Shown here: one piece after another, positions 1 to 64,000 of the stretch
Position numbering within the stretch: the first letter of the stretch is position 1
Layout: each line of letters starts with the position of its first letter
Made by a program: the position numbers and the translations under genes
The notes under the pieces: generated by a model
What the model was told of the DNA's origin: nothing
The model's database searches: none
What the model saw: only the letters and a program-made list of their open reading frames with translations
IMG/VR virus record: IMGVR_UViG_3300033997_000136
Coordinates: 124,001-188,000 of that record
Length of the DNA stretch: 64,000 nucleotides
Reading direction: 5' to 3' (one strand)

Positions 1-254
1 TCTAAATGTAACCAAAATAAACCAGTGTGGTGGATAGGTCTTACTCGTTCCTGTATTAAGAACCATCCACCTGGACACATCCAATACACTTTGGCCAATT
101 CTGGAAAACCACAGCGACCAAAGGTGTGTTCTTGTATGTTGCAAAGTAATCCTGTTAGGAATAATTTCCATGAACAGAACGAAGGGAATTTAATCGCATA
201 GTTAGAAACTAATAACACATAGCGCGTGGTTCCCTTGTGAAACTGAATAGACAT
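1..254 (-). CDS. Protein kinase-like protein, N-terminal part (runs off the window start)
   Basis: Not in the ORF track. Manual translation after an AGGTGG RBS: MSIQFHKGTTRYVLLVSNYAIKFPSFCSWKLFLTGLLCNIQEHTFG...GGWFLIQERVRP, open to the edge. GxTRxV..YAIK..QE resembles kinase subdomains I-III. Confidence 0.55.
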   Translation of the reverse strand, partial: MSIQFHKGTTRYVLLVSNYAIKFPSFCSWKLFLTGLLCNIQEHTFGRCGFPELAKVYWMCPGGWFLIQERVRPIHHTGLFWLHL

Positions 255-275
255 GTCACCACCTATTTATTCTAC

Positions 276-911
276 TTACGGATAACGAGCAGAGATGTAA
301 TGTGCAAAACGTTTTAACGCTTCCCATGTACGGTTTTTCCAACCGTTCATAAAATCTTCATTGGCTTCACGCTTCAATGAGATTTCAACGTAATGTACGT
401 TTTGGAATCCATCTAACAACATGTACAGTTGGTCTACTGCTTCAGAACTACCTTTGTTGCGTTTGAAATACGCATTTAAAGAACTGATGGTTTGACCGCC
501 AATTGAACCATCAATGGTAATATCAGGATAATCCACACTACGGCGGTTTAACACATTCAGTATTTTTTGGATAGATGTACCGACGTTACCACGACCAGCG
601 TTTACACCAAAATCCAATACCTTCTCAGCCAACATAGGACTTAATGCGTATATTTCGTGACAACGCATTTTCTCCCACCATGAGGTACGATATATCTCTT
701 GTGCCAATGCGATTGGAAGGGTTTTCATATCTCCATCCCAATTGTATTTTGGCCACAGGTGTTTGTGTTCTAATGCAGTAGCCACTGTGATACCATGATT
801 AGTGGCTTTCCCTGTATCGCTAGGATGGTCGACATATCCTGATTCAACACCACATAAGTGGTCGATAATTTCTTGTTCAGTCATTGCTTTAACTGGCATA
901 ATAAACTCCAT
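276..911 (-). CDS. Endolysin, glycoside hydrolase family 108 with C-terminal peptidoglycan-binding domain
   Basis: VESGYVDHPSDTGKATNHGIT matches the GH108 EGGYxxxPxDxGGxTxxGIT motif; DFGVNAG; C-terminal IDGSIGGQT and FMNGWKNR. Confidence 0.9.
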   Translation of the reverse strand: MEFIMPVKAMTEQEIIDHLCGVESGYVDHPSDTGKATNHGITVATALEHKHLWPKYNWDGDMKTLPIALAQEIYRTSWWEKMRCHEIYALSPMLAEKVLDFGVNAGRGNVGTSIQKILNVLNRRSVDYPDITIDGSIGGQTISSLNAYFKRNKGSSEAVDQLYMLLDGFQNVHYVEISLKREANEDFMNGWKNRTWEALKRFAHYISARYP

Positions 912-949
912 AACAAAAAAATAAAAGAAGAGGGAGTTTTCACTCCCTC
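912..949 (-). terminator. Intrinsic terminator hairpin
   Basis: GAGGGAGT-TTTC-ACTCCCTC (930-949), with an A-rich tract at 912-929 that is the U-tract on the minus strand. Confidence 0.7.
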
Positions 950-961
950 ACTTTTAAACTA

Positions 962-1216
962 TTATTGATTAAACAAAATACCAGAACGACTTTGCTCTAA
1001 TAAAGTGTTTAACTCATCTGTAGATTTCCCATCGCAAACCTTTGTTACATCTCTTAAAAATTCACGACGATTAAGTGCTGATATTTTTAATTCATCATCA
1101 CCTAATGCTACAGCTAACGTAATCTGACGATCATTTTCTTCAAACTGCCTTACTCGACGAAGACGAATGTCATCTTTGACCAATTGAGTAGCGGCGTCTA
1201 AGTTTACTTTAAACAT
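962..1216 (-). CDS. Tail fibre assembly/chaperone-like protein
   Basis: Start moved to ATG 1216 (GGAG RBS). IRLRR..DRQITLA..GD..R.FLRDVT pattern is typical of fibre chaperone C-terminal halves; lies downstream of a fibre gene. Confidence 0.55.
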   Translation of the reverse strand: MFKVNLDAATQLVKDDIRLRRVRQFEENDRQITLAVALGDDELKISALNRREFLRDVTKVCDGKSTDELNTLLEQSRSGILFNQ

Positions 1217-1484
1217 CAGAAGCAACTCCTTCAAATGTATCATGTATTGAACCTACACCACTTGGTGGTCCAGCTTCTTTTTCATCGATAACCATGGCAT
1301 CTAACAAAAATTCATCATTAGGTAGCTGTGATTCATCAATAATCCAGAATGGAACTTTAGGTGGAACATCTTTTTTACCGATAACTTCCAGCGAAAAATG
1401 TTGCAACGCTTCAAGTGTTGGAATGAGTAAAATAACCCCAGCGGCAGCGTCAGGATTGTTGTAAACTATGACTTTTGACATCAA
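1209..1484 (-). CDS. Tail fibre assembly-like protein
   Basis: IGKKDVPPKVPFWIIDESQLP resembles the IAxKDVPxGxPFxIVDxxxLP motif of fibre-associated proteins. Confidence 0.55.
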   Translation of the reverse strand: MMSKVIVYNNPDAAAGVILLIPTLEALQHFSLEVIGKKDVPPKVPFWIIDESQLPNDEFLLDAMVIDEKEAGPPSGVGSIHDTFEGVASDV

Positions 1485-1497
1485 TAAGCTCCCTAAA

Positions 1498-4041
1498 TTA
1501 ATTAACGGCCATCACAGACACGTATGGTAAATCGCGCGCATCAAAACCGTTAACGTTCGTACTTACGTTCAACGAGTTAACAGGTCTTGTATCACTAGAT
1601 TGTTGACTCACCGTACCGTCACCAGACGCATCATTATCACTAGCAAAACCAAATACAGCATAGTTAGTATTCGCTATAGAGTTCAGATAATTTATGCGAT
1701 AACGACCTTGTGAGATTCGAGTAATTGATGACACATTGCTTGAACGCTGGATAGAAGGGGTTGAGTTACCAGAACCCGTACCTAGCCATGCGACAAACAT
1801 AACGATGTTACCACCACCAGTTAACAGTGAATTTAACTGTTGCACTTGTGTAGCAGTCATCACACCCGCATTACCAGTGGTTGCAGCAGCGATAGCTACA
1901 GCACCGCCTGTGGACGAATACAGAGTGACATTACTACCGCCATATGCAGCACTTAGGTTAGTGCCCACATTGACCTGTGCACCGGCTTGGATGCCGTTTA
2001 GTTTAGCCTTATCAGAAGCACTTAACAAACCAGCGTAGCTAGTTGTTGCACCCAAAACAGTACCAGTAGCACCCGTTGATGAGTACATATAACCGTTAGT
2101 AGGGTCAGCACCATAACTAAGGTTAGTAGGAACGTTGACTTGAGCACCAGCTTGGATGCTGTCAATTTTCTGAATATAAGCAGCAGTAACAATACCTGCA
2201 CCTGATGCACTTGCTCGCGGTAAGTTAACACCACTACCTGTTGATGAATATACCGCCGCGTCAACTGTCGATTGTCCAACTGACAGATTAGTACCTACGT
2301 TCACTTGGGCACCAGCTTGGATACCATCTAACTTCGCTTTATCTGCTGCAGATAATGTACCAGCATTAGATTGCGTAGCAGCAGGAAATACTGTGCCGGA
2401 ACCCGTTGATGAACTTACTGTCACATTCGATGCGTTTGCCGTACTGCCTAAATTGGTTGGTACGTTGACTTGAGCACCTGCGGCGATACCATTCAACTTA
2501 GACAACAATGCGTCAGTAAAGTCGTTCTTACTTAATGCATAACCCGTCACTTTATCCACTTTCAAGTTAAGGGCGTTTTGTTGTGCAGTTGAAACAGGTT
2601 TATTTACATCACTGGTGTTATCTGCATTTCCCAAACCTACTTGTGCTTTGGTCACACTGTGTGGGTTATCCGTACGTGCGATGTGTGCGTTAAGTGGTGT
2701 AACCGCTTGTGATGTAATTGCTTCTTTGACACGCAGTGGTGTCATGTACTCAGTATTCACTGTACCAGCAACTGCTTCCGCAGTGGTAGCAATACCGTAG
2801 TTCTCCACGCTACCTAACCCCACTTGCGCTTTAGTGGTTGCATGTGGGTTATCAGTTCTGGCGATGTGTGCGTTTAACGGTGTTACAGCTTGAGCCGTAA
2901 TAGCCTCTTTGACGCGCAGTGGTGTCATATACCGATTAGATACAGTACCCGCAGTCGCTTCAGCAGTTGATGAGATTGGATAATCTTCGACACTACCTAA
3001 TCCCACTTGCGCCTTAGTCGTCGCATGTGGATTGTCAGTACGCGCGATGTGCGCGTTCAGAGGAGTCACTGCCTGCAATGTGATTGCCTGCTTTACTCTC
3101 AGGGGTGTCATGTAAAGAATGTTTGATGTACCTGTTTCAGCAGATGCTTGGTCAGATATTCCATAATTCTCTACACTTCCAAGTCCAACCTGTGCTTTAG
3201 TCGTTGAATGTGGGTTGTTGGTATTCACCAAGTGGTCAGTAATAGGTTTACCATTTCCTGTTTGGAAATAATACGTCATCGCTAACGGAGTCACATAACT
3301 CGTTGCTTGCAACGTTCCTAACATCTGAGCTTGAGTCGATAAACCGTAGTTCTGCACTAACCCTAATCCCACTTGCGCCTTAGTCGTCGCATGTGGGTTA
3401 CTGGTATTGTTGACGTGGCTGTTTAAATTAGCGTTAGTGGTATCGATGCGAGCATGAAGCTCAGCGTCTTTTAAATTTACCCACTGACGCATTTCATCAA
3501 ATGCAGCTTGGTCACCATAAAGAACAGCACGTGTACATCTGTCAACCGCTTCAACCACGTATTCAAAACCGTAGATGTCACCGATGTCATGTAAGTGATG
3601 TACTGGTGTAAATGCGTGAGGTTTGCCTAATAAGTCACCCCAGCGGACGCTGCGATTATCTAAGTTTAAGTTAGCAATTAACTCAAACAGAATATCAACA
3701 ACGCTTGTGTAACGACCACCCACATACCGCAAATCAACTGTAACAGCACTATCCACTTGCGGATTAGTGACTATGATAGCTGCCATGGTTTCTAAACCAC
3801 TGCGTTCACTTGCTTCTTTGTGATACATGACTGGTACGTAATCAACGACAGGAATCAACACACGACCTGTGATAGATTCACGAACCACTAAATCTTTCGT
3901 AGAATAGAAGCAACCCAAACGAGGGATGATAAGACGATTAACACCAGCAGCTAATGTGTGTTGTTCACCGCGTATGTAGTTTGAACTGAGTACACCTTCC
4001 AAATCTAGCGGAAGTGGGGTGGTGATAATAGTATCCGTCAT
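1498..4041 (-). CDS. Tail fibre protein with phiKZ gp145/146-like N-terminal anchor
   Basis: N-terminus SNYIRGEQHTL..IIPRLGCFY..YVGGRY; repeated NPHxTTKAQVGLGxVENY and GIQAGAQVNV units; C-terminal VAW..G..I..SSNVSSITR..GRYRINY receptor-type domain. Confidence 0.85.
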   Translation of the reverse strand: MTDTIITTPLPLDLEGVLSSNYIRGEQHTLAAGVNRLIIPRLGCFYSTKDLVVRESITGRVLIPVVDYVPVMYHKEASERSGLETMAAIIVTNPQVDSAVTVDLRYVGGRYTSVVDILFELIANLNLDNRSVRWGDLLGKPHAFTPVHHLHDIGDIYGFEYVVEAVDRCTRAVLYGDQAAFDEMRQWVNLKDAELHARIDTTNANLNSHVNNTSNPHATTKAQVGLGLVQNYGLSTQAQMLGTLQATSYVTPLAMTYYFQTGNGKPITDHLVNTNNPHSTTKAQVGLGSVENYGISDQASAETGTSNILYMTPLRVKQAITLQAVTPLNAHIARTDNPHATTKAQVGLGSVEDYPISSTAEATAGTVSNRYMTPLRVKEAITAQAVTPLNAHIARTDNPHATTKAQVGLGSVENYGIATTAEAVAGTVNTEYMTPLRVKEAITSQAVTPLNAHIARTDNPHSVTKAQVGLGNADNTSDVNKPVSTAQQNALNLKVDKVTGYALSKNDFTDALLSKLNGIAAGAQVNVPTNLGSTANASNVTVSSSTGSGTVFPAATQSNAGTLSAADKAKLDGIQAGAQVNVGTNLSVGQSTVDAAVYSSTGSGVNLPRASASGAGIVTAAYIQKIDSIQAGAQVNVPTNLSYGADPTNGYMYSSTGATGTVLGATTSYAGLLSASDKAKLNGIQAGAQVNVGTNLSAAYGGSNVTLYSSTGGAVAIAAATTGNAGVMTATQVQQLNSLLTGGGNIVMFVAWLGTGSGNSTPSIQRSSNVSSITRISQGRYRINYLNSIANTNYAVFGFASDNDASGDGTVSQQSSDTRPVNSLNVSTNVNGFDARDLPYVSVMAVN
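2620..3420 (-). repeat. Tandem ~56-58 aa coding repeats (NPHxxTKAQVGLGxVxxY...YMTPLRVKxAI)
   Basis: Five NPH..TKAQVGLG units are visible in the translation. These are fibre-shaft repeats, not CRISPR. Confidence 0.85.
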
Positions 4042-4064
4042 TTGGATTCTCCGTCAATCCACTT

Positions 4065-4487
4065 TTATTGAAGTGGTAAATTCAAATAAAACTCTTGCTT
4101 AAGTACAACCAGTTTTCGTGGTTCTTTTTCGGTTGCAGGAGCAAGAACACCGTACCGGTCCTCACCCATTAAACGCACTGCAAGATACATTCCTTTTGCA
4201 CGCCACTTAGCGACACCTTCACGAAGTAATAATTCGTAAAATTTCTTATCCGCGTCTTTACGGGATAACTCCGCTGTCGTGTACAACCAATCGTGTACTA
4301 ACGCTGCAACGCGAGTGTGACCTTTAAATAAAACATAAATAAAGGGTAAGCGATAAACAGAATCGAGGTCTGTGTAAAAGCCAGCAGGGACAGTGATACC
4401 ATCCACTTCATACGCTTCTTCCAGTATCCACCATTCGGGTTTGTTAAGCGGGCGCAATAAAGGTTGTTTGTCAATCGGTTTAAACAT
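4065..4487 (-). CDS. DUF1353-like protein
   Basis: TVPAGFYTD, AALVHDWLY, RKDADKKF..GV..MYLAVR motifs; this family commonly lies near phage tail genes. Confidence 0.75.
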   Translation of the reverse strand: MFKPIDKQPLLRPLNKPEWWILEEAYEVDGITVPAGFYTDLDSVYRLPFIYVLFKGHTRVAALVHDWLYTTAELSRKDADKKFYELLLREGVAKWRAKGMYLAVRLMGEDRYGVLAPATEKEPRKLVVLKQEFYLNLPLQ

Positions 4488-4543
4488 GATACATTTCCTT
4501 TATAGTGTCCATCATAAGAATAAGCAAAACGACTTTGACCACA

Positions 4544-5833
4544 TTACCACTGATGGTAACACCATTTCCACTGTGAAACACTAGCATTATCTGTGCCTAG
4601 AATAAGTGCTTGAGTTGCTTTGTTCTTAATAGTGCACGCGAATAGATGTTTTTCATTATACGCAGTACAACACAGAAGAACCAATCGATACGTTCCGGGT
4701 TGAAGTGTTATTTCAAACACACTTGATTTAATGTTAAAATGAAGTCCGTCTGAATGGACAGTTCGTGTCATAACACGATCATCTATATACGCTGCAATCA
4801 CTCCATCTCTTGCTTTTGCAAGCACTTGAATTGTTGTCGTCTGAGATATCGTTAACGTAACATACGGGGTGTAATACGCAGTTTCAGGACCTGACGACTC
4901 ATAATAACCCACACCAAATGGATGGTCTGACGAGATAATGGATTGTGATGACACTGTAAAAGGAAAACTAATTGTGTTGAAATTAGCTAATCCTTCTTTG
5001 ATTTTAAATTTAGTGTATGGTGTTACAACAGATTGATAAAATGTTTCCCTACGTTTTACTGATTGGCGAGCAGTAAAGTCGTTAATAAGAGAAGCAATCG
5101 TAGGTTGTCTACCGTTTACTAAATCAATTCGAGGCATTGTGAAATCTGTAAACTCATCTGGGCTTTCTGCGTAATACATAAACGCTCGAATACCCAAACG
5201 AATAGTGTCTGAACGCATCCGAAATTCGTTGTATGCATTGTTTGGATTCACCATCAGTCCATGGTCAGTTATTTTTTCACCTGTCATCCGATACACACCC
5301 GTATCGTCAAACTGTATTTGTGATGTATTACTGTAAGGGCGCATGTGTGAAACAACTAATAACCATTCATCGCAATAAGCTTCATTTAAAAACCCATAGA
5401 AGAAATAAGGATTTGAGTACGTTGTTGTAGAACTACCTAATAAATGAACGTTCAATCCTGTAAAATCAATTGGGTCTTCAGTAGAAGTGTTTGTTGCGTA
5501 CACACCAAAATAAATCCGACCTATTAATGTATTTTGAGTTTTATGTCTTTTTACAAACATACATAACCGGTACACTTGGTTAGGGTCTACTGGTTTTAAT
5601 TTAGTAATAAAACCACCATCGGGACCTGGTGGCGATACATTGCGACTACGTGCCTGTTGAGACACAATAATACACGACCCTGCGGGCGATAATCGCGCTA
5701 TCTTTGTATTTTCTGGAGGAAATGTTTCATCTCCATTTAAACTACCTAAATCAGTAAACGCAGAACCTGCTAGTGGTGACAATAGATTATTATCTACCAT
5801 CGCTTCATTAAAGCCTTGCAATGATTCTAACAT
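4544..5833 (-). CDS. Hypothetical tail-associated protein, beta-rich, possible carbohydrate-binding modules
   Basis: 429-aa ORF inside the fibre cassette; aromatic beta-rich segments (YRLCMFVKR, NPYFFYG, EWLLVVSH). Confidence 0.5.
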   Translation of the reverse strand: MLESLQGFNEAMVDNNLLSPLAGSAFTDLGSLNGDETFPPENTKIARLSPAGSCIIVSQQARSRNVSPPGPDGGFITKLKPVDPNQVYRLCMFVKRHKTQNTLIGRIYFGVYATNTSTEDPIDFTGLNVHLLGSSTTTYSNPYFFYGFLNEAYCDEWLLVVSHMRPYSNTSQIQFDDTGVYRMTGEKITDHGLMVNPNNAYNEFRMRSDTIRLGIRAFMYYAESPDEFTDFTMPRIDLVNGRQPTIASLINDFTARQSVKRRETFYQSVVTPYTKFKIKEGLANFNTISFPFTVSSQSIISSDHPFGVGYYESSGPETAYYTPYVTLTISQTTTIQVLAKARDGVIAAYIDDRVMTRTVHSDGLHFNIKSSVFEITLQPGTYRLVLLCCTAYNEKHLFACTIKNKATQALILGTDNASVSQWKWCYHQW

Positions 5834-5860
5834 GATACACCTTTTTATAAAAATGAAATA

Positions 5861-5886
5861 AGAAGGAGGGCAAATGCCCTCCTTTC
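5861..5886. terminator. Terminator hairpin
   Basis: AAGGAGGGCA-AA-TGCCCTCCTT between two minus-strand genes. Confidence 0.65.
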
Positions 5887-5897
5887 TTTTTCGACGA

Positions 5898-6449
5898 TTA
5901 AACTCCAGCAGCGTCTTTTACGTTCCAGCTTTCAACCATGATAGCTTCACAGTGGTCAAACACAGCATTACACATCTCAACTGCTTCTTGTGGAGTCAAT
6001 ACGTGTGTGTTGTTATTTTGACTTCTGAAATGAAACACCGTGGTATCGTTTGCAGATATACGGTCTTGTGCGCGAGACTTTAACGCAATCAAGTTAATCA
6101 TGTCTTGTGGTCTGGTTTGAACGTAGTCTTCACCATCGTTGAATATCCAGAGCATCCCTTCAAAGAATTTCTGTTCACGTACAGTGTTTGCGCGGTCAGC
6201 TAATTCCTGAACAGTGAATGGACGTGAAGTAAACGCTTGAACATAAACGTTCTCTTCCACTTGATGGATGGGAGCGATTTCTTCAACCACATCACCTTCG
6301 GGGCGAATAGATGGTAACACTTTCGCATAACCCAGCTCCGCTAACAAATCGTCATCTGGGTCCGTTGGAATACTCATGTCTGGGTGTTCCATACGGATGC
6401 TGTGAAGCGTTGCTGGATAAAAACCAGTCGCTAATTTAATGTAATTCAT
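5898..6449 (-). CDS. Tail fibre assembly protein (DUF4376-like C-terminus)
   Basis: YPATLHSIR..P..SIP..L.ELGY.KV N-terminus and VQTRPQDMINL..FRSQNN..LT C-terminus; immediately downstream of a fibre gene. Confidence 0.65.
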   Translation of the reverse strand: MNYIKLATGFYPATLHSIRMEHPDMSIPTDPDDDLLAELGYAKVLPSIRPEGDVVEEIAPIHQVEENVYVQAFTSRPFTVQELADRANTVREQKFFEGMLWIFNDGEDYVQTRPQDMINLIALKSRAQDRISANDTTVFHFRSQNNNTHVLTPQEAVEMCNAVFDHCEAIMVESWNVKDAAGV

Positions 6450-6460
6450 CTACGCACTCC

Positions 6461-9208
6461 TTAAGCGCTTGGACCAACAGAGCCGTAAACAACTCCATCG
6501 ATATACGTTAAAATAATCATCGTCCAGTTAGCAGCTAACACTGGGGCTAAGCCATCTGCCCATTGAACACCGGCTGGCCAGTTTGTCGCTCTGTTACCGA
6601 TCACTTGCAATACAACACTCATAGAGCGTGTAGCCGCTGGTGGGTTAGTAATAGAGATAGTTCTGGTTGAACCTGGGTCGGTAATTTTCCACACTTGTGA
6701 TGTAGCTAAGTTTACAGCGCCAGTAGATGTTCCTAACAATAATGAATACTTGTTAAGTAACGTACCATCGCCTGATTTTGTAAACAGATCATCCAAACGA
6801 CTACGATCCACAGCACGCATCAAACCAGCATCAGTTGCGCTCGCATTTAACAGAGTTATCGTGTTACCAGTCGATGAACTGATGTCTATATCGAACAAAC
6901 CTACTCTGGTGATACTTAAGTTTGTGGCCACATTCACTTGAGCGCCTGCGGCGATGCCGTCTAACTTAGTTTTATCAGCAGAAGACATTACACCAGCTAA
7001 AGATGTAGTTGCAACAGGGAGTGAAGCGCTAGAACCCGTAGAAGATGTCACAGGAACCGTAGTGGTTGTGCGAGTACCTACACCTAAGTTCGTCGCAACG
7101 TTCACTTGGGCACCAGCTTGGATACCATCTAACTTTGTCTTCATGGCTGATGCGTTCCACCACGCGTTAATCGCTTGGAACACGCGCTGTGCAGTCCAAG
7201 CACGGCGAGTAGTCGCTGTACCAGCTTCAGCTTCTGCTTGTGTGATAGTAGCGGCAGTCCACTCACGAGCGTCTGTGAGACGCGCATCAGATGTATCTAC
7301 TTTTAAATCCAAAGCAGCTTGTAAACCAGCAATAGACGCAATGCTTAACGAATCTAACTCAGCGCGGTTTAACTTGATATAATCCACAATTTCTTGCAAC
7401 TCATCAAGTGTAGTGTCATCAGACGTTAACAGTGTGTTAATACTGTCAATCAACCCTTTTAACACTTTACCTTGTTCAGCAGATAACGGAACTGTTGTTC
7501 CACCAGCAGTCAAGTTATTGACAACCGATGCGATGTTTAACTTTAAGTTCAGTGCAGTTTGCTGCGCTGTACTGACTGGTTTGTTAGCATCAGATGTGTT
7601 ATCGACGTTAGCTAAACCTACATCAGCTTTCACTAATGTCACAGCACCGGTTTTACTGGCTACTGAGGTTACGGTGTTAACCTGTGCTCCAGTTTCAATA
7701 CCGTCTAATTTGGTTTTGAATGTCGAAGACGCCCACCATGCAGCGATTGCTTGAAATACGCGTAATGGTGTAAATGCAAAGCGAGAGGTAGAGATACCAG
7801 CTTCTGCGTCCGCTTGGCTTACTGTAGATGCAGTCCACTCACGAGCATTTGTTAAGCGAGTATCGTTGATACCTACTTTGTTAGCTTCCAACCCATCTGT
7901 TAGTTGTTTTAAGACGTAACCTTGGTTAGCTGTTAATGGTTCTATGCTACCCGGACTGGTTAAGTTATCGACCGTTGCTGGAATAGATAAATTCCAATCA
8001 GAAGACCACACTACATTGTTATCAACACCATTACTGAGTGCTGTATTACAGTGACGAGTGAAACGTTTATTAGTTGCGTTTTCTTGCGCTACAAAACTAA
8101 TCCGTTTAGACGTTGTACCAAACACGACTACGGAGAACTCCATCGCTACTGAAGAATTCAAACCAGGGAACGCACTTGGTAGTGCTGTAAACTGGTAAAT
8201 ACCTTGTGGAATAGCACCCAATACAGTTTTGTCCTGACTGTAGAACGGGTCTCTGGATGTTCCTGTTAAGAAGTTAACATACTGCACAGGAATCGCAGTG
8301 ATATCAGCTTTTAAATCTAGCGCAGCCTGCAATCCAGCGATTGATGCGATGTTCAGTGATTCCAAATCTGCGCGGTTTAACTTGATGTAATCCACAATTT
8401 CTTGTAGTTCATCTAACGTACCGTCGTCAGTTTGTAACACAGAGTTAATCGTATCGATTAAACCCTTTAACACACGACCTTGATTTGCTGATAAAGCTGC
8501 AGCACCATCTGTCGATGTCAAGTTATCAATCACGTCACTTGCATCTAACTTGGTTTCGTTTAATGCATCAGTTAATGCTTTTAACGCAACACCTTGTGCT
8601 GCGGACAACGCTTTAGCTGGGTCATTCGTGATTAAGTTATTCACAACTTCCACAGTTGTACCAAATGAGTGGTATGCACCTGTGTCGTAGTAATACGCGA
8701 CACTAGTGTCGCGAGCTACGTAGATAACTTTCTCTTGACCTATTTGTGGGAAACCTGCAAACGTCGTGAAGAACTCGTAAGCAATACCAGTATCTGGTGC
8801 ACCGCTAAATAAGTTATCTGTAGAGATAACCACCAGGCGACCCGCTGTCTCTGCAGTATGTGTTACTGTGATAGTTTCTTCTGTCACTTGAATTGACGGA
8901 AAATACGCGTAACCATTTGTGTCATACGCTTGAACAGTGACGTCTGTTGAGCCAAAAACGTTATCCACGTTCCATGTAAAGACTGGAATCGTTTGGATAT
9001 GAGTTTTCACCATACCAGCACGACCTAATGGAACCCACACAGTCGTTGCATTTTCACCAGAACCTAAAATTGCGCTTAACCACAATTGATTCTGATAAAT
9101 AGCAAGAATGTGTGCTTCTGCGGTAGGCGACAATTCAGACACCGTACCTGTAAACCGGGTTTGACCTTGGTTCACTGTATTTTGTAACACTCGTACTGAC
9201 CGAGTCAT
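6461..9208 (-). CDS. Tail fibre protein with internal duplications
   Basis: Repeated NNL..LSAxQGxxLK, DELQEIVDYIK, KLDGIxAGAQVN and LTKADVGL-type motifs; C-terminal TISITNPP..WPAGVQWADGLAP domain. Confidence 0.8.
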   Translation of the reverse strand: MTRSVRVLQNTVNQGQTRFTGTVSELSPTAEAHILAIYQNQLWLSAILGSGENATTVWVPLGRAGMVKTHIQTIPVFTWNVDNVFGSTDVTVQAYDTNGYAYFPSIQVTEETITVTHTAETAGRLVVISTDNLFSGAPDTGIAYEFFTTFAGFPQIGQEKVIYVARDTSVAYYYDTGAYHSFGTTVEVVNNLITNDPAKALSAAQGVALKALTDALNETKLDASDVIDNLTSTDGAAALSANQGRVLKGLIDTINSVLQTDDGTLDELQEIVDYIKLNRADLESLNIASIAGLQAALDLKADITAIPVQYVNFLTGTSRDPFYSQDKTVLGAIPQGIYQFTALPSAFPGLNSSVAMEFSVVVFGTTSKRISFVAQENATNKRFTRHCNTALSNGVDNNVVWSSDWNLSIPATVDNLTSPGSIEPLTANQGYVLKQLTDGLEANKVGINDTRLTNAREWTASTVSQADAEAGISTSRFAFTPLRVFQAIAAWWASSTFKTKLDGIETGAQVNTVTSVASKTGAVTLVKADVGLANVDNTSDANKPVSTAQQTALNLKLNIASVVNNLTAGGTTVPLSAEQGKVLKGLIDSINTLLTSDDTTLDELQEIVDYIKLNRAELDSLSIASIAGLQAALDLKVDTSDARLTDAREWTAATITQAEAEAGTATTRRAWTAQRVFQAINAWWNASAMKTKLDGIQAGAQVNVATNLGVGTRTTTTVPVTSSTGSSASLPVATTSLAGVMSSADKTKLDGIAAGAQVNVATNLSITRVGLFDIDISSSTGNTITLLNASATDAGLMRAVDRSRLDDLFTKSGDGTLLNKYSLLLGTSTGAVNLATSQVWKITDPGSTRTISITNPPAATRSMSVVLQVIGNRATNWPAGVQWADGLAPVLAANWTMIILTYIDGVVYGSVGPSA

Positions 9209-9262
9209 ACGTGATACTCCTTCGAATAAACAATAAAAAAGATGGACTTCAGTTCGAAGTCA

Positions 9263-9469
9263 TCACGAACTAGATAAACGTGGGCTACCTACTAAATATG
9301 TTTCATTAGCTGTGACGTCAATGGCGCATTTTAGTAGTCGGCGCTGTTCTTTGAGTAAACTTACTTTCTGTTCAACCGTCAGTTGTTCAGATGCAGTACG
9401 AATGTCTCGAACAGTTTGTTGCATTGGTATTAACCATGCTGCCATTTGTTTTGTAAAAGGAGAATTCAT
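9263..9469 (-). CDS. Small hypothetical protein (helical)
   Basis: 68-aa ORF whose start overlaps the stop of the upstream ORF by 4 nt, indicating translational coupling. Confidence 0.55.
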   Translation of the reverse strand: MNSPFTKQMAAWLIPMQQTVRDIRTASEQLTVEQKVSLLKEQRRLLKCAIDVTANETYLVGSPRLSSS

Positions 9470-9657
9470 GACTCTATCTCCAACGATTGAATTAACATTA
9501 ATAGTTGATTATCTATGTCAGTTAACTGTTGATTCAGGGTTTGTTTTGCACCGCGACCTAAAGGAAGTCGGTGATTTAATGTACTTAAGAATGAAATCGA
9601 TTCACTGAGTTTATGTTCGATTTGTTCAATCTCATTATTAAATAAATTGGTATCCAT
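9466..9657 (-). CDS. Small hypothetical protein (coiled-coil-like)
   Basis: 63-aa ORF with an AGGTG RBS, directly after the 9686 hairpin. Confidence 0.55.
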   Translation of the reverse strand: MDTNLFNNEIEQIEHKLSESISFLSTLNHRLPLGRGAKQTLNQQLTDIDNQLLMLIQSLEIES

Positions 9658-9685
9658 AATACACCTTTTTGTGTAGACATAGAAA

Positions 9686-9709
9686 ACTGGGAGAGCGAAC
9701 TCTCCCAGT
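9686..9709. terminator. Terminator hairpin
   Basis: ACTGGGAGAG-CGAA-CTCTCCCAGT just after the stop of 9718..10755. Confidence 0.7.
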
Positions 9710-9717
9710 GTTAGCTA

Positions 9718-10755
9718 TTAAGCGATAGCAGCTAAGTTTTCTTTCTTCTCAACCACAGCGATAACGTTCACTGCTTCGGAAGCTTCGATTACAATGCTGT
9801 TACCATCTGCAGAGTTACGTACAGATACTACGTCGTTGTAGTAGTGGCCTGATACTTCGTCTTTTACCCACACAGTCACAGCAACGTTCTTGCTGTCAAA
9901 GTTGTGAGTGATGGTGTGCAATACGTTTGCAACAGTAGACTCGTAGCGAGCTACGTTGCCGTTGATAGCTACGCGCAGAGCATCTACTTTTGTAGCGTCA
10001 TCAGCAACAGCTTTCAACTGAGTATCTAAACGACCTAATGCATCAGCTACAGAAGAGCTGGCGTCTAAGTAGTTTGTACCAGTTGGTGTAACGTAGTTAC
10101 CAGATGCATCCAGGCCAACAGCGGCTTTTACAGCAGCCATCTGAGTTAACAGAGTAGATACTGAAGAACTTAAGTTGGTTAACTGAGTGCGAACAGCAGC
10201 AGCTAAACGAACAGTGAATCCGGTGTCGGAAGAACCAGTGACTTCAACTTCATCAGCAGTACCTTGTACTTCTGAGTTGCTGTTGTCAATAACGTCATAA
10301 CCACCTAAGCTGTTGAACAGAACACCGTCTTTTGCTTTAACAAATTTGGTGTCTGCAGCTAACGTGACATAACCGTCGCCAGTGGCTTTGTAGTAATGGC
10401 CTGATTCACCGTTTAAGGTGCCTAAGTCAAACGCAGAACCCGTATCGGCACCTGGAGTGATAGTACCACGGTAAGAGAACGCAGCACCTAATGCAGCGAT
10501 TTCACTGTCAACGTACGAACGTAACTCTGTGTCTAAATCAGCAATTGCTGCTTCTAATTCAGAGGTATCGCCGATAGCGATGGCAGTTGGGTTACCAGTT
10601 ACTAATTTACTGTACTTGATAACACCTTCAGTCGTGTTGAACCAAATACGTGGTACAGTTAACGGTGTTGGGTCGGCAGCTAACTGCTCTGGTACTAAGT
10701 TATAGAACTGAGAACCAGCAGCTAAACGAATATTGTGAAACTCAATAGGACGCAT
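9718..10755 (-). CDS. Virion/tail fibre-associated structural protein
   Basis: Strong codon bias (TTC, AAC, GCT, TAC); coiled-coil segments; YVTPTGTNYLD; C-terminal HTITHNFD beta module. Confidence 0.6.
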   Translation of the reverse strand: MRPIEFHNIRLAAGSQFYNLVPEQLAADPTPLTVPRIWFNTTEGVIKYSKLVTGNPTAIAIGDTSELEAAIADLDTELRSYVDSEIAALGAAFSYRGTITPGADTGSAFDLGTLNGESGHYYKATGDGYVTLAADTKFVKAKDGVLFNSLGGYDVIDNSNSEVQGTADEVEVTGSSDTGFTVRLAAAVRTQLTNLSSSVSTLLTQMAAVKAAVGLDASGNYVTPTGTNYLDASSSVADALGRLDTQLKAVADDATKVDALRVAINGNVARYESTVANVLHTITHNFDSKNVAVTVWVKDEVSGHYYNDVVSVRNSADGNSIVIEASEAVNVIAVVEKKENLAAIA

Positions 10756-10874
10756 TGAAGATACCTCATGCTAAACAATTTATGGTGAGGAAACAGTCAT
10801 CTGCTTCCCTTACTGTATTCGGTGAACTTACAAACCAACTTTAAAAAAACCTCATACATAGGATTTGTCGTATT

Positions 10875-11459
10875 TTATTCGATAACTTCGCCTAAAACCG
10901 TTTCCCATGAAAGTGGGTGTGCATACGCAGATGTTTCCACCGAAACAACATCTTTCGTTTCATTACGTGTCACTTCACAGCGCAATGTATTTTTTGTGTT
11001 GGTAAAAGCTAAACCGCTTTCTGGTGTATAAAGTGCGACGTGTGATGCTTGAACCACAGAGTGTCCCTTAATAGAGAACACACTTGTATTTCGAAGAATG
11101 TTACGCGCCATCGTAGATTCAAATGTAGGAGTTAGCTTATGTGCTAATACTACACTTAAAAAATGTTCCATGACTTTTGTCAATAGAAAATCAATATCAA
11201 TATTTGCCACTGGAATGTTAAAACAAAACTGAACTTCACCGGTGTTATCAGATTTGTAAAATGGTGCATTTAAGAAAACAGTGCCGTCGGTTGGTTTCTC
11301 CGACAACATCTTCATCGAGTACACCACATGACGGACATGTATGGGTGCTGGATAAGTGAAGATTTTAATTTCATAAGGTTTAAAATACTGCAACCCTATT
11401 TTTTTATTCATGTACACCATTTGTCGTGCTAAAAATAAACCGTGGTCAAAGGTTTCCAT
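10875..11459 (-). CDS. Hypothetical protein
   Basis: 194-aa ORF with a GAGG RBS; no recognised motif. Confidence 0.6.
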   Translation of the reverse strand: METFDHGLFLARQMVYMNKKIGLQYFKPYEIKIFTYPAPIHVRHVVYSMKMLSEKPTDGTVFLNAPFYKSDNTGEVQFCFNIPVANIDIDFLLTKVMEHFLSVVLAHKLTPTFESTMARNILRNTSVFSIKGHSVVQASHVALYTPESGLAFTNTKNTLRCEVTRNETKDVVSVETSAYAHPLSWETVLGEVIE

Positions 11460-11481
11460 TTAATTCCTCACAAAAGAAAAA

Positions 11482-11507
11482 TAGGAGAGGGGAATTCCCC
11501 TCTCCTA
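11482..11507. terminator. Perfect 26-bp palindrome / terminator
   Basis: TAGGAGAGGGGAATTCCCCTCTCCTA immediately after the stop of 11511..13559. Confidence 0.75.
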
Positions 11508-11510
11508 GTG

Positions 11511-13559
11511 TTAATAAGGTACGTAAAACGTGACATATGCCACTAACGTCCGAGCTTCAGTTAACGTGATTGTTATCTGGTTTGAATTCGTTGTATCAAT
11601 CGAGGCAAAGATTGGATTGTTATCAATCGCATCTTTTAACACCACCGAGTAATCTTCCGTATTCATGTTGTGTGTGATACTTATGGTCTCAGTATCTGCT
11701 GAGGTAAAACGACGTGTAATTGCACGAACGTAAGATGCGTCACGTACATCATTAAATGGGTTTTGCAATTTACTTTTCAGCAATTGAACACCCACATACG
11801 CTTGTGTATTTGTATCGTAATCTTCAACTGTTCCCAATCTCAGATTTTCCACACTACCAAGACCCACCTGTGCTTTTGTTACAGCATGTGGATTCTCTTG
11901 ATTTGAAATGTGGTTTGTAATCTGTGTTTGAATTGGGTTAAACCATTGCAATAACACACTTGGCGTTAAATACGTTGTGTTACTATTCTGAGTTACATCA
12001 GTTGCCGTTGCAACAGCATAGTTTTGTACTAATCCTAATCCCACTTGGTCTTTAGTGACTTGGTGTGGATTGTCTCTAGCATCAACGTGAGTGGTTATTG
12101 TTGTTGCAACAAACGAGACCATAGCTTCTTTCACACGAAGTGGAGTCATGTAACTTGCGTTATCAGTACCCGCTTCAGCCACAACTTTTGTTGCAACCGC
12201 GTAGTTCTCTACGCTACCTAATCCCACTTGCGCCTTTGTAGTCGCATGTGGATTATCGGTGCGTTGAGTGTGAGCAGTCAATGGAGTAATGGCTTGTAAA
12301 ACAATGGCTTCACTGACTCGAAGTGGAGTCATGTATTTTGTGTTACTAGCTCCTTCTTCAGCTTCTTGTTTTGTAGCCACACCGTAGTTTTCAACATCAC
12401 TTAACCCCACTTGAGTCTTAGTCACTTGGTGAGGGTTATTTGTACTATTGATGTGAGACGATGTATCAGTTAAACGACCGTTAACAAAAGCAACGACACC
12501 CGCAGGTGTTGCGTAATGTGTGGTACTACCAGAGGTGTAATCGTCAATACCTGCTATTTCAAAGTTTTGAACATTACCTAAACCTACCTGAGTTTTGGTC
12601 GTGTTGTGTGGGTTACTTGTACTACTAATGTGTTGTACAATGGCTAAACCACTACCCGCAGCAAAATACGTCGCAAGAGACGCAGGTGTCATGTATTTAT
12701 CAGATGGAAGTGTTGTGCCACTCATGTCTGATGTACTTGCGATACCGTAGTTCTGAACGTTACTTAACCCCACTTGAGTTTTAGTGGTCTCATGTGGATT
12801 GTTCTTATCAGCGACGTGTTCTGCAACACCACCTTCAGAGAGCTGTGCAATTAATGAACGAGTTAATGAAGGTGTCATTAGCTTGTCTTGTGCACCAGCG
12901 CCATCTAAATCAGATAACAATGCTACTGCAAAGTTAGGCACATTGCCAAGACCTACTTGCTCTTTAGTGACTTGGTGAGGGTTAGCTAAGTTGTTGATGT
13001 GCTCGTCAGGAGTTTGACCACCTGTGTTTCCAGTGATAGCTTCTGCTAAGTTGTGAATACTTTCAACCAACTCAGTCGCACCTACCATGTCATCTAAATC
13101 CCACTCGTGGTCGATGACAGGGAAACCATACGGTAGTTCTTGAACTTCTTCCCATGCAGTGATACGTGGGTTTACTGCGTTGCTTAGCAGCAATTCTAAC
13201 GCACGTGCTTCATCAATCTGCCAATCACCACCTAAGTAACGAATACGTTCAACAGCGATTGTACCTGCAAGTGTTCTATCTAAAATACAGATAGCACCAT
13301 ATACAGGTTTTGCAGTAGCACGTGATGCACTAACAAACGGCCAACCTAAGTGGTAATCTACACCGTTCACTAGTTGACGACCAGATGGGTAATGGACTAG
13401 CTTTAAATCACGTTCAAAGAAAGGACCAGACTTTGGTACGATGAAATAAAAATCAGGAGTCACATCCGGTGGAGCAATGATGTGCTGTTCATCGGTGCGA
13501 ACGTTTGACGCAGCCGTCCCGGTAGGGTCAAACGGGTAACGTAAAGTAATATCAGACAT
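11511..13559 (-). CDS. Tail fibre protein with phiKZ gp145/146-like N-terminal anchor
   Basis: YPFDPTGTAASN..DEQH..FIVPKSGPFF..GVDY N-terminus typical of phiKZ-like fibres; seven NPHxxTKxQVGL repeats. Confidence 0.85.
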   Translation of the reverse strand: MSDITLRYPFDPTGTAASNVRTDEQHIIAPPDVTPDFYFIVPKSGPFFERDLKLVHYPSGRQLVNGVDYHLGWPFVSASRATAKPVYGAICILDRTLAGTIAVERIRYLGGDWQIDEARALELLLSNAVNPRITAWEEVQELPYGFPVIDHEWDLDDMVGATELVESIHNLAEAITGNTGGQTPDEHINNLANPHQVTKEQVGLGNVPNFAVALLSDLDGAGAQDKLMTPSLTRSLIAQLSEGGVAEHVADKNNPHETTKTQVGLSNVQNYGIASTSDMSGTTLPSDKYMTPASLATYFAAGSGLAIVQHISSTSNPHNTTKTQVGLGNVQNFEIAGIDDYTSGSTTHYATPAGVVAFVNGRLTDTSSHINSTNNPHQVTKTQVGLSDVENYGVATKQEAEEGASNTKYMTPLRVSEAIVLQAITPLTAHTQRTDNPHATTKAQVGLGSVENYAVATKVVAEAGTDNASYMTPLRVKEAMVSFVATTITTHVDARDNPHQVTKDQVGLGLVQNYAVATATDVTQNSNTTYLTPSVLLQWFNPIQTQITNHISNQENPHAVTKAQVGLGSVENLRLGTVEDYDTNTQAYVGVQLLKSKLQNPFNDVRDASYVRAITRRFTSADTETISITHNMNTEDYSVVLKDAIDNNPIFASIDTTNSNQITITLTEARTLVAYVTFYVPY

Positions 13560-13651
13560 AGTTCAGACCTCAACCGGTGCTGGGTTTTAATAAATGATAT
13601 AGTCTGTTTTAAAGACTCCATACCATAACGACCACTTCATTGGAGCTGCTT

Positions 13652-14887
13652 ATGTATAGTTATGTCAGCGCTTTAGGAATTTTGAATCAGCGGAACAGTC
13701 GTTGGACTGACGTTGATTTACAAAACGTTCCTTTTAGCCACATATTTGAACACTACAAAGATGTGATTGTGCATCTTTCTAACCCACATATAAGCGAAGT
13801 GGTACATATTCGTTTAGCTTTTTTTATTGACAAACAGGTTGCAGTCAATCAGACGATAAACCAGTGGCTCGTGTCAAATGGTTCAAACACAATAAATGCA
13901 ACACCGGGTGTGATTGAATTAAAGCCAAAAACTGTCTTGTATAAAGATGCAGTGCAGGCTGATTTTACGATACGTCCTGTGAAGATGGGAACGCATCACG
14001 ACATTGACTGGCCACTCGATGTAGCCAGAGATTTGTTGTTGATAAAAGAAAACGTTGATTATTTAGACATGTACAATCATTGTCTTGTCACTGTCAACGG
14101 ACTCCTTCATCGAACTTCATTTAGCGTGAATGGTTTGTATGTTGTGGACGGCGCATACTCTCGTACCTTGTGTAACGATGTCAATGTGGGTATACTTAAC
14201 TTCAAAGACGTAGGTGGTCTTGAATTTGTTAACCTACGGTCTGATATGTTGTTCTCACCTAAACCAGATAACAAGCTGTACAATCGAGCATATATTAAAT
14301 CCCCAGTTCCACTGAATGATAAAGTTGTTTTATTATCATTAGGTGGTTATCTACATGTGCTTGATAATGTATACCGGGTTATTGGTGACAACACCATGGT
14401 GATTGACTTTAACAATCTACCCATACTTGAACGTTACTTTGAAAGTTGTAAGGTGATAGATTTATCATCGTTGCAGCTAAGTAAAAGTTCTCGAAATAAA
14501 GACCAAGTGGTTGTAGATGAATTAATTGCTAATGAAGATACCATTCGACGTTACATTGATTTATCGCAATCGTTTTTAATTTTAGTGGACACGCCTAGTT
14601 TTTACAAAACAATGCATTTGTTAAAACCGGGTGTGACTACTGGAAGTTTTGTCACTCCCCTGTTACCTAAATGGCCGTTACGTACGTTAAATGGCAAATT
14701 GATGGAGTATTACTCCCGTCAAGATAACGAATTGTTTATGCTGCATTGCACCAGCTATTTAATTCCTAACTATCAATTTACAACCACCCACTGGCAAGAG
14801 TTAACCAGTGTGTCTAACAGCGCAGTTCCATTTGAACCTGTAGTGAAAGACCGTGGTTTCTTTTTAGAGATGGGGCGAGACTTTTAA
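13652..14887 (+). CDS. Conserved phiKZ-like virion structural protein
   Basis: ATG after GGAG. CLVTVNGLLH, VGILNF and LSLGGYLH motifs are recalled from phiKZ-like virion proteins found near the spike genes. Confidence 0.6.
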   Translation: MYSYVSALGILNQRNSRWTDVDLQNVPFSHIFEHYKDVIVHLSNPHISEVVHIRLAFFIDKQVAVNQTINQWLVSNGSNTINATPGVIELKPKTVLYKDAVQADFTIRPVKMGTHHDIDWPLDVARDLLLIKENVDYLDMYNHCLVTVNGLLHRTSFSVNGLYVVDGAYSRTLCNDVNVGILNFKDVGGLEFVNLRSDMLFSPKPDNKLYNRAYIKSPVPLNDKVVLLSLGGYLHVLDNVYRVIGDNTMVIDFNNLPILERYFESCKVIDLSSLQLSKSSRNKDQVVVDELIANEDTIRRYIDLSQSFLILVDTPSFYKTMHLLKPGVTTGSFVTPLLPKWPLRTLNGKLMEYYSRQDNELFMLHCTSYLIPNYQFTTTHWQELTSVSNSAVPFEPVVKDRGFFLEMGRDF

Positions 14888-14889
14888 TT

Positions 14890-14911
14890 GGAGAGGACAT
14901 TTGTCCTCTCC
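14890..14911. terminator. Terminator hairpin
   Basis: GGAGAGGACA-TT-TGTCCTCTCC followed by TTTATT. Confidence 0.7.
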
Positions 14912-14937
14912 TTTATTCCCTAATGTGTGGTGGATGT

Positions 14938-15456
14938 ATGTTAGAATTTACACCTGTTGTGTTTTCAAAAACGTTGATGTATGACAATTTAACGCTGTTT
15001 GCAAATAACCCACAATGGACATGGAACGCAACCTACGGTTGGCGACGTGATGTTAACGCAGGTGATACTGAGTTTATGGTGGAGGTAGGGTATATCCCTG
15101 TTCCAATAAATCGTATTCGTAAATTAAAACAAATTGAAGCATTGTTTTCATCGTTTTACAATACACCTGAAAATTGTTTAGGTACAAACATCTTGAAGAT
15201 TAATTTTCAAGATGGGACATTTAAGTACATTGGAACAAGTGATAGCCATTCTGATGGAGCCAAAGGTCAATTCATGTACAATGGTGATTTACCTGATGAA
15301 TCGTTAACTCCGACTAATGTTATCAATCGCGTTATTCGTTACACTATCCCACTTGATAAAACACCAGTTTCCATTGGTTTAATCTCAAGTGGGTTTTATG
15401 CCATTTACCCATTTACATTACGCGGATTTAAAGATTTAAAACTTACATTCTGGTGA
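14938..15456 (+). CDS. Hypothetical protein
   Basis: Beta-rich ORF; likely start at ATG 14938; no recognised family. Confidence 0.6.
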   Translation: MLEFTPVVFSKTLMYDNLTLFANNPQWTWNATYGWRRDVNAGDTEFMVEVGYIPVPINRIRKLKQIEALFSSFYNTPENCLGTNILKINFQDGTFKYIGTSDSHSDGAKGQFMYNGDLPDESLTPTNVINRVIRYTIPLDKTPVSIGLISSGFYAIYPFTLRGFKDLKLTFW

Positions 15457-15461
15457 GGCTT

Positions 15462-16049
15462 ATGTTAGAAAATACGTTACGTTTACGAAGTAAACAATTT
15501 CCTGTCTCTGTTCTGGCACAACAGTGGCCTCAAGATTTAACTGAGATACCTTACTCTGGGGTTTATCACAATGGTCGTCATGTAGGTGAATTTTCAAGGA
15601 ACTGGCATTTGTTTTGCTGGAATCCACGTGTGGGTCGATGGGCAGATGTTCCTAACCCATCCAACCCACTACGCATGTATTACGGTGAACGTGGATTAAC
15701 TATCTGTAATTACGATACGACTGGATTTGATGTAGCTGAAGGGAAGATAGAACAACAGATGGCTGCGTTTTGTACTGCGTTTGATAGCATCCCCAATCAT
15801 TACTTAATATTTGTTGCAGCTTCACACTACACCACATCGGGTACGTTAAACGATGCAATGAAAACGCGACTAATTTCAATTGGAGTTCCCTCTGAAACAT
15901 TAGCGTGGCAAAATGCAGGACAAGATGCTAAATTTAATCAGGTAATGGCAGGATTTAAGGGAAGTGCACCGGGACAATGTTTAGCCAATGCACAAAACAA
16001 TGCGGTTGAAAATGGTGTGACTGCAGCATGGAGTCATTTTAGATTGTAA
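15462..16049 (+). CDS. Hypothetical protein
   Basis: ATG after a GAGG RBS; ends before the 16061 hairpin. Confidence 0.6.
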   Translation: MLENTLRLRSKQFPVSVLAQQWPQDLTEIPYSGVYHNGRHVGEFSRNWHLFCWNPRVGRWADVPNPSNPLRMYYGERGLTICNYDTTGFDVAEGKIEQQMAAFCTAFDSIPNHYLIFVAASHYTTSGTLNDAMKTRLISIGVPSETLAWQNAGQDAKFNQVMAGFKGSAPGQCLANAQNNAVENGVTAAWSHFRL

Positions 16050-16060
16050 CGATATAGAAG

Positions 16061-16092
16061 AGAGTAGAGAGGGCACATGCCCTCTCTACTCT
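16061..16092. terminator. Bidirectional terminator hairpin
   Basis: 15-bp stem AGAGTAGAGAGGGCA-CA-TGCCCTCTCTACTCT between convergent genes. Confidence 0.8.
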
Positions 16093-16616
16093 ATATATTC
16101 CACAAATTCAGTTTCACTTCCATCACTGTACTTTTCTTTCACAGTCCATTTAATCTTCTTTACCGCCATGGTTTCAAGATTACGTAAGAATCGGTGGTAG
16201 TACGGTTTACTTTCAACCGTCGTTAAACTCGCTTCTATCGCTTGTTGAAACAAACCCACATTCGCTAATGCGTCATTCTTTACATCAACCGTTTCTACAC
16301 CCCCATGACCAGGGGGTCCTTTCACTAATGCAATTTCACTCCAGAACAATGCGAATGCTTGTGCAAATTCACTTGTAGTGACATGTGTGGTTCTTTGCAA
16401 CACTGACGTTAAGTGAGATGGGTTTCCACCTTCATTGGTTGAACCTAACACGACTCCTTGTTTAGCATAAGCATTATACGCTTGTCCAAAATCAGAAGCA
16501 TATGTACTTATATCAGCTTTTCCATTTGGAATAGGAGTTCCATCTGGATTAATTGCACACGCCTTACACAAAGCCGCTAGAAGCGGCGTAGCGGCTGTTT
16601 GTATTTGAAGGGTCAT
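16086..16616 (-). CDS. Spike-associated baseplate protein (phiKZ gp163-like)
   Basis: Directly downstream of the spike gene; synteny with SbcC as in phiKZ. Confidence 0.5.
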   Translation of the reverse strand: MTLQIQTAATPLLAALCKACAINPDGTPIPNGKADISTYASDFGQAYNAYAKQGVVLGSTNEGGNPSHLTSVLQRTTHVTTSEFAQAFALFWSEIALVKGPPGHGGVETVDVKNDALANVGLFQQAIEASLTTVESKPYYHRFLRNLETMAVKKIKWTVKEKYSDGSETEFVEYIE

Positions 16617-16622
16617 AAGTCC

Positions 16623-17585
16623 TCACTGATTTGTATTGCGCGTACTGTAGGACGCCCCATTAGGTTTTAACGCAGGTACATCAATTTCTCGAACAGCAGC
16701 AATCGTAGATGTTGGAATACCAAGATTACCAATCACTTGTGACGTGTTAATCAACTGTTCTAGTTGAGCATGGGCTTGTGCATGAGTATCACCTAACACT
16801 GATTTCTGAACATGTGCATCTTGTCCAAATTGCATTTTAGGTGCTCTGACGATACAAGGTCCTTCGGAGTCTACTTCCACGCCACCTTTACCCACTACGC
16901 CTTTTACTTTGTTTGGAACATCCACAAAGAGATTCACATCACGCATCTCTATTTTTTGTTCAGAAGCATTCTTTGCCAGAATGATGTCGTTCACAAAATC
17001 CACTTCAATATCCACACCTTCACTATTCGTGAGTGTAAACACCCCATCTCCTGCATTAATCTGTAGTGTTAATGCAAAAGGTTCACCATTGGCTTTTGTG
17101 GTATTGACGGTGATATGTTTACCATCACTAGACATTTCAACGGTGTACATGTTTTTAGATGGGTCTAAATCGGTTTTTGCATCAGGTCGAGCAGCTATGC
17201 CATACACAATCGTTTCTGTTAAACGACGCTCATCAGTACGACCTGGTGTCATCCAGAATAACTGTTTGCTATCACCGTATTTGTAAATCCAGACTTCCTC
17301 ACCTCGACGCACATTCGGTGCAGTAATGCGGTTAGTACCCATAGGTAACCATGTGGCTGGAACGCTGTTGCTAGTGTTTAACGTGATGGTGTAAGTGCTA
17401 CCATCCTCAGATAATCCACTCACCGCTTGTTTTTGTCGATTAGCAGTTAACATACCGTCTGTTAATGATGTTAATTCAATCAATGAAACTTCAATCGTAT
17501 TTGAGTCAGAACCGGGTAACAAATCGGTCAAGACAACAGCAGAACAATGGTAATGCCATGAGTTTATTTTATTTTCAGAAGACAT
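16623..17585 (-). CDS. Baseplate central spike / puncturing protein (phiKZ gp164-like)
   Basis: OB-fold-like start (ATWLPMGTNRITAPNVRRGEEVWIY), beta-helix-like middle, SVLGD C-terminus; divergent from SbcC. Confidence 0.7.
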   Translation of the reverse strand: MSSENKINSWHYHCSAVVLTDLLPGSDSNTIEVSLIELTSLTDGMLTANRQKQAVSGLSEDGSTYTITLNTSNSVPATWLPMGTNRITAPNVRRGEEVWIYKYGDSKQLFWMTPGRTDERRLTETIVYGIAARPDAKTDLDPSKNMYTVEMSSDGKHITVNTTKANGEPFALTLQINAGDGVFTLTNSEGVDIEVDFVNDIILAKNASEQKIEMRDVNLFVDVPNKVKGVVGKGGVEVDSEGPCIVRAPKMQFGQDAHVQKSVLGDTHAQAHAQLEQLINTSQVIGNLGIPTSTIAAVREIDVPALKPNGASYSTRNTNQ

Positions 17586-17683
17586 GTTACTATCTCACAG
17601 TTATAAATGTATCTAGAAGATAGTGGTGGTCTGTCTATCAATATTTACAGTATGTCGTTGTGATATAGTAAAATTAAAGTGGT

Positions 17684-20179
17684 GTGTACACAATGATTAT
17701 TGATGAATTAGAATTGTGTGGATTTAAGCGGATTGCATTAAGTTGTATTGAACGAATCTGCATTACTCCAACCAATGCGTATCAAATCTTTCTAGGTGGG
17801 AATGGGTGTGGTAAATCATCTATCCTCGATGAATGGTCACCACTTCCACCGAACGATAATGACTTTTATGAGAACGGGTTTAAACGGTGTGCATTTAGAC
17901 ATAACGAAGTTAGTTACACTGTGTTATCTACCATGGGGAAAAAGAAACACCATAGTTTTATTCGACATGATGAAACAGGGGATATAGAACTCAATGAAGG
18001 TGGAACGATTTCAGTTCAACGTGAGTTATGTCAACAACTGTTTAATCTTAATCGTGAGATGTTTGACTTGCTATTAGGGAAGTCTCTTTTTACAGAGATG
18101 TCTCCGACAGTTGAACGTCGTTCATTGATTACTCGAATGAGTGCGGATGATTTAACATTTGCTACTAAATTTTACAATCAAATGGCAAGTGCTGAGCGTG
18201 ATGCTAAAGGTGCTCTTGCACACGCCCATAAACGATTAACCGCAGAAACTGATAAGCTACTAGCTCTTAATGCAGACGATAGCTTAGAGAACGATGTAGA
18301 GGCCATACAGAACGATTTAACATCGCTACTGGAATTAAAACGCCCTCAACATGAAGATGCGTTTACTATCGAGCAAAAACTTCACCACGTGTATACAGAA
18401 TTAGAACGTGTCATTGATAGTTCTGTTATGCATCCGTTTTATGAACACAACACACAAGGTTATGCATCCAGTGAAGCAATTCGTGATGATTTAAATCATT
18501 ATCGAACTAAAAAGCAAATGACCATAGAAGTCTTGAATACCCACGTTCAAGATTACGAAGCAAAGCAGAAGTTTATTGAAACGTTTGATAAACTGGGTGA
18601 CGGTGAATCTCCTGATGAGTTGTATCAGCGTAAAGCTCAGTTGGAGTCTAAACGAGACAACTTAACAAAACGGATTAAGCTCTTTACGTTCAGCGGTGAT
18701 GTGTCGCGAGACATCCCATCACTTCAAACATTCAGAGCTTCTGTACTTGGCGCATTAGGGCAGATTCCTGATAACTCTGATAAACAGTTTAGTCGGACTA
18801 ACTTAACGATGTTTCAACAAAAACATCAGCAGTTAAACGATGAACGTGCATCGCTTATGATTCGATTAAATCGCATCGATGAATACCTTGACCATGTAAA
18901 ACACGCACATCAGAACAACTGCCCTAAGTGTGGCTATGTATGGACCCCTGGTGTTGATGTCAGTCAACATGAACGACATGTAGCTGAGCGTGGTCAACTG
19001 ATTATTCAAATAAAGCAATGTGAAGGTGCATTAGACGATACAAGTCAATCTATTGATAAAATACTGTATTACATCGATGCAATGCGTCGATTGAAGACTG
19101 TGTTCAATGACATGTCTCGTTCTCAAAACTTGTTAGACTACATCTTAAGTGAAGGTCGAATTTATAATCAGCCTGCGCATCTTGGTGGAGTTGTGGATAC
19201 ATGGGTTGAGGATATGTACATTCATCATGAACTCTCTCGTGTTCAAGTGGATATGCAGTGGGTAGTAGATGCGTTAGCGCTACATCAACAAACAGAAGGT
19301 GTTGATGCTAATGCAATGAAAACTTCGCTACAGTTACTTGAAGAGACCATAGGGCGAATTACACACGATGTTCATGAACTTCAATTTACAATTGACGTGT
19401 TAGAACGACTTTATAAAGAAGCACTGGATGTGGAACGCTTAGAACAACGGCGATTGCAGTTGGATGAAGAACGTACACGGTGGTTGTCTATTTATGAAAG
19501 TAGTGTGTTTGAGGAATCTCGGACGGAGTTAGTTCGCTACTACCAACAAGTCCTTGCACAAAAGACAGTGAAGTTAAATGAGAAACGTTCATTAACCGCA
19601 GTCATCTCTGACTTGAAGCGAGACACTGAGGAGTTGGAACAAACGTATCAAGGGTATAAACTAGCAGCAAAAGCGTTGTCACCGGTAGATGGTCTTATTG
19701 CAAAACAAATGATTCAATTTATTGAGGTGATTGTTGACCACATGAATGAAATTATTTCTGCAATATGGACGACACCGTTGGTTATTAAAGTGTGTGCGAC
19801 TGAAGACAAAGGATTAAATTACAAATTCCCTATTGAAGTGGGTATTGAACAAAACCGAGTGAGTGATGTTTCAGAAGCCAGTAAAGGTCAAAAAGAAATC
19901 ATTAACTTTGCGTTTCGTTTAGTGGCCATCCTGTATCTAGGGTTTGATGATTTTCCATTGTACTTGGATGAAGTCGGTCAGAACTTTGATGAAACACATG
20001 AGCCTGCGTTTATGAACTACGTCAAAATGTTAGTTGATGCACATCGTCATAGTCAACTTGTGATGGTGTCTCACTCTGCTGCATTTTACGGTGCGTTTAA
20101 CACTGCAGACTTCTGTGTACTCAGTCAAACAAACATTACCGTTCCATCGCATCATAACGCACATGTGGTGATGTCATGA
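17684..20179 (+). CDS. sbcC: SbcC/Rad50-like SMC ATPase
   Basis: Walker A GGNGCGKSS, CPKC zinc hook, signature SKGQKE, Walker B LYLDE, H-loop VSH, long coiled coils. Confidence 0.92.
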   Translation: MYTMIIDELELCGFKRIALSCIERICITPTNAYQIFLGGNGCGKSSILDEWSPLPPNDNDFYENGFKRCAFRHNEVSYTVLSTMGKKKHHSFIRHDETGDIELNEGGTISVQRELCQQLFNLNREMFDLLLGKSLFTEMSPTVERRSLITRMSADDLTFATKFYNQMASAERDAKGALAHAHKRLTAETDKLLALNADDSLENDVEAIQNDLTSLLELKRPQHEDAFTIEQKLHHVYTELERVIDSSVMHPFYEHNTQGYASSEAIRDDLNHYRTKKQMTIEVLNTHVQDYEAKQKFIETFDKLGDGESPDELYQRKAQLESKRDNLTKRIKLFTFSGDVSRDIPSLQTFRASVLGALGQIPDNSDKQFSRTNLTMFQQKHQQLNDERASLMIRLNRIDEYLDHVKHAHQNNCPKCGYVWTPGVDVSQHERHVAERGQLIIQIKQCEGALDDTSQSIDKILYYIDAMRRLKTVFNDMSRSQNLLDYILSEGRIYNQPAHLGGVVDTWVEDMYIHHELSRVQVDMQWVVDALALHQQTEGVDANAMKTSLQLLEETIGRITHDVHELQFTIDVLERLYKEALDVERLEQRRLQLDEERTRWLSIYESSVFEESRTELVRYYQQVLAQKTVKLNEKRSLTAVISDLKRDTEELEQTYQGYKLAAKALSPVDGLIAKQMIQFIEVIVDHMNEIISAIWTTPLVIKVCATEDKGLNYKFPIEVGIEQNRVSDVSEASKGQKEIINFAFRLVAILYLGFDDFPLYLDEVGQNFDETHEPAFMNYVKMLVDAHRHSQLVMVSHSAAFYGAFNTADFCVLSQTNITVPSHHNAHVVMS

Positions 20180-20271
20180 TGTTATTTCTAACTTCCTACC
20201 TGCTAGGAGCTTGTATCTTAGCAGGTATTCAAATTGGTCTTAGGAGATGGTGTAATGCACACAACGTTTAA
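20176..20271 (+). CDS. Putative 31-aa membrane peptide
   Basis: MMLFLTSYLLGACILAGIQIGLRRWCNAHNV; ATGA overlap with the sbcC stop. Confidence 0.45.
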   Translation: MMLFLTSYLLGACILAGIQIGLRRWCNAHNV

Positions 20272-20818
20272 AGAACATAAGTCGGAGAAGTATACACCGA
20301 GAACGTATGCAAATGCATGTCGTGCTGATGTGACTGTAGCTATCGCTGTTGACTTTACTACGGCTGGTGAGAAGTGCACAAAAACTGCAGCAAAGAAAAA
20401 GTATGTCTCATACGACTTTGAAAGTGACCCTGTGACGTGTGGTGAGCTTTTCGCTAATCACTGTAAAACGTTTGGTGTGAAGATAGTGAATGTTGCTGGA
20501 AATGGAATTTATACATTCTCTCGACACAACTACACTCAACATCAGGTCAATGTATGGATGTTAGATTTTATTGAAACATTGATACTACACTATCCGCAGA
20601 TAACTTTGTTTATTAGTGGGGGTCAGACTGGAGTTGATTTCTCAATTGGTGTTGTATGTGAGTTGTTAGGTCTTCAATGCGAGATGTTATTCCCAAAAGG
20701 ATTTATACAGCGCCACACAAACAAACATGACCGGAGTATGGATACATTAGAGTTAGAGGAAGACTTAGAACGGTATGTTGAACAATTGCGTGAATTCATT
20801 CAGTTTCGTTTTGATTAG
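20255..20818 (+). CDS. SLOG-superfamily protein (cpYpsA / MoCo-carrier-like), permuted motif order
   Basis: YTPRTYANACRADVT, VNVAGN, FISGGQTGVD and PKGF motifs; ATG 20255 follows AGGAG. Confidence 0.7.
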   Translation: MHTTFKEHKSEKYTPRTYANACRADVTVAIAVDFTTAGEKCTKTAAKKKYVSYDFESDPVTCGELFANHCKTFGVKIVNVAGNGIYTFSRHNYTQHQVNVWMLDFIETLILHYPQITLFISGGQTGVDFSIGVVCELLGLQCEMLFPKGFIQRHTNKHDRSMDTLELEEDLERYVEQLREFIQFRFD

Positions 20819-20848
20819 GTGTAGGGGTGCAGATGCACCTCTACACCT
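20817..20848. terminator. Terminator hairpin
   Basis: AGGTGTAGGGGTGCA-GA-TGCACCTCTACACCT followed by TT. Confidence 0.7.
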
Positions 20849-20859
20849 TTGATTGTATA

Positions 20860-20921
20860 AAATTTCAAATACATATTACACACGTGATATGGATAAAATA
20901 AATCCCACGGAGTTATGTATG
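20860..20921 (+). promoter_or_regulatory. Putative early (virion RNAP) promoter plus leader
   Basis: AAATTTCAAATACATATTACACACGTGATATG contains the phiKZ early core TATTAC; the downstream leader CCCACGGAG recurs at 55333-55341. Confidence 0.6.
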
Positions 20922-21041
20922 AAGAATCAAAAACGCTATGTAAACACAATTGGTTTTTACCTTGTAATTCAAAACGGTAAAACAATCCGCAAATCATGTT
21001 CGCCTTCTCTTCAGGAGAAGAAATTAATAGGGACTAAATAG
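20919..21041 (+). CDS. Small basic hypothetical protein (40 aa)
   Basis: ATG 6 nt after GGAG, in the frame of track ORF 20853..21041. Confidence 0.4.
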   Translation: MKNQKRYVNTIGFYLVIQNGKTIRKSCSPSLQEKKLIGTK

Positions 21042-21043
21042 AA

Positions 21044-21160
21044 ATGGAATTAGGGAAAGTATTGTACGTTGTTGTAGTGCTTGCAGTCTATGTAGGTGGT
21101 GTGTACTACATTCGTAAAGATGGTATTTCTAAAATGAAGAAGGATAAGACTCATGTTTAA
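21044..21160 (+). CDS. 38-aa single-TM membrane peptide
   Basis: MELGKVLYVVVVLAVYVGGVYYIRKDGISKMKKDKTHV; hydrophobic helix with a basic tail. Confidence 0.55.
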   Translation: MELGKVLYVVVVLAVYVGGVYYIRKDGISKMKKDKTHV

Positions 21161-21227
21161 TTTTATAGTGATCTGTTTACTGTGTGTGATTATTTATCAA
21201 TTAAATAAGATAGCGAAAAAGAAGTAG
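21153..21227 (+). CDS. 24-aa single-TM membrane peptide
   Basis: MFNFIVICLLCVIIYQLNKIAKKK; overlaps the previous stop by 8 nt. Confidence 0.45.
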   Translation: MFNFIVICLLCVIIYQLNKIAKKK

Positions 21228-21228
21228 T

Positions 21229-21390
21229 ATGGGTTGGTTAATGGTGTTACCAATCTCCTATGTGCTGTCTTCACTTTTATTGTTAGTAGCACTCCTCAAA
21301 GAAGACCATAAGCTCTGGAGACACATGATACTGTTAGTCGTGTTTAACGCACTCTTAACGTATATAGTGTACTCCAGCCAACAGCCGTGA
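21229..21390 (+). CDS. 53-aa two-TM membrane peptide
   Basis: MGWLMVLPISYVLSSLLLLVALLKEDHKLWRHMILLVVFNALLTYIVYSSQQP; starts 1 nt after the previous stop. Confidence 0.55.
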   Translation: MGWLMVLPISYVLSSLLLLVALLKEDHKLWRHMILLVVFNALLTYIVYSSQQP

Positions 21391-21412
21391 TTCGTCACGG
21401 CTTTTATTTTTT
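21383..21412 (+). terminator. Intrinsic terminator with UUCG loop
   Basis: AGCCGTGA-TTCG-TCACGGCT followed by TTTATTTTTT. Confidence 0.85.
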
Positions 21413-21424
21413 GTCGAGGTTCGT

Positions 21425-21901
21425 ATGGCAACATTTCGAAAAGGAAATATGTTAGCCCATTGGAAAGAAGCTGACTTACTCTTAATTACAACAAACTCTA
21501 CGTTAAAGAAAAATGGTGCGTTAGTCATGGGTGCAGGTATTGCTGTGACTATCCGTGACCGATTCAGAGATGTGGATAAGTTATTAGGTCGAATGATATC
21601 ATCGGTGTGTGGACATCATGGTCTTTATGGTGTTATCACTGGGGATTGGTTAACGGATAAAAAGAAGAAACTAGGTATCTTTCAAGTCAAGAAAGACTGG
21701 GAAGGGTCTGCAGATATTGACATCATCAAATACAGCACGTTGCGTTTAATGGATATCGCTGAGAAACACCCAAACGCCGTTATCTTCTTAAATTTTCCTG
21801 GAATAGGGAATGGTAAACTTCCTCGTGAAGATGTTTTACCTATTATCTCTAAACTTCCTGATAACGTTGTGATATGGGAATACGACGAAGACTGTCGTTA
21901 A
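21425..21901 (+). CDS. Macrodomain protein (ADP-ribose binding/hydrolase, DarG/Poa1-like)
   Basis: KGNML, ITTNS..G.LVMGAGIA, FQVKKDW, FPGIGNGKL motifs. Confidence 0.85.
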   Translation: MATFRKGNMLAHWKEADLLLITTNSTLKKNGALVMGAGIAVTIRDRFRDVDKLLGRMISSVCGHHGLYGVITGDWLTDKKKKLGIFQVKKDWEGSADIDIIKYSTLRLMDIAEKHPNAVIFLNFPGIGNGKLPREDVLPIISKLPDNVVIWEYDEDCR

Positions 21902-21957
21902 AGTATGACGCAATGTCGCTCTTTCATTATTAGTTAACTAACTTTAAGGTGGTTTTT

Positions 21958-22611
21958 ATGGCAGTTGAATGCGAATTTCAATGGTATGCCAAACTCAAAG
22001 GTGCTGAAGATAAACCAACACCTGAGAAGCTTGCTCCTATTTTCCCAGCCGGTATTGTTTCTGTTGTTTTACAAGAACAGTTTCAAATGAAGTTAGTGAC
22101 TGAAAAAGTAGAAAAAGCGATAGTGCGTTCCAGGATGAAAACGCCATGTGATGGTTTATTTCACGAAGTAGGCACACCAACGTACCACTTCGAACACAAA
22201 GTGGCTTTACCGAATACTGCAGGTCAGAACGAACCGTATTTAGCTGGGAGTGAAGAGATTCATTTAATCTACAAAGCCATTGGCAGTGGATTAGTTAAGT
22301 ACCGTGTAAGTTATCCATGTATCATCTCACTTACAGATGTACATGGAGTCGTAACGGATTATGAGACTTTATGGGAAGTGGATGTATTTGTCAAACCAGA
22401 CGGATATCTTCATGAGTGGGTAAAAGTCGATGTGGAGATACCTGAAGCGATTGCTGAACAGGTTTTATATCACGTTAAACACGATACAGGATTGGTGAAA
22501 TTAAGCGCATTTCCATTACCTGTGGTCGATATGTTTGACGCCACATATGGGTTTATCGCCCCGGAAAATCAAGCAAGGGTAGATTCTATACTTGCTCAAG
22601 TCCGCCATTAA
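21958..22611 (+). CDS. CYTH / triphosphate tunnel metalloenzyme-like protein
   Basis: N-terminal ECEFQWYAK (ExExK-like), plus WEVDVF and VKVDVEI motifs. Confidence 0.6.
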   Translation: MAVECEFQWYAKLKGAEDKPTPEKLAPIFPAGIVSVVLQEQFQMKLVTEKVEKAIVRSRMKTPCDGLFHEVGTPTYHFEHKVALPNTAGQNEPYLAGSEEIHLIYKAIGSGLVKYRVSYPCIISLTDVHGVVTDYETLWEVDVFVKPDGYLHEWVKVDVEIPEAIAEQVLYHVKHDTGLVKLSAFPLPVVDMFDATYGFIAPENQARVDSILAQVRH

Positions 22612-22625
22612 GTAAGGGTTGTACA

Positions 22626-23204
22626 ATGGAAACTGCAAAACTCGTTGTTACACAGGAGTCGTTACGTGATTTAGCATTAAGAGACGCAGGTCTATTAGGT
22701 GTAGTTGACGTAAGCGATGTCATGGGTACGTTAAACGATCTTAAAAATCAAGTGACTGGATGGCGGTTTGTTTGGATATCAAAGAAAACTGATGGTCCTT
22801 TAAAACGTGGCTTAATCAAAGCAATCCCAACCAGCTTTGAAAATAAGACCATGATGGAAAAAGCACTTACCACACGATTGATACGTCGTCGTCATTTGCA
22901 TCCGTACTATGCTTCGGGTGTAATCCGCATTGCAAGTAAAATTCGTGCTGGTATGTCTGAGCGAGTCATTGACTTTGCATTAGACTTTATTCAGAATCAT
23001 CCAGATATGGGTCTAGGTGATGATGAAGATGCTTTTCCAAACTTAGTGAAGTCCTTAAAGATAGATACAACACTAAGTGTAAAATCGTTGTTGCTTGCTC
23101 GTAAAATGATTCCAAAAGTAAGAATACTTCTTGCACATAAACCGGAATCGTTTAAAAGTAAAGCACCAAACCTTCAAAAGAAAAACGATGTCCCTGAAGC
23201 GTAA
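22626..23204 (+). CDS. Hypothetical protein
   Basis: 192-aa ORF ending at the 23209 hairpin. Confidence 0.65.
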   Translation: METAKLVVTQESLRDLALRDAGLLGVVDVSDVMGTLNDLKNQVTGWRFVWISKKTDGPLKRGLIKAIPTSFENKTMMEKALTTRLIRRRHLHPYYASGVIRIASKIRAGMSERVIDFALDFIQNHPDMGLGDDEDAFPNLVKSLKIDTTLSVKSLLLARKMIPKVRILLAHKPESFKSKAPNLQKKNDVPEA

Positions 23205-23208
23205 CGTG

Positions 23209-23265
23209 ATAGAAGAGACTAGAGAGGGGAAACCCTCTCTAGTCTTCTTTATTTTTTGTTTATGG
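23209..23265. repeat. 57-bp direct repeat, copy 1 (bidirectional terminator cassette)
   Basis: ATAGAAGAGACTAGAGAGGGGAAACCCTCTCTAGTCTTCTTTATTTTTTGTTTATGG, identical to 36581-36637. Confidence 0.9.
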
Positions 23266-23895
23266 AGCAGGTGGCAAATCTTCAACTAAACCAGAATCCA
23301 CAATGATTTGCTGTAACCGCTGTACTTCAGAGGTAAGCGCTGCATTCTCTTCAACCAGTTTACGCCATTTACTGTACGTCGTCGGGTTATTCGTGATGCG
23401 ATTCAAACGTGCTGCTTCTTTTGTTTCATGGTCATTCACACCCACAATACCTGTCGTTGGTGCTATACCGACTTTTACTTCAGAAGTACAACCGATTGAG
23501 TTATCCACTATCTCACGAATTGATGTATCTATCCCTGACAAATCCACGTAATCTGGTAATGCACCCAAATCAACAGCTAACACAACCCGTTGATACGTCA
23601 CTGCATTCAAATCTGGATAAGAAAGGATGTACGTATCGGGTACGTACACAACCTGATTATCTTCAGAAATTAATGTAATGATGTGTGCATTTTCACTACG
23701 GTCTTGTTGGAATTCAACGTCCGTTAGATTAACTGGTTTATAGAAGGTAGTAAATACATCAATACCCCGTTCATAAATATCCTTAAATGAACGAATCGCA
23801 TGACATGTAAATACCTGTGTAGCATCCACTGTAAACGGAGTCTTTGTAACATACCGTCCACGTAACCCTGGGGTAGGTGTCTTTCTCATGACCAA
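23260..23895 (-). CDS. Conserved phiKZ-like virion structural protein
   Basis: TPTPGLRGRY..PF..YTC.AIRSF..IVYVPDTYILSYP..Y..VVLAVDLGALP pattern is recalled from phiKZ-like virion proteins. Confidence 0.65.
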   Translation of the reverse strand: MVMRKTPTPGLRGRYVTKTPFTVDATQVFTCHAIRSFKDIYERGIDVFTTFYKPVNLTDVEFQQDRSENAHIITLISEDNQVVYVPDTYILSYPDLNAVTYQRVVLAVDLGALPDYVDLSGIDTSIREIVDNSIGCTSEVKVGIAPTTGIVGVNDHETKEAARLNRITNNPTTYSKWRKLVEENAALTSEVQRLQQIIVDSGLVEDLPPAP

Positions 23896-23901
23896 CTACT
23901 C

Positions 23902-25245
23902 CTATGGATTTTGTGCATCTACGAAATCTAAGTAGGATTTCTGAGACACAACAAGGTACTGAACGTCTTCATACGTCACTGCTGCATACAACACACCGCT
24001 ACGTACTAAACGTGTAATCCGAGCAGGCATGTCGCTAAACTCAGTCATGGTTTCAGCAAGACGAATCATCTCACTGATAAGAACAACCCAGTCTTGTGTA
24101 CGAGGTGACATACGACTGAACTCAAACGAGGTACTTGCTGCTACTACGTAATCATTGAACCGTTCTTTGAGCTTAAACTTCTCATCACGGTTTTCAGGAC
24201 CCCCTACTGTAATCGCACCCATCGAACGATAGATGAATACGTTCGTTGATAAGTATTCCTGAATATGCTCACGGGTATACGTCGGTGCAAACGCAACTAA
24301 ACGGTCTACAGCGATTTTGTAATCAACCATAGGGCTGAACAAACCTTGCTGAATCGTTTCGTTAGGAATGGAATAGTTATCCCACAATGGAACGATGATG
24401 TGTTCCGTTGTTTTGAAGATATCAGGTAAATACTGAATCCAGACATCACGTGGGAATGCTGAGTTAGACAAGATATAATTGACTAATGCATTCTTAATGT
24501 TGTCCAGTGTATTACCTGCCAAACCATAGATAATCAAACCCCATGGTGTACGGACAATCTTGTCAGGTTCATCTGGATTTGACCAGTCAAATAAACGAAC
24601 TGATGTTACTGTATCAGGATAAACACCACGAGCTTCTTGTAAGCGATACTGACGCTCTGTATCGTCCTGTGACGCGATTAAGTCACGAACAATAGCATAC
24701 CCTTGGATAAGGTCATCTACGTTGTCTACAGGCGGTACAACGACGATTTCAAACTCATCGTACTGTCTGCGAAACGCATCATCAATAAACCAAATCTTAA
24801 TGCGGTTTTCTTCTTCGACTGAAGGAAACCCTGTTACGTTCATGGCTTTAAATGAGATAAACTCAGGGAAGAAAATCCCTTGAGCCACTTGAATCATCGC
24901 GCCAGCAGAGATGTCTTCAACATCACCGCCCCAACGTACTAATACGTCATTTGCAAAATCTGTAGATGAGTCAGTAAATGCACCGTTAATTGATTCATTA
25001 CCTACCCAGTTACACACTTCGATGATACGACGAACGTAACTATCTGGAACCTTTACCATACCGCCATCAGTCACGACAGAAGACATGGTAAATAAATCAA
25101 AGTTAGGGAAGTCCGGGAGACTGTATTGTCCTAACTCTTTTGTATATGTTTTTGCATAGGTAGAAAGTTCACCTACACTGGAATTTAAACCTGGGGCATT
25201 TTGAATCACAAGACTCAACGATGCAAAACCTTTCAAACTGTACAT
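23902..25245 (-). CDS. Conserved phiKZ-like virion structural protein
   Basis: MYSLKGF..N.PG..S.VGELST..TY..E, QYDEFEIVVVPP and YPDT motifs; synteny. Confidence 0.7.
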   Translation of the reverse strand: MYSLKGFASLSLVIQNAPGLNSSVGELSTYAKTYTKELGQYSLPDFPNFDLFTMSSVVTDGGMVKVPDSYVRRIIEVCNWVGNESINGAFTDSSTDFANDVLVRWGGDVEDISAGAMIQVAQGIFFPEFISFKAMNVTGFPSVEEENRIKIWFIDDAFRRQYDEFEIVVVPPVDNVDDLIQGYAIVRDLIASQDDTERQYRLQEARGVYPDTVTSVRLFDWSNPDEPDKIVRTPWGLIIYGLAGNTLDNIKNALVNYILSNSAFPRDVWIQYLPDIFKTTEHIIVPLWDNYSIPNETIQQGLFSPMVDYKIAVDRLVAFAPTYTREHIQEYLSTNVFIYRSMGAITVGGPENRDEKFKLKERFNDYVVAASTSFEFSRMSPRTQDWVVLISEMIRLAETMTEFSDMPARITRLVRSGVLYAAVTYEDVQYLVVSQKSYLDFVDAQNP

Positions 25246-25329
25246 ACGGTCGCTCCCAGCAATGATATGAATCGTCGGATGGAAAATCTATCCAAAACCA
25301 TACGATGGATTCCTTTAAGCTTATGAGGA

Positions 25330-25686
25330 ATGGCTATGTCGCAAAAAACTTTGTTTGACTTGCTAAAACCGTTCATCAAAGAGCTGTTCTTAAGTGAGGA
25401 CACTGAGCAAGAAGTTCAGTCGAAACGGACCTTATTACTCAGCCTCACCATGACCATTATTAGCATTGTTATCTTTGCCGGTCTCCTTGGTCACGGAGTC
25501 GGTACGGCTGTCAAGTACAACCAACACGAAGAACAGCGGATGAATGGTCCGACTGTGAGTCCCCCTATGGTTGTTCAACCACCTCAGAAAAAAGAAGGTG
25601 ATGAAAAGAAACCACAACCCACTGACGATGAGATGGCTCGACGTCTTCGTCGTTTGTATGAACTGGAAAAAGAAAATGACGGGTAA
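25330..25686 (+). CDS. Membrane protein, putative i-spanin
   Basis: One TM helix (LLLSLTMTIISIVIFAGLLG); stop overlaps the start of a lipoprotein gene. Confidence 0.5.
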   Translation: MAMSQKTLFDLLKPFIKELFLSEDTEQEVQSKRTLLLSLTMTIISIVIFAGLLGHGVGTAVKYNQHEEQRMNGPTVSPPMVVQPPQKKEGDEKKPQPTDDEMARRLRRLYELEKENDG

Positions 25687-26053
25687 TTATTTATGCATGT
25701 TGTGTACTGTGGTATTAGCTGGATGTAGTTTCAGTTTAAACGTAACCAGTACGCAACCACCTGTTGCAATTACAACAACAACCACACATGAGACTGGTGT
25801 TGAACAAACACCAGTCTTGTCTTCCGATGAAAAACCTAAGCAAGGTGTATTATCAAAGAAAGGATGTGAAGCATTCGTACTCCCGGAATATACTCCACCA
25901 AAAATCCCTCGTTTTACAGATAAAGAATTAGAAGATTCTAAACTTGTCAACATACGTTTATTACAACATATTGAAGTAGCAATGCTTGCTCAGAAAGAAT
26001 ACTCACGATTACTTGTTGAATCACACCGACGGCATCTAAAAGGATGCCAATGA
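25676..26053 (+). CDS. Lipoprotein, putative o-spanin
   Basis: Start at ATG 25676: MTGNYLCMLCTVVLAGC with an LAGC lipobox; Pro-rich region and C.F.LP..P..P; C-terminal Cys. Confidence 0.6.
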   Translation: MTGNYLCMLCTVVLAGCSFSLNVTSTQPPVAITTTTTHETGVEQTPVLSSDEKPKQGVLSKKGCEAFVLPEYTPPKIPRFTDKELEDSKLVNIRLLQHIEVAMLAQKEYSRLLVESHRRHLKGCQ

Positions 26054-26132
26054 TTTTACACCTGGATGACTTACTGTATAGGTAGGTCATCTAAGGTCTT
26101 TATAACCTTTTTGCATACAGGATTTTTTTATT

Positions 26133-27719
26133 ATGTCTGAACCCATTGCTTCATTATTAGTTCTTTACACAGATGGTTCATGTCAACCAAGTTCTCGTGG
26201 TTACGCTGGAAGTGGTATTCATGGCTACATGTGTTTTGACCCGTTTAAATACCCCCCTAAACAAGGCGCTGGTGCAAAACAAATCCCCACTATGGATGGT
26301 TACATTCCTAATCAAGAAAAATTGATTGTGGACAATGCTATCACGTTAAATGTGGAATCATTCATTGATATTCCATCAACGTGGGAACAATTCAAACGTA
26401 CTGTTGAGATTGATTACTACATCGATTGGTGGCAAGCCATAGAAGGTGAGAGTACATCCAACGTAGGTGAATTAAAAGCTGCACTTAAAGCGCTAACGAT
26501 TGTTATTGAGAAGAAGCCACTTCGCGCTCGTATTCTCATGGACAGTGATTACACGTTAAAAGGTTTGAACGACTATGTTCAAACATGGAAGTCTCGTGGT
26601 TGGAAGAAAAGTGATGGTCAACCACCAGAGAACGTTGAATGGTGGATGTTGTTGGATGAAACCTTTGCAAAAGCAAAAGAAGTTTGTCCTGATACACAAC
26701 TTATCAAAGTGACAGGTCATAGTGGTGAATTAGGTAACCACATGGCAGACATTGCTGCCAACCGTGCAAGTATTCGTTCTCGTCTAGGTCGCTATGAAGA
26801 GATGTACTTTGAAGTTCCAGGAAAAGGATATTGGAGTTATAAAAGTGAACACAATCGTTTGCTGAGTAAAGCTCATCTGTACTTTAACTGTGATACTACA
26901 AAAGACACTGTGTTTAATCAAATCGATACATCAGTGGGTGTTCGTTATGTTTACTTCACTGGTGACGAAGGTAGTGAAGATACGTTGTTTGGTAAGCGTA
27001 TGAGTAACACCTCATTCAGTGTTCTTTTATTGGAACAACCTGAAGATATTGTGGCGACGGTGTACGATAAACAAAAGGCGGTTATCGAACAAGGCTCTGC
27101 TCCATTTGTATTCGTAAAACTATCTGCATTGGTGAATCCTCGTCATGCACATGAAATACGTGAACACAATGGTGATTACTTGTATGTGAGAATAGGGGAT
27201 GAAGAGTTATGTCTGCACACACCAGATAAAACAAAAATCACCACGGTTCCATTAAAACCGCACATCACCTATGCAGGTGCTTCTGAGTTATTGGATATAC
27301 AATCTGTTTTGTTGGAATCATTACCTTTCTTTACTCAGGAGAAGTCAAATACGTATCTTCGTGAAAATAATCTTATAGCCACAGAAATTACGGATATGTT
27401 GTATGAGCCGTTGGAAAAGAAAGGCGAAGTGGTTGGGGTAAAACTCAAAAAAGAGTTTACGGTAAGTTCTAAACTTATCAATACACCCGTGTACTACACA
27501 ACTGGACGTGAGGTAAAGTCAGTCAAACATAAATTCTTGTTTGATTTAGATTTACCAAACCGTAACATGTTAGCTGCATTGGTTGCTTTAAATTGTCGTG
27601 TCCTTTTGGTGACATGGATGGAATCTGATTGTAGTTTCCGTTACGCAACTGTGTTGCAGCATAACAACGATTATGGAATATGGTGCTCTGCTTACTCAAA
27701 CTTACGGTTTGTTAAGTAA
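26133..27719 (+). CDS. rnhA: Ribonuclease HI with C-terminal extension (phiKZ gp155-like)
   Basis: LYTDGSC, SNVGELKA, DSDY, WK..GWKK.DG, KVTGHSG..GN..AD motifs. Confidence 0.9.
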   Translation: MSEPIASLLVLYTDGSCQPSSRGYAGSGIHGYMCFDPFKYPPKQGAGAKQIPTMDGYIPNQEKLIVDNAITLNVESFIDIPSTWEQFKRTVEIDYYIDWWQAIEGESTSNVGELKAALKALTIVIEKKPLRARILMDSDYTLKGLNDYVQTWKSRGWKKSDGQPPENVEWWMLLDETFAKAKEVCPDTQLIKVTGHSGELGNHMADIAANRASIRSRLGRYEEMYFEVPGKGYWSYKSEHNRLLSKAHLYFNCDTTKDTVFNQIDTSVGVRYVYFTGDEGSEDTLFGKRMSNTSFSVLLLEQPEDIVATVYDKQKAVIEQGSAPFVFVKLSALVNPRHAHEIREHNGDYLYVRIGDEELCLHTPDKTKITTVPLKPHITYAGASELLDIQSVLLESLPFFTQEKSNTYLRENNLIATEITDMLYEPLEKKGEVVGVKLKKEFTVSSKLINTPVYYTTGREVKSVKHKFLFDLDLPNRNMLAALVALNCRVLLVTWMESDCSFRYATVLQHNNDYGIWCSAYSNLRFVK

Positions 27720-27759
27720 GTACAGCGGTGGTGTTGAACAATTAACAAAAGGTGTTCTT

Positions 27760-28245
27760 ATGAACATACTTCACGGCACACTGTTAATCTTCGTTATTGG
27801 TTTAGCAGTGCTTATGTTTTATCATCTTCTTCTGCGACCGCAGAATAACGAACAGATGACGAAACCTTCATGGTTAGTTCAGTTTGGAATTCTGTTGTTA
27901 GGATGTTTTGCTAATGAACGCATGAAGCGTATGATAGTCACAGCATCCTTCACGTCTAAAGTGTCGTCTAAATCACATGCATTGGATGACACGATTATTC
28001 AGAAGCTTGAAGAGGTGACACAGAAGTTGCACGTGCAAAGTCATGTTGATGGTGCATTGTATTTTCCAGCAGTGTATTGTGACATGGTGTGGGGTGGTCT
28101 TAATCAGGACGATTTACAGCAGCAAAGTGTAGACGTCGATGTAGTTGTACGACAAATCCCCAAAGCGTTACGCTACGGTACGCTTGAGCAGATGAAGATG
28201 GATATCATGGATATCTTAAGTATCACTCGCCCTGCATTAGCTTAA
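27760..28245 (+). CDS. Hypothetical membrane protein
   Basis: ATG after AAAGGTG; N-terminal hydrophobic helix. Confidence 0.55.
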   Translation: MNILHGTLLIFVIGLAVLMFYHLLLRPQNNEQMTKPSWLVQFGILLLGCFANERMKRMIVTASFTSKVSSKSHALDDTIIQKLEEVTQKLHVQSHVDGALYFPAVYCDMVWGGLNQDDLQQQSVDVDVVVRQIPKALRYGTLEQMKMDIMDILSITRPALA

Positions 28246-28253
28246 TGATAGAA

Positions 28254-28289
28254 GAAGACAAGAAGGTGGCAGTGCCACCTTCTTGTCTT
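28254..28289. terminator. Bidirectional terminator hairpin
   Basis: AAGACAAGAAGGTGGCA-G-TGCCACCTTCTTGTCTT between convergent genes. Confidence 0.8.
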
Positions 28290-28297
28290 TATTTATG

Positions 28298-29242
28298 TCA
28301 GCTTTGGTATTGTTTAGCTACCGCTGAAGCATCATCAATCGATGCACCAATGGCTTCTAAGTTAAATGAGAAGATTGAGTAAAATTCAATCAACTGGGCT
28401 AAGTTAAATAAGAAATCACCCATGGTCTTTGCAGTCACACCGGATGGTTTGTAAACATCAGGTTCTTCTTCAAGACGTTGCGCAAGTAAAGTTAGCAGTG
28501 GAATGATTGCATCTAACTTCTTCTGAACTACATCCCGTGGGATGGCATTCATTTGAAGAATAAGTTCGTTGTACAGTTTGTACACTTCAACCCAATCAGA
28601 ACTTCTGTCAATAATCTCACCGTAAGGTCTACGTTCAGCATTGTCACGACTAAAATCGCTTGCAAAGGCAGTTTTGAGTTTACTCACATCAATCGTTTTA
28701 AAACCACCTAAACGTTTATCTTGGTGTAAACTACTTAACGACTCAGGTGCATGAAGTAGTGTACTTAAGAAACGTTCTAGCGGTATCAGAATCTGTTCTA
28801 AAATAGGTTGCAGTGCTTGTTGAAACATCGCTTGATGGCGAAGATGTTCTATTAACGTTGTTTTCAAACCACGAGGCACAATGACTAACTTGTCCATTGC
28901 AGCAACATGCTTTGCTTTACCTAAATAGCTTTCAAAACGACGCTGATGTAAAAACACATCCTTTGTTTCAAAGAATGAAGTAAAGAAAGATTTTGCTGAA
29001 AACAACGCTTTAGATAGCGTGTTGCTAATTCTTGCTTTTGCCATCTCAGCAAACGCCAGAGTTTGTTGCCATGCAGTTTCTGCTTGCATAGTCATCTGTG
29101 TTGGGTCTTCTTGACGCACTTTATTTGCATCATCAATTAATTCGCAGTCTAAATTAACATCATTTAGACACGAAACTAATTCCTGTAGTGGTTCAGTCAA
29201 TGGACTGTTTAACTCATCTGGCATTAACGCTGGGTATGTCAT
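28298..29242 (-). CDS. Virion head protein (phiKZ gp153-like)
   Basis: Divergent from UvsX as in phiKZ; VIVPRGLK motif; acidic N-terminal propeptide-like segment. Confidence 0.6.
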   Translation of the reverse strand: MTYPALMPDELNSPLTEPLQELVSCLNDVNLDCELIDDANKVRQEDPTQMTMQAETAWQQTLAFAEMAKARISNTLSKALFSAKSFFTSFFETKDVFLHQRRFESYLGKAKHVAAMDKLVIVPRGLKTTLIEHLRHQAMFQQALQPILEQILIPLERFLSTLLHAPESLSSLHQDKRLGGFKTIDVSKLKTAFASDFSRDNAERRPYGEIIDRSSDWVEVYKLYNELILQMNAIPRDVVQKKLDAIIPLLTLLAQRLEEEPDVYKPSGVTAKTMGDFLFNLAQLIEFYSIFSFNLEAIGASIDDASAVAKQYQS

Positions 29243-29355
29243 AAATTATTCCTTAAAGAGAAGATGGCTGCATCGCTATAAAATTAGACAGTCTTACTCC
29301 ATTATTTAGAACTCTACAGAATATTTTTTAGTTGTACAACACAAAAGGATTCGCT

Positions 29356-30846
29356 ATGTCAATTTTTGCTTTTACACCAGCACCTTACATTCGTCCACGC
29401 GGTGTTATTGGTGGCGGGTTAGATATTCCATTTGGTCGCTATTACAAAGGTAAGTATGGTGACAACATTTTAAGTGGTGGTTATACTAACTTCTTAGGTG
29501 CAGGTGGTCGTGGTAATACGTTTAAAACGTTATTGCTGTTAACTATTGCCATTATTGAAATGTCGCAAAACGAAGAATACACTCTGGTGATTTATGACAC
29601 TGAAATCACTATGGACTGGAATCGTCTTCGTGATATCTGTACACAACTTGGTGTGGATTACGACAAGATGTTGGATGCAGGTCGTATCATTATTACAACG
29701 ACTGCGGAACACATGGGGAACGAATGGTTTGAATTAGTGAAAGAGGAAGGTAACTCTCGCGCTAAGGATAAATCACTTCTTCGTGAAACTCCTTTCTTAA
29801 ACCGCGATGGTAAACCAATCAAGGTTGTTGTTAAACGCACTCACTTCTTAGACTCTATGTCTGAGTTTACCACTGAACACATTCAGGATATCTACAAGAA
29901 GAATGAAATCGATGATGGTGGTGCAACTACAGATAACATGCGTGAAGGGGGTGTTAAAACACGGATGATTCGTTTGTTCCCAGCAATTACTGCAAAGAGC
30001 AATATGAGTATTCTGTGTACAGCTCACGTCGGTGATGAAATTAAAGTGGATACGTATGCTGCATTTAAACAGCAACTTATGCATTTGAAGAAAGGCTTAA
30101 AGTTTAAGAACTGTCCTGAGAAGTTTACGTTCTTAACATCAATCATGTTAGTGATTGGTAAAGCTGACCTTCTTCAACACGATGATAAAACGCAGAAGTA
30201 TCCAGCCAAAGGGTTTACGAAATCAGACGGTGATACGGACTTACAAGAATTAGATGTTGTTGTTGTTCGTAGTAAGCATGGTCCATCAGGTCACAACTAT
30301 TCATTGATTGTATCACAAGCAGAAGGTTTCTTACCTGAGCTTTCTAACTACCACAACCTGATTCAGAACAAAGCCTTTGGTTTAGTAGGTCCTGAAGGTC
30401 AACGGCGTAGCTGGCGTTGTGCGCTCTATCCTGATGTACTGATTCACCGTACTGAAGCACGTTGGAAAGTTAAAGAAGATAAGAAGTTAGCATGTGCATT
30501 AGAACTGACTTACAACTTATCTCAAATGTACGATTACTGGGTGAACTATCCGCGTGAAGAAATCGTTGAACCAACTGAACTGTACACTCGTTTAAAAGAA
30601 ATGGGGTACGATTGGGAACTGTTATTACAAACACGTAACTGGTGGACGTATGACGATTATAAACATCCTATTCCGCGATTGACTGCACTGGATTTAATCG
30701 ACATGTACTTTGGGCGTTATGTTCCTTACTGGTGGCCTAAAGATAAACCAATTGATTTGACAAAAGCGGTAAAAAGTCCGCTAACTGGTATTGAGGGTGT
30801 AGTGTATGGTGCTGCAGACGAAGACGAAAAAGACGGCCACGAATAA
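29356..30846 (+). CDS. uvsX: UvsX/RecA-like recombinase (phiKZ gp152-like)
   Basis: Walker A GGRGNTFKT, YDTE, Walker B HFLDSMSE, CTAHVG, VVRSKHGPSG. Confidence 0.85.
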   Translation: MSIFAFTPAPYIRPRGVIGGGLDIPFGRYYKGKYGDNILSGGYTNFLGAGGRGNTFKTLLLLTIAIIEMSQNEEYTLVIYDTEITMDWNRLRDICTQLGVDYDKMLDAGRIIITTTAEHMGNEWFELVKEEGNSRAKDKSLLRETPFLNRDGKPIKVVVKRTHFLDSMSEFTTEHIQDIYKKNEIDDGGATTDNMREGGVKTRMIRLFPAITAKSNMSILCTAHVGDEIKVDTYAAFKQQLMHLKKGLKFKNCPEKFTFLTSIMLVIGKADLLQHDDKTQKYPAKGFTKSDGDTDLQELDVVVVRSKHGPSGHNYSLIVSQAEGFLPELSNYHNLIQNKAFGLVGPEGQRRSWRCALYPDVLIHRTEARWKVKEDKKLACALELTYNLSQMYDYWVNYPREEIVEPTELYTRLKEMGYDWELLLQTRNWWTYDDYKHPIPRLTALDLIDMYFGRYVPYWWPKDKPIDLTKAVKSPLTGIEGVVYGAADEDEKDGHE

Positions 30847-31138
30847 GGACGTCTCCCTTGTGGAAGAGGTGATGGGTTTATTAAAACAATACGACCCATC
30901 GTTAGCGCAATCGTTTTACACCTTGTATCAAGGGTTTGACGATGTAGTAGACGCCAATCGTTTTTGGCGTCGTCAACTTAGTTTATTAACTACGTTTGAT
31001 GGTGTTGATACATCAAGTCAACGACGGATGCTGTATGATGGTATCAGTTTAGACATGTGGTTAGATAACTTTCAAAAATACACGCTGGCTTTTGTTGTTC
31101 AACACAAACTGCCTCGTTTTAGCTACGAATCACTATAG
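30806..31138 (+). CDS. Hypothetical protein
   Basis: 110-aa ORF between UvsX and the vRNAP subunit gene. Confidence 0.6.
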   Translation: MVLQTKTKKTATNKDVSLVEEVMGLLKQYDPSLAQSFYTLYQGFDDVVDANRFWRRQLSLLTTFDGVDTSSQRRMLYDGISLDMWLDNFQKYTLAFVVQHKLPRFSYESL

Positions 31139-31157
31139 TAGATAAAGGAGAGTGTAG

Positions 31158-31838
31158 ATGAAGCCACGTGAGAAAGCAACGAAGGAGGCCGTGCGCCTCC
31201 TTTCCATGTTTGCAGGGTATACAGATGGAGTAAAAGAAGTAGAAGCAATGTTAAATGCATTGTCTGATAAAGACTTTGATTTATACATGCACCAACTTCG
31301 TGATGGGAGTGAGATACTACCCTATATCCATCCAAACCTATCAGAGGTGAAGTTAAGTACAACACGCAATCTAGAAATTGCAGATGAACTTGGTCACAAC
31401 TTCTACGAACGTATTTGGATTGAAGACCCAGATACAGGTGATAAAAACTTAACGGATGTTGAAGCACTTATTGTTGATTTACCATTTAGACGCCAACAAC
31501 AGCATTTAAGTAAGAAGATAGGTATTCCATCATCCAATAGAAGTATTGATGAAACGACAGGTCAAGTGACTGGTGCGTCAAAGGGTTCTCGTTTATCTTA
31601 CCCAGAGATGCAGATTGGTCTGTACTCACAAGGGTTAGAGTATTCTACTCTTGAGCTATTTACGATTCGTGGTGGGAATATGAAAGCAAATGCGGCACTT
31701 GAAGCAAATGCAACAAAGAACGTATTCCCTAGTATTCGCGAATCCTACGACAACAACACTGAAGTTGTATCAAATAGAACGTTAAGTAGCTATCTGACAG
31801 CAGCGATGTTTGATCACAACCTTCTACAAAAAGGGTAA
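31158..31838 (+). CDS. Virion RNA polymerase, beta C-terminal subunit (phiKZ gp149-like)
   Basis: LPFRRQQQHLSKK..DETTGQVTG.SKGSRLSYPEMQ..ELFTIRGGN is homologous to the RpoB C-terminus. Confidence 0.85.
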   Translation: MKPREKATKEAVRLLSMFAGYTDGVKEVEAMLNALSDKDFDLYMHQLRDGSEILPYIHPNLSEVKLSTTRNLEIADELGHNFYERIWIEDPDTGDKNLTDVEALIVDLPFRRQQQHLSKKIGIPSSNRSIDETTGQVTGASKGSRLSYPEMQIGLYSQGLEYSTLELFTIRGGNMKANAALEANATKNVFPSIRESYDNNTEVVSNRTLSSYLTAAMFDHNLLQKG

Positions 31839-31842
31839 CTTT

Positions 31843-32436
31843 ATGTCTGTACAATTAACCACACTCACCTACCCACAACCTGTGGCAGTAGCGTTGGCTT
31901 TGTTAGAACAAGCCACTTTATCACATGTTCAATTTAATGGTGCAGACATTGTTTTTGGTGTAGATAAAGAAATACTAACATCATTGTCTGAAATTGTGAC
32001 AGACAGTGGTTTAGTGTATATCACCACAATAGAAGAAGTAAAGGAGTTATGGGAATCTATTGTTGAAGAAAACGTTATCGTAGATTGGTTAAACCACGCA
32101 GTTTCTCGTTGGTTCCTAATTTCGTTTGAGCGTCGCACTGCGGAGTATGAGTCGTGGTTAAGTACATTACTTCATGCGACGTGCATTCACACTGAATCAT
32201 CAATGACCAAACCCACGTTCTGCGCGCGTTCTCCTGATGATTTAGGAAATCTGTTTGTTAAGAGTGAGTTAAAAGAAATACTTGAAGCCAATCCGTGGTT
32301 CGTGTTTCTACTGACACTTAGCTTTGCTGAAACTGATATCATCAATATTAGTTTTAAATACGCAATGGCGCTTCAAACAGCACCTGCGATAAACCGTGCA
32401 CCTGATGAAACAAAAGGTGATGGAGGTACATCGTGA
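31843..32436 (+). CDS. Hypothetical protein (conserved position in phiKZ-like phages)
   Basis: ATG follows the vRNAP gene; ORF track and synteny. Confidence 0.6.
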   Translation: MSVQLTTLTYPQPVAVALALLEQATLSHVQFNGADIVFGVDKEILTSLSEIVTDSGLVYITTIEEVKELWESIVEENVIVDWLNHAVSRWFLISFERRTAEYESWLSTLLHATCIHTESSMTKPTFCARSPDDLGNLFVKSELKEILEANPWFVFLLTLSFAETDIINISFKYAMALQTAPAINRAPDETKGDGGTS

Positions 32437-33167
32437 TTGTAAACGCAAAAGAGATACTGGTGGATTTAGATGCTATCTTAGATACTCGAATGGGTACGCT
32501 ATTGTGTATGCACCCAGGTATCATCGGTCCAGCAATCGCGTGTAACTATCATAGTCGCTTAACTGACGTGTGGAAAGAAATAGGATTGCCTGTTAATCAA
32601 CACGAGTACAAACGTCGTTATGCTGAACGTGATGCAGACGTCTTAGAGAAATCTATCGTCACACCTATCATTGATGCGATTAGTAAAATTGCAAATGCGA
32701 TTATTATTCAACTTGGTAAAACTCCTTTTTACGAAGGGATTGAACTTAAGGTGAATGTGTGGCCTTATCAGATTCATGAAAGTGCACATGCTGGTCTTAT
32801 TCGAAGTATTGCTCATCATGTTCCAATTGATTTAAAGGTATCGCTGGTAAACATTCCGTTATCTGACCTTACACCACTGCTCATTAAGTCAAAATACATC
32901 GCTGTATGTATGTACGGGTTTGACGAATGGTTACAGTGTCATGGTAAGTCGTTAGAGACAGTTGAGTTACCAGATGTTGAATTCTTAGTTCCTGCGATTT
33001 ATTACACAGGACGAGTGGCAACTGAGGCGGATTTAAAAGAGACAGCAACAAACTTTCGTTTAGAAAAAGCAACACACAACGTTCACTTTGGTGCAACTGA
33101 ACTTCAGTTTGTTTCTAAGATTAAATTGATTATGGTTGATGTACTTAACTTTTCATTTGTGGTATAA
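32433..33167 (+). CDS. Hypothetical protein with HAD-like DxD motif
   Basis: ILVDLDAILDT at the N-terminus; GTG start overlapping the upstream stop. Confidence 0.6.
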   Translation: MIVNAKEILVDLDAILDTRMGTLLCMHPGIIGPAIACNYHSRLTDVWKEIGLPVNQHEYKRRYAERDADVLEKSIVTPIIDAISKIANAIIIQLGKTPFYEGIELKVNVWPYQIHESAHAGLIRSIAHHVPIDLKVSLVNIPLSDLTPLLIKSKYIAVCMYGFDEWLQCHGKSLETVELPDVEFLVPAIYYTGRVATEADLKETATNFRLEKATHNVHFGATELQFVSKIKLIMVDVLNFSFVV

Positions 33168-33168
33168 A

Positions 33169-33199
33169 GAAGAGAAGGTGGCATCGCCACCTTCTCTTC
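33169..33199. terminator. Bidirectional terminator hairpin
   Basis: GAAGAGAAGGTGGC-ATC-GCCACCTTCTCTTC between convergent genes. Confidence 0.8.
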
Positions 33200-33716
33200 A
33201 TTCTTTGCCTTTTACACGCTTTACAAAGTCTGCAGATGATTCTTGAATCACTTCAGATGACACTGTAGCTGGGTCTATCTCGATTAACTCAATTTCATCA
33301 TCAGGGGCTACATGCCGATACTCACCTGGGATAATGTCTTTCACATAACCAGGACCACGAGGTTGTGCTTGGTTCAACTGTGCTACGATTTCTAACACTT
33401 GTTGATTGACAGCATTTGCACCTTCGTCTACCTTCAGACGTTTATTTGCTTGAGCTTGAGAAGACATATCGTTTAACGCTTGTAAGAACGCAAGGCGGTC
33501 TGTGTTTTTCTCAGGCATCTTCCCTTCGGCGGTCATCGACTTCACTAACATTAACCGCTGTGTTTGTGCAAACGCAAGCACTGAATCATCTGTAATTTCA
33601 TCTTCTTCAACGACAGGTAATTCTTTAGGAGGATTTGCACTGAAGCGGTCTTTTGGTAAATCATCGACGTGTTCGGGGAATTCTGCTGTGTGTACTTTTT
33701 TATTTGTATAGCTCAT
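33198..33716 (-). CDS. Hypothetical protein
   Basis: Start refined to ATG 33716 after AGGAG; acidic N-terminus; LQALNDMSSQA.A.KRLK motif. Confidence 0.6.
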   Translation of the reverse strand: MSYTNKKVHTAEFPEHVDDLPKDRFSANPPKELPVVEEDEITDDSVLAFAQTQRLMLVKSMTAEGKMPEKNTDRLAFLQALNDMSSQAQANKRLKVDEGANAVNQQVLEIVAQLNQAQPRGPGYVKDIIPGEYRHVAPDDEIELIEIDPATVSSEVIQESSADFVKRVKGKE

Positions 33717-33735
33717 TTTATGCTTCTCCTCAAAG

Positions 33736-33767
33736 AAATTTGAAACATACATTATAAAGTTGATTAT
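33736..33767 (+). promoter_or_regulatory. Putative early promoter
   Basis: AAATTTGAAACATACATTATAAAGTTGATTAT aligns with 20860-20891. Confidence 0.45.
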
Positions 33768-33795
33768 CATAAATATAATTCAAAAGGAAGCCCAC

Positions 33796-34356
33796 ATGTT
33801 TTCTTTTCTCAAGCGCAAACAACGTGTGAAACGTTATAGCGACTTTGTTGAATCATTGCGATTGTTAAAAACAAATAAAGTTCGTGAGCTTTATTACTTC
33901 ACTATTCTTGAGCAAACGGTTGCGTATTGCAACGATATTCCAACTATCGATGCTCAAGAAATGCGAAGTATTCGACGGTATCGGATTAAGTCATGTTTTG
34001 AGAATTTAGATTCTCTTACACAGACGTGTGTACTTACAGATAGCTTAATCCAGACGCGCGCATTTGGACATGATGCATTTGGTCAGTTTAATCAAAAGCC
34101 AGATGTTTATCCATTGTTTGAATGGTCTTTACAATACGCTGACTTCGTTAACTTAGATGTTGCGTATACTGTATTGACTGCACGTTTAAAGCGACTGCTT
34201 TCGCTACACACAGCGATGTCACATGATAGTAGTGATTTTCATGTGTCATTAGTTTGTTCGTTACCGTTGATGCGTGAGTTGTTGTCGATTATGCATCAAG
34301 TTTTATCCATTCACTTCGGAGTAGATTATGCTACCGGTTACGGAGAACTTGCTTGA
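33796..34356 (+). CDS. Hypothetical protein
   Basis: ATG after AAGGA; helical, no recognised family. Confidence 0.6.
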   Translation: MFSFLKRKQRVKRYSDFVESLRLLKTNKVRELYYFTILEQTVAYCNDIPTIDAQEMRSIRRYRIKSCFENLDSLTQTCVLTDSLIQTRAFGHDAFGQFNQKPDVYPLFEWSLQYADFVNLDVAYTVLTARLKRLLSLHTAMSHDSSDFHVSLVCSLPLMRELLSIMHQVLSIHFGVDYATGYGELA

Positions 34357-35023
34357 ATTACTTGAACTGGATGACAAAGGCTTATCACTAACGGAAGATG
34401 GTTTATCGTATTTATTTCGAATGATGTTGCGTGACTTATGTGTAAGTGCCGATGTATGGTCTACACTAATGGAAGCGTATCTAGATGACCCGCGTGCAGG
34501 TGTGGGTGCTAGTAAAACAGACAGGTCAAGTAAACGAAACGGATTAAACCGTGCTTTAGGAAAAACAGTTATCTCATGGAAAAAGTTTAAAAACGGTATT
34601 CGGATTCTTGGAATGCGAAGCTGTGAGTTTGAACTTAGTATTTCTAAATGGGATGATAAAATAGATGTTCCAAAGCAACCTCCAAAAGTGACGATTGATA
34701 GTCGCATTAGTCAAGATGATTTAAAAGCACTCATACAACGTTTAGAGGGTATGATGCGTATCACGCCTCAGACTCTATTACGTTTGATAGAAGAGTTTAT
34801 AAACCACCCCATTAGTCGCACCACCGATAACCCTGCGGATAAATCTACACGTCGTGGAAATATCAACAAAGGTTATAATGGTGAATCGTATAGTTGGCGA
34901 ACATTCAATGAGTTACTTGCTATATTTTCTATACGAGAATATACATTGACTGCGCTGGTTGTGTGGAAGAATGGTAAACAATCAAAACACAAAATGACTG
35001 TTGATGTCGCAAAAGCTTTCTAA
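34328..35023 (+). CDS. Hypothetical protein with two tandem homologous domains
   Basis: ..RSS.RNGLNRAL..ISWKKF..GIRIL and ..KST.RGNINKGY..YSWRTF.ELLAIF repeat units. Confidence 0.65.
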   Translation: MLPVTENLLELLELDDKGLSLTEDGLSYLFRMMLRDLCVSADVWSTLMEAYLDDPRAGVGASKTDRSSKRNGLNRALGKTVISWKKFKNGIRILGMRSCEFELSISKWDDKIDVPKQPPKVTIDSRISQDDLKALIQRLEGMMRITPQTLLRLIEEFINHPISRTTDNPADKSTRRGNINKGYNGESYSWRTFNELLAIFSIREYTLTALVVWKNGKQSKHKMTVDVAKAF

Positions 35024-35033
35024 CGAGGTTAGT

Positions 35034-35447
35034 ATGTCGCAATCCCCCATTGTAGTAAGTTTTCATTCGCCGTGTCCAATTGGTAAAAAATTAGACATTG
35101 GTTACGCTCGACCATTTACACATAATGGTCATGTGTTTCACTCAATCATTGGTTACTGCGTCTTTTTAAAGACAGGTGTAGCTGCGTATAAATCACACAC
35201 AGGACCAGTTCCTATTCGTGAAGCGGCTCAGTTGAATTACAATGCAACTGTAGGTGTCAATGATTTAGATGATGTGATTAAATCATCTATTCAAACAGAT
35301 GCTGACTTAGTTGCTGATTTAATTGAAAACAAACAGCGCTCAATTGAATACAAAGTATTGTTAGCAAATGGTACTGAAATCGAAACTGCGGAACAACCGT
35401 ATGGTTGGTACATTGACGCACTTCGACGTGTGATTCAAACGCTATAA
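35034..35447 (+). CDS. Hypothetical protein, possibly a degenerate NADAR-like fold
   Basis: ATG after GAGG; IGKKL..YARPFTHNGHVFHSIIGY..FLKTG. Confidence 0.45.
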   Translation: MSQSPIVVSFHSPCPIGKKLDIGYARPFTHNGHVFHSIIGYCVFLKTGVAAYKSHTGPVPIREAAQLNYNATVGVNDLDDVIKSSIQTDADLVADLIENKQRSIEYKVLLANGTEIETAEQPYGWYIDALRRVIQTL

Positions 35448-35449
35448 CG

Positions 35450-35490
35450 AGGTGGGGGTCAAACCCCACCTGTTCTATTTTATTTTTTGT
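35450..35490 (+). terminator. Intrinsic terminator
   Basis: AGGTGGGG-GTCAAA-CCCCACCT followed by a T-rich tract. Confidence 0.7.
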
Positions 35491-35504
35491 TAGGATACTG
35501 GACA

Positions 35505-36575
35505 ATGATTAAGATAAGCAAACCTTCAAATTCACTTCCAAGTGATGGTGGTAAATTAGCACCAACTATGGCGAGCACGGGTCCTAAAGATAAGTTAGAA
35601 ACAAAAGACATTTATAATGCGGAATACGTTGAGCAGGCTGCTTCTGTTGCGAAATCTGCATTAGGGTTAGATTCACTATTACCACAACAAGATAAGAACG
35701 CAGCGTACAGTGTAGGTGGTTTTGCTGTCAGTGATATCTTAAACAGTGCAGTCACTGTAGGGACTGAAGTTTATTCAGGAACTGGCAATGGTTCTGTTAC
35801 AAATCGAATTAAGGATGTAACGGCTGGTGATGCGTACCGACGTTTATCACCTGATATGAAAACTGGGTTATTTAACACGCTATTAAGTAGCACAGGTTTA
35901 GCGGGTTCTGAAGCAACTGTTATTGTAGATGGTGTGAGCACAGCAATAGCCACTGAAGATATTGGTAATGTTACAAACCTCATGAGTCTTGTACAAGGAC
36001 TCACTGGAAGTCTTAGTGGTATCACTTACATGGATATTGGTGCAAAAGTGGCCTATGCTACTGCTGCGCTTGATTTGATTAATCAATTAGGTATTCCATC
36101 GCTTGCTGATAAAATCATCAACAGCATCGATGACAAGCGTGCTCGTGAAGAGATGATGATATCTCGCGCTACTATGTTTGCGCAATCTGCAGATATAGAA
36201 ACATTACGAAAGATTATTGACCTCGTTGGGTTAGATGGTCTTCTAGAACGAGTTCCGCGTCTTATTGAGTTTATTGTTGCTGGGTATTCATTCCCAAATT
36301 TAGAAGAAGGACAAGTCGTTGACTATCCAGCGCAGTACAGTCGACTACATGACTTTATGCAAATGGTTAATCCTAATTGGAACATGACAACTCGAAACAA
36401 TACACCAGTTGTTTCGTTTAAGATTTATTCAATGGGAAGTCCTGATTTTAAAGTGTTGTTTAAACGAGAAGATATTCATGTTGTTCCGTTATTAGCCGCA
36501 GAGCAATACCCTGAAGAATCGTTATCTGGTGTTATTCAAAAACATCACCCCATGATAACACTGTTAAATAATTAA
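35505..36575 (+). CDS. Conserved phiKZ-like virion/baseplate protein
   Basis: LAPT..TGPKDKL..DIY N-terminal motif is recalled from phiKZ-like structural proteins adjacent to gp182-like genes. Confidence 0.55.
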   Translation: MIKISKPSNSLPSDGGKLAPTMASTGPKDKLETKDIYNAEYVEQAASVAKSALGLDSLLPQQDKNAAYSVGGFAVSDILNSAVTVGTEVYSGTGNGSVTNRIKDVTAGDAYRRLSPDMKTGLFNTLLSSTGLAGSEATVIVDGVSTAIATEDIGNVTNLMSLVQGLTGSLSGITYMDIGAKVAYATAALDLINQLGIPSLADKIINSIDDKRAREEMMISRATMFAQSADIETLRKIIDLVGLDGLLERVPRLIEFIVAGYSFPNLEEGQVVDYPAQYSRLHDFMQMVNPNWNMTTRNNTPVVSFKIYSMGSPDFKVLFKREDIHVVPLLAAEQYPEESLSGVIQKHHPMITLLNN

Positions 36576-36580
36576 AAGAC

Positions 36581-36637
36581 ATAGAAGAGACTAGAGAGGG
36601 GAAACCCTCTCTAGTCTTCTTTATTTTTTGTTTATGG
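36581..36637. repeat. 57-bp direct repeat, copy 2 (bidirectional terminator cassette)
   Basis: Identical to 23209-23265. Confidence 0.9.
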
Positions 36638-38581
36638 TCTATCTGTTGAACGAGATAATGCAGAGACAACTTGTCCCGGTACAGTACCGTTCCACACAGC
36701 AGCCCAACGTGCTGGACTTTTCCATTCCTGAAAGGCTTGTATTTTACGAGTCAAGTTAATCTTAACACGTGACCATGATTCGATTTGTTCAACCATGGAC
36801 ATACTACCAAGTACAGCGATGTAATCGTTAAAGGTATTATCGTGGTCAAAGATACCCGGTGAAGCATTGATTGGCATAGCAAGTGACGTAGACAAAGAGG
36901 CTATTTCAAAACTAATATCAATACCCAGTGGTTGTTGCTCGCGAGTCCACCCTACATTACCTACACCGCGTCTAAAGTTAGCATTCTTTAAAAGACCTAA
37001 GCGTGTTTGCGCACGACCTTTGTCATAAAGTTCTAACAAGAACGGAGAGTCGTATGCTGCCTTACCTACACTCTTTGGGAGTGCAAGAGCTAACACACAT
37101 GAGACGGGTAACCACAAGTTTAACACACGACTTAACGGGTCACCTGACCATGAACGACATTCCATGGTGTATGACATCGTTGGTAGCTGTGCAAACGAAT
37201 CAGCCCACATCTCTGGAATATCCACAAACGCAGCACCTGCTAACGCACGTAATCCAGATACGTTGAATGAATCCATCACACCAAAGGCAAAGTCTTTTAC
37301 ACTGTTGACACTGGCTTCTAACGTGGATGCAACTGGACCATCACCAATGTTACCCCCTGACAAGTCAAACATCTTACTACGCATATCCGCAGATGTACCA
37401 TTGATACTTTGCTTTAACGCAGACTCTTGACTTGTACTTCCAAACGATTCATCTGCAGTCCCTGTATGGTTTACTCGAAGTGTTAAGAACTGACCACCAT
37501 CCCGAGCTTCTGCAATCGCAAAGTCAACAAAGCTACTAAACCATGAACCTGCTTTTTCCACAGGGTCAGTGACTGAGTAATCTGGTTTAGCTGCATCGGT
37601 TTTCTCCCATGCTGCAAGATAAGCATCAAGTGATGCTTTACCACCAAACGCACCACCTGGGTCAGTGACTTTCTCTTTTGCGTATTCTGCCATTTTACCA
37701 CGAAGGTCAGCGAGTGAACCACCGGTAGATGCAGCTTCTATTGCACGACGACGAGATACGTCTGCCATACGTTGTGCTCGGTTCGATAAAGCATACGCAT
37801 CGATACCACCACCGGGTTGGAAGATGTCTGGGAAATACTTGTGATAGATAGCTAAATCACCAGACGTTGGGTTGGAACTTGGGTCTGGGTTTAAGTTACC
37901 TGAGTTGTATGTTTTTACTTTATCATCAAGTTTCTGACCTGTAGCTGCGTTAGCATCGGTTGAGAATACCCGAGGAATAAAGCCCATTGTTACCAAGATA
38001 CCGTTTAAGATGGTATTGACCGATTGCCAGTACAAAGGCATCGTTGGTTTTAAATAGTAAAACTGACCTGATGGTTGGTCGGTTAAAAAACGATACGCTT
38101 GTCCAATTAAAATAATAGGTGCTAGTGGTAATGTCACTACAAAACCAGTGGCACGACCTAGGTAATAGAAGAACCCAGGTGCTCTACCTGTCTTAGACAG
38201 GATGGCTGCTTTACCATCAAAGAATCCAGTAAAGAACGTAGTGATTGAGTTAAATTGCGCAACACCAGCACGAATATGAATCAGTTGACTATTGTCTGCT
38301 ATCGTGGTCGCATACTTACGACCTACCCCATTGGACGTTAAACTCCGTGATTGTACTTGTTGGTCACGAGGTGATGCAAATTTAGAAGACACTCGTAAAT
38401 CAGCAGTACGCGGCAATTGGGGTGGTGGGTTAATTTCAAAGCTACCACCAGGAGATGTATCTGTGAAGCGAAGATTCGCATCAGTAAAAAGACGGTTCCT
38501 TGCATCAAGTAAGTTACCTGCATGTTTAGGTAACAAGAAGGCAGTTTGTGCCCATTTGTCATCGGTGACAGGACGAGCCAT
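36632..38581 (-). CDS. Baseplate/tail structural protein (phiKZ gp182-like)
   Basis: Start refined to ATG 38581 (AGGAG RBS). FTDTSPGGS.EINPPPQ..R.AD, GVAQFNS, IPE.W.DS and YDSPFL.ELYDKGR motifs; directly downstream of the gp181-like gene. Confidence 0.75.
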   Translation of the reverse strand: MARPVTDDKWAQTAFLLPKHAGNLLDARNRLFTDANLRFTDTSPGGSFEINPPPQLPRTADLRVSSKFASPRDQQVQSRSLTSNGVGRKYATTIADNSQLIHIRAGVAQFNSITTFFTGFFDGKAAILSKTGRAPGFFYYLGRATGFVVTLPLAPIILIGQAYRFLTDQPSGQFYYLKPTMPLYWQSVNTILNGILVTMGFIPRVFSTDANAATGQKLDDKVKTYNSGNLNPDPSSNPTSGDLAIYHKYFPDIFQPGGGIDAYALSNRAQRMADVSRRRAIEAASTGGSLADLRGKMAEYAKEKVTDPGGAFGGKASLDAYLAAWEKTDAAKPDYSVTDPVEKAGSWFSSFVDFAIAEARDGGQFLTLRVNHTGTADESFGSTSQESALKQSINGTSADMRSKMFDLSGGNIGDGPVASTLEASVNSVKDFAFGVMDSFNVSGLRALAGAAFVDIPEMWADSFAQLPTMSYTMECRSWSGDPLSRVLNLWLPVSCVLALALPKSVGKAAYDSPFLLELYDKGRAQTRLGLLKNANFRRGVGNVGWTREQQPLGIDISFEIASLSTSLAMPINASPGIFDHDNTFNDYIAVLGSMSMVEQIESWSRVKINLTRKIQAFQEWKSPARWAAVWNGTVPGQVVSALSRSTDRP

Positions 38582-38619
38582 AAAAAACTCCTTTACTAAC
38601 AAACTAACAAAAAGAGAAA

Positions 38620-38639
38620 GGGAGTGGTTACCCACTCCC
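38620..38639 (-). terminator. Terminator hairpin
   Basis: GGGAGTGG-TTAC-CCACTCCC with an A-tract on the left (U-tract on the minus strand). Confidence 0.6.
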
Positions 38640-38645
38640 ATCTCT

Positions 38646-41600
38646 TCATCTATCAAGTGCCAACGTTGTAGGTGGTCTACTTGGTCCACTACTCTTCGGA
38701 GCAGACTCTCGCATCTGTTCGGTTTTACGAACAGTGTTTTGAACTGCTTTATTAACCTGTCCTTCTGGAACAGGTGCAGCATTGCTTACATTCCCTGAAC
38801 GTTTACTAATGGACTCAGCAGCCGCTTCAGGGTCTAACAATAACTCACGAATATCGCGAAGACTTCTATCCATAGACGTCTGTAGCAATACTTGAGTCGT
38901 GAGTATTTCAGCAATGTGTCGCATACTGCTTGTGGTTTGATTGGAACGAGCCGTGTTTGCTGTTTGTGTCTGTACAGACGACATTGCTACACGTTGTTGC
39001 TCTTTCTCAATTTCCCCTTGCAATTGGGAATCACTCATACTGGATGCGTTCATACCAAGTGTCATTGCAGAGAGTGAACCAGCACCTACACCAGGAATCG
39101 GATTCACTGGTGTACTTCCCACCATTTTCACAGAGTCCATCGATTCATTCTCTGGAACTGTAGTTTCTTTTGGTGGTGCCATCATCAGCATCGGTGGAAC
39201 TGTTGCTGCACCTAACGTCCGTGTTTGTGGTGTAAATGATGGTGTAGGTTGTGGTGCATTTAAACTAGGTACACTACGGTTAAACGGATACAACAACGGA
39301 GCAGGTGCTGACGTCATTGATTTGACCGTTTGTTTTTGAGGTGTTGTATTTGCTAACGATTTCTCAGAACCAATCAATGATGTTTTCAATGATTTTTCCA
39401 TGTTCTGTACATCACCAATTCCTTTGGTTAACGTTTGACGTTCCATATCTACAAATGGTGATGTTAATTCGCTATACGCAGATTTTAAATGCGTACTGTC
39501 AGCAACTTTTAAGAAGAACCGTTTCTTGTCTTCTTCAGATAAATCATCATCTAAATCGTCTAAATCAGCTGACTTGTCAATCTGATTCAAAACAGTAAGA
39601 TGTGTTAAGTACACTGGTTTAAAGCGGGTTTCAAACCACTTTGCAAATCTATCAACATGTTGTGCGTTATCTGGTTGGATACCACACGTTTCAATGATGT
39701 CATTTAAATCGTCATCATCTAACCGCGATAAGTTTGCTTGACCTGTGTCTTTATCGTAATACACATAATCCTCTAACGTAGATTCAATAGAGTTGATACG
39801 ACGAACCATATCTCCATCTGTTGAATCAATACCGTATTGCGTTAAACGATACGTATGTAAGTCACCATTAGGTTTCCCATCAAAGTACCGCCACAACGCA
39901 TACCCACCTGCTGCTGTCGCTGCGACTGCTAACCCTGGGAGTAATAGTGGAGATGCAATCACTGCACCAATAGCTGCTGCACCCGTACTGGCTGCCGCTG
40001 CCGCACCACTTGCTAACGCACTTCCAGCAGTGACTGCCAACGGAGCTGCTGCTAACGCAAGACGACCTGCTCCCGCAGCTAAACCTCCAGCACCTCTGGC
40101 TAAACTACCCGCACCTCGCGCTAAGCTTCCAGCTCCGCGTTTAAGTGCTCCACCTGCACGTCGTATTCTACCCGGTTTCTTTTGTGGAGTAGTAGGACTT
40201 GTTGTTGGTCCGCGATTACGTCCGTCCATATCGATATCAATCTCAGGAACAAATCCGTCACCACCACCGCCAAACATATCACCCAATCCACCCAATATAC
40301 CTTTCCCTTCACCCAATCCAAACAATGCAGCTAAACCACCCCCTAATTTCCCTAGAAGTGATTTTGACTTATCATGTCCTTTATGGTCTTTCATTTTACG
40401 ACGCGCTTCATCGTCTTCGTTTTTCCGTTTGCTAAAGATATCTTGCCAACTTCCTTTACGAATTCGATTTGGTTTTGGGATACGGTCATTTAACAATGCA
40501 TAGATTTTATTCAATACATCATTTGACTTTCCAACACCAGTGGCAGTTTGTTGTTCAAACTGAGCTTCCACAGACGCTTCAGGAGGCAAACCAAGTGCAC
40601 CCCGTACTGCACGCTTCCCTATTCGGAATCCGCCACCTAAGACCGTTCCAGCGGCTTTAAACGCAGTTGAATAGACAGACTTCACTAACCCCACAGTTTT
40701 TGTTGCAGCAGACTTCAAGAAACCACCTAGGGCTTTAAATTTACGACCATCGGGTCCAATCAACCCTTTCTTTAAATCTTCCACACTAATCACTACATTT
40801 CCTTCATTGTCAATAACCTCACCTTTAATGTCTCGGATGGTTTTAATGACATCTCCAGAAACTTTATCTCTGTAAAGACCTCGTTCCATAAGTATCTTTA
40901 AAAGACGTGGTGTCTCTTCACCTTTTACGTAGACATCGGTTGGTCGATTAACAACACCAAATATGCGCTCTTTTGCAAACGTAAACACACTACGTCCTGC
41001 TTTAAACAACGCACCGTATCCTGTCGCAGCAAAACGCCCATAGGCAAATGCAGCACTTCGAATACCCTGTCCTATTTTCACACCAATCGGCTCACCCGTT
41101 GGTGCAATCAATCTATTCTGTTCAATGTCCTCTAGTTTAATAACCAGATTACCTTCTTTGTCGTAGACTGGACCTTTGATATCGTCAAATGAATGAATAG
41201 GTTTACCATCAGCATCAACAAACTCACCTTCCTTTAATTGCTTAGCTGTAATAACTGGTTCCTGTTCACCTTTTAGATAAATATCGCTGACTGCTCGTGA
41301 TTTACCTAATAATCCTAAACCAATGTTACGGGCACCACTTAAACCAGCACCTGCGGCTTTTACACCTAACTTAGCACTGAGTAATGCACCTTTGCCTGCA
41401 AGTTTAAATGTTGCTGCATACGCTTTCCCTGTGAATCTCAAAAGACCCATGGTTCCACGTTTTGCAAGACCTACACCTTTACCCGCTAATTCACCTGCTG
41501 CACCAAAGTTTCTACGAACAAACCCTGATTCATTGGCTGCAAGTGCACCACCCACACCAGCTACACCGCCTGCTAAAATAGCTTGTGTGTTTTCGGCTGT

Positions 41601-44600
41601 GGCTTCTTTTAAGTATGTAACTTCCTCACGAAGTGCTTCAAGTGCTTGAGTTAATGTATCAGTCGGTGGAGTTGTACCTCCTAGTGAAGTTCCCACAACA
41701 GGAGCCTCTCCTGTGCGCACACCATCAAACCACGATTTTACAGACTCAAAGCCCTGTAACATAGATGTATGAATACTGTTTGCTTTCGCTGCAGCATCAA
41801 ATTCACCCAGTTGACTTTTTATCCGTTCTATCAACGATGCTTTTACAAGCTGTTCATCATTAGACGCTTCTTTGTTTGGGTCTACACCAAAGAGTTCTTT
41901 TAACCGAACACCAATCTGGGTATCTTCAAACTTACCGCGTTGTGATTTTAACTCTTCTAACACTCTATCAATTTCAGACACAAAAGAATCTGACAATTGA
42001 TTAAACGACACACTGTCATCACCAGATATACGTTTGTATTGTGCATCAAACGAATCGCGTAACGTTAGTGCTTGGTCATCCAATTTACGCCACAGTTCAT
42101 CCTTTAATTCAATGATGTTTTGTTTTGAAGACTGTACACTAAAATCACCTTTCTCATCTTTAAATGTTCCGGTAAGTTTAGACCACTTATCTTCAATACC
42201 AGCACGTGTATCGCGTGCAATTCCTTCAACAAACATCGCTGTTCCATGTTCCTTACCAAACACGCTGATAAGGGACTGAAGTTCTTTTTCCTTTTCCTTT
42301 AACGAATCAGGTAATTCAAACTTAGGAAGTTTGTCTTTAAATTCATTGAACATTCCTTTTACAGAATCTAACTTCTCATCAAGAGCATAGTCTTTTCTGA
42401 GCGAATCAAACTTGTTTGTCAAGTCAAATTTATCGTCAGCTTTGGCGTACCATGTTGAAAGTGTTGAACCAATTGAATCTTTTACTTGAGACCCTTTTGA
42501 TTGAATCACATCCAGTGCATTGTATCCATTGCGTTTTGCATCATCCAAAATTAATTCAGCAGCGGCTTTAGGACCGTATGCATCTACTAATTCTTTATAC
42601 ACAGTAATCTTTTCAGTTATCTGTGTAGTGACACTACCGACTTTCTCTTTCACTTGAGTAGGCACATACTCTTGCACTTTACTCACACCTGATGCAAGTG
42701 CTGATTTTCCTTTTCGCATGGCGTCGTCAGCTAAAAGCTCTAACGCACCTTGATGACCATAGTCCTTTGCTAACTCGTCATATAACGCTTTCTGCTCTTT
42801 TGTAAAAGCAGCAAGATTGTCAAACTGTTTGGTCATTGCATCTTTGATTGTTGTCACCTGCGATGATAGTGTTGACATCACAGATGGACCACCATCTGGT
42901 CCTGGCGGTGGGCTTTGTGGTCCTGACCCCGGTCCTGTTGGTGGTGTAGGTGGAGGTTTACCCCATCCATTTAAAATGGTGTAGATTTCTTCTAACCACA
43001 AATTAGACATGTCCACACGACCAGATAACCCCTCTACACCTTCTAGGTATTGATTGGCAACTGAGAGCTGCATGTTCATACTGTCTAATCGCGACCCTAA
43101 TCCACTTAAATCAAATTGAGATTGATTCACGGGTTGTTGTGGTACAGCATCAAGAGGTTGTTGTCTAGCAGGAACTAACGCACTTGGGCGCGGAGCGTAA
43201 CGTTTGTCATCAATCACATAATCAGAAAATGCTGAGCGATTTAACAACGAACGACCATCTCGCCCTTCGTTCAATATACCAAGGTCCTTTAAAAGACTTG
43301 TTCCATAAAACGGCGTTTGTAGTGCAGCAGCACGTTGTACGTTTGGTACATCCTCAATAATCCGTTTATAGTCATTCGCAAGTTTATTACGAAGTGTTTT
43401 AACGGATGCGTCTTTCTTGACTTTATCACCATCCATAAAACGGGTAGCTATAGCAGAGATAATTTCTTGACGGTACTCTTGTGCCACATTGTCCAACCGG
43501 TCTGGTTGTAAATAGCGGTCTAATGAGAAACCATATCCCTGCGCCATATCGCTGATAAACTGTTTCCCTAATTCACTGCGTGCTTTAGGAGATAACAATG
43601 TACCTGATGGGTCTAATTGGTCAATCAGCGCATTAATGCTTTCACGAACATTCTTCAGTTTTTCAGCAGGAAGAATCTCTTCCATGATGTCAGCTTTTAC
43701 TACGTCTGAGCGAGTAAACTCGTCACGGTTAAAGTTGAACTGAAGTTTCTTAACCGTATCATCGCCAGTTAACATCCGTTCATTCACATGAAGGATTTCA
43801 GTTAAAAGACCAGGAATGATTTGTGTGATTGCTTTATCTGCTAATGCATTGTACGTGAAGTTCTCTTCAAGTAACTTTTCTTTACTAAGACCTACCGTGT
43901 CAACGCGCTTCATTTGAGGTGCAACTTCAAGCAAGGTATCCGCAATTACACCCAATGCTTTGTTTGCAACACTTCCTGTGTTGCGTTTAAACTTCTCAGC
44001 AATGCTTCGTTCAATTGGACGACCATCTTCGTCTACGTCATCCTCAGCGGTTGTGATGCCAATGCTTCTGTCGCCGTATTTACCCGATAGCTGTTCAAGC
44101 TTTTCGCGTATTAACGTAGGTGCGTTCTTAACCGCATATTCAGCATCAGCGCCGACGCCCATGATACTGTTGTTTCCAGTAGTCAAAGGTCGAATAAACT
44201 TAGCTAATATTTCACCTGTTTTTTGCGTAAGAAAACCACCAGCTACACTGCCTACAGTTTCTTTTGCGTCAACACCACTTTCACCGGCTAATTCAATAGC
44301 ATCTGCAACATCTGTTACGTTGCTTGCAAATCCTTTTGCTTTTTCACCCACTGCTTTTAAGATGTTTTTCTTAAAGTTAGGAAGGTAGTCGTTTAAAAAT
44401 TCAGCCGCATCTTGTTGCAAATCACCGATGATACGTTCACGCAACATCATCGCAGACGTTTCTCCTAAACGCATCTTCACAAAGTCAGGCAATCCTGTAT
44501 TCTTTGTAATAGAAGCAAGAGCGTCTTTAGCGATAACTTTGTAGTCTTTAAATTCAGACAACAAGTCTTGTTGAGTAAACAATGAACGGTATTGAAGTTC

Positions 44601-45254
44601 AAGATGTTTACGTTGATAACCTGTTAACACCGTGTTTTGGAATGCAACTACTTTTTCACCAGAACGACGAATTACATCCAATAAACCAATTGTGTTATGA
44701 TGACGTTTATCTTCAATAACCTCTGCGGCAAGATCACGTTGTTCTTGGTCACTTGCAAGGTATTGTTGATGTTCCATTTGGGTTTTGAAGATGTCATTTA
44801 ACTGACTGTCAATTTCCATTTGCTGCCAATCCATTTTAGCAGCATCAACATCATCCGTACTTTCTGAAAACGATTTTAAACGTTTGCTGATACCCTCCGG
44901 TAAAATACTATCTACAGCAGGGAGTAATCGTTTGGTTATTTTCCGAAAAGCGCGACGGGCTGGCGCAAGCTCCCTCGCTGTCGTATCGTATAGGTCTCGA
45001 CCAAACTCGATGCCGTCAGAGACTCCGTCGTACGCGACGGAGTAACTTTCAGGCAATGATTCTTTTACGAGTTTACGACGAAATTCTGGAGACACTACAG
45101 TGTCTTTTGCACCCTGTACAGCGCCACGTTTAATTGCTTCTACAGGGTTACGGTCTTTCTTTTTACCACCTGAATCTAACTCAGGTAAAAATTCATCACC
45201 GCCAAAGTCAAGATCGTCTAGATCAAAACTATCTAAATCGATATCTTTAGCCAT
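38646..45254 (-). CDS. Large tail (tape measure-like) protein, phiKZ gp181-like
   Basis: 2202 aa; KDRNPV, KHLELQYR, ITKNTGLPDFVK, AITQIIPGLL and RLTQYG..WFETRFKPV motifs; divergent from the vRNAP beta-prime gene as in phiKZ. Confidence 0.85.
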   Translation of the reverse strand: MAKDIDLDSFDLDDLDFGGDEFLPELDSGGKKKDRNPVEAIKRGAVQGAKDTVVSPEFRRKLVKESLPESYSVAYDGVSDGIEFGRDLYDTTARELAPARRAFRKITKRLLPAVDSILPEGISKRLKSFSESTDDVDAAKMDWQQMEIDSQLNDIFKTQMEHQQYLASDQEQRDLAAEVIEDKRHHNTIGLLDVIRRSGEKVVAFQNTVLTGYQRKHLELQYRSLFTQQDLLSEFKDYKVIAKDALASITKNTGLPDFVKMRLGETSAMMLRERIIGDLQQDAAEFLNDYLPNFKKNILKAVGEKAKGFASNVTDVADAIELAGESGVDAKETVGSVAGGFLTQKTGEILAKFIRPLTTGNNSIMGVGADAEYAVKNAPTLIREKLEQLSGKYGDRSIGITTAEDDVDEDGRPIERSIAEKFKRNTGSVANKALGVIADTLLEVAPQMKRVDTVGLSKEKLLEENFTYNALADKAITQIIPGLLTEILHVNERMLTGDDTVKKLQFNFNRDEFTRSDVVKADIMEEILPAEKLKNVRESINALIDQLDPSGTLLSPKARSELGKQFISDMAQGYGFSLDRYLQPDRLDNVAQEYRQEIISAIATRFMDGDKVKKDASVKTLRNKLANDYKRIIEDVPNVQRAAALQTPFYGTSLLKDLGILNEGRDGRSLLNRSAFSDYVIDDKRYAPRPSALVPARQQPLDAVPQQPVNQSQFDLSGLGSRLDSMNMQLSVANQYLEGVEGLSGRVDMSNLWLEEIYTILNGWGKPPPTPPTGPGSGPQSPPPGPDGGPSVMSTLSSQVTTIKDAMTKQFDNLAAFTKEQKALYDELAKDYGHQGALELLADDAMRKGKSALASGVSKVQEYVPTQVKEKVGSVTTQITEKITVYKELVDAYGPKAAAELILDDAKRNGYNALDVIQSKGSQVKDSIGSTLSTWYAKADDKFDLTNKFDSLRKDYALDEKLDSVKGMFNEFKDKLPKFELPDSLKEKEKELQSLISVFGKEHGTAMFVEGIARDTRAGIEDKWSKLTGTFKDEKGDFSVQSSKQNIIELKDELWRKLDDQALTLRDSFDAQYKRISGDDSVSFNQLSDSFVSEIDRVLEELKSQRGKFEDTQIGVRLKELFGVDPNKEASNDEQLVKASLIERIKSQLGEFDAAAKANSIHTSMLQGFESVKSWFDGVRTGEAPVVGTSLGGTTPPTDTLTQALEALREEVTYLKEATAENTQAILAGGVAGVGGALAANESGFVRRNFGAAGELAGKGVGLAKRGTMGLLRFTGKAYAATFKLAGKGALLSAKLGVKAAGAGLSGARNIGLGLLGKSRAVSDIYLKGEQEPVITAKQLKEGEFVDADGKPIHSFDDIKGPVYDKEGNLVIKLEDIEQNRLIAPTGEPIGVKIGQGIRSAAFAYGRFAATGYGALFKAGRSVFTFAKERIFGVVNRPTDVYVKGEETPRLLKILMERGLYRDKVSGDVIKTIRDIKGEVIDNEGNVVISVEDLKKGLIGPDGRKFKALGGFLKSAATKTVGLVKSVYSTAFKAAGTVLGGGFRIGKRAVRGALGLPPEASVEAQFEQQTATGVGKSNDVLNKIYALLNDRIPKPNRIRKGSWQDIFSKRKNEDDEARRKMKDHKGHDKSKSLLGKLGGGLAALFGLGEGKGILGGLGDMFGGGGDGFVPEIDIDMDGRNRGPTTSPTTPQKKPGRIRRAGGALKRGAGSLARGAGSLARGAGGLAAGAGRLALAAAPLAVTAGSALASGAAAAASTGAAAIGAVIASPLLLPGLAVAATAAGGYALWRYFDGKPNGDLHTYRLTQYGIDSTDGDMVRRINSIESTLEDYVYYDKDTGQANLSRLDDDDLNDIIETCGIQPDNAQHVDRFAKWFETRFKPVYLTHLTVLNQIDKSADLDDLDDDLSEEDKKRFFLKVADSTHLKSAYSELTSPFVDMERQTLTKGIGDVQNMEKSLKTSLIGSEKSLANTTPQKQTVKSMTSAPAPLLYPFNRSVPSLNAPQPTPSFTPQTRTLGAATVPPMLMMAPPKETTVPENESMDSVKMVGSTPVNPIPGVGAGSLSAMTLGMNASSMSDSQLQGEIEKEQQRVAMSSVQTQTANTARSNQTTSSMRHIAEILTTQVLLQTSMDRSLRDIRELLLDPEAAAESISKRSGNVSNAAPVPEGQVNKAVQNTVRKTEQMRESAPKSSGPSRPPTTLALDR

Positions 45255-45308
45255 AAAAAGCTCCTGAGGATAGTCTTTGGGTTGTCATAAGAAAAGAGGT
45301 ATTTCACG

Positions 45309-46997
45309 ATGGCTAGTTCAACGATTACTAAAATCATTGCACCATTGAATTTAAAACTACTAAACCTTCGTTCTAAACGAGATGTGCTTCGGATGTTACC
45401 TCGCATCACATCGCAAGATATTTACGAGACAGCCAATAGTACCAATTTCCACTCTGAGGGTTTATTTTCTACGGAGATATTTGGTCGCGTAGGAGACCCT
45501 CGTCGCGATACTCAGTTTGCATGGATTGATTTACGTGCTACTATATTACACCCAGCTACGTTTGACCGTGTGGTTCAGGTCAAAGGTTTGTATGGTGAAA
45601 TCATGGCTGGTAAAGCATATGCCGTGTGGGATGAGAAGGCGAAGGAATTTGTTGCAAGTGACGAATTAGAAGGCGATACTGGGTATCACTTCTTTATCTC
45701 TCATTGGAAAGATATTGTCTTCCCTAAAAGTGAAGACAGTGTGAACACCACACCAGGTGAACAAGATTTAACGACTTTACGTAATCAACGTATTGCTGCA
45801 ATTGACAAATACCGAGACATTGCTCTTATTGACACGATTCCGGTTTTACCTGCTGGTTTACGCGACATTGAAATCGATGAAGTAGGTCGTGTTAATGAAG
45901 GTGAGTTAAACCCAATGTATCGAAGCGTACTTCGGATTGTGAACACAATTTCTGATTCGTACGATAAGAACAATGCAGCGCTTGATAATGCTCGGATGGT
46001 TCTTCAATTAGAAGTGAATGCCATTCACCAATATTGGTTAGACTTGTTGTTTGGTAAAACAGGTTTCTTACAATCAAAATGGGCAAGTCGTAAAATCGTC
46101 AACGGTACACGGAACGTTATCTCTGCAATGAATGCAGTAGTGCACGATTTAGACGATGAAGAAAGCGTAGGTTCAAATGACACGATTGTAGGTTTATGGC
46201 AAGTATCACGCGGATGTTTACCTATCACACGCCCTGCTATTCGTCGTTTCTTAATTGATGATATTTTCTCATCAGCCGACGGTATGATTCAATTAATCGA
46301 TAAGAAGACATTGAAGTTAGTGAGTGTGCAACCCACACCACGTGCGTTTGATGCATGGACAACAAATACAGGGTTAGAGAAACTTATCAATTCTCAAAGT
46401 GTGTTTGAACTTCGTAATCGACCAATACTTGTGGATGACTACTATCTTGCATTGGTTTATCGCCCACGTCGTTCTACTGTCTTTAAAGTGTTTCGTGATA
46501 TCACTACACTCCCTGAAGGGTTTTCTAAAGATGATGTTTACCCTATTACACTCATGGAACTTATCTATTTGTGTAACTATCAGAATTGGAACAAAGTAAA
46601 AGTGTTTATTACACGGTATCCAATCACAGGTGAGGGTAGTATTTATCCAAGTAATGTGCGTGTCGCAACAACCACTCGAAGTGAAAAGCGGTATGAGTTG
46701 GATGATGATTGGGTGACATATAAGTACCCTGATAGCCCAGCATCTGCGTTCCCTGACTTTGAAGAAGGGAAGTACATTGATACGACCATGGTACATCCAT
46801 TCCGTGTAGCGGGACTTGGTGCGGATTTTGACGGTGACCAGACATCCAATAACTTCATTTATACACAAGAAGGTATCGATGAAATTAATACGTATCTGAG
46901 CACTGCAAACGCATACATTGACCCAGCTGGTGGATTTCGCTCAAGTGTAGCGACCGATGTACTCGCACTTGTTTTGCGTAACTCAACAACATTGTAG
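45309..46997 (+). CDS. Virion RNA polymerase, beta-prime N-terminal subunit (phiKZ gp180-like)
   Basis: GLFSTEIFGR, PVLPAGLRD, GFLQSKWASRKIVNGTRNV, TRYP, and the catalytic GADFDGD motif. Confidence 0.92.
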   Translation: MASSTITKIIAPLNLKLLNLRSKRDVLRMLPRITSQDIYETANSTNFHSEGLFSTEIFGRVGDPRRDTQFAWIDLRATILHPATFDRVVQVKGLYGEIMAGKAYAVWDEKAKEFVASDELEGDTGYHFFISHWKDIVFPKSEDSVNTTPGEQDLTTLRNQRIAAIDKYRDIALIDTIPVLPAGLRDIEIDEVGRVNEGELNPMYRSVLRIVNTISDSYDKNNAALDNARMVLQLEVNAIHQYWLDLLFGKTGFLQSKWASRKIVNGTRNVISAMNAVVHDLDDEESVGSNDTIVGLWQVSRGCLPITRPAIRRFLIDDIFSSADGMIQLIDKKTLKLVSVQPTPRAFDAWTTNTGLEKLINSQSVFELRNRPILVDDYYLALVYRPRRSTVFKVFRDITTLPEGFSKDDVYPITLMELIYLCNYQNWNKVKVFITRYPITGEGSIYPSNVRVATTTRSEKRYELDDDWVTYKYPDSPASAFPDFEEGKYIDTTMVHPFRVAGLGADFDGDQTSNNFIYTQEGIDEINTYLSTANAYIDPAGGFRSSVATDVLALVLRNSTTL

Positions 46998-47005
46998 GGT
47001 TTTTT

Positions 47006-50000
47006 ATGAAATCATATTTACAGCGAATTGAAGAATTGTTACAAGGCGATATTACCCTTGAAGCAAAATACTTCAAAGAGTTTTACCGTGTGTACGGTAT
47101 TCGCAATCAAAGCATGTTGATATCACCAAAAGTTTCACCTATCAGTGCGTTTGAAATGCCTTTGGAATCCGTGGCACACCATTTTAGCTTTGATGATGTG
47201 TTGTTAGGTCCTGAGCCAAAAGGCAGTGTGTATTCTACAAATAGTGGTCGTGTATTGATTGAGCATATCTCTGCACTTCACGACCCTGTTGGAAAACCGC
47301 TACCTGCACCAGGTGCAAATGCTGAACGACTGGCACGTGATTATCATCGTCGAGTAAAAGTGTTTCGTCCAGCGCAAGACTTTGAACGGAGTCTTCGTGA
47401 TAACAAAACTCTGGTGGTAGAGAACTATGCACTTTTAAACAAGTTGTATCGTTATCAATTATCCGTGTATAGCAACATCTACAAATGGACAAACATCTTA
47501 CGTGCTGCTTTCTTTAACCTCGGTAAGAAAGTACCGATGTCAGATAGACAGCACTATGTGTTTTTAGAGTTACCAGCCATTATTCCAGATATAGTGATGT
47601 TAAATCAATCATCTGGTGCCATTACTGCGATTAAGCGGGAGTTCTTAGAAGTCTTCTCAAAACCAGAAGCGTTAATGATTCTGGAACTTTGGAAATGGAT
47701 GGGGAAACCTATCAAGCAAAAAGTAGACGGAAAAGAAACGGTTGGTCCTCGTCCGAGTGTGTTTGATTACATTGCACCTGAGCAGTTAGCAAAGATTAAC
47801 TTGGTCTGGTTAGACAATGGAAACTGGATACTTTTAAACCTGGGTACATTTGTTGAATTGTCGAAGATGGACAAAGGTGAAGAGATTGAAGGGAGTAACA
47901 CCGTTCAACGTCGTTTCCTTCGCATGTTAATCATGTTGATGAGTCAACGTGTGGATGTCACTGAAACTGCCACTGATATTGAATCAACGATTGACGCGGA
48001 TGTTGCAAAAGAAGACATCGTTGAGACCAAACATGTTGTTCGTGATGCACTCAAATCTATCGAAGCTAACCCGTACGATGATTCCGATTTACCTAATTTG
48101 GATATCGTTCAGGATGAACAATTGGTTAGCGTTGATGATGTTAAATCAAAAGAACAGCAACAAATAGATGAAGAGATTGAAATCCAAAAAGATTTAGATA
48201 TGCTTCGTCGGTTAAATGAGCGTAAGTTAGCACCACAAGCTCAGACAACTATTGTGGATGTTGTTCAACCTCCTAAAACTCCTATTGAACGTTTGAATCG
48301 TAAAATAGAAGACAAGGTTGAGAAGGGTGAATTAACTGCAGCAGAATATCGTCGTGCTAAGAAATTATACGACAACATGCTTGCACTGGACAACCCATTT
48401 GGTGATGGAAAGTTACAAGACTTTATTGTTGTTTTTGAAGAGTTGAAACAGATTACTGAAGAAGAGTCTGTAAAACGTATTAAGAACATTCGTGGTGTTG
48501 TTGACAAATCCATGTTAAAAAGCCGTGTAGATGTCTTTGATAAGAAGTATGTCACACAAGTCATGGAACGACATATTGCTGCAACGATGCTGTCTGTGCA
48601 AGGCGCTGGTCTTATCGCTACTGATTTATCAGTTGAAGAAGTAGTAGATGTGGGTAACCGTTATAAAACGTTACGCCTTCGTCTTTCACCATTAGAAGGT
48701 GAAGGTAGCACTATTGTTGCTCGCATCCCTGTTGTAGACGATGAGGGAACGTTCTTAGCCAACGGTACGAAATGGCGGATGAAGAAGCAAAAAGCGGATA
48801 TCCCTATTCGTAAGACAAGTCCTGTTGAAGTTGCTTTGACAACGTACTATGCAAAAGCATTTGTACATCGTTCTGTGAAAAGTGTAGTCAACTATCCAAA
48901 GTGGTTAAATCGTCAGATTAACTTACTGGAGATGGCAGACAAAGGTGCGGTGAAAATAACGCACGTTAAACGGATTAACACGTTTGTAAACGATGTGACG
49001 TTACCTCGTATCTACACCACACTTTCTATGTCCTTTAAAGAGTTGACTATTGACAAAGACTTACGTTTGTTTGTTGATTATCAACATCGCTTTACAGAGT
49101 TTGGTCAGTCGTTTGTCGAGTCTGTTGAGCGAGAAGGGTTTGTGTTTGCTGGGACACTTAAAGGCAAACCAGTTGTTGTTGACTTTGTAAACATGTTTTA
49201 CGTCGTTGATAATAATCAATTGCTTGAACTAGGTTCATTTGAAAGTCTTCTGAAAGTATCGGAACAAAGCGTTCCTACTGAAGTTGCTGAATTTAGTTTG
49301 TTCACTCGCCAAGTTCCTGTGGGGATTGTACTGGGGTATCGTTACGGGTTAATCAATTTACTTGGTTTATTGAATACTCCGTTTCGCCGTGTGTTAAGTG
49401 GTCAACAGTTAAACCTTGCTGCAAATGAATTTGCTATTCGCTTTAGCGATGAAACCTTAATTGTTTCTCGCGTTGACAAGAAAGCGGAACTTATTCTTGC
49501 GGGATTGAATCGCTATCATGCGTCAATTAAACACTACACGTTGGAGTCGTTTAACAACCCTGATGTGTTTGTTAACGTGCTTGAAGAAAATGGTTTCCGT
49601 ATTGGTTTTGTTCGGGAACTTGATTTAGCTTTTGACATGTTTGTTGACCCTGTAAGTGCTGACATTCTGATATCAATGAATGAACCCACTACGTTGGAAG
49701 AACTGTTGTTACGTTCGTGTGAATTGTTAACTACAGATGCACATCCTGACGAAGTGGATGAATACGCGATGCGTTATCGTGGTTATGAGCGTTTTGCAGG
49801 TCATCTGTACAAAGAGTTGGTTTCTGCTACGCGTCAATTCCGCAGTCGTGGTATTGGTAAAGCAGCAAAACTGAGTATGAACCCAGAAGCGGTTTGGCAG
49901 TCTATCATTGGTGACAGTTCTTGTTCACCGATTGAAGAGAGTAATCCGGTTCAAAACACAAAAGAGAAGGACATCTTTACGTTTGGTGGTACTGGTGGTC

Positions 50001-51355
50001 GTTCTACTCGGAGTATGGTGAAACGTACACGTGCGTATCACAAGAACTCACCGGGGATTGTATCTGAAGCATCAACAGACAGTGGTAGTGTAGGTGTAAA
50101 CGCGTACTTGGCTGCTAATGCGTTATTAACCGATGTGACAGGACGTCCTGACCAGAGTGCAAATAAGAAACTTGAGAGTAGTAACCTGTTTAGTACAACA
50201 GCATTGTTGTCACCTTGTATTGAACACGATGACGCCAAACGAATAGTTTTCGCTAACATTCAGTATTCACATGCGGTTGCGTGTTCTGGATATGAAGTGT
50301 CTCCATTCCGTACAGGAGAGGAGAAAGCGATTGCTCACCGAGTCGGTTCTTTGTTTGCAGGTGTTGCTGAAGAAGATGGTGTCGTCACTGAAGTAAGTGA
50401 CCATGCTGTGGTGGTTGAATACAAAGGTGGTAAAAAGAAATCATTTGAAATTGGAACACGATTTGGTAATGTGACAGGAACCACTGTACCTCACCGTCTT
50501 GTGACTGATTTAAATGTAGGTGATAAAGTAGATATGGGTGATGTAGTGACGTTTAACCAAGGGTTCTTTAAACGAGACCGGTTAGACAAACGTCAATGCA
50601 TGATGATGCCAGGTGTTCTTGCAAAGGTGGCTATTCTTGAAAAGAATAGTACATTTGAAGATGCGTGTGTAATCTCTCCACGTCTTGCTGGGTTGTTTAA
50701 AACCGAACTCACTGAAATTCGTTATATCACTGTACGTTTTGACCAACAGGTTAATAACTTAGTTCGTGTGGGTGCACAGGTAGACCTTGAAAGCATCTTA
50801 TGTACAATTGAAGACGCTGTCACTGCTGATAATGACTTATTTACTGCGGATAACATTGATTTGTTAACCACATTAGCAGCGCAAGCTCCTAGTGCAAACG
50901 TGAAAGGTCGTGTAGAACATATTGAAGTGCTCTATCACGGTGACGTAGAAGATATGGGTGAGTCTATTCGTAAGCTGGTTGATGAAAGTGATAAACAGCG
51001 TAAACGAAAAGCAAAACAGCTCAATGAACCTATTGTTACAGGTGCTGTAGATAGTTCGATTAAAGTAAATAAACAACCTGTTGAGTTAGATACTGCTGTG
51101 ATAAAGATTTACATCACAAAAGAAATCGACGCAGGGTATGGTGATAAAGGTGTTTTAGGTAATCAGATGAAAACGATTATCTCTGATGTAATGATAGGCG
51201 AACATGTCTCTCAGCGCACAAAAACTCCTATCGACATTTATTTCTCGTACTTGTCTATCGCTGCTCGTATCGTGGGGTCACCCGAGTTAATTGGAACCAC
51301 CATCACATTGTTAAAACTCATGAGTCCACGTGTGGCTGATGCTTATTTTGAATGA
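47006..51355 (+). CDS. Virion RNA polymerase, beta N-terminal subunit (phiKZ gp178-like)
   Basis: 1449 aa; NGTKWRMKKQ, GGTGGRS, PCIEHDDAKR..FANIQ, FEDA, GDK..GNQMK RpoB motifs. Confidence 0.92.
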   Translation: MKSYLQRIEELLQGDITLEAKYFKEFYRVYGIRNQSMLISPKVSPISAFEMPLESVAHHFSFDDVLLGPEPKGSVYSTNSGRVLIEHISALHDPVGKPLPAPGANAERLARDYHRRVKVFRPAQDFERSLRDNKTLVVENYALLNKLYRYQLSVYSNIYKWTNILRAAFFNLGKKVPMSDRQHYVFLELPAIIPDIVMLNQSSGAITAIKREFLEVFSKPEALMILELWKWMGKPIKQKVDGKETVGPRPSVFDYIAPEQLAKINLVWLDNGNWILLNLGTFVELSKMDKGEEIEGSNTVQRRFLRMLIMLMSQRVDVTETATDIESTIDADVAKEDIVETKHVVRDALKSIEANPYDDSDLPNLDIVQDEQLVSVDDVKSKEQQQIDEEIEIQKDLDMLRRLNERKLAPQAQTTIVDVVQPPKTPIERLNRKIEDKVEKGELTAAEYRRAKKLYDNMLALDNPFGDGKLQDFIVVFEELKQITEEESVKRIKNIRGVVDKSMLKSRVDVFDKKYVTQVMERHIAATMLSVQGAGLIATDLSVEEVVDVGNRYKTLRLRLSPLEGEGSTIVARIPVVDDEGTFLANGTKWRMKKQKADIPIRKTSPVEVALTTYYAKAFVHRSVKSVVNYPKWLNRQINLLEMADKGAVKITHVKRINTFVNDVTLPRIYTTLSMSFKELTIDKDLRLFVDYQHRFTEFGQSFVESVEREGFVFAGTLKGKPVVVDFVNMFYVVDNNQLLELGSFESLLKVSEQSVPTEVAEFSLFTRQVPVGIVLGYRYGLINLLGLLNTPFRRVLSGQQLNLAANEFAIRFSDETLIVSRVDKKAELILAGLNRYHASIKHYTLESFNNPDVFVNVLEENGFRIGFVRELDLAFDMFVDPVSADILISMNEPTTLEELLLRSCELLTTDAHPDEVDEYAMRYRGYERFAGHLYKELVSATRQFRSRGIGKAAKLSMNPEAVWQSIIGDSSCSPIEESNPVQNTKEKDIFTFGGTGGRSTRSMVKRTRAYHKNSPGIVSEASTDSGSVGVNAYLAANALLTDVTGRPDQSANKKLESSNLFSTTALLSPCIEHDDAKRIVFANIQYSHAVACSGYEVSPFRTGEEKAIAHRVGSLFAGVAEEDGVVTEVSDHAVVVEYKGGKKKSFEIGTRFGNVTGTTVPHRLVTDLNVGDKVDMGDVVTFNQGFFKRDRLDKRQCMMMPGVLAKVAILEKNSTFEDACVISPRLAGLFKTELTEIRYITVRFDQQVNNLVRVGAQVDLESILCTIEDAVTADNDLFTADNIDLLTTLAAQAPSANVKGRVEHIEVLYHGDVEDMGESIRKLVDESDKQRKRKAKQLNEPIVTGAVDSSIKVNKQPVELDTAVIKIYITKEIDAGYGDKGVLGNQMKTIISDVMIGEHVSQRTKTPIDIYFSYLSIAARIVGSPELIGTTITLLKLMSPRVADAYFE

Positions 51356-53010
51356 GGGAAAGTATGATTACGCAACAAGCAATTGAAGCTGTACAAAATG
51401 CTGCGGACAACTTACTGGGGGCAGGCTTTAAAGCCTGCCCCATCGTAGGAACTCCGTTGGCTGATTTAGTCTCACGTAGCCAAAACGTTGCGACGGTGGG
51501 GACGTCTATTCCATTAGAACGTTTAGTGGAAGCCACATCTATTCCGCTTTCAGAAGGTGGTCCATCAGCACACGATGTGTTCATGGAGAAGACGGTTGAA
51601 GTTGCCGGTAAAGTCGTTACCAATTCATTTGAGTTGACTCGTAATGTCATCACTCCTCTGGTAAAACAGTTGATTGAAAACTACGAAGCAACGTTAGGTG
51701 GTTTGGTGTATGATGTATTGCCACCGGCACGCATTTTACCTAATATCTGGAGCAGCATTTGGAGCAGCACACTGTTAGCAGAAATGGTAGCGAAGTTCAA
51801 AGACGTTCCATTGGAACTTCGTCCATTTGGTGTGAAGATGCCTGAAATGACAGCAAGTCAAATCAGAGCCATGTTAAAGACACGCATTTCACTTTTGGAT
51901 GCGTCTATTGAAAAGTGGTTCGATGACTTACCTGAAGACTTTGTTCACGAAACATGGACTCAGGTGTTTGTTTATCAAAACATTGCTATTGGTCGTCGTA
52001 CGAACTCAAAGTTCTCTTTGGATTCGACTACATTAAATCGTGATTCTATCTTGTTGGTGTATTTCATCAGTAAAGGTATGGAACAGGCGTTACCAGATGG
52101 TTTGAATGTAAGTCTCGATGCACTTCGCAAAGAACTGGTTCATTTACAAAACCAAGCTGCTCGCGCTGTGGCTCAGGAATTAGCATTCCGTGAAACCATT
52201 CAACGTTCGAATCTACTGGTTGCTTATGTGAATAAGACACCAAACAAAGACGGTTCAACGACGTACGATGTTGTGGTTAATAACGATGTCTATCTGAAGT
52301 TCTTAAGCGACCCTATGGGTAGTGCGGAAGCTATTTTGGGTAGTGCAGCATCAGGTGATGGTGTGTACATGTATTCTGCTTTGTTGGAAAACAAAGTGAA
52401 GTACGAAAACTTCTGGGCGAAAGCTTTAGGTGTGCATAATCAAAAGATTGCAGCGAACCGTTTCACGTTCCAACGCGATTCCTTGCGTTTAACGTTTAAC
52501 CGTTACATCAACAGTCAAGATGAAGCGAATCTTCCAGCGGTACGTGCTTATTTGCATGAGCGTGCAGCAAGCTTCATCAATAAACTGGAACCACGTGATG
52601 TTGTTGACCCAGTTGTCTGTATCCGCGATTTAGTGTGCTGTATTTTGTTTGCAGATAGCAACGCAGGTCAATTCTACAAATCGTTTGACCAGGTGGAGCT
52701 TGAAAATCCAAACATCAACACGCGTGAATGTGCGCTTTACGCAACGATTGATTTAGTGAGTCGTTGGTTAGCCTCACAAATCCTTCGCAAGTCAGCCAGT
52801 GAGAAAACTGAAGTCCCTGAAGACGGACGTTACCTTACTGTGTGTACGTTGTCGAATGCGATTACGTTGGGTGTGAAGATTATTCAGTCTATTGCAGGCA
52901 ATGAAATCAGTGACAGTACCGGTGGTAAGTTTGTTGACACAGACGAGCTACGTGTTACGTTTACTGCAAAACTGAACAGTTATGTTCACGTTGAGCACAG
53001 CACCAAGTAA
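51352..53010 (+). CDS. Virion structural protein (phiKZ gp177-like)
   Basis: Synteny between the vRNAP beta gene and the protease gene; ATGA overlap. Confidence 0.6.
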   Translation: MRESMITQQAIEAVQNAADNLLGAGFKACPIVGTPLADLVSRSQNVATVGTSIPLERLVEATSIPLSEGGPSAHDVFMEKTVEVAGKVVTNSFELTRNVITPLVKQLIENYEATLGGLVYDVLPPARILPNIWSSIWSSTLLAEMVAKFKDVPLELRPFGVKMPEMTASQIRAMLKTRISLLDASIEKWFDDLPEDFVHETWTQVFVYQNIAIGRRTNSKFSLDSTTLNRDSILLVYFISKGMEQALPDGLNVSLDALRKELVHLQNQAARAVAQELAFRETIQRSNLLVAYVNKTPNKDGSTTYDVVVNNDVYLKFLSDPMGSAEAILGSAASGDGVYMYSALLENKVKYENFWAKALGVHNQKIAANRFTFQRDSLRLTFNRYINSQDEANLPAVRAYLHERAASFINKLEPRDVVDPVVCIRDLVCCILFADSNAGQFYKSFDQVELENPNINTRECALYATIDLVSRWLASQILRKSASEKTEVPEDGRYLTVCTLSNAITLGVKIIQSIAGNEISDSTGGKFVDTDELRVTFTAKLNSYVHVEHSTK

Positions 53011-53023
53011 GTAAGGAACAAGT

Positions 53024-53752
53024 ATGGACTTAAAACAGTATAAGCGTGACGGTGCTAAGATTCATGCTTGTTTACTCGAACAAAGCGATGGTCATCAGAT
53101 CATCGCTAAACGGGATGTAAAGATTTACATCCCTACTCGTTTTCGAGATAAGAATCTTGCAACCATCGGGAGTGATATTTTTATCTTGGGTATTTACCTT
53201 ATTACAACGGAAGACGAATCGGGTAAGTATTACGCAGTTGAAGTGACCGATGCAATGATGCAAATCGAACCATCTAATGTAAATACAGTAACATTGGCTG
53301 GGGTGGAGATGTTTGAATTTGAATTCTTCAAAGGGGATGTTGTGGTCAGCAATACGCAGTTGGTTCAAAATGCGAAATTGTTGTATTACATCTTTGAAGA
53401 GTTTGTGGGTAAAGGAAACGTTCCGCCGTACATGAACTACATCGATATGTGTCGTACATTTTCTACAGCCACTAAACATGCCGGAGTGGTCTTATCCAGT
53501 ACACCCACCATACTGGAGATGCTCATTTCCATGATAGGTCGCGATCCAAAAGCACCTATGACGTATTTCCGCCAAATCACAAATGGTAAAGATTTTGATA
53601 ACGTGTTGTTTGTTCCACTTCGAAGTCCTATCTTTGGAGCAACAAACGCAACTGCAAAACTACTTGGTGCGTATCCGAATGATGCGATGACAAGTATTCT
53701 TGTAACAGAGTCAACCAATGTGGAAGATATTGAAACCATTCTGAGGGTATAG
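53024..53752 (+). CDS. Conserved phiKZ-like protein (gp176-like)
   Basis: KIYIP.RF, FVGKGNVP.YM.Y, ATNATAKLLGAY motifs; synteny. Confidence 0.65.
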   Translation: MDLKQYKRDGAKIHACLLEQSDGHQIIAKRDVKIYIPTRFRDKNLATIGSDIFILGIYLITTEDESGKYYAVEVTDAMMQIEPSNVNTVTLAGVEMFEFEFFKGDVVVSNTQLVQNAKLLYYIFEEFVGKGNVPPYMNYIDMCRTFSTATKHAGVVLSSTPTILEMLISMIGRDPKAPMTYFRQITNGKDFDNVLFVPLRSPIFGATNATAKLLGAYPNDAMTSILVTESTNVEDIETILRV

Positions 53753-53754
53753 CC

Positions 53755-54513
53755 GTGGCTGCTAAAGTAATTTTTGAAAACTTGATTTTGAAAGGGATGA
53801 ACAAGGGTGGTACGTTAAAGCCTGATGAAAAGGGCTATTACCCTTGTGTCGTTGGTGTGTTGGGTGCTGACGATTCTATTGGTGAACACTACTCGATTAA
53901 CGACCGTGTACGACAGGTGTTTGCAAATTCATCTCAGTTGAACCGTCGTGCAGCAGAAGGATTGTTGCGTGGTGAGTTTGGTCATCCAGACCCGATGCAG
54001 TATGCAAACCAGTTGGCTTTTGAAATTCGTGTTCGTCGTATCGATGAAAAATCTGAATCGCATCACATTCGTAAAGTGTGGTTAGAAGAAGGTGAAATCG
54101 ATGGACGTAAAGTCACGTTGATTATGGCCGATGTGCGACCACAAGGTCCGTACGGTAAGTTCTTAAAAGACGCATTGGACAACCCGGATTGTAATGTTGC
54201 ATTCTCTGGTCGCTATTACAGTAATCCAAGCAAAGTGGGTAATAAAGTCTATCGTGAGATTTATGCGGTAGGTACGTTTGATTATGTCACTGAACCTGGT
54301 CTACGTGGTAGCACAAAATACAACTCACCTCAGTTGCAATCTGCGTCTGTTCTGATGTTAGACATACATCAGATTCAATCGATTGTGGGTGCTGAAAAGT
54401 CAATGAGTTCTCAGCTACGGCAACAAACGATGCAATCAGGTGGTTTGACTGCGCAGCAGCTTTATGGTGATATTGTTCCGCAACACAAACCACGTAAAGC
54501 TTTAACATTCTAA
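53755..54513 (+). CDS. Prohead (head maturation) protease, phiKZ gp175-like
   Basis: LKPDEKGYY..VG, LRGEFGHP (catalytic His), AFSGR (catalytic Ser region), FDYVTEPG. Confidence 0.88.
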   Translation: MAAKVIFENLILKGMNKGGTLKPDEKGYYPCVVGVLGADDSIGEHYSINDRVRQVFANSSQLNRRAAEGLLRGEFGHPDPMQYANQLAFEIRVRRIDEKSESHHIRKVWLEEGEIDGRKVTLIMADVRPQGPYGKFLKDALDNPDCNVAFSGRYYSNPSKVGNKVYREIYAVGTFDYVTEPGLRGSTKYNSPQLQSASVLMLDIHQIQSIVGAEKSMSSQLRQQTMQSGGLTAQQLYGDIVPQHKPRKALTF

Positions 54514-54523
54514 CGGAGTTTAC

Positions 54524-55234
54524 ATGGGTGGTCCAACAAAACGAGATGTTATCAGTGCACTTCCTATTTTAACTCGGGATGTTGTTGATGTATTTACACC
54601 TGAGGAAGTAGGATATCCTGTATTGATACACATCAGTCATGATGCGTCTATCAAGAAGTTTATCCCACGGATATCAGGTCGGACAATGTCCGCTGAAGAT
54701 AAAACTGTTCCTCGTGTTAGTGTAGCACCCAGTATCTCTGAATGTGTAGCAGGTCATGGGTCTACGGATTGGTTCCATATTGACAACGGAGACTTTAACA
54801 AGCTCTGGCAGATTTATGGATTTGATTACGAGTATGCAGTTCAACCAAAGACGTCGTTGTTACCTGATGGTGCGGTTACAAACGAATATTGGTTAGTTAC
54901 GTACAACAAAGCGACAACTGAATACGTTCCGAAAAAGATAGGAACGTTTTTCTACTCGGCAATTACATACCGGAAGATTACGAAAGTAGTCGAATTCGAT
55001 ATGTACATTAACGCAGGGGAAAACGGGATTCGTTTTAGTGATGAAGTTTTCTTAGAGAAAGGATACTGGTTTATTAAAGGGAAGTTAGCGAAGAAGACGG
55101 TGAAGAAAGTAATGGCAGGTAAACCACTTGAGGTATTGGCTATGCGTCCTTCATCTAAATCTGAGTTTGACAAAGAACATCACGGGTTGTTTACGTTTCA
55201 ATCTGTAGGTGCGCGATTATCCTTGAATTGGTAG
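54524..55234 (+). CDS. Virion head protein (phiKZ gp174-like)
   Basis: LIHIS..KFIPRI..R...EDKTVPRVSVAP.I..C..G..E.WL motifs; Trp C-terminus. Confidence 0.7.
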   Translation: MGGPTKRDVISALPILTRDVVDVFTPEEVGYPVLIHISHDASIKKFIPRISGRTMSAEDKTVPRVSVAPSISECVAGHGSTDWFHIDNGDFNKLWQIYGFDYEYAVQPKTSLLPDGAVTNEYWLVTYNKATTEYVPKKIGTFFYSAITYRKITKVVEFDMYINAGENGIRFSDEVFLEKGYWFIKGKLAKKTVKKVMAGKPLEVLAMRPSSKSEFDKEHHGLFTFQSVGARLSLNW

Positions 55235-55239
55235 ATAGT

Positions 55240-55267
55240 ATGGATAACGGGTTATACCGTTATCCAT
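55240..55267. terminator. Terminator hairpin
   Basis: ATGGATAACGG-GTTATA-CCGTTATCCAT followed by CTTTT. Confidence 0.75.
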
Positions 55268-55286
55268 CTTTTATGCCGTTTTATAA

Positions 55287-55350
55287 AAATTTAAAAACCT
55301 ATATAATGGTTTTGATATGATAAATAGAAAACCCCACGGAGATTGCTATG
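55287..55350 (+). promoter_or_regulatory. Putative early promoter plus leader
   Basis: AAATTTAAAAACCTATATAATGGTTTTGATATGATAAATAGAAAACCCCACGGAG, aligning with 20860-20912. Confidence 0.55.
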
Positions 55351-55785
55351 TCTAACCCAACTATTCAAACCATCGAAAACATTTTATCCAAAGGTGCACT
55401 GGCTGTTGTAAACTTAAGTTTACTGGATGGCTTAGAGCGTAGTCAACCTTTGTTCATCACTATCGGTAACCCACAGCACTGGGATTGCCCTGAGTTCATT
55501 ATTCAAGGTTGTGAGAGTGCGATTGACGCAACCAAAGCAGCACGCGTTGCGGCAGAGTCATGGGTGCGGGCTAATCAAACGAAAGGTCAGTTCAGTGGTG
55601 TGAGTAAAGAAAACGTGTACTTTAACTTTACTCCTGAATCAACCAGCACTACGTTTGCTGAACATGTGGATGATGCTGAAGTACAAGCGTTGTATCATAC
55701 CTACGTTCGCCCTAAACGTTTAAAGCCAACTGAACCTGTTGTCCGTTTAACAGTGTCTATTATCGCTACCGCGCAAGACCAATAA
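55348..55785 (+). CDS. Hypothetical early protein
   Basis: GGAG RBS; follows the promoter motif. Confidence 0.65.
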   Translation: MSNPTIQTIENILSKGALAVVNLSLLDGLERSQPLFITIGNPQHWDCPEFIIQGCESAIDATKAARVAAESWVRANQTKGQFSGVSKENVYFNFTPESTSTTFAEHVDDAEVQALYHTYVRPKRLKPTEPVVRLTVSIIATAQDQ

Positions 55786-55791
55786 GCATAC

Positions 55792-55817
55792 AAGAGAGTG
55801 GGTTAACCCACTCTCTT
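55792..55817. terminator. Perfect 26-bp palindrome / terminator
   Basis: AAGAGAGTGGGTTAACCCACTCTCTT followed by a T-tract. Confidence 0.75.
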
Positions 55818-55854
55818 TTTATTTCTTTTTAATTAAAAATAAGAGAATACAACT

Positions 55855-56415
55855 ATGTTGAAATTACTTCCCACTATTAAAGCTGTACACGCAAACATTC
55901 CATTAGTTTTAACCATTCGTGATAGTCTGTGTTCACCTGTCAAAGAGTGTATCCTTCTACAGGACAACGAGTTGTTACCAGGCGATAAGCTTGTAAACGA
56001 TGGCGTATTGACTGGGATAGAAACGAAGTTATCTAAACAATTAAAATCAGGTGTTGTTTCTATTCATCGGTTCTTTATTGATAAAGAACATGTAAGTGCT
56101 TCTACGGTTGGTGTCTTAATCATTGACCCTAAAGCGCACCTTGAATCTACACTGAATCGTTTTGAACATGCTGCACCCGATAAAACGTATGCGGATGTCA
56201 TGACGTATGAAGAGTTTATGTACAGCACTGGTTTAAAAGATACGGTGGATGATGTTCGTATCTACACCATGATTTGTGCCTACCGTCTCTTCGCAAAAGA
56301 GATGTTACGTTCAAACCACTGCAATCAACCTGTTTTAAATAACCGCCGTTCGTTTATGAAACTGATAGCACCAAAACAACAACGTCGTACGTCACGTGCT
56401 ATTACTGCGTCTTAA
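55855..56415 (+). CDS. Hypothetical protein, paralog of 56449..56868
   Basis: Shares L.P.+KA..P+.+T+R.S, +KSG+V+I and +G+LI.D motifs with its neighbour. Confidence 0.65.
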   Translation: MLKLLPTIKAVHANIPLVLTIRDSLCSPVKECILLQDNELLPGDKLVNDGVLTGIETKLSKQLKSGVVSIHRFFIDKEHVSASTVGVLIIDPKAHLESTLNRFEHAAPDKTYADVMTYEEFMYSTGLKDTVDDVRIYTMICAYRLFAKEMLRSNHCNQPVLNNRRSFMKLIAPKQQRRTSRAITAS

Positions 56416-56448
56416 TTATCAACCACTAAAATAAGAAAGGATTCCACA

Positions 56449-56868
56449 ATGGAATTAACCCCACATGTTAAAGCTGCAAACCGTCCTGTATTCATCACTG
56501 TACGTGCGAGTGTATTTGGTGAAGTAGAACAGATGTTCTTTGTAAAGCATTCGGATGGTGACGTTAAGCACGATGTCACGAGCGATGATTTACTTCAGAT
56601 TGCTGGGCGTGTTAAACAAAAAGTTAAATCTGGTCTTGTGACCATTAACAAAGTGCTGAGTCGATTTGAAGAGAAAGAACCACATGTTGTTGCGCTTGGA
56701 ATGCTTATCTGTGATAAACAAGCGGATGCGCATTCAAATGCTCGTTTAACGTTGTCGGGTGACCAACCCATAGAACCTATTGCATTGTATCTTAAAGATA
56801 CGAAGTTAGCAGGTTCGTCGTACGAAGCATCATTACATCAATTAGTTGAAAAATTAAAAACGGAATAA
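56449..56868 (+). CDS. Hypothetical protein, paralog of 55855..56415
   Basis: As above; AAGGA RBS. Confidence 0.65.
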   Translation: MELTPHVKAANRPVFITVRASVFGEVEQMFFVKHSDGDVKHDVTSDDLLQIAGRVKQKVKSGLVTINKVLSRFEEKEPHVVALGMLICDKQADAHSNARLTLSGDQPIEPIALYLKDTKLAGSSYEASLHQLVEKLKTE

Positions 56869-56873
56869 GTGGA

Positions 56874-56901
56874 TAGGGAAGAGCACATGTGCTCTTCCCT
56901 A
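56874..56901. terminator. Perfect 28-bp palindrome / bidirectional terminator
   Basis: TAGGGAAGAGCACATGTGCTCTTCCCTA between convergent genes. Confidence 0.8.
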
Positions 56902-57171
56902 CACTACCCGATGATGGAACGATGTGTACTGTTCTTTTGAAAAGGCAATCGTTTGATTTGAATGCGTTACTAATATCGCACCGTCTTTTTCAAGGTAGTC
57001 ACCAAGTGGTGAGTCTATCTCAAATTCGAAAGGTTCTACGTGTGGTTCTTTTGGATAAACAGTAATTGTTTCTCCATCTCGAATAACATCTTCGATTTCA
57101 ACAACACGAAAGATACCTTGTAAACTTTTGAAGGGTAGTGATGTATCCGTTAACGTACTCATAATCATCAC
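56899..57171 (-). CDS. Hypothetical protein
   Basis: ~88-90 aa; AAGGAG RBS upstream. Confidence 0.6.
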   Translation of the reverse strand: MMIMSTLTDTSLPFKSLQGIFRVVEIEDVIRDGETITVYPKEPHVEPFEFEIDSPLGDYLEKDGAILVTHSNQTIAFSKEQYTSFHHRVV

Positions 57172-57194
57172 TCCTTAGAGAATCAATATAACTC

Positions 57195-57330
57195 CCATAT
57201 GAATGAACATTATTAGGGACACACATTATTAATGGGATAAACCAGTTTACTACGTGGGACGCTCATCCTTAACGATGAGTTTTTAAGGGGTGTTGTGTTT
57301 ATTGCGGAATGCAACACCCCTTCTTTTTAA
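57195..57330 (+). ncRNA. Candidate small structured RNA
   Basis: No ORF longer than 9 codons from the ATGs here; promoter-like ATATAAC..ATATGAA; hairpin CTCATC/GATGAG; a G.U-containing terminator stem (57285-57322) plus CTTTTT, favouring the plus strand. Confidence 0.3.
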
Positions 57331-57539
57331 GCCTACGTGCTATTCTAACGCATCATCTATGCCTTATGCATAGAACCACTTTACTTAAATCGTCAGTGTC
57401 TTAAAATCGATTACAGGACGTTTTACGTAACTCGTCATGTTGTGTATTCAGTAAATAAAAAAATACTGGGATATAACCTGATATGAACACTGGTCGTGTT
57501 GACCAATTTTACCCACACTAAAGAGAAAAGGAAAAGACA

Positions 57540-57998
57540 ATGAGTCTGGAAAAAGTCACCCCGGAAATTTTAGCCTTATCAAGAGCGTTTGTTGAAAGCA
57601 AAAAACTGAACGGTGCCACCGTAGAGTTTACTTTACCTGAATCAGTGGACCAGGCTGAAGTGTTAAAAGCAATTGACCTTATCGGCGATTTATCCTGTGC
57701 ATTCACTCACGCTACCGGCGAAGTCGCACACGAAGCCTCTTTGAAAGACAAATCTATCAAAGAAGTATCTGCTGAGCTGGATTTAGGTAAACGCAAAGGC
57801 AAACCATGTATCACGCTCAAAGCCAGCTGGGAACGTGAAGTACAGGTGCCAGCAGATGCCACTGGTTCTGGTGAAAAGAAAACTGTGTATGGTCGTCTGA
57901 CTCCGGCTATCACAACAACCTTCACCAAAAACAAAGGTATGATGGGCGATATCCGCAGCCACTGGGCTACTCTGGGTGCTGAAGCATTCGGTAAGTAA
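57540..57998 (+). CDS. Putative highly expressed early protein
   Basis: Strong RBS, biased codons (CTG, GGT, AAA, TTC), own promoter-like motif and UUCG terminator. Confidence 0.75.
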   Translation: MSLEKVTPEILALSRAFVESKKLNGATVEFTLPESVDQAEVLKAIDLIGDLSCAFTHATGEVAHEASLKDKSIKEVSAELDLGKRKGKPCITLKASWEREVQVPADATGSGEKKTVYGRLTPAITTTFTKNKGMMGDIRSHWATLGAEAFGK

Positions 57999-58039
57999 TA
58001 CACACTTAACGTATTCGCAACGTTATGTAGGACACAAAG

Positions 58040-58080
58040 GTAAGTAGGGGTTCGCCTCTACTTACTCTTTCCTTTTTATT
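58040..58080 (+). terminator. Intrinsic terminator with UUCG loop
   Basis: GTAAGTAGGGG-TTCG-CCTCTACTTAC followed by a T-rich tract. Confidence 0.8.
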
Positions 58081-58118
58081 TTTTGTTTATTTTTTGTTGA
58101 AGTTAACAGGAGTGTGTT

Positions 58119-58466
58119 ATGAAAAAGAATGCAATCACCATAGAAGTGAAAGGTGCAACTGGAAGTGGTAAGACAGAAGTGTGTGAACTCATACACAATG
58201 CGCTGACTGCGTACTACGGTAAGAACGTGGAGGTAGTGGCACCACAACTGGACTTAGACCGTAAAGCATCACATCTAGGTATCTTAGATGATGCGAAGTA
58301 CACAGGTCAATCTTGTTTAATGATGGATAGTACCATCACATTAGTTGAGACTGTTGTAGAGCAGCAAGAAGGTCTTAAACCACTTATGGTGATGGATTGG
58401 CACCTAGGTGACGGTGTTCAATTGGACAAAACTGATAGCTCACCTACAGGTCTTACCTTTAGTTAA
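58119..58466 (+). CDS. Small protein with a Walker A-like motif
   Basis: AGGAG RBS; ITIEVKGATGSGKTEV. Confidence 0.6.
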   Translation: MKKNAITIEVKGATGSGKTEVCELIHNALTAYYGKNVEVVAPQLDLDRKASHLGILDDAKYTGQSCLMMDSTITLVETVVEQQEGLKPLMVMDWHLGDGVQLDKTDSSPTGLTFS

Positions 58467-58487
58467 AATTCAAAGACGGAATAAAGT

Positions 58488-58515
58488 AGGAGGGAGGGCA
58501 ATTGCCCTCCCTCCT
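58488..58515. terminator. Perfect 28-bp palindrome / terminator
   Basis: AGGAGGGAGGGCAATTGCCCTCCCTCCT. Confidence 0.75.
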
Positions 58516-58717
58516 CTCTATGTGGGTTGCATATCGTACGCCAGTTAATGAGCGCGCCATCAGCACACGGCAGCCATCAACAGGGAGAACGCTGTGTCAC
58601 ACACAGCCATCAGCACCAGCACGCCATACGGCAACGAATGTGTTTAGTATCAAGTCAAAAAGTCAGCAAAATCCTTGACACAAACTGCACCACCCACATA
58701 CCATATACGGAATAAGA

Positions 58718-58747
58718 AGTAGAGAGGGCACGTGCCCTCTCTACTCT
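58718..58747. terminator. Perfect 28-bp palindrome / terminator of the sheath-tube operon
   Basis: AGTAGAGAGGGCACGTGCCCTCTCTACT; matches 16063-16092 at 29 of 30 nt. Confidence 0.8.
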
Positions 58748-58754
58748 TACGCTA

Positions 58755-59612
58755 TTAACGACCTGACACAGCCGCAGCGATATCTTCAAGGTAACCTTTA
58801 GATACAGCTTTGATGCTGGAATCCACAGTATCAACCACAGCTTTACGCTGCATTGGGCCTGCGTTGGTATAGTTAATTTTGCTCAAGAAATCCTGAGCAA
58901 CCGCTTTGATACCATCATCGCGAATTGGTGTACACGCAAACTCAATGGAGATTTCCGGTACTGGCTGACCAGTAGTCGGGTCCATTTGGTATTCCAACTC
59001 ACCAGAGGTAAGTGGCCACTCGTTTACACATAACCAGGCATCCAGTGCGAATTGCTTCGTTGGGTCCGGCTCAATGTAAAGCGTAGTGAATGCGTAGAAG
59101 TCAATCAGACGATCAGTAGGTAACGTACCACCTAACGAGAACACACCCGGTTGACGAGTAATAGGTTCGTTAATCAGCAAGCGCTTGTAACGTTCCCAGA
59201 AGTTCGAAATACCTTTGTTGTAGTTTACATCCCACACGTGTGTAGGTGTAGACATCGCTTCGGTTGATTTACCCGCTTCACGAATCTGGTGACCACCACC
59301 ACCCACAGCACGGTCAGACGCTTCGGTAGTGATACCTGAACGCAAACCGGTGATTTGTTTAGATTGCACTTCAATCAGAGATTTTAATGCAGCCGTCCAC
59401 TTTTCACGCTGTGGTAAGAATGTGAAACCGCGTGGTGGTAACACCAGTAACGGAATCAAATCCTGAGGCATGTAACCAGTCGAGTTGGTTAACTGTCCAA
59501 AATTTGGATGGTAGCCATTTTGACCACCAACCGTTAAATCTAACATAGGTGCAGCGTTACCTGCAGCATATGCTTGATTATTGAGAAACGCTGCTTTAGC
59601 GAGAGATGCCAT
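58755..59612 (-). CDS. Tail tube protein (phiKZ gp30-like)
   Basis: PMLDL..GGQNG, ALKSLIE..SK.I.GL, LYIEPDPT..A.DAWLC.N..P..GE motifs; downstream of the sheath gene. Confidence 0.85.
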   Translation of the reverse strand: MASLAKAAFLNNQAYAAGNAAPMLDLTVGGQNGYHPNFGQLTNSTGYMPQDLIPLLVLPPRGFTFLPQREKWTAALKSLIEVQSKQITGLRSGITTEASDRAVGGGGHQIREAGKSTEAMSTPTHVWDVNYNKGISNFWERYKRLLINEPITRQPGVFSLGGTLPTDRLIDFYAFTTLYIEPDPTKQFALDAWLCVNEWPLTSGELEYQMDPTTGQPVPEISIEFACTPIRDDGIKAVAQDFLSKINYTNAGPMQRKAVVDTVDSSIKAVSKGYLEDIAAAVSGR

Positions 59613-59625
59613 AATTCATTACTCC

Positions 59626-61689
59626 TTATGCAGCGGCTGCTAATTGAGCACGGTCACGTGCGATGATGGTGTAGCTACCCACATAGCGACGGTCGTTCGT
59701 GTAAACAACGATGTCTGCGCTGTAAGCATAACCTAATGCCACATCTTCATCGGTGAAATAAGTATTCACCTCGATGATATAACGATCATCAAAACGAGCA
59801 CCATCGCGGATATCAGTTAAGATATCGTTGTTAGATTTCGTGATGAACTCTTCAGGCGTCATCCGGCTGTGACCGCCAGACATGCGTCGCCAGTTACGCT
59901 CAGCAACCTTTTCCATCTCGGTAAAGACGAATACGTTTACTAAGTCGTTTAATGAAGAACGTTTATCTTCGTACACGGACTGGAATGCCGGAATAAACAA
60001 ACGTTTGTTGTGGTCAAAGGTTTGCACGCCGATAAGACCTAAGTCCCAATCGCTATTCGCTGCAGTTTCACGTTTGTACGTCAGGTTTACGTTCTTGAAT
60101 AAACTGATGACGTTGCCCGGAGATTCGTCGAAACGATTCGCATCGTCCCACTCACCTGTGCCAGCACCCATATACTTACTAAACATGTCAGCAAGTTCGA
60201 TAGTCAGCGGCAGTAAACCAGGATAACTTTCATCCGTTAACCAACCTGAGTGACCCATGATAGCGATACGACATGCTGGAGTACCGAATAATTCAGACTC
60301 AACAAAGTTACGAGCATATGCACGTAAAGCAGCTAAAGCAGACGCTTCGGCTTCTAAGTCATTCTGAGGTGCATCGACATCCTGTGTACACACAATTGCC
60401 ATCACATCTTTACGAACACCTACAGGACGCATCAACGCGTACTTAGTATCCATTGGGAAACCAGTGTCGTAATAAATGCTAAGTGGAAGTGCAGCACTAT
60501 CCAAATAGTTAAACGGCGATTCGGTGTAGTTGCTTAAATGGAACTTCACAGATTCAGCAAACGCTGCGTTTGACAGAGTACCGTCGCCACCGCCTACACA
60601 GTAGTGGTTTGAGTATTGAGTCAGACTGATACCGTCATTACCTAAATCAGCTAACACGATTGCGTTGTATGGAACATCGTCAATGTCGCGTGCAGATAAG
60701 AAGTTAATCAGGTACTTACCTTCTTCTGTATCTTCAGGCCAATCTAAGTGGAACGACTTTTCAGCGTCGTACAGTAAACCAACCAGCTCGTCAATAAACT
60801 CCGAATAGAAGTGAATATCTGAGAAGTTGCCTGATGTTTCTGGACGCACGTTTGGATTTTTGTATGCTTTCTGAACAACGTCAGGTGCATACAGTTTTTG
60901 TTTGGTGCGGCTGACTACTGAACCTGGTTTAAAGGTAAAGTCAACATACTCACCGCCACGCGCTGTTAACACTTCACTTGGTTGTGAACGATTGTCGGCA
61001 CGTTTGATTTGCTGTATGCGGAAAATAAAGGCAGCATTTTCAGCCACGGCTTCTGTGTTAACACCATAGCTGTTACCAACCGGTGCCCACATACGGTAAC
61101 CTTTGTTGTTACCATGTTCGCCGAAACTTGCAACTTTAGAATCGCAGATTGGGTAAAGTACAGACTGTGCACCACCAGTTGTTGTTTGTGTACCTACTAA
61201 CTTCGTTGCCTCAGCAAAGTTGGTTGCAGGTAATTTCACGAACTTAATCCGGTAGCCAGGTACAGTATCACCCGTTGGTTGTGGTAAACCGTTAGCACCT
61301 AACACTAAACGACCCGCAGTATCGCGAATATAGGTTGGTACTTGGTCAGCTAACACATCAGCACAAAGACGCATAGTTGCTGGGTCTGGTGCATCTTCAG
61401 GTTGGATACGCTGATAAATCGCAGCGTTACCGTTCCCGTTAACAATGTTAGCCAAAACAGTTTGGTGATTTGCAAACTTCGAATCTAACTCGAATGTCTT
61501 GCTACCATACGCTCTGATTCGTTCATCACCCACCAGTAATTGAGGGTAAATATTCCCTTCTTCAGCATAAATGAAAATATGCGGAAGGTGAGTAGGAAGC
61601 GAGTCTATCGTGGCTGCAAGTACATCCGGCGTTTGATCCTGCACACCATTTAAAATAGCGCGCGGTCTTGAGTTTAGGGCGACGGTCAT
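59626..61689 (-). CDS. Tail sheath protein (phiKZ gp29-like)
   Basis: PTHLPH...AEEG, YDTGFP..TK, ESE.FGTPACR motifs; 687 aa; biased codons. Confidence 0.88.
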   Translation of the reverse strand: MTVALNSRPRAILNGVQDQTPDVLAATIDSLPTHLPHIFIYAEEGNIYPQLLVGDERIRAYGSKTFELDSKFANHQTVLANIVNGNGNAAIYQRIQPEDAPDPATMRLCADVLADQVPTYIRDTAGRLVLGANGLPQPTGDTVPGYRIKFVKLPATNFAEATKLVGTQTTTGGAQSVLYPICDSKVASFGEHGNNKGYRMWAPVGNSYGVNTEAVAENAAFIFRIQQIKRADNRSQPSEVLTARGGEYVDFTFKPGSVVSRTKQKLYAPDVVQKAYKNPNVRPETSGNFSDIHFYSEFIDELVGLLYDAEKSFHLDWPEDTEEGKYLINFLSARDIDDVPYNAIVLADLGNDGISLTQYSNHYCVGGGDGTLSNAAFAESVKFHLSNYTESPFNYLDSAALPLSIYYDTGFPMDTKYALMRPVGVRKDVMAIVCTQDVDAPQNDLEAEASALAALRAYARNFVESELFGTPACRIAIMGHSGWLTDESYPGLLPLTIELADMFSKYMGAGTGEWDDANRFDESPGNVISLFKNVNLTYKRETAANSDWDLGLIGVQTFDHNKRLFIPAFQSVYEDKRSSLNDLVNVFVFTEMEKVAERNWRRMSGGHSRMTPEEFITKSNNDILTDIRDGARFDDRYIIEVNTYFTDEDVALGYAYSADIVVYTNDRRYVGSYTIIARDRAQLAAAA

Positions 61690-61816
61690 GCGACCCTCCT
61701 TATCGTATCAAACTCTGGTGGATGTTATGAGTGATGTATAAGACATCATACAATGATGCCTATCTCGTTATAGGACGTGTATGTAATAAAAGATTTAACC
61801 CGTTGGAGAATTCAAT

Positions 61817-62773
61817 ATGTTTCGTTCACCCTATGCGACAACCGCATGTAAAAATCACGTAATGACCGCTATCGAGAAATCGGTGCGTGATGCAACTAAA
61901 ATATCCGACGGCGTTCGTTACTTAACGATGAGTGACAATCCCCACCACATTTCTAAAGTGGATTGGATTTCTCGGGTGTATTGTGTTGATGCGAATAACA
62001 AAACAATTAGTTTTTTTGCGCATCCGCTTGTCATCCAAATGGATGGCAGTTCCTCAGATGATGTGCACATTGTATTCGATGCTCGTCCAACAACTCGTTT
62101 AGATACGGTTGAAAACAAACTTATTCCAACACCAACGTTTCATTTCCAAAAACTTCGTGCTGACATCATGGATAAGTTGTGGTTGCGTGGAACGCCATCT
62201 GATTTAATGGCCTGTGGTTCATTTCCACATGAAGTGTTTGTTTATTTAATCACAAACACATTAAAGACTCGTTTAAATTTAGATGAGAACATTGCAGGGC
62301 GCATCAGTTGCTTAACTGCGTACTACTACATGTGTTTGTTTGAAGAAGACATTGTCGATGATAAAGAAACCTTTATTAAGGCAATGACAAAAGTATCTCG
62401 TATTGCACGGATGCCACTGCCCGATGTTTTAAACATCATGGGTGAAGAAGATGGTGACCGTATTCGTCCAATGATGAATATCACTGAGTTCTGTGAAGCA
62501 TTATCTACCTACGGACAATCTGCTCGTTTAGAGCGTATGAATGTAGGGATGTTGTTTAGCATGTTAGGTGGTGTATGGATTCGTCCTAACGCAACAGAAA
62601 CTGTATGTGTTGCACTTGAACATCCACCAACATGGTGCGCTATGGTTGCATCTGCTATTGATGATCGTAGTTTAAGTAAAACGACATTAGGTGATGTGTG
62701 CAAGATGCGTGAGCGCATTAGTCGTAACAGCAGTGATTTTGTTGTTGCTTTAAAACGAGCTGTACAAAACTAA
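61817..62773 (+). CDS. Virion protein (phiKZ gp28-like)
   Basis: MFRSPY.TT, FAHPL, VALEHPPTW.A motifs; divergent from the sheath gene. Confidence 0.7.
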   Translation: MFRSPYATTACKNHVMTAIEKSVRDATKISDGVRYLTMSDNPHHISKVDWISRVYCVDANNKTISFFAHPLVIQMDGSSSDDVHIVFDARPTTRLDTVENKLIPTPTFHFQKLRADIMDKLWLRGTPSDLMACGSFPHEVFVYLITNTLKTRLNLDENIAGRISCLTAYYYMCLFEEDIVDDKETFIKAMTKVSRIARMPLPDVLNIMGEEDGDRIRPMMNITEFCEALSTYGQSARLERMNVGMLFSMLGGVWIRPNATETVCVALEHPPTWCAMVASAIDDRSLSKTTLGDVCKMRERISRNSSDFVVALKRAVQN

Positions 62774-62786
62774 GTAGGGGGGTCTC

Positions 62787-64000
62787 ATGATTCCATACCT
62801 CATGGACCACGCCATTAATAATGTATGGTGTGCTCCACAACAAGATAAACAAGCGCTAATTAAGTTAGCGCGTTTATCAGGACGAGACGGTGTGAAGAAA
62901 TACATGGATGTCATGTTTCGTCGGGTTTACATGCCAGACAACACACATCGCTTTCATGTATTTCAGATGGGTGGTTGGTATCCCGCAACACTTGGTATTA
63001 AACACTTACCAAATCAATGGGTGAGTCTGGCATCACTTATCCACCAAAGCACACTGATTGCAGGGGTGTATAAAGACAATGGAAAGTTCTTTGCATTGGG
63101 TAGCACCTTTTTGCAGTTTACATCCAATGGAAATATCATTGTTGCGCTAAGACAAGACGTCTATGGAACTGGATACAACGACCCTGAAATATACTTCCGT
63201 GCTTACTCAAACATTTACTATTCGTCTGACCGTTACGTAGGTCCTGCGAATCCTGTTCAGTGTGAAAGTATAAAAAGCACAGGGTTAGTCAGTGTTGTTG
63301 ACTTCCAACGAAAACTGGCTGACATTCAGTTACTTCCAGGTCATGTGTTCATTTATGTAAATGGTACGCTCACCAATCGGATTACACCAACTCAGGTTCG
63401 TGAAGGTGATTTGTTGGAATATGTGTACGACCCAAGTATTGCACTGACGTATGATTTCAAAGTCGGTGAATTAAAGTCGTTTACAAGTACCGTAGATGTC
63501 ATGGAAAAGTTCTTACTTCATTTTAAAGGAGTTGAGCTTGACTCTATTTATTTTGAAGATGACATTGATGTTTATGTTGTTAACAAAAGTGGACAATGGA
63601 TAGATGGTGTGTACTATCATCGACATTTACCGTCTGGACTTCGGATGGTAACGCATCGTGATTATTCACTGTCTGCACAAAGTTTGCTTGAGTTAATCAA
63701 TGAACATGAAAGTACATTCCCTGTAGCGGATGATGCTTTTGTTCGCATTCATCTTCGTTATAGTGGATTTGAACGTAATCTGATTCTTGAAGCAAATCGT
63801 TTGTTTGAGCTGTACAAGTTATCTGATGACGATGTTGAAATGGCGTTGTTAGGGATTAACGCTACTGTACCTGAGTGGAGTGCTGAGAAGTTAGAATACT
63901 CACCTTACACTCAAATCATGGGATGGCGAGCACCGTTGTTAGACGGTACGTTAGTACAAACCATGTATGGGTACAATGCCATGAGTCGTTTGTTTGGAGA
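62787..64000 (+). CDS. Virion structural protein (phiKZ gp27-like), 3-prime truncated by the window end
   Basis: Not in the ORF track (no stop in window). MIPYLMDHAINNVWCAPQQDKQ matches the recalled N-terminus of this family. Confidence 0.7.
   Translation, partial: MIPYLMDHAINNVWCAPQQDKQALIKLARLSGRDGVKKYMDVMFRRVYMPDNTHRFHVFQMGGWYPATLGIKHLPNQWVSLASLIHQSTLIAGVYKDNGKFFALGSTFLQFTSNGNIIVALRQDVYGTGYNDPEIYFRAYSNIYYSSDRYVGPANPVQCESIKSTGLVSVVDFQRKLADIQLLPGHVFIYVNGTLTNRITPTQVREGDLLEYVYDPSIALTYDFKVGELKSFTSTVDVMEKFLLHFKGVELDSIYFEDDIDVYVVNKSGQWIDGVYYHRHLPSGLRMVTHRDYSLSAQSLLELINEHESTFPVADDAFVRIHLRYSGFERNLILEANRLFELYKLSDDDVEMALLGINATVPEWSAEKLEYSPYTQIMGWRAPLLDGTLVQTMYGYNAMSRLFG

What the first reader, a model, noticed from the sequence alone, without database searches (positions are those of the whole stretch)
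8820..11720. Shared ~60-aa beta module at the ends of three fibre-locus proteins suggests a branched fibre system
The same pattern (xTITHN..S.DV.V...D......I......I.I) occurs at the C-terminus of 11511..13559 (TISITHNMNTEDYSVVLKD), the C-terminus of 9718..10755 (HTITHNFDSKNVAVTVWVKD) and near the N-terminus of 6461..9208 (TWNVDNVFGSTDVTVQAYD). The anchored 11511 fibre ends in this module rather than a receptor domain, and the 6461 fibre has no phiKZ-type baseplate anchor. Inference: the module is a docking adaptor that attaches secondary fibres to primary ones.
Basis: partly seen in the sequence, partly recalled or inferred. Interest (0 to 1): 0.6.

Follow-up and report, generated by a model that had tools for sequence, protein, structure and literature searches.

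The report
Shared junction module in phage fibre cassette
Three tail-fibre proteins of this phiKZ-like jumbo phage share a small, so far unnamed beta-sandwich domain that marks a fibre gene cassette conserved in many phages, and its placement suggests, without proving, that it joins fibre proteins to one another.

Summary
The three segments are divergent copies of one ~65-75-aa beta-sandwich module: P0003 C-terminus (11514-11714), P0002 C-terminus (9721-9948) and P0001 residues 66-133 (8810-9013). Pairwise BLAST sees nothing. Profiles do: HHalign probability is 95-96% and class-specific HMMs score 25-41 bits.

The module has no Pfam family and no sequence relative in the PDB. It occurs in at least 391 protein clusters, and in 144 of the 148 best it lies at the extreme C-terminus.

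The main new result is comparative. In 9 of 11 independent phage lineages the gene order is the same:
- a protein ending in the module;
- a P0002-type fibre (conserved N-domain, stalk, C-terminal module);
- often two small ORFs;
- a protein that starts with a ~60-aa domain plus the module and then carries a variable distal part (fibre, lectin, Peptidase_S74).

The window follows this order: P0003, P0002, two unannotated ORFs, P0001. P0003 is the phiKZ gp131 orthologue.

The docking reading is therefore plausible (about 0.5) but unproven, because the one complex prediction gave no verdict. Synteny pairs P0002 with P0001, not P0003 with P0001. The rivals are a distal adhesin knob or a trimerisation cap.

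The parts
11514..11714 (-). Module copy 1: C-terminal beta-sandwich module of P0003 (residues ~616-682).
   Evidence: HMM E 4.5e-6 and 1.4e-7 against the phage's own ORFs. HHalign probability 95.4%. About 30 bits against the class A, B and C1 HMMs. 95% identical in close relatives, as conserved as the anchor, while the shaft is 60-80% identical.
11511..13559 (-). P0003, 682 aa: phiKZ gp131-type baseplate-anchored fibre. It has an N-terminal anchor (residues ~6-205; 12945-13544), seven NPH..TK.QVGL repeats and a C-terminal module. It occupies cassette position A.
   Evidence: phrog_13857 and phrog_2163, E ~1e-138 to 1e-140. 38% identity to the phiKZ gp131 N-terminus, E 1e-41. The divergently transcribed neighbour 13640-14887 is the gp130 homologue, E 1e-55. 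Syntenic with Goslar gp29.
10875..11459 (-). P0004, 194 aa, unknown function, between P0003 and P0002.
   Evidence: No Pfam or PHROG hit. Atlas search gave only weak leads.
9718..10755 (-). P0002, 345 aa: cassette position B fibre. It has a conserved N-domain (residues 1-72; 10540-10755; motif RIWFNTT), a helical stalk and a C-terminal module.
   Evidence: N-domain HMM E 2e-24. 92 of the 148 best module-bearing proteins have this N-domain. Homologues P0009-P0013.
9721..9948 (-). Module copy 2: C-terminal module of P0002 (residues ~270-345).
   Evidence: Seed of the profile search. AF2 model with pLDDT 90, a 6-7-strand beta-sandwich. Best class is B, 38.6 bits.
9466..9657 (-). Unannotated small ORF 1 (63 aa, predicted helical) at the conserved position between fibre B and fibre C.
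   Evidence: ORF list. Positional counterparts of 75-103 aa in L054, L055, L056 and L058. Sequence similarity is not significant.
9263..9469 (-). Unannotated small ORF 2 (68 aa), a conserved partner gene of the cassette.
   Evidence: A leave-one-out HMM from L054-L056 hits it at E 3.6e-5, the top hit among 522 window ORFs. Also found in L058 and L060.
9014..9208 (-). pN: ~65-aa N-terminal domain of P0001, homologous to the N-terminus of phrog_21918 proteins (WVPL motif).
   Evidence: phrog_21918 E 1e-8. Alignment with Yoloswag gp87 and others. The pN HMM also hits the position C proteins of L054-L060.
8810..9013 (-). Module copy 3: divergent module directly after pN in P0001 (residues ~66-133).
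   Evidence: HHalign 95.6% to the phrog_21918-type module 1; 95.4% (with those sequences) to the deep profile. Class C1 HMM 40.6 bits, class A HMM 25.3 bits.
6461..9208 (-). P0001, 915 aa: cassette position C fibre without a gp131-type anchor. It has pN, the module, a Phage_fiber_rpt shaft with an internal duplication, and a small C-terminal tip domain.
   Evidence: PF22337 E 6e-25. Tail-fibre PHROGs. No anchor. Relatives keep both ends and differ by deletions in the shaft.
1498..4041 (-). P0005, 847 aa: second gp131-type anchored fibre of the locus. It carries no module.
   Evidence: phrog_2163 E 8.5e-147. Anchor HMM E 3e-48. No module hit.

Best explanation
The three segments are copies of one unnamed ~70-aa beta-sandwich module. 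This module is the hallmark of a conserved phage fibre cassette with three positions:
- Position A: a protein that ends in the module. Here this is P0003, the gp131-type fibre anchored on the baseplate.
- Position B: a fibre with a conserved ~70-aa N-domain, a stalk and a C-terminal module. Here this is P0002.
- Position C: a protein that begins with a ~60-aa pN domain plus the module and then carries a variable distal part. Here this is P0001.

The most likely mechanism is inferred, not shown. The module would be a protein-protein junction element. The module at the distal (C-terminal) end of one fibre would form the seat for the N-terminal pN+module of the next protein. The conserved pair is P0002 and P0001, possibly helped by the two small ORFs encoded between them. 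P0003's terminal module would tie this assembly to the baseplate-anchored fibre. The unanchored fibres would thus be carried by the anchored one, in series or as branches.

Shown: homology of the three copies, the fold class, the module's positions within proteins, and the conserved gene order. Inferred: binding, its partners and the geometry.
For: 1. Homology of the three copies is established by profiles.
2. Gene order is conserved. A P0002-type fibre is followed, directly or within a few genes (about 5 kb downstream in L007), by a pN+module protein in the window, in the Yoloswag/AD1/NCTB/fHe-Yen9-02 group and about 35 IMG/VR loci, and in L007, L054, L055, L056, L058, L059 and L060. That is 9 of 11 lineages; L005 and L061 are the exceptions. 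A protein ending in the module lies upstream in most of them.
3. The distal part of the position C protein is highly variable, while pN+module is constant. It ranges from 200 aa with a second module to 396, 470, 761, 944 and more than 2363 aa (the last with Peptidase_S74). This is the usual signature of an N-terminal attachment adaptor.
4. The module can be the only N-terminal domain in front of a ConA-like lectin (L029; PF13385, E 4.6e-19) or of ~480-aa bodies (L030, L032).
5. Free-standing single-module proteins of ~75 aa sit in the same cassettes. A lone module of this size in a fibre cassette is more easily explained as a co-assembling part.
6. Modules are orthologous by position: 37-54% identity at the same position across loci, against 29-30% between positions. 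This fits fixed, distinct places in one assembly.
7. P0003's module is as conserved among close relatives as its anchor (95%), while the shaft is 60-80% identical.
8. Goslar and Xoo-sp14, whose gp131-type fibres end differently, have no module anywhere in their genomes and no P0002-type or pN gene detected in the ~20-kb fibre loci that were scanned.
Against: - There is no direct evidence of binding. The only complex prediction (3 copies of the P0003 C-terminus with 3 copies of the P0001 N-terminus) gave no verdict.
- In 144 of the 148 best homologues the module is at the extreme C-terminus of fibrous stalks. That is also where receptor-binding knobs and trimerisation caps sit.
- Other jumbo phages carry gp131-type anchors followed by four tandem modules, in the place where phiKZ gp131 has its putative host-binding propeller. 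Tandem arrays are typical of adhesin or Ig-like domains.
- Weak fold resemblance (Z 4.4-6.6) is mostly to C-terminal beta-sandwich domains of tailspikes, pyocin fibres and sialidases.
- Conserved gene order can also arise from co-function without direct contact.
- The Yoloswag-type phages have the cassette but no gp131-type anchor, so the link to P0003 in particular is the weakest step.
Confidence: 0.5

Rival explanations
1. The module is a distal knob: a C-terminal head that caps trimeric stalks and binds host-surface carbohydrate, acting as an accessory adhesin. It is shared among fibre genes by domain shuffling, and the fibres attach to the virion by other means.
For: The module is at the C-terminus in 144 of 148 homologues. 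It follows collagen, YadA-stalk and PTL_trimer stalks and occurs in 'tail fiber' and collagen-repeat phage proteins. Tandem arrays of four follow gp131-type anchors, where phiKZ gp131 has its putative host-binding propeller (PMC13250141). Fold matches are weak and mostly to C-terminal domains of tailspikes and pyocin fibres.
Against: It does not explain the module placed directly behind pN at the N-terminus of fibres up to more than 2363 aa long, which have their own distal domains. It does not explain the module placed N-terminal to a lectin domain, the free ~75-aa single-module proteins, or the fixed A-B-C gene order. P0003's module is not hypervariable among relatives.
Confidence: 0.25
2. 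The module is a purely intramolecular structural element: a trimerisation or folding nucleus, or a spacer at fibre ends. It has no role in joining different proteins. The cassette order reflects only common descent and co-expression.
For: The module is always next to trimeric fibrous segments. It is a small, stable beta-sandwich with a confident model. C-terminal registration domains are common in collagen-like and coiled-coil fibres (established knowledge, e.g. the T4 fibritin foldon).
Against: Free single-module proteins and the 200-aa pN+2-module proteins have no stalk to nucleate. Positional orthology over deep divergence and the variable-cargo pattern of the position C proteins point to a role between proteins.
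Confidence: 0.15
3. The resemblance of the P0001 segment to the other two is convergent or due to chance, and only P0002 and P0003 share the module.
For: There is no significant direct hit of the P0002-seeded profiles on P0001 (E 0.58; HHalign 14.7%). The HN motif is replaced by DN.
Against: There are in-register transitive links at 95-96% HHalign probability. An HMM built only from C-terminal (class A) modules of other phages scores 25.3 bits, and the class C1 HMM scores 40.6 bits. P0001 residues 1-135 align with phrog_21918 proteins over their full length.
Confidence: 0.03

Closest known systems
T4 gp10-like branching or docking domains of branched receptor-binding systems (G7C gp63.1/gp66, CBA120 TSP2/TSP4, phiKp24 gp306; PMC9700779)
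   Same: These are small beta-rich domains, repeated among fibre or spike proteins of one locus, that let secondary receptor-binding proteins hang on a primary one. The secondary proteins have a conserved N-terminal adaptor and variable distal parts.
   Different: No sequence or profile relation was found: no Pfam hit, and gp10 is not among the fold matches listed. The gp10-like domains lie in the N-terminal part of the primary protein. Here the module is at the C-terminal end of A and B and just after pN in C. Binding is proven for the gp10 systems and not here.
phiKZ gp131-family N-terminal anchors forming a hetero-hexameric fibre base under gp130 (PMC13250141)
   Same: P0003 and P0005 carry this anchor, next to a gp130 homologue. 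In phiKZ too, paralogous fibre proteins share a domain that brings them together at one site.
   Different: That shared domain is the N-terminal anchor, not the module. phiKZ gp131 ends in a seven-bladed propeller. P0003 ends in the module, and P0001 and P0002 lack the anchor.
T4 long tail fibre joint (gp34-gp35-gp36-gp37), known from general knowledge and not tested here
   Same: Consecutive genes encode a proximal fibre, small connector proteins and a distal fibre joined end to end. Here the order is fibre, two small ORFs, fibre.
   Different: No homology was tested or is claimed. The T4 joint parts do not share a common repeated module.
phrog_21918 proteins of 'hairy' jumbo myoviruses (Yoloswag gp87, AD1_094, NCTB 120, fHe-Yen9-02 g319c)
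   Same: They have the same pN domain and first module as P0001 residues 1-135 (E 1e-8), and the same position directly after a P0002-type fibre gene.
   Different: They are 200-aa proteins with a second module where P0001 has a long fibre. Those phages add one or two free single-module genes and have no gp131-type anchor. Function is unknown.

Membership tests
HNL-type fibre module (unnamed; defined here by profile A3 and the 193-module HMM) | Significant profile match over ~60 columns, including the strand ending in (H/W)-x-x-x-H-N-L and the N-x-(I/L/V)-x-(I/V) strand. | tested here: met
   P0002 is the seed. P0003: E 4.5e-6 and 1.4e-7, HHalign 95.4%. P0001: met only through intermediates and class HMMs, 95.6%/96.0% and 40.6/25.3 bits; its HN is replaced by DN.
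HNL-type fibre module | Compact beta-sandwich fold. | tested here: met
   The AF2 model of the P0002 module built with 116 sequences has pLDDT 90 and pTM 0.77. BFVD and Atlas matches reach TM 0.7-0.84 to the ends of phage fibre proteins. The copies in P0001 and P0003 were not folded.
T4 gp10-like docking domain | Sequence or profile similarity to gp10-like domains. | tested here: not met
   Pfam scans of the whole proteins and of the three segments gave no such hit.
T4 gp10-like docking domain | Fold match to gp10, CBA120 TSP or G7C domains. | tested here: inconclusive
   None of these is among the matches listed by Foldseek or VIA-align. All listed matches have Z of 6.6 or less, which is generic for beta-sandwiches.
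phiKZ gp131-type baseplate anchor | N-terminal ~200 aa homologous to the gp131 N-terminus, next to a gp130 homologue. | tested here: met
   P0003 against phiKZ gp131: 38% identity, E 1e-41. The gp130 homologue gives E 1e-55. P0005 also matches. P0001 and P0002 do not match.
phrog_21918 | Profile match over pN and the first module. | tested here: met
   P0001 residues 50-145 against profile positions 47-142, E 2e-7 and 1e-8. The second module of the family is absent from P0001.
Classical phage Ig-like domains (Big_2, I-set, FN3) | Pfam match. | tested here: not met
   No hit at E up to 10 for the three segments.
Fibre-fibre docking adaptor (functional class) | Physical binding between module-bearing partners. 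| tested here: inconclusive
   Complex prediction gave no verdict. No experimental data exist.

The most novel reading that the evidence does not exclude
The module, together with the pN domain and the P0002-type N-domain, forms a widespread and so far undescribed plug-and-socket system. With it, phages of several lineages (phiKZ-like, 'hairy' jumbo myoviruses and smaller myoviruses) would chain or branch fibre proteins. Free 75-aa modules would act as caps or connectors, and cargo domains (lectins, Peptidase_S74 fibres) would be swapped behind a constant adaptor.
Probability: 0.4. Interest if true: 0.75.

Novelty: new variant of a known kind. Interest (0 to 1): 0.6.

Why it matters
How the peripheral fibres of phiKZ-like and other jumbo phages are built is still unresolved. 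The fibres are not modelled in the Goslar map, and in the phiKZ atlas only the gp131-like N-terminal fibre bases were fitted while the extended fibre could not be modelled (PMC13742148, PMC13250141). A conserved cassette with a constant adaptor and variable cargo would:
- give a concrete, testable assembly plan for these fibres;
- give a name and a role to a large unannotated domain family (at least 391 clusters, no Pfam entry);
- provide a possible handle for exchanging receptor-binding parts in laboratory phage work, as is done with the known branching domains.

It also adds two real small genes to the annotation of this locus.

Tried and rejected
- Pairwise BLASTP of the three segments: nothing significant.
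- Thin family profiles alone: only weak signals, P 1.6e-4 and 0.004.
- Word-index searches with the P0003 and P0001 segments: close relatives only.
- Single-sequence AF2 of whole P0002: unusable, pLDDT 39.
- Complex prediction of 3 copies of P0003 residues 590-682 with 3 copies of P0001 residues 1-140: no verdict, score 0.00, folded without alignments. This is not evidence either way.
- PDB sequence search with the module profile and with P0003: no relatives.
- Foldseek and VIA-align against the PDB: only generic beta-sandwich matches, Z 6.6 or less. These included T4 gp9 C-terminal domain (Z 5.5), the Pam1 tailspike and the R2 pyocin fibre. None is trusted as a family assignment.
- Homology between the P0002-type N-domain and pN: aligned in register but not significant, P 0.011-0.35.
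- Homology of P0007 to Yoloswag gp85 and of P0004 to Goslar gp28: none.
- Small ORF 1 (9466-9657): similarity to its positional counterparts is not significant.
- A weak extra module candidate outside the window (own genome 89600-90211, E 0.014 with a thin profile) was not confirmed by the deep profile, E 0.81.
- The 80-85-aa sugar-binding region of phiR1-37 Gp298 (PMC13030884) was considered. It lies in a T4 gp37/gp12-like fibre with a Tfa chaperone. No link to the module was found, and it was not tested by sequence.
- The read-mapping tools were not used.
Full report
**Setting.** The window is bases 124001-188000 of a 213-kb phage contig. The finding lies in a minus-strand fibre locus:
- P0003 (11511-13559, 682 aa)
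- P0004 (10875-11459)
- P0002 (9718-10755, 345 aa)
- P0001 (6461-9208, 915 aa)
- P0007 (5898-6449)
- P0006 (4544-5833)
- P0008 (4065-4487), a tail-fibre assembly chaperone
- P0005 (1498-4041, 847 aa)

P0003 and P0005 are the only proteins of the genome with the phiKZ-type anchor. P0003 residues 8-210 are 38% identical to the N-terminus of phiKZ gp131 (E 1e-41). The divergently transcribed gene 13640-14887 is the gp130 homologue (E 1e-55). The locus is syntenic with Goslar gp30/gp29-gp25. In phiKZ the fibre bases are six gp131-like N-domains seated under gp130, and gp131 ends in a propeller thought to bind the host (PMC13250141). In Goslar the fibres could not be resolved (PMC13742148).

A profile of six P0002-family modules (A2) was searched against 1.84 billion representatives. 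It found 391 clusters at E 1e-3 or better, and 221 at 1e-10 or better. An HMM of 193 modules from those hits holds no sequence of P0003 or P0001. It finds P0003 residues 622-677 at E 4.5e-6 as the only significant non-self hit among 1088 six-frame ORFs of the phage. HHalign gives 95.4%.

P0001 is more divergent. Its residues 1-135 align over their full length with 200-aa proteins of jumbo phages (Yoloswag gp87, AD1_094, NCTB 120, fHe-Yen9-02 g319c). Those proteins consist of a ~60-aa N-domain (pN) and two tandem modules with the motif W.V.HNLG. HHalign links the P0001-family module to their first module at 95.6%, and that module to the deep profile at 96.0%.

HMMs built per cassette position, without any window sequence, gave these scores:

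| Window segment | Best-scoring class HMMs |
|---|---|
| P0001N | C1 40.6 bits; A 25.3 bits |
| P0002C | B 38.6 bits |
| P0003C | A, B and C1 about 30 bits each |

All three are therefore copies of one domain family, at about 23-29% mutual identity.

**What the module is.** AF2 with 116 sequences gives a confident small beta-sandwich (pLDDT 90). It has no Pfam family and no sequence relative in the PDB. PDB fold matches are generic. The best Z is 6.6, and many are C-terminal domains of tailspikes, pyocin fibres and a sialidase, plus T4 gp9 at Z 5.5. In predicted-structure libraries it recurs at TM 0.7-0.84 at the ends of phage proteins with collagen, YadA-stalk or PTL_trimer stalks. It also appears as ~70-170-aa proteins, including a 73-aa Yoloswag protein.

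Of the 148 best hits:
- 144 have the module within 10 residues of the C-terminus, and 24 have 2-4 tandem copies;
- 92 share P0002's N-terminal ~70-aa domain (motif GR.WFNTT);
- 15 have the gp131-type anchor, most of them followed by three or four tandem modules.

**The conserved cassette.** Scanning fetched loci with the HMMs showed a fixed gene order.

In the Yoloswag/AD1/NCTB/fHe-Yen9-02 group and 36 IMG/VR loci (down to 35% identity) the order is:
1. in the more divergent loci (L027-L045), an upstream protein ending in a module;
2. a 500-960-aa fibre ending in a module, with P0002's N-domain detected in L010-L025, L028, L035 and L045 and below threshold in the rest;
3. a pN+2-module protein;
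4. a ~75-aa single-module protein;
5. a second such protein, or a larger protein that starts with the module.

In L029 that last protein is a module followed by a Laminin_G_3 lectin (E 4.6e-19). In L030 and L032 it is a module followed by ~480 aa.

Seven further P0002-type fibres were taken from unrelated contigs. Six show the same order of upstream module-ending protein (where the contig allows), P0002-type fibre, and then a protein starting with pN+module. In most of them one or two small ORFs lie between the two fibres. They differ as follows:

| Locus | Small ORFs between fibres | Position C protein |
|---|---|---|
| L054 | two | 396 aa |
| L055 | two | 470 aa |
| L056 | two | 944 aa |
| L058 | two | 761 aa |
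| L059 | none | more than 998 aa |
| L060 | one longer ORF containing the small-ORF-2-like region | more than 2363 aa, with Peptidase_S74 |

L007 has the pair about 5 kb apart. L005 and L061 lack a detectable position C protein. That makes 9 of 11 lineages with the pair.

The window matches exactly: P0003 (A), P0004, P0002 (B), ORF 9466-9657, ORF 9263-9469, P0001 (C). The second small ORF is a real conserved gene, since a leave-one-out HMM hits it at E 3.6e-5.

Further points:
- Modules are orthologous by position (37-54% against 29-30% identity).
- Goslar and Xoo-sp14 have no module in their whole genomes.
- The Yoloswag-type genomes have no gp131-type anchor.

**Interpretation.** By the usual logic of phage receptor-binding proteins, a constant N-terminal part with variable distal cargo is the attachment side. 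That is the pattern of the position C proteins, including P0001. Free single-module proteins and module-lectin fusions are hard to explain unless the module binds other parts of the fibre apparatus. The module at the distal end of A and B is then the natural seat.

The conserved pair is P0002 and P0001, and P0003, as the gp131 orthologue, supplies the link to the baseplate. None of this shows contact. The one complex prediction returned no verdict. The strong C-terminal bias, the four-module arrays at the place of the gp131 propeller, and the fold resemblance to tailspike C-terminal domains keep an adhesin or knob role alive, as well as a trimerisation-cap role.

I put the junction reading at about 0.5, the adhesin knob at 0.25, a purely structural cap at 0.15, and the rest on other explanations.

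**Comparison and novelty.** Docking domains that build branched fibre systems are known (T4 gp10-like domains; PMC9700779), as is the shared gp131-type anchor (PMC13250141). The module is related to neither by sequence and sits at other positions in the proteins. It is best filed as a new variant of a known kind: a candidate fibre-joining module family and cassette, with the function still to be shown.

**Limits.** The lineage count rests on 11 sampled lineages that share ancestry. The contig may be incomplete, since relatives lie on a 305-kb contig.

Noticed in passing
window 9263-9469 and 9466-9657 (minus strand): Two small ORFs (68 and 63 aa, overlapping by ATGA) fill the 510-nt 'gap' between P0002 and P0001. 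The 68-aa one is conserved next to P0002-type fibres in unrelated contigs (E 3.6e-5). The 63-aa one has only positional counterparts.
   Followed up: yes
window 11482-11507, 9686-9709, 9245-9261 (minus strand): Terminator-like GC hairpins with T runs lie directly after the stops of P0003, P0002 and the 68-aa ORF. The scan found 13 sites against 4.0 +/- 2.2 expected in the 5-kb stretch. The fibre genes may therefore be separate or attenuated transcription units.
   Followed up: no
window 6461-9208 (P0001 residues ~226-300 and ~574-640): There is an internal duplication of a ~65-aa helical segment (LSA.QG.VLKGLID...DELQEIVDYIKLNRA...IAGLQAALDLK). Close relatives of 523-909 aa keep both ends of the protein and differ by large deletions in the shaft.
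   Followed up: partly
window 13640-14887 (plus strand): This gene is the homologue of phiKZ gp130 (27% identity, E 1e-55), the outer-baseplate protein under which the phiKZ fibres attach. It is divergently transcribed from P0003, as gp130 is from gp131.
   Followed up: yes
window 4544-5833 (P0006) and 4065-4487 (P0008): P0006 (429 aa) has no family hit, only a weak lead to CBM_4_9/PA14-type carbohydrate-binding proteins. It is followed by a tail-fibre assembly chaperone (phrog_1158). It may be a further receptor-binding protein with no recognisable anchor or module.
   Followed up: partly
L005:8001-9701 and proteins P0023-P0034: Other jumbo-phage contigs encode ~560-aa proteins with a gp131-type anchor followed by four tandem copies of the module. 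They lie next to a P0002-type gene and FG-GAP (propeller) paralogues.
   Followed up: partly
L029:6833-7747; L030:4592-6235: These proteins have the module as their very N-terminus, followed by a Laminin_G_3/ConA-like lectin domain (L029) or by a ~480-aa body (L030). They occupy the cassette position that in other phages holds a free 75-aa module protein.
   Followed up: yes
L001-L004, L010-L025 (Yoloswag, AD1 and relatives): The cultured phages that carry the fullest cassette belong to the 'hairy Myoviridae' (PMC6143709). Whether the cassette encodes the tail hairs is unknown.
   Followed up: no
L007 (104-kb contig), genes around 6342-7520 and 14510-15070: There the module cassette is interleaved with DUF7941 genes, the family proposed to form a head-to-tail 'fiber cloud' in Goslar (PMC13742148).
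   Followed up: no

What the first reader, a model, noticed from the sequence alone, without database searches (positions are those of the whole stretch)
38646..39420. gp181-like tail protein apparently lacks the lytic transglycosylase domain
Established: phiKZ gp181 carries a C-terminal-region lytic transglycosylase used at infection. Seen here: after the conserved RLTQYG...WFETRFKPVYL block there is only ~250 aa of Pro/Ser/Thr/Gln-rich low-complexity sequence, with no ES..GLFQ-type motif anywhere in 2202 aa. Inference: this phage breaches peptidoglycan with another virion protein or without a tail muramidase.
Basis: partly seen in the sequence, partly recalled or inferred. Interest (0 to 1): 0.6.

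Follow-up and report, generated by a model that had tools for sequence, protein, structure and literature searches.

The report
Jumbo-phage tape measure without cell-wall enzyme
The giant tail protein of this phiKZ-like jumbo phage really does lack the cell-wall-cutting enzyme module that phiKZ gp181 and most of its relatives carry. It has not decayed: everything else is kept, including the family's usual C-terminal tail. This is a clean loss of a frequently swapped module, not a new kind of system.

Summary
Window 38646-45254 (-) encodes an intact 2202-aa homologue of phiKZ gp181, the lysozyme-bearing, probable tape-measure tail protein of nucleus-forming jumbo phages. It sits in phiKZ gene order. 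No peptidoglycan hydrolase domain was found by Pfam, PHROGs, a family-specific SLT profile, profile-profile comparison, six-frame search or AlphaFold2.

It is a Pro/Ser/Thr-rich linker (residues 1968-2074) followed by the family's conserved C-terminal helical module (2075-2202). That module has dN/dS about 0.05, as constrained as the N-terminal domain. Missing is a cassette of about 500 aa, a second RLTQYG-type module plus the hydrolase, equivalent to phiKZ gp181 1525-2049. A longer helical middle keeps the total length in the family range.

Across relatives the cassette is interchangeable: SLT, GH19, M23, GH73, CHAP, Phage_lysozyme2. A few other lineages show none.

The genome probably closes at about 212 kb. 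It encodes only two other wall hydrolases: a GH108/PG_binding_3 endolysin and a signal-peptide SLT. Both also occur in a relative that keeps its tail SLT, so neither is an evident substitute.

Entry without a tail-borne muramidase is the likeliest reading, but it is unproven.

The parts
38646..45254 (-). Gene for the 2202-aa gp181-type tail (probable tape-measure) protein, P0001
   Evidence: ORF and translation. phrog_3201 E 1e-218. BLAST to phiKZ gp181: residues 7-581 and 1285-1966 align with gp181 26-580 and 901-1525. The identical protein is on >=10 contigs.
43215..45254 (-). Conserved N-terminal domain, residues 1-680
   Evidence: phrog_3201 positions 1-663. Aligned to all homologues. dN/dS 0.04-0.06.
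41535..43214 (-). Variable, all-helical middle, residues 681-1240; about 370-460 aa longer than in phiKZ, P0004 or pVa-21
   Evidence: No PHROG or Pfam match. AlphaFold2 gives helices only, pLDDT 36. dN/dS 0.12-0.14.
39864..41534 (-). Conserved region, residues 1241-1797, ending in an Ala/Gly-rich hydrophobic stretch (1725-1788 = 39891-40082)
   Evidence: phrog_3201 positions 967-1161, plus a tape-measure phrog_1533 match at 1700-1791. Hydropathy windows.
39354..39863 (-). RLTQYG...WFETRFKPVYL module, residues 1798-1967; a single copy here, two copies in many homologues
   Evidence: phrog_3201 positions 1489-1652. Many homologues align twice to this stretch. AlphaFold2 shows a small alpha/beta unit, pLDDT 63-69.
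39033..39353 (-). Pro/Ser/Thr-rich linker, residues 1968-2074, predicted disordered; it sits where relatives carry the second module and the hydrolase
   Evidence: pLDDT 25-32 with no secondary structure. Pro+Ser+Thr+Gln 44% and dN/dS 0.13-0.21.
38649..39032 (-). Conserved C-terminal helical module, residues 2075-2202 (motif AEILTTQVLLQTSMDRSLRDIRELL)
   Evidence: 95-97% identical among the three clade members, dN/dS ~0.05. A profile of the last 130 aa of 24 hydrolase-bearing homologues hits the full protein only at 2081-2170, i-E 7e-5. hhalign E 3e-4 on the same motif. 0 of 2000 shuffles reach the real score.
36632..38581 (-). phiKZ gp182 homologue (649 aa), immediately downstream; no hydrolase domain
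   Evidence: BLAST to phiKZ gp182 E 2e-116. phrog_3181. No Pfam hit. AGGAG ribosome-binding site before the ATG at 38581.
45309..51355 (+). Divergently transcribed virion RNA-polymerase subunit genes (562 and 1449 aa), as next to phiKZ gp181
   Evidence: phrog_2986 E 3e-179. Gene order compared with phiKZ gp178/gp180/gp181/gp182.
276..911 (-). GH108 + PG_binding_3 protein (211 aa), the likely endolysin; the only other wall hydrolase inside the window
   Evidence: Pfam PF05838 E 8e-19 and PF09374 E 1e-8. phrog_315 endolysin. Homologues in SPN3US and ChrisDB are named endolysin.

Best explanation
This is the gp181-type tail-lumen (probable tape-measure) protein of a nucleus-forming jumbo phage (Chimalliviridae). 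In this lineage the peptidoglycan-hydrolase cassette has been cleanly excised.

Shown:
- The protein keeps the family's N-terminal domain, the hydrophobic Ala/Gly segment, one RLTQYG module and the family's C-terminal helical module.
- About 500 aa are missing: the second RLTQYG-type module and the enzyme domain that lie between them in phiKZ (gp181 1525-2049).
- A ~107-aa disordered Pro/Ser/Thr-rich linker stands in their place.
- Two relatives at 86% and 82% identity have the same architecture.
- All parts are under purifying selection.

Inferred:
- The protein still serves as tail-length ruler and as an ejected membrane-crossing protein. A longer helical middle restores the total length to the family norm.
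- The virion crosses the wall by sheath-driven puncture without its own muramidase. Lysis from within is left to the GH108 endolysin and perhaps the exported SLT.

The confidence given covers the anatomy and family assignment; the enzyme-free entry step alone I put at about 0.45.
For: Family membership and gene order.

Absence of any hydrolase. AlphaFold2 shows only helices and disorder in residues 1968-2202 and 681-1240. Only about 110 residues lie between the RLTQYG module and the C-terminal module, too few for a lysozyme-like domain.

The C-terminal module is homologous in position to that of hydrolase-bearing relatives.

Conservation and selection. The identical gene occurs in six samples.

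The cassette is labile in the family:
- Relatives carry SLT, GH19, M23, GH73, CHAP or Phage_lysozyme2.
- Close sisters carry different cassettes (P0011 SLT, P0016 GH19).
- The cassette type changes at least 7-12 times on the N-domain tree.
- P0032 and P0033 also show none. For these two, Pfam covered only the C-terminal part and only the SLT profile covered the full length.

Length compensation.

The genome probably closes on itself, since its ends overlap by 1085 bp at 96.9% identity. It holds only two other wall hydrolases.

phiKZ orf181 is described as a lysozyme-containing, probably tape-measure, essential gene (bioRxiv 10.1101/2025.11.23.690004).
Against: - No virion proteome or activity data exist for this uncultured phage, so the ruler role, virion location and enzyme-free entry are all inferred.
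- Both AlphaFold2 models are of low confidence (pLDDT 43 and 36) because only three sequences were available.
- The match of the C-terminal module to the family profile is weak (12 bits) and lies in compositionally biased sequence. A direct BLAST to the phiKZ gp181 tail is not significant.
- Pfam's SLT model under-calls this subfamily. Pfam may equally miss an unusual hydrolase in another virion protein.
- CheckV rates the record 77% complete, and a 304,688-bp contig carrying the same protein is on record. A missing genome part therefore cannot be wholly excluded.
- The tree is a quick search, and this clade sits on a long, unplaced branch. "Loss" rests on parsimony: the nine closest distant homologues (P0004-P0012) all carry an SLT.
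Confidence: 0.8

Rival explanations
1. The hydrolase function moved to another virion protein. Either the GH108/PG_binding_3 protein is packaged as well as acting as endolysin, or an unrecognised enzyme fold sits in a baseplate, spike or fibre protein.
For: The GH108 gene lies at the end of a minus-strand block of tail-fibre genes, so it is probably a late gene. Most ORFs of the genome have no Pfam match, which leaves room for unrecognised folds. Pfam is shown to miss divergent SLT domains.
Against: The GH108 protein is conserved in relatives that keep their tail hydrolase (SPN3US, Eowyn, ChrisDB, pVa-21), so it is not a lineage-specific replacement. It matches the PHROG endolysin family. No other ORF matches any cassette type used by the family.
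Confidence: 0.25
2. Domain fission: the SLT was split off from the tail protein and now acts as the free 242-aa SLT encoded 47 kb away.
For: The free SLT matches exactly the part of the gp181 family profile that this protein lacks (phrog_3201 positions 2016-2185, E 1e-33). It is 33-39% identical to SLT domains embedded in homologues. It keeps the catalytic Glu and the GLFQ motif.
Against: It carries a Sec-type signal peptide, with a ribosome-binding site before that ATG, so it should be exported rather than packaged. It lies among small non-structural genes. Vibrio phage pVa-21 has an orthologous signal-peptide SLT (32% identity over 207 aa) and also an SLT inside its gp181 homologue. The free gene therefore predates or is independent of the loss.
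Confidence: 0.07
3. The missing domain is an artefact: a frameshift, a truncated assembly, or a decaying gene in a defective phage.
For: The record comes from a metagenome and is flagged linear and 77% complete.
Against: The frame is open for all 2202 codons. It ends 65 nt before the well-placed gp182 start. No SLT remnant exists in any frame. The identical protein occurs in six samples, and two diverged relatives (dS ~0.9) share the architecture with dN/dS 0.09.
Confidence: 0.02

Closest known systems
Pseudomonas phage phiKZ gp181 (2237 aa; structural peptidoglycan hydrolase, probable tape measure)
   Same: Same gene position, between the virion RNA-polymerase genes and gp182. Homologous N-terminal domain and region 1285-1966. 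Similar total length. Similar Pro/Ser/Thr-rich then helical C-terminal tail.
   Different: gp181 has about 350 extra residues plus an SLT domain at 1872-2044. This protein has neither, and instead has a helical middle about 380 aa longer.
gp181 homologues with other cassettes: Burkholderia phage FLC9 (GH19), Vibrio phages BONAISHI and Yong MS32 (M23), metagenomic P0025 (GH73), P0026 (CHAP), P0034 (Phage_lysozyme2)
   Same: Same scaffold and same cassette position, upstream of the C-terminal tail.
   Different: They hold an enzyme in the cassette position. Here it is empty.
Metagenomic homologues P0032 and P0033 (no hydrolase detected), and P0023 and P0030 (only faint SLT-like traces)
   Same: Further members of the family without a recognisable hydrolase. 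The state is therefore not unique to this clade.
   Different: They lie on different branches of the tree and have different lengths (2116-3704 aa). They were not examined as closely, and Pfam covered only the C-terminal part of P0032 and P0033.
Tape-measure or ejection proteins with optional muralytic modules in other phages (T5 Pb2, mycobacteriophage TM4 tape measure, T7 gp16)
   Same: An optional wall-cutting module on a long ejected tail or core protein. From my own knowledge of the published work, such modules are dispensable under good growth conditions (T7 gp16, TM4).
   Different: No sequence relationship was shown here. Those are siphophage or podophage proteins. This comparison concerns the way of working, not family membership.

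Membership tests
phiKZ gp181-type tail protein (PHROG 3201) | Conserved N-terminal domain of about 650 aa | tested here: met
   phrog_3201 positions 1-663, E 1e-218 overall. BLAST to gp181 26-580.
phiKZ gp181-type tail protein (PHROG 3201) | Conserved distal region with hydrophobic Ala/Gly segment and RLTQYG-type module | tested here: met
   phrog_3201 positions 967-1161 and 1489-1652. BLAST 1285-1966 to gp181 901-1525. Hydropathy.
phiKZ gp181-type tail protein (PHROG 3201) | Gene position: divergent from the virion RNA-polymerase genes, followed by the gp182 homologue | tested here: met
phiKZ gp181-type tail protein (PHROG 3201) | Conserved C-terminal tail after the enzyme | tested here: met
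   The tail profile hits only residues 2081-2170, i-E 7e-5. hhalign E 3e-4. 0 of 2000 shuffles reach the score. The signal is weak, and pairwise BLAST to phiKZ is not significant.
phiKZ gp181-type tail protein (PHROG 3201) | Embedded peptidoglycan hydrolase domain | tested here: not met
   This feature is variable in kind across the family and is undetected in a few other members, so it does not decide family membership.
phiKZ gp181-type tail protein (PHROG 3201) | Location in the tail and role as length ruler | not testable with these tools
   Needs virion proteomics or cryo-EM of an isolate.
Virion-associated peptidoglycan hydrolases / SLT (PF01464, GH23) | Lysozyme-like catalytic domain with the catalytic Glu (E-S) and G-L-x-Q motifs | tested here: not met
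   No Pfam hit at E<=1. No hit with the family-specific SLT HMM at E<=10, although the same HMM scores phiKZ gp181 at 3e-62. hhalign probability 0.1%.
Chimalliviridae (the genome as a whole) | Chimallin, PhuZ-type tubulin, phiKZ-type capsid protein, S80 prohead protease, split multi-subunit RNA polymerases | tested here: met
   Pfam hits: PF25677 9.7e-43, PF00091 3e-8, PF25620 1.6e-142, PF20034 3.6e-59, and RNA_pol Rpb1/Rpb2 domains.

The most novel reading that the evidence does not exclude
A whole clade of nucleus-forming jumbo phages from subsurface, soil and wastewater habitats injects its genome with no virion-borne cell-wall enzyme at all. Its tape-measure protein made up the lost ~500 aa by lengthening its helical middle. 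If so, the enzyme is an accessory on a ruler whose length is the selected trait.
Probability: 0.4. Interest if true: 0.45.

Novelty: new variant of a known kind. Interest (0 to 1): 0.35.

Why it matters
gp181's lytic transglycosylase is the textbook tail-borne wall enzyme of phiKZ-like phages. In phiKZ the gene is essential and tolerates no transposon insertion. This locus shows that the enzyme is an exchangeable cassette on a conserved scaffold: at least six enzyme types occur in relatives, and several lineages show none. A natural, well-conserved lineage does without it. That offers a ready-made natural deletion for asking whether wall hydrolysis is needed for contractile injection by jumbo phages, and under which host conditions. 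It also carries an annotation warning: "gp181-like" should not be taken to mean "muralytic", and Pfam's SLT model under-calls this subfamily.

Tried and rejected
- Fission hypothesis (the free SLT as the detached domain). Rejected, because pVa-21 has both an orthologous signal-peptide SLT and an embedded one.
- Downstream 649-aa gene as carrier of the enzyme. Rejected: it is the gp182 homologue and has no hydrolase match.
- Frameshifted remnant of the enzyme. Rejected: the six-frame SLT search found nothing in the gene.
- Other hydrolase families. M23, GH19, GH24 and Amidase_2 gave no six-frame match in the genome. Cassette sequences taken from homologues gave no match in any ORF.
- Close relatives in IMG/VR: none found.
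- DNA-level match in the phage collection: none.
- PDB sequence search: no hit.
- ESM Atlas look-alikes for residues 1945-2202 and 681-1240: only chance-level rows, none lysozyme-like.
- Internal repeats in the protein by self-BLAST: none significant.
- Homologues first counted as lacking a hydrolase. P0013, P0015 and P0019 (no gathering-level Pfam SLT call) and HPP-Temi (none at E<=0.01) do carry the SLT. P0027 has a weak VanY match.
- Not run: fold search, because both models have pLDDT 36-43 and the matches would be meaningless.
- Not run: the large representative-protein search.
- Not run: read laying and complex prediction, as no claim here depends on them.

Full report
**The object.** Window 38646-45254 (-) is one open frame of 2202 codons. 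It matches PHROG 3201, the phiKZ gp181 family, at E 1e-218. It aligns with phiKZ gp181 over residues 7-581 and 1285-1966.

The gene order is that of phiKZ. Two virion RNA-polymerase subunit genes are transcribed divergently upstream, at 45309-46997 and 47006-51355. A gp182 homologue follows 65 nt downstream at 36632-38581, E 2e-116 to phiKZ gp182.

The rest of the record has chimallin, a PhuZ-type tubulin, the phiKZ capsid protein and the S80 protease. The phage is therefore a chimallivirus. [quoted passage not shown]

**Is the enzyme absent?** Yes, by every test available.
- Pfam finds nothing at E<=1 in the whole protein or in residues 1780-2202.
- The PHROG profile is matched only up to position 1652 of 2408.
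- A six-frame SLT search of the whole 213-kb record gives one hit, in another gene.
- Pfam's SLT model proved insensitive for this subfamily. It missed the domain in Pseudomonas phage HPP-Temi at E<=0.01. I therefore built a profile from 13 SLT domains embedded in homologues plus the free SLT.
- That profile scores phiKZ gp181 (1872-2044) at 3e-62 and HPP-Temi at 2e-62. It gives nothing for this protein at E<=10, and nothing for any other ORF of the genome.
- Profile-profile comparison with the full-length clade alignment gives probability 0.1%.
- AlphaFold2 on 1780-2202 shows a small alpha/beta unit at 1799-1895, long helices, a disordered stretch at 1968-2074 and helices at 2075-2183. On 681-1240 it shows helices only. 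Both models are of low confidence, so they add little by themselves.
- Only about 110 residues lie between the last conserved module and the C-terminal module. That is too few for a lysozyme-like domain.

**What the flagged ~250 aa are.** They are not debris. Two relatives (P0002 at 86% and P0003 at 82% identity overall) are 92% and 90% identical over 1780-2202.

Codon analysis gives these dN/dS values:

| Region | dN/dS |
|---|---|
| Residues 2075-2202 | ~0.05 (the same as the N-terminal domain) |
| Pro/Ser/Thr-rich linker | 0.13-0.21 |
| Whole protein | 0.09 |

Synonymous divergence (dS) is near 0.9 across the whole protein.

A profile of the last 130 aa of 24 hydrolase-bearing homologues, phiKZ among them, hits the full 2202-aa protein at one place only. 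That place is 2081-2170, in register with the C-terminus (i-E 7e-5). hhalign aligns the same motif (AEILTTQVLLQTSMDRSLRDIRELL) at E 3e-4. None of 2000 composition-matched shuffles reaches the real score. Pairwise BLAST to the phiKZ tail alone is not significant, so this homology is supported but weak.

The tail is thus the family's usual post-enzyme C-terminal module.

**What is missing.** In P0004 the order is RLTQYG module, second copy of it, SLT (about 1873-1964), then tail. In phiKZ the stretch 1525-2049 has no counterpart here. About 500 aa are therefore absent.

The variable helical middle between the N-terminal domain and the next conserved block is about 580-700 aa here. It is 320 aa in phiKZ, 188 in P0004 and 202 in pVa-21. 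Total length, 2202 aa, stays inside the family's usual 2100-2450. I read this as compensation that preserves a ruler length. That is an inference.

**The family context.** Of 31 distant homologues found by the word search, most carry a wall hydrolase, of differing kinds.
- SLT is the commonest. It includes three proteins (P0013, P0015, P0019) that Pfam did not call at its gathering threshold.
- The others are GH19, M23, GH73 glucosaminidase, CHAP, Phage_lysozyme2 and a weak VanY.
- Cultured examples agree: FLC9 has GH19, BONAISHI and Yong MS32 have M23, and Noxifer, LucasX, Xoo-sp14, pVa-21, HPP-Temi and phiKZ have SLT.
- On a quick tree of the N-terminal domain, sisters with 100% support differ in cassette (P0011 SLT, P0016 GH19). 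The cassette type needs at least 7-12 changes.
- P0032 and P0033 show no hydrolase. For them Pfam covered only the C-terminal part and the SLT profile the full length. P0023 and P0030 show only faint SLT-like traces.

Loss of the cassette is therefore a recurrent event in a family where the cassette is freely exchanged. The clade studied here sits on a long, unplaced branch. Calling its state a loss rests on the fact that the nine closest distant homologues (P0004-P0012) all carry an SLT.

**Other wall enzymes in the genome.** The first 1085 bases of the record repeat at its end at 96.9% identity. The assembly therefore wraps round, and the genome is probably complete at about 212 kb, despite the "linear, 77%" label.

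I scanned all 228 remaining greedy ORFs of at least 70 aa against Pfam. I also ran six-frame searches for M23, GH19, GH24, Amidase_2 and GH108. Only two wall hydrolases appear.
- A 211-aa GH108 + PG_binding_3 protein at window 276-911 (-). It has no signal peptide and matches the PHROG endolysin family. It lies at the end of a tail-fibre gene block. It is conserved in SPN3US, Eowyn, ChrisDB and pVa-21, where it is named endolysin.
- A 242-aa SLT at G000:115335-116063, outside the window. It has an N-terminal MKTVLFLLLTLVAFNSNA signal-peptide-like sequence, a ribosome-binding site before that ATG, and an intact catalytic Glu and GLFQ motif. It lies among small non-structural genes. This SLT matches the very part of the gp181 profile that the tail protein lacks.

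That match suggested fission. However, Vibrio phage pVa-21 has an orthologous signal-peptide SLT (gp134) and also an SLT inside its gp181 homologue gp165. I therefore reject fission.

**Mechanism proposed.** The protein most likely still fills the tail tube as the length ruler and is ejected ahead of the DNA. Its hydrophobic segment (1725-1788) would suit membrane insertion.

In this lineage the wall would be crossed by the force of sheath contraction alone, or with help from an enzyme I cannot recognise. From my own knowledge of published work, muralytic modules of T7 gp16 and the TM4 tape measure are dispensable in well-growing hosts. That makes such a loss plausible.

None of these functional steps is shown by the data here.

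**Verdict.** The thing is a new variant of a known kind, of moderate to low interest. Its main values are as a natural deletion for testing the need for tail-borne wall hydrolysis, and as a warning for annotation.

**Habitat.** The exact sequence occurs in subsurface and soil metagenomes of one study. Small shares occur in wastewater and freshwater runs.

Noticed in passing
G000:C1:1-1085 and 212066-213150 (outside the window): The two ends of the 213,150-bp record repeat each other at 96.9% identity over 1085 bp. The assembly wraps round, and the genome is probably complete at ~212 kb although flagged linear and 77% complete. The protein index nevertheless lists a 304,688-bp contig carrying the same tail protein, which is unexplained.
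   Followed up: partly
window 23209-23265 and 36581-36637: An exact 57-bp direct repeat. The second copy lies in the gap between the convergent gp182-like gene and the 362-aa gene on the + strand. It may be a shared terminator or regulatory element.
   Followed up: no
G000:C1:115335-116063 (+), = L001:1426-2154, outside the window: A free-standing 242-aa lytic transglycosylase with a Sec-type signal peptide. It has an orthologue in Vibrio phage pVa-21 (gp134) that also carries a signal peptide. An exported SLT alongside a cytoplasmic GH108 endolysin is an unusual pair of lysis enzymes for a chimallivirus.
   Followed up: partly
window 276-911 (-): A GH108 + PG_binding_3 endolysin candidate sits directly downstream of a block of tail-fibre genes (window 1501-4041 and 6464-9208, both -).
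   Followed up: partly
L031:3402-10166 (Pseudomonas phage HPP-Temi) and proteins P0013, P0015, P0019: Pfam's SLT model fails to call, or calls only below its threshold, the SLT domain of several gp181 homologues. A family-specific profile or BLAST finds these domains at E 1e-14 to 2e-62. Annotations of "no domain" in this family should be treated with care.
   Followed up: yes
P0008:2152-2274 and L027 (Xanthomonas phage Xoo-sp14 gp172): Some gp181 homologues carry a DUF5675 domain (PF18925) in addition to the SLT, on either side of it. This is a second accessory cassette of unknown role.
   Followed up: no

Follow-up and report, generated by a model that had tools for sequence, protein, structure and literature searches.

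Glutamine in place of glutamate at the predicted cleavage sites of a prohead protease and head proteins in a phiKZ-like jumbo phage

The protease gene and its surroundings

The window, by which is meant the whole stretch of 64,000 nucleotides that was analysed, corresponds to bases 124001-188000 of one 213,150-bp virus record, which according to IMG/VR is a linear contig. The record originates from a subsurface metagenome, and the phage, which is uncultivated, is a phiKZ-like jumbo phage. In run X1 it is present at very high depth. Its genome also carries a phiKZ-type capsid protein, a portal, and virion RNA polymerase subunits, and in the window the homologs of phiKZ gp177 and gp176 are followed by a protease gene, as in phiKZ (Table 1). 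Judged by the protease, the nearest deposited phages are Burkholderia phage SURPRISE13 and Ralstonia phage RSL2, both with less than 42% identity. No close relatives turned up among phage records when the region was compared to them by megablast, nor did the capsid protein, used alone as a query against IMG/VR, retrieve any relative.

The protease gene starts with GTG. The translated protein matches the Pfam family PF20034 (Peptidase_S80) with 200.2 bits (E 3.6e-59, profile positions 1-210 of 229; the curated cut-off is 23.4 bits), and phrog_3014, head maturation protease, with an E-value of 1e-57. H77, S151, and D176 occupy invariant columns in alignments of 107-110 S80 members, and correspond to H77, S153, and D178, the catalytic residues of the SPN3US protease (PMC5694885). 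An AlphaFold2 model, built on an alignment without three rows taken from annotated phage records, has a pLDDT of 86.6. When this model was compared to known structures using Foldseek, the top three matches were chains of 5JBL, the structure of T4 gp21 (probability 1.0, TM 0.54-0.56 by target), and herpesvirus proteases were found lower down in the list. The fold is that of T4 gp21 and herpesvirus assemblin. A profile search of the PDB sequences with the window protease gave no match. A second S80 paralog was sought in the whole genome and not found, and this is the sole S80 gene. The gene product is an S80 prohead protease as shown by its sequence, catalytic residues, fold, and context, while its cleavage of head proteins and of itself is inferred.

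Table 1. Genes, predicted cleavage sites, and the candidate specificity loop. Positions are those of the window unless marked as genome positions.
Feature	Position	Strand	Basis
gp177-family head protein	51352..53010	+	phrog_3841
phiKZ gp176 homolog, virion structural protein, in gp177-gp176-protease block	53024..53752	+	41% identity to phiKZ gp176; phrog_2926, E 3.2e-69
Prohead serine protease, MEROPS S80/phiKZ gp175 family, 252 aa	53755..54513	+	PF20034, phrog_3014, aligned catalytic residues H77/S151/D176, fold
Protease loop, residues 38-42 (A-D-D-S-I)	53866..53880	+	Q-type/E-type differences
Predicted first autocleavage site S-P-Q-L-Q195↓S196 (QLQS, residues 193-196); P1 codon CAA 54337-54339	54331..54342	+	Alignment column
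Predicted second autocleavage site T-M-Q227↓S228 (TMQS, residues 225-228); P1 codon CAA 54433-54435	54427..54438	+	Alignment column
Conserved gene directly 3' of the protease, 236 aa; predicted substrate with short C-terminal tail	54524..55234	+	phrog_5043, E 2.6e-37
Predicted C-terminal site T-F-Q226↓S227 of this neighbour (TFQS, residues 224-227)	55193..55204	+	Aligned T-L-E↓H in sister
phiKZ gp153-family head protein, 314 aa, acidic N-terminal propeptide	28298..29242	-	phrog_4682, E 4.3e-28
Predicted propeptide site T-M-Q53↓A54 of the gp153-like protein (TMQA, residues 51-54)	29081..29092	-	Propeptide length, P1' Ala
Capsid protein	genome 53676-55859, outside window		Homology to phiKZ capsid protein
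Portal	genome 63560-66292, outside window		Homology

The gene directly downstream of the protease had been labelled gp174-like in an initial annotation made before any database search. This label failed; the protein matches only phrog_5043, whereas phiKZ gp174 belongs to phrog_5028, and the actual gp174 homolog of phrog_5028 is found at 35487-36575. Members of phrog_5043 also follow the protease gene in the SPN3US-like phage SPFM4, and an ortholog is found in the same position on the sister contig described below. The label gp153-like, given to the head protein at 28298-29242, held, and phiKZ gp153 itself matches the same phrog_4682 (E 2.9e-92).

Glutamine at glutamate positions in the protease tail and in head proteins

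Relatives of the protease were collected using a word-indexed search, which gave 23 metagenomic relatives, and an exhaustive search, which gave 150 representatives, and were placed in a joint MAFFT alignment (n = 173). In the column of Q195, where the family motif is S-P-x-L-E↓S, Glu is found in 164 of the 173 proteins and Gln in five. The column of Q227 (family motif S/G-x-E↓S) contains Glu in 163 proteins, and Gln in the same five. The only proteins with Gln in both tail columns, here called Q-type, are the window protease, P0001 (97% identity), P0002 (64%), P0004 (61%), and P0005 (58%). The E-type protease P0003 has Glu in both columns and reads SPQLE↓S at the first. Having Glu at P1 of both tail motifs is a feature of family membership which the window protease lacks; its membership by fold and catalytic residues is unaffected.

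In phiKZ gp175 the two tail columns are occupied by ALE-210 and GFE-240, which are placed by alignment only and are not confirmed autocleavage residues. In the SPN3US-type protease the second column holds ATE-234. AQE-203, a proven autocleavage site of the SPN3US protease (PMC5694885; PMC10052503), sits about eight residues past the first column, within the same linker. In a strain variant from another run both CAA codons of the tail are kept amid flanking synonymous changes and an S196C substitution, and Cys at P1' of the first tail site is found in P0004 and P0005 as well. Cleavage after Q195 is inferred, and would give a mature protease consisting of residues 1-195 with a predicted mass of 21.9 kDa.

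In the phylogenetic tree the five Q-type proteases and P0003 form a six-member clade with support 100/99-100/100. The Q-type proteases make up one side of a branch with support 92/86, which drops to 77/58 without the tail columns. A single change from Glu to Gln suffices on this tree; this is the simplest history, but it is not proven.

P0003 is encoded on a metagenomic contig of 203,677 bp (NODE_66), which also carries the capsid protein P0026 and is here called the E-type sister. Its protease is 60% and its capsid protein 52% identical to those of the window phage, and the two phages share gene order, site positions, the Thr at P3, and the Ser at P1'. They differ in that the sister has Glu at all eight aligned sites where the window genome has Gln, and at protease positions 38, 40, 42, 113, and 115.

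Stronger support than that from the sites noticed initially comes from two genes outside them, those encoding the capsid protein and the portal, with three and two (N-terminal) exchanges of Gln for Glu relative to the sister, respectively. The capsid propeptide contains the motifs MTLQ40↓S, TVQ85↓S, TLQ126↓S, and TQQ147↓S, and no T-x-E-[SA] remains in it. P0026 has TLES, TMES, and TQES where the window-genome protein has TVQS, TLQS, and TQQS. The last of these lies 20 residues ahead of the conserved ASRQD, which is the same spacing as for GLE163↓N164 of phiKZ, where cleavage between Glu163 and Asn164 is supported by biochemistry and a cryo-EM model (PMC11297242). The position of Q147 is homologous to this experimentally known site, while the cut after Gln147 is inferred. 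The portal has Gln at residues 210 and 273 facing Glu in the sister, and its S-F-Q709↓A, which faces T-L-E↓A, is a possible ninth exchanged site. At residue 167 T-L-E↓S is retained in both genomes. Two further Q-type proteases can be paired by sample with a capsid protein, P0005 with P0025 and P0004 with P0027, and both pairs are all-Gln. The capsid protein P0028, whose close sister is the all-Gln P0027, is mixed, with Gln at two sites and Glu at the maturation site; the corresponding protease was not recovered.

Ten residues before its end the downstream neighbour reads T-F-Q↓SVGARLSLNW, as opposed to T-L-E↓HEGPTLSLNW in the sister. The predicted propeptide of the gp153-like protein is 53 residues long, compared to 52 in phiKZ gp153, which is processed at SQE-52↓A53 (PMC5694885), and both have Ala at P1'. 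Relatives of the gp153-like protein at 88-91% identity keep T-[MV]-Q-A, and the homolog search found only relatives that were 88-100% identical, with no E-type ortholog close enough for a comparison of columns. T-L-Q↓G also occurs in two internal head proteins (residues 75-77, 129-131, and 73-75). The N-terminal T-Q-Q-A of the gp177-family protein is not counted as a switching site because the sister has T-N-Q-T opposite to it. Inferred from its sequence, this protein has no convincing Gln-type site and is likely to be unprocessed here. Some of its homologs lack processing too, SPN3US gp243 among them, and SPN3US gp214 is another unprocessed homolog of a protein that is processed elsewhere.

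The initial annotation had proposed that the protease cleaves after Gln, based on four tetrapeptides (QLQS, TMQS, TFQS, and TMQA), and all four are present in the translations at the positions listed in Table 1. Its statement that homologs generally read SPxLES held as well, given the 164 of 173 S80 proteases with Glu. Gln was confirmed to sit in the Glu column of the homologs for both protease sites and for the C-terminal site of the neighbour. For the gp153-like protein the claim held only in part; the TMQ↓A site is at a position comparable to the SQE↓A of phiKZ, with a propeptide of similar length, but the two are in different alignment columns. The suggested motif x-[L/M/F]-Q↓S/A is corrected to T-x-Q↓S/A, since P3 is Thr; as inferred from the sequences, P1' is sometimes Gly or Cys.

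The exchanges were also evaluated across genes, and are more frequent than expected by chance. The 23 orthologs shared by the window genome and the sister loci were aligned pairwise, and among alignable glutamines Glu was found opposite 7 of 11 in the context T-x-Q-[SAG], as opposed to 34 of 433 other glutamines (Fisher p = 8.7e-6). The seven are the three capsid sites, portal 210 and 273, protease 227, and neighbour 226, and protease Q195 makes up the eighth exchanged site. T-[LMVIFQ]-Q-[SAG] was observed 10 times in the window-genome orthologs with 1.9 expected (z 5.5). The Glu form was observed nine times in the sister orthologs with 2.5 expected (z 4.4), and the reciprocal form was not enriched in either genome. 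An unbiased scan of seven ortholog sets for columns with Gln in all Q-type sequences and Glu in the sister returned five, protease 195 and 227 and capsid 85, 126, and 147, while the reverse pattern was found in three unrelated columns. At these five sites four Q-type lineages, 48-64% identical, are all-Gln. A k-mer enrichment covering the whole proteome did not rank T-x-Q, because the motif is limited to a few head proteins. All covarying sites are encoded by CAA, which is one transversion away from GAA, the dominant Glu codon. Across the genome CAA accounts for 68% of the Gln codons, which makes it the major one, and about 1,900 further glutamines are encoded by it.

T-x-E-Q was considered as an alternative cleavage motif (34 observed, 11.6 expected), and was rejected as it is spread evenly across non-structural genes. 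Matches to T-x-Q-[SA] in tail-fibre proteins and in a spanin were set aside as not belonging to the head.

Possible change of the P1 residue and rival explanations

The reading that we find most likely, with a probability of about 0.7, is that P1 changed from Glu to Gln by co-evolution of the protease and its substrates in the Q-type clade. The family membership, the fold, the homology between the Gln and Glu positions, and the coordinated all-Gln and all-Glu states are shown, while cleavage after Gln is inferred without any data at the protein level. It also counts against this reading that monophyly of the Q-type proteases has support of only 77/58 once the tail columns are excluded. According to this reading the protease would become part of the prohead, as its counterparts do in phiKZ and SPN3US. 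Inside it would trim long N-terminal propeptides, with several short motifs each, from the major capsid protein, the portal, and the internal head proteins before cutting off its own C-terminal tail. The T-x-E↓S of the closest Glu-type relative would have become T-x-Q↓S/A in both the enzyme and the substrates of a small clade. The capsid protein would be cut after Q85, Q126, and Q147, and probably also after Q40, leaving a mature protein of residues 148-727 (63.6 kDa). Predicted cuts in the other proteins are after Q210 and Q273 in the portal, Q195 and Q227 in the protease, Q226 in the neighbour, and Q53 in the gp153-like protein, and T-L-Q↓G in the two internal head proteins would probably be cut as well.

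In the catalytic domain all Q-type proteases differ from all E-type proteases at five positions only, 38, 40, 42, 113, and 115. Position 38 is Ala in the Q-type proteases. Position 40 is Asn in 158 of the 173 family members, Asp or Ala in the Q-type proteases, and Ser in the sister. The AlphaFold2 model places residues 38-42 in a turn following the strand 29-36, and residues 113 and 115 at the tip of the hairpin formed by residues 101-129. It is conceivable that the loop and the two hairpin residues set the P1 preference, but this is a conjecture, as there is no structural evidence as to where the S1 pocket is.

The rival that must be taken most seriously is relaxed specificity, where the protease of this lineage would accept both Glu and Gln at P1 and the sites would drift without any strict preference. 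This is possible. The T-L-E-S at residue 167 of the portal is retained in the window genome, P0028 mixes Gln, Gln, and Glu at the three capsid sites, and changing ten or more essential sites logically needs a tolerant intermediate. Drift should, however, yield mixtures in every genome, while the four Q-type lineages are all-Gln at five sites and the sister all-Glu at eight. The retained Glu of the portal also sits in a propeptide that would be lost in any case through cuts further downstream. Both this site and the mixed P0028 might as well reflect an incomplete switch as a Glu-tolerant enzyme. The all-or-none states argue for a real preference, even if a tolerant intermediate must have existed, and a co-evolved switch as proposed in the initial annotation is supported with relaxed Glu/Gln specificity not excluded.

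Two further explanations are regarded as very unlikely. The Gln motifs might not be cleaved at all, being lost or vestigial sites or coincidences, with maturation taking place at other, unrecognised sites. Proteomic evidence is lacking, and the unprocessed homologs in SPN3US show that processing may be absent for individual proteins. Against this, T-x-Q-S is enriched and has been kept across phages that are 48-64% identical, inside propeptides that otherwise evolve fast; the catalytic triad is intact, and the capsid propeptide has no T-x-E-[SA] left. Cleavage by the protease is essential in SPN3US (PMC10052503). Alternatively, Gln could become Glu, or be read as Glu, before cleavage, through site-specific deamidation or recoding of CAA, and the enzyme would still be Glu-specific. 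Each covarying site is indeed encoded by CAA, but this is simply the major Gln codon, used for so many other glutamines. The window yielded no tRNA gene and no deamidase was noticed, and a change in the enzyme itself is suggested by the positions at which the catalytic domains of the Q-type and E-type proteases differ.

The co-evolved switch can also be given a bolder form. The change of P1 from Glu to Gln would then be strict and heritable, with every essential site in at least five head proteins recoded by the single step from GAA to CAA, and caused by a few substitutions at positions 38-42 and 113/115. We are inclined to doubt this version, though not by a wide margin. As to a selective force, bacterial CBASS enzymes can, according to a recent preprint, be switched on through cleavage of their activation loop by prohead proteases (PMC12991175). 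Evading immunity that senses the protease in this way could have favoured the switch, but this is pure speculation.

Significance and comparison with known systems

All characterised prohead proteases of the T4 and phiKZ lineages cut after Glu, and it is not known why, nor how the pocket reads this residue. Here nature provides two enzymes of about 60% identity whose substrates are all-Glu in one case and all-Gln in the other, and comparing them leaves five positions as candidate determinants. The case also shows a path by which an enzyme with many essential substrates may change its specificity, with intermediates visible in the mixed capsid protein and the retained portal site. In jumbo phages, site predictions and semi-specific proteomic searches that are built on Glu would overlook all sites of the Q-type clade. 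If host defences sense the prohead protease via decoy loops, a change in specificity could be a route of counter-defence.

A search of the full-text literature found no Gln-specific prohead protease, and the published cleavages of phiKZ, 201phi2-1, SPN3US, and T4 are all after Glu (PMC5694885; PMC10052503). Picornavirus 3C and the coronavirus main protease also have Gln at P1, with Ser, Ala, or Gly as the small residue after it. They are chymotrypsin-like cysteine proteases of RNA viruses and unrelated to the S80 family, so the analogy is functional only. T4 gp21 (PDB 5JBL, MEROPS S77) is the best structural match and shares the role in prohead maturation and the self-processing, but it cuts after Glu in L/I-x-E, and the profile search of the PDB revealed no sequence similarity. 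The closest characterised counterparts are phiKZ gp175, the type peptidase of MEROPS S80, 201phi2-1 gp268, and SPN3US gp245. With these the window protease shares the Pfam family, the catalytic His, Ser, and Asp, the gp177-gp176-protease block, a tail with two motif sites, multiple cuts per propeptide as predicted here, and the putative substrates, which are the capsid protein, the portal, the gp153 family, and internal head proteins. The sequence identity is about 27-33%, and their sites are S/A/G-x-E and A-x-E, while those predicted here are T-x-Q↓S/A. With cleavage after Gln being inferred, the window protease would depart from the S80 family in a single feature, universal until now, the Glu at P1 of its sites.

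Exceptions to the all-Gln pattern

The genome is otherwise of the Gln-type, with Gln at the predicted P1 cleavage positions where most S80 proteases have Glu, but T-L-E-S is kept at residue 167 of the portal protein. An identical T-L-E-S is found at the matching position in the portal of the closest Glu-type relative (the E-type sister), and S-M-E-S of the phiKZ portal (residue 175) aligns near it. In one relative, two propeptide sites of the capsid protein (P0028) are Gln, but its maturation site is Glu. P0028, whose accompanying protease was not recovered, is a candidate for an intermediate stage in the Glu/Gln switch.

P0030, an S80 protease encoded on a 72-kb metagenomic contig, is more distant than the Gln-type clade (43% identity). 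Both its tail P1 columns are Leu (P-N-L-L↓S and G-T-M-L↓S), and its loop at residues 38-43 is longer and altered. This might represent a second, independent specificity change.

C-terminal ends and short motifs

Trp is the last residue in 125 of the 173 S80 proteases, while the protease of the present genome has Phe. The neighbour protein, encoded directly downstream of the protease, ends in LSLNW both here and in the E-type sister. Conceivably, the ends of the two proteins are a shared prohead-targeting tail that is cut off by cleavage.

Two tail-fibre-like proteins have tandem repeats of about 61 residues with recurring QVGL, and this explains which tetrapeptides show the greatest excess in the proteome. 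T-x-E-Q, for the most part as L-T-x-E-Q, displays a three-fold excess in the whole genome (34 observed, 11.6 expected). It was rejected as a cleavage motif since it occurs across all gene classes, and is probably a helix-capping habit.

Genome ends and abundance

The first 1,085 bases of the contig reappear at its end with 34 mismatches, so the record may be a complete genome, terminally redundant or wrapped, as against an estimated completeness of 77%. In one subsurface run the contig's word depth, noted for the protease region, was about 4,100, and the phage was therefore blooming there. A different run from that study also contains a strain that co-occurs and is roughly 12% divergent.

Coordinates of the features discussed
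Feature	Position	Strand	Remark
Tail-fibre-like protein	window 1498-4041	-	5 QVGL
Tail-fibre-like protein	window 11511-13559	-	7 QVGL
Protease region	window 53700-55300
Protease C-terminal end	window 54490-54513
Neighbour C-terminal end	window 55205-55234
Portal	genome 63560-66292		outside window
Contig start	1-1085		outside window
Contig end	212066-213150		outside window
P0028	L011:10001-12157
P0030	L020:6001-6810
SPFM4 protease	L015:1480-2283

The SPN3US-like protease of SPFM4

Autocleavage at A-Q-E-203 has been reported for SPN3US, whereas the SPN3US-like protease of Salmonella phage SPFM4 has A-Q-K at this residue; ATE-234 and AQE-246 are both kept.
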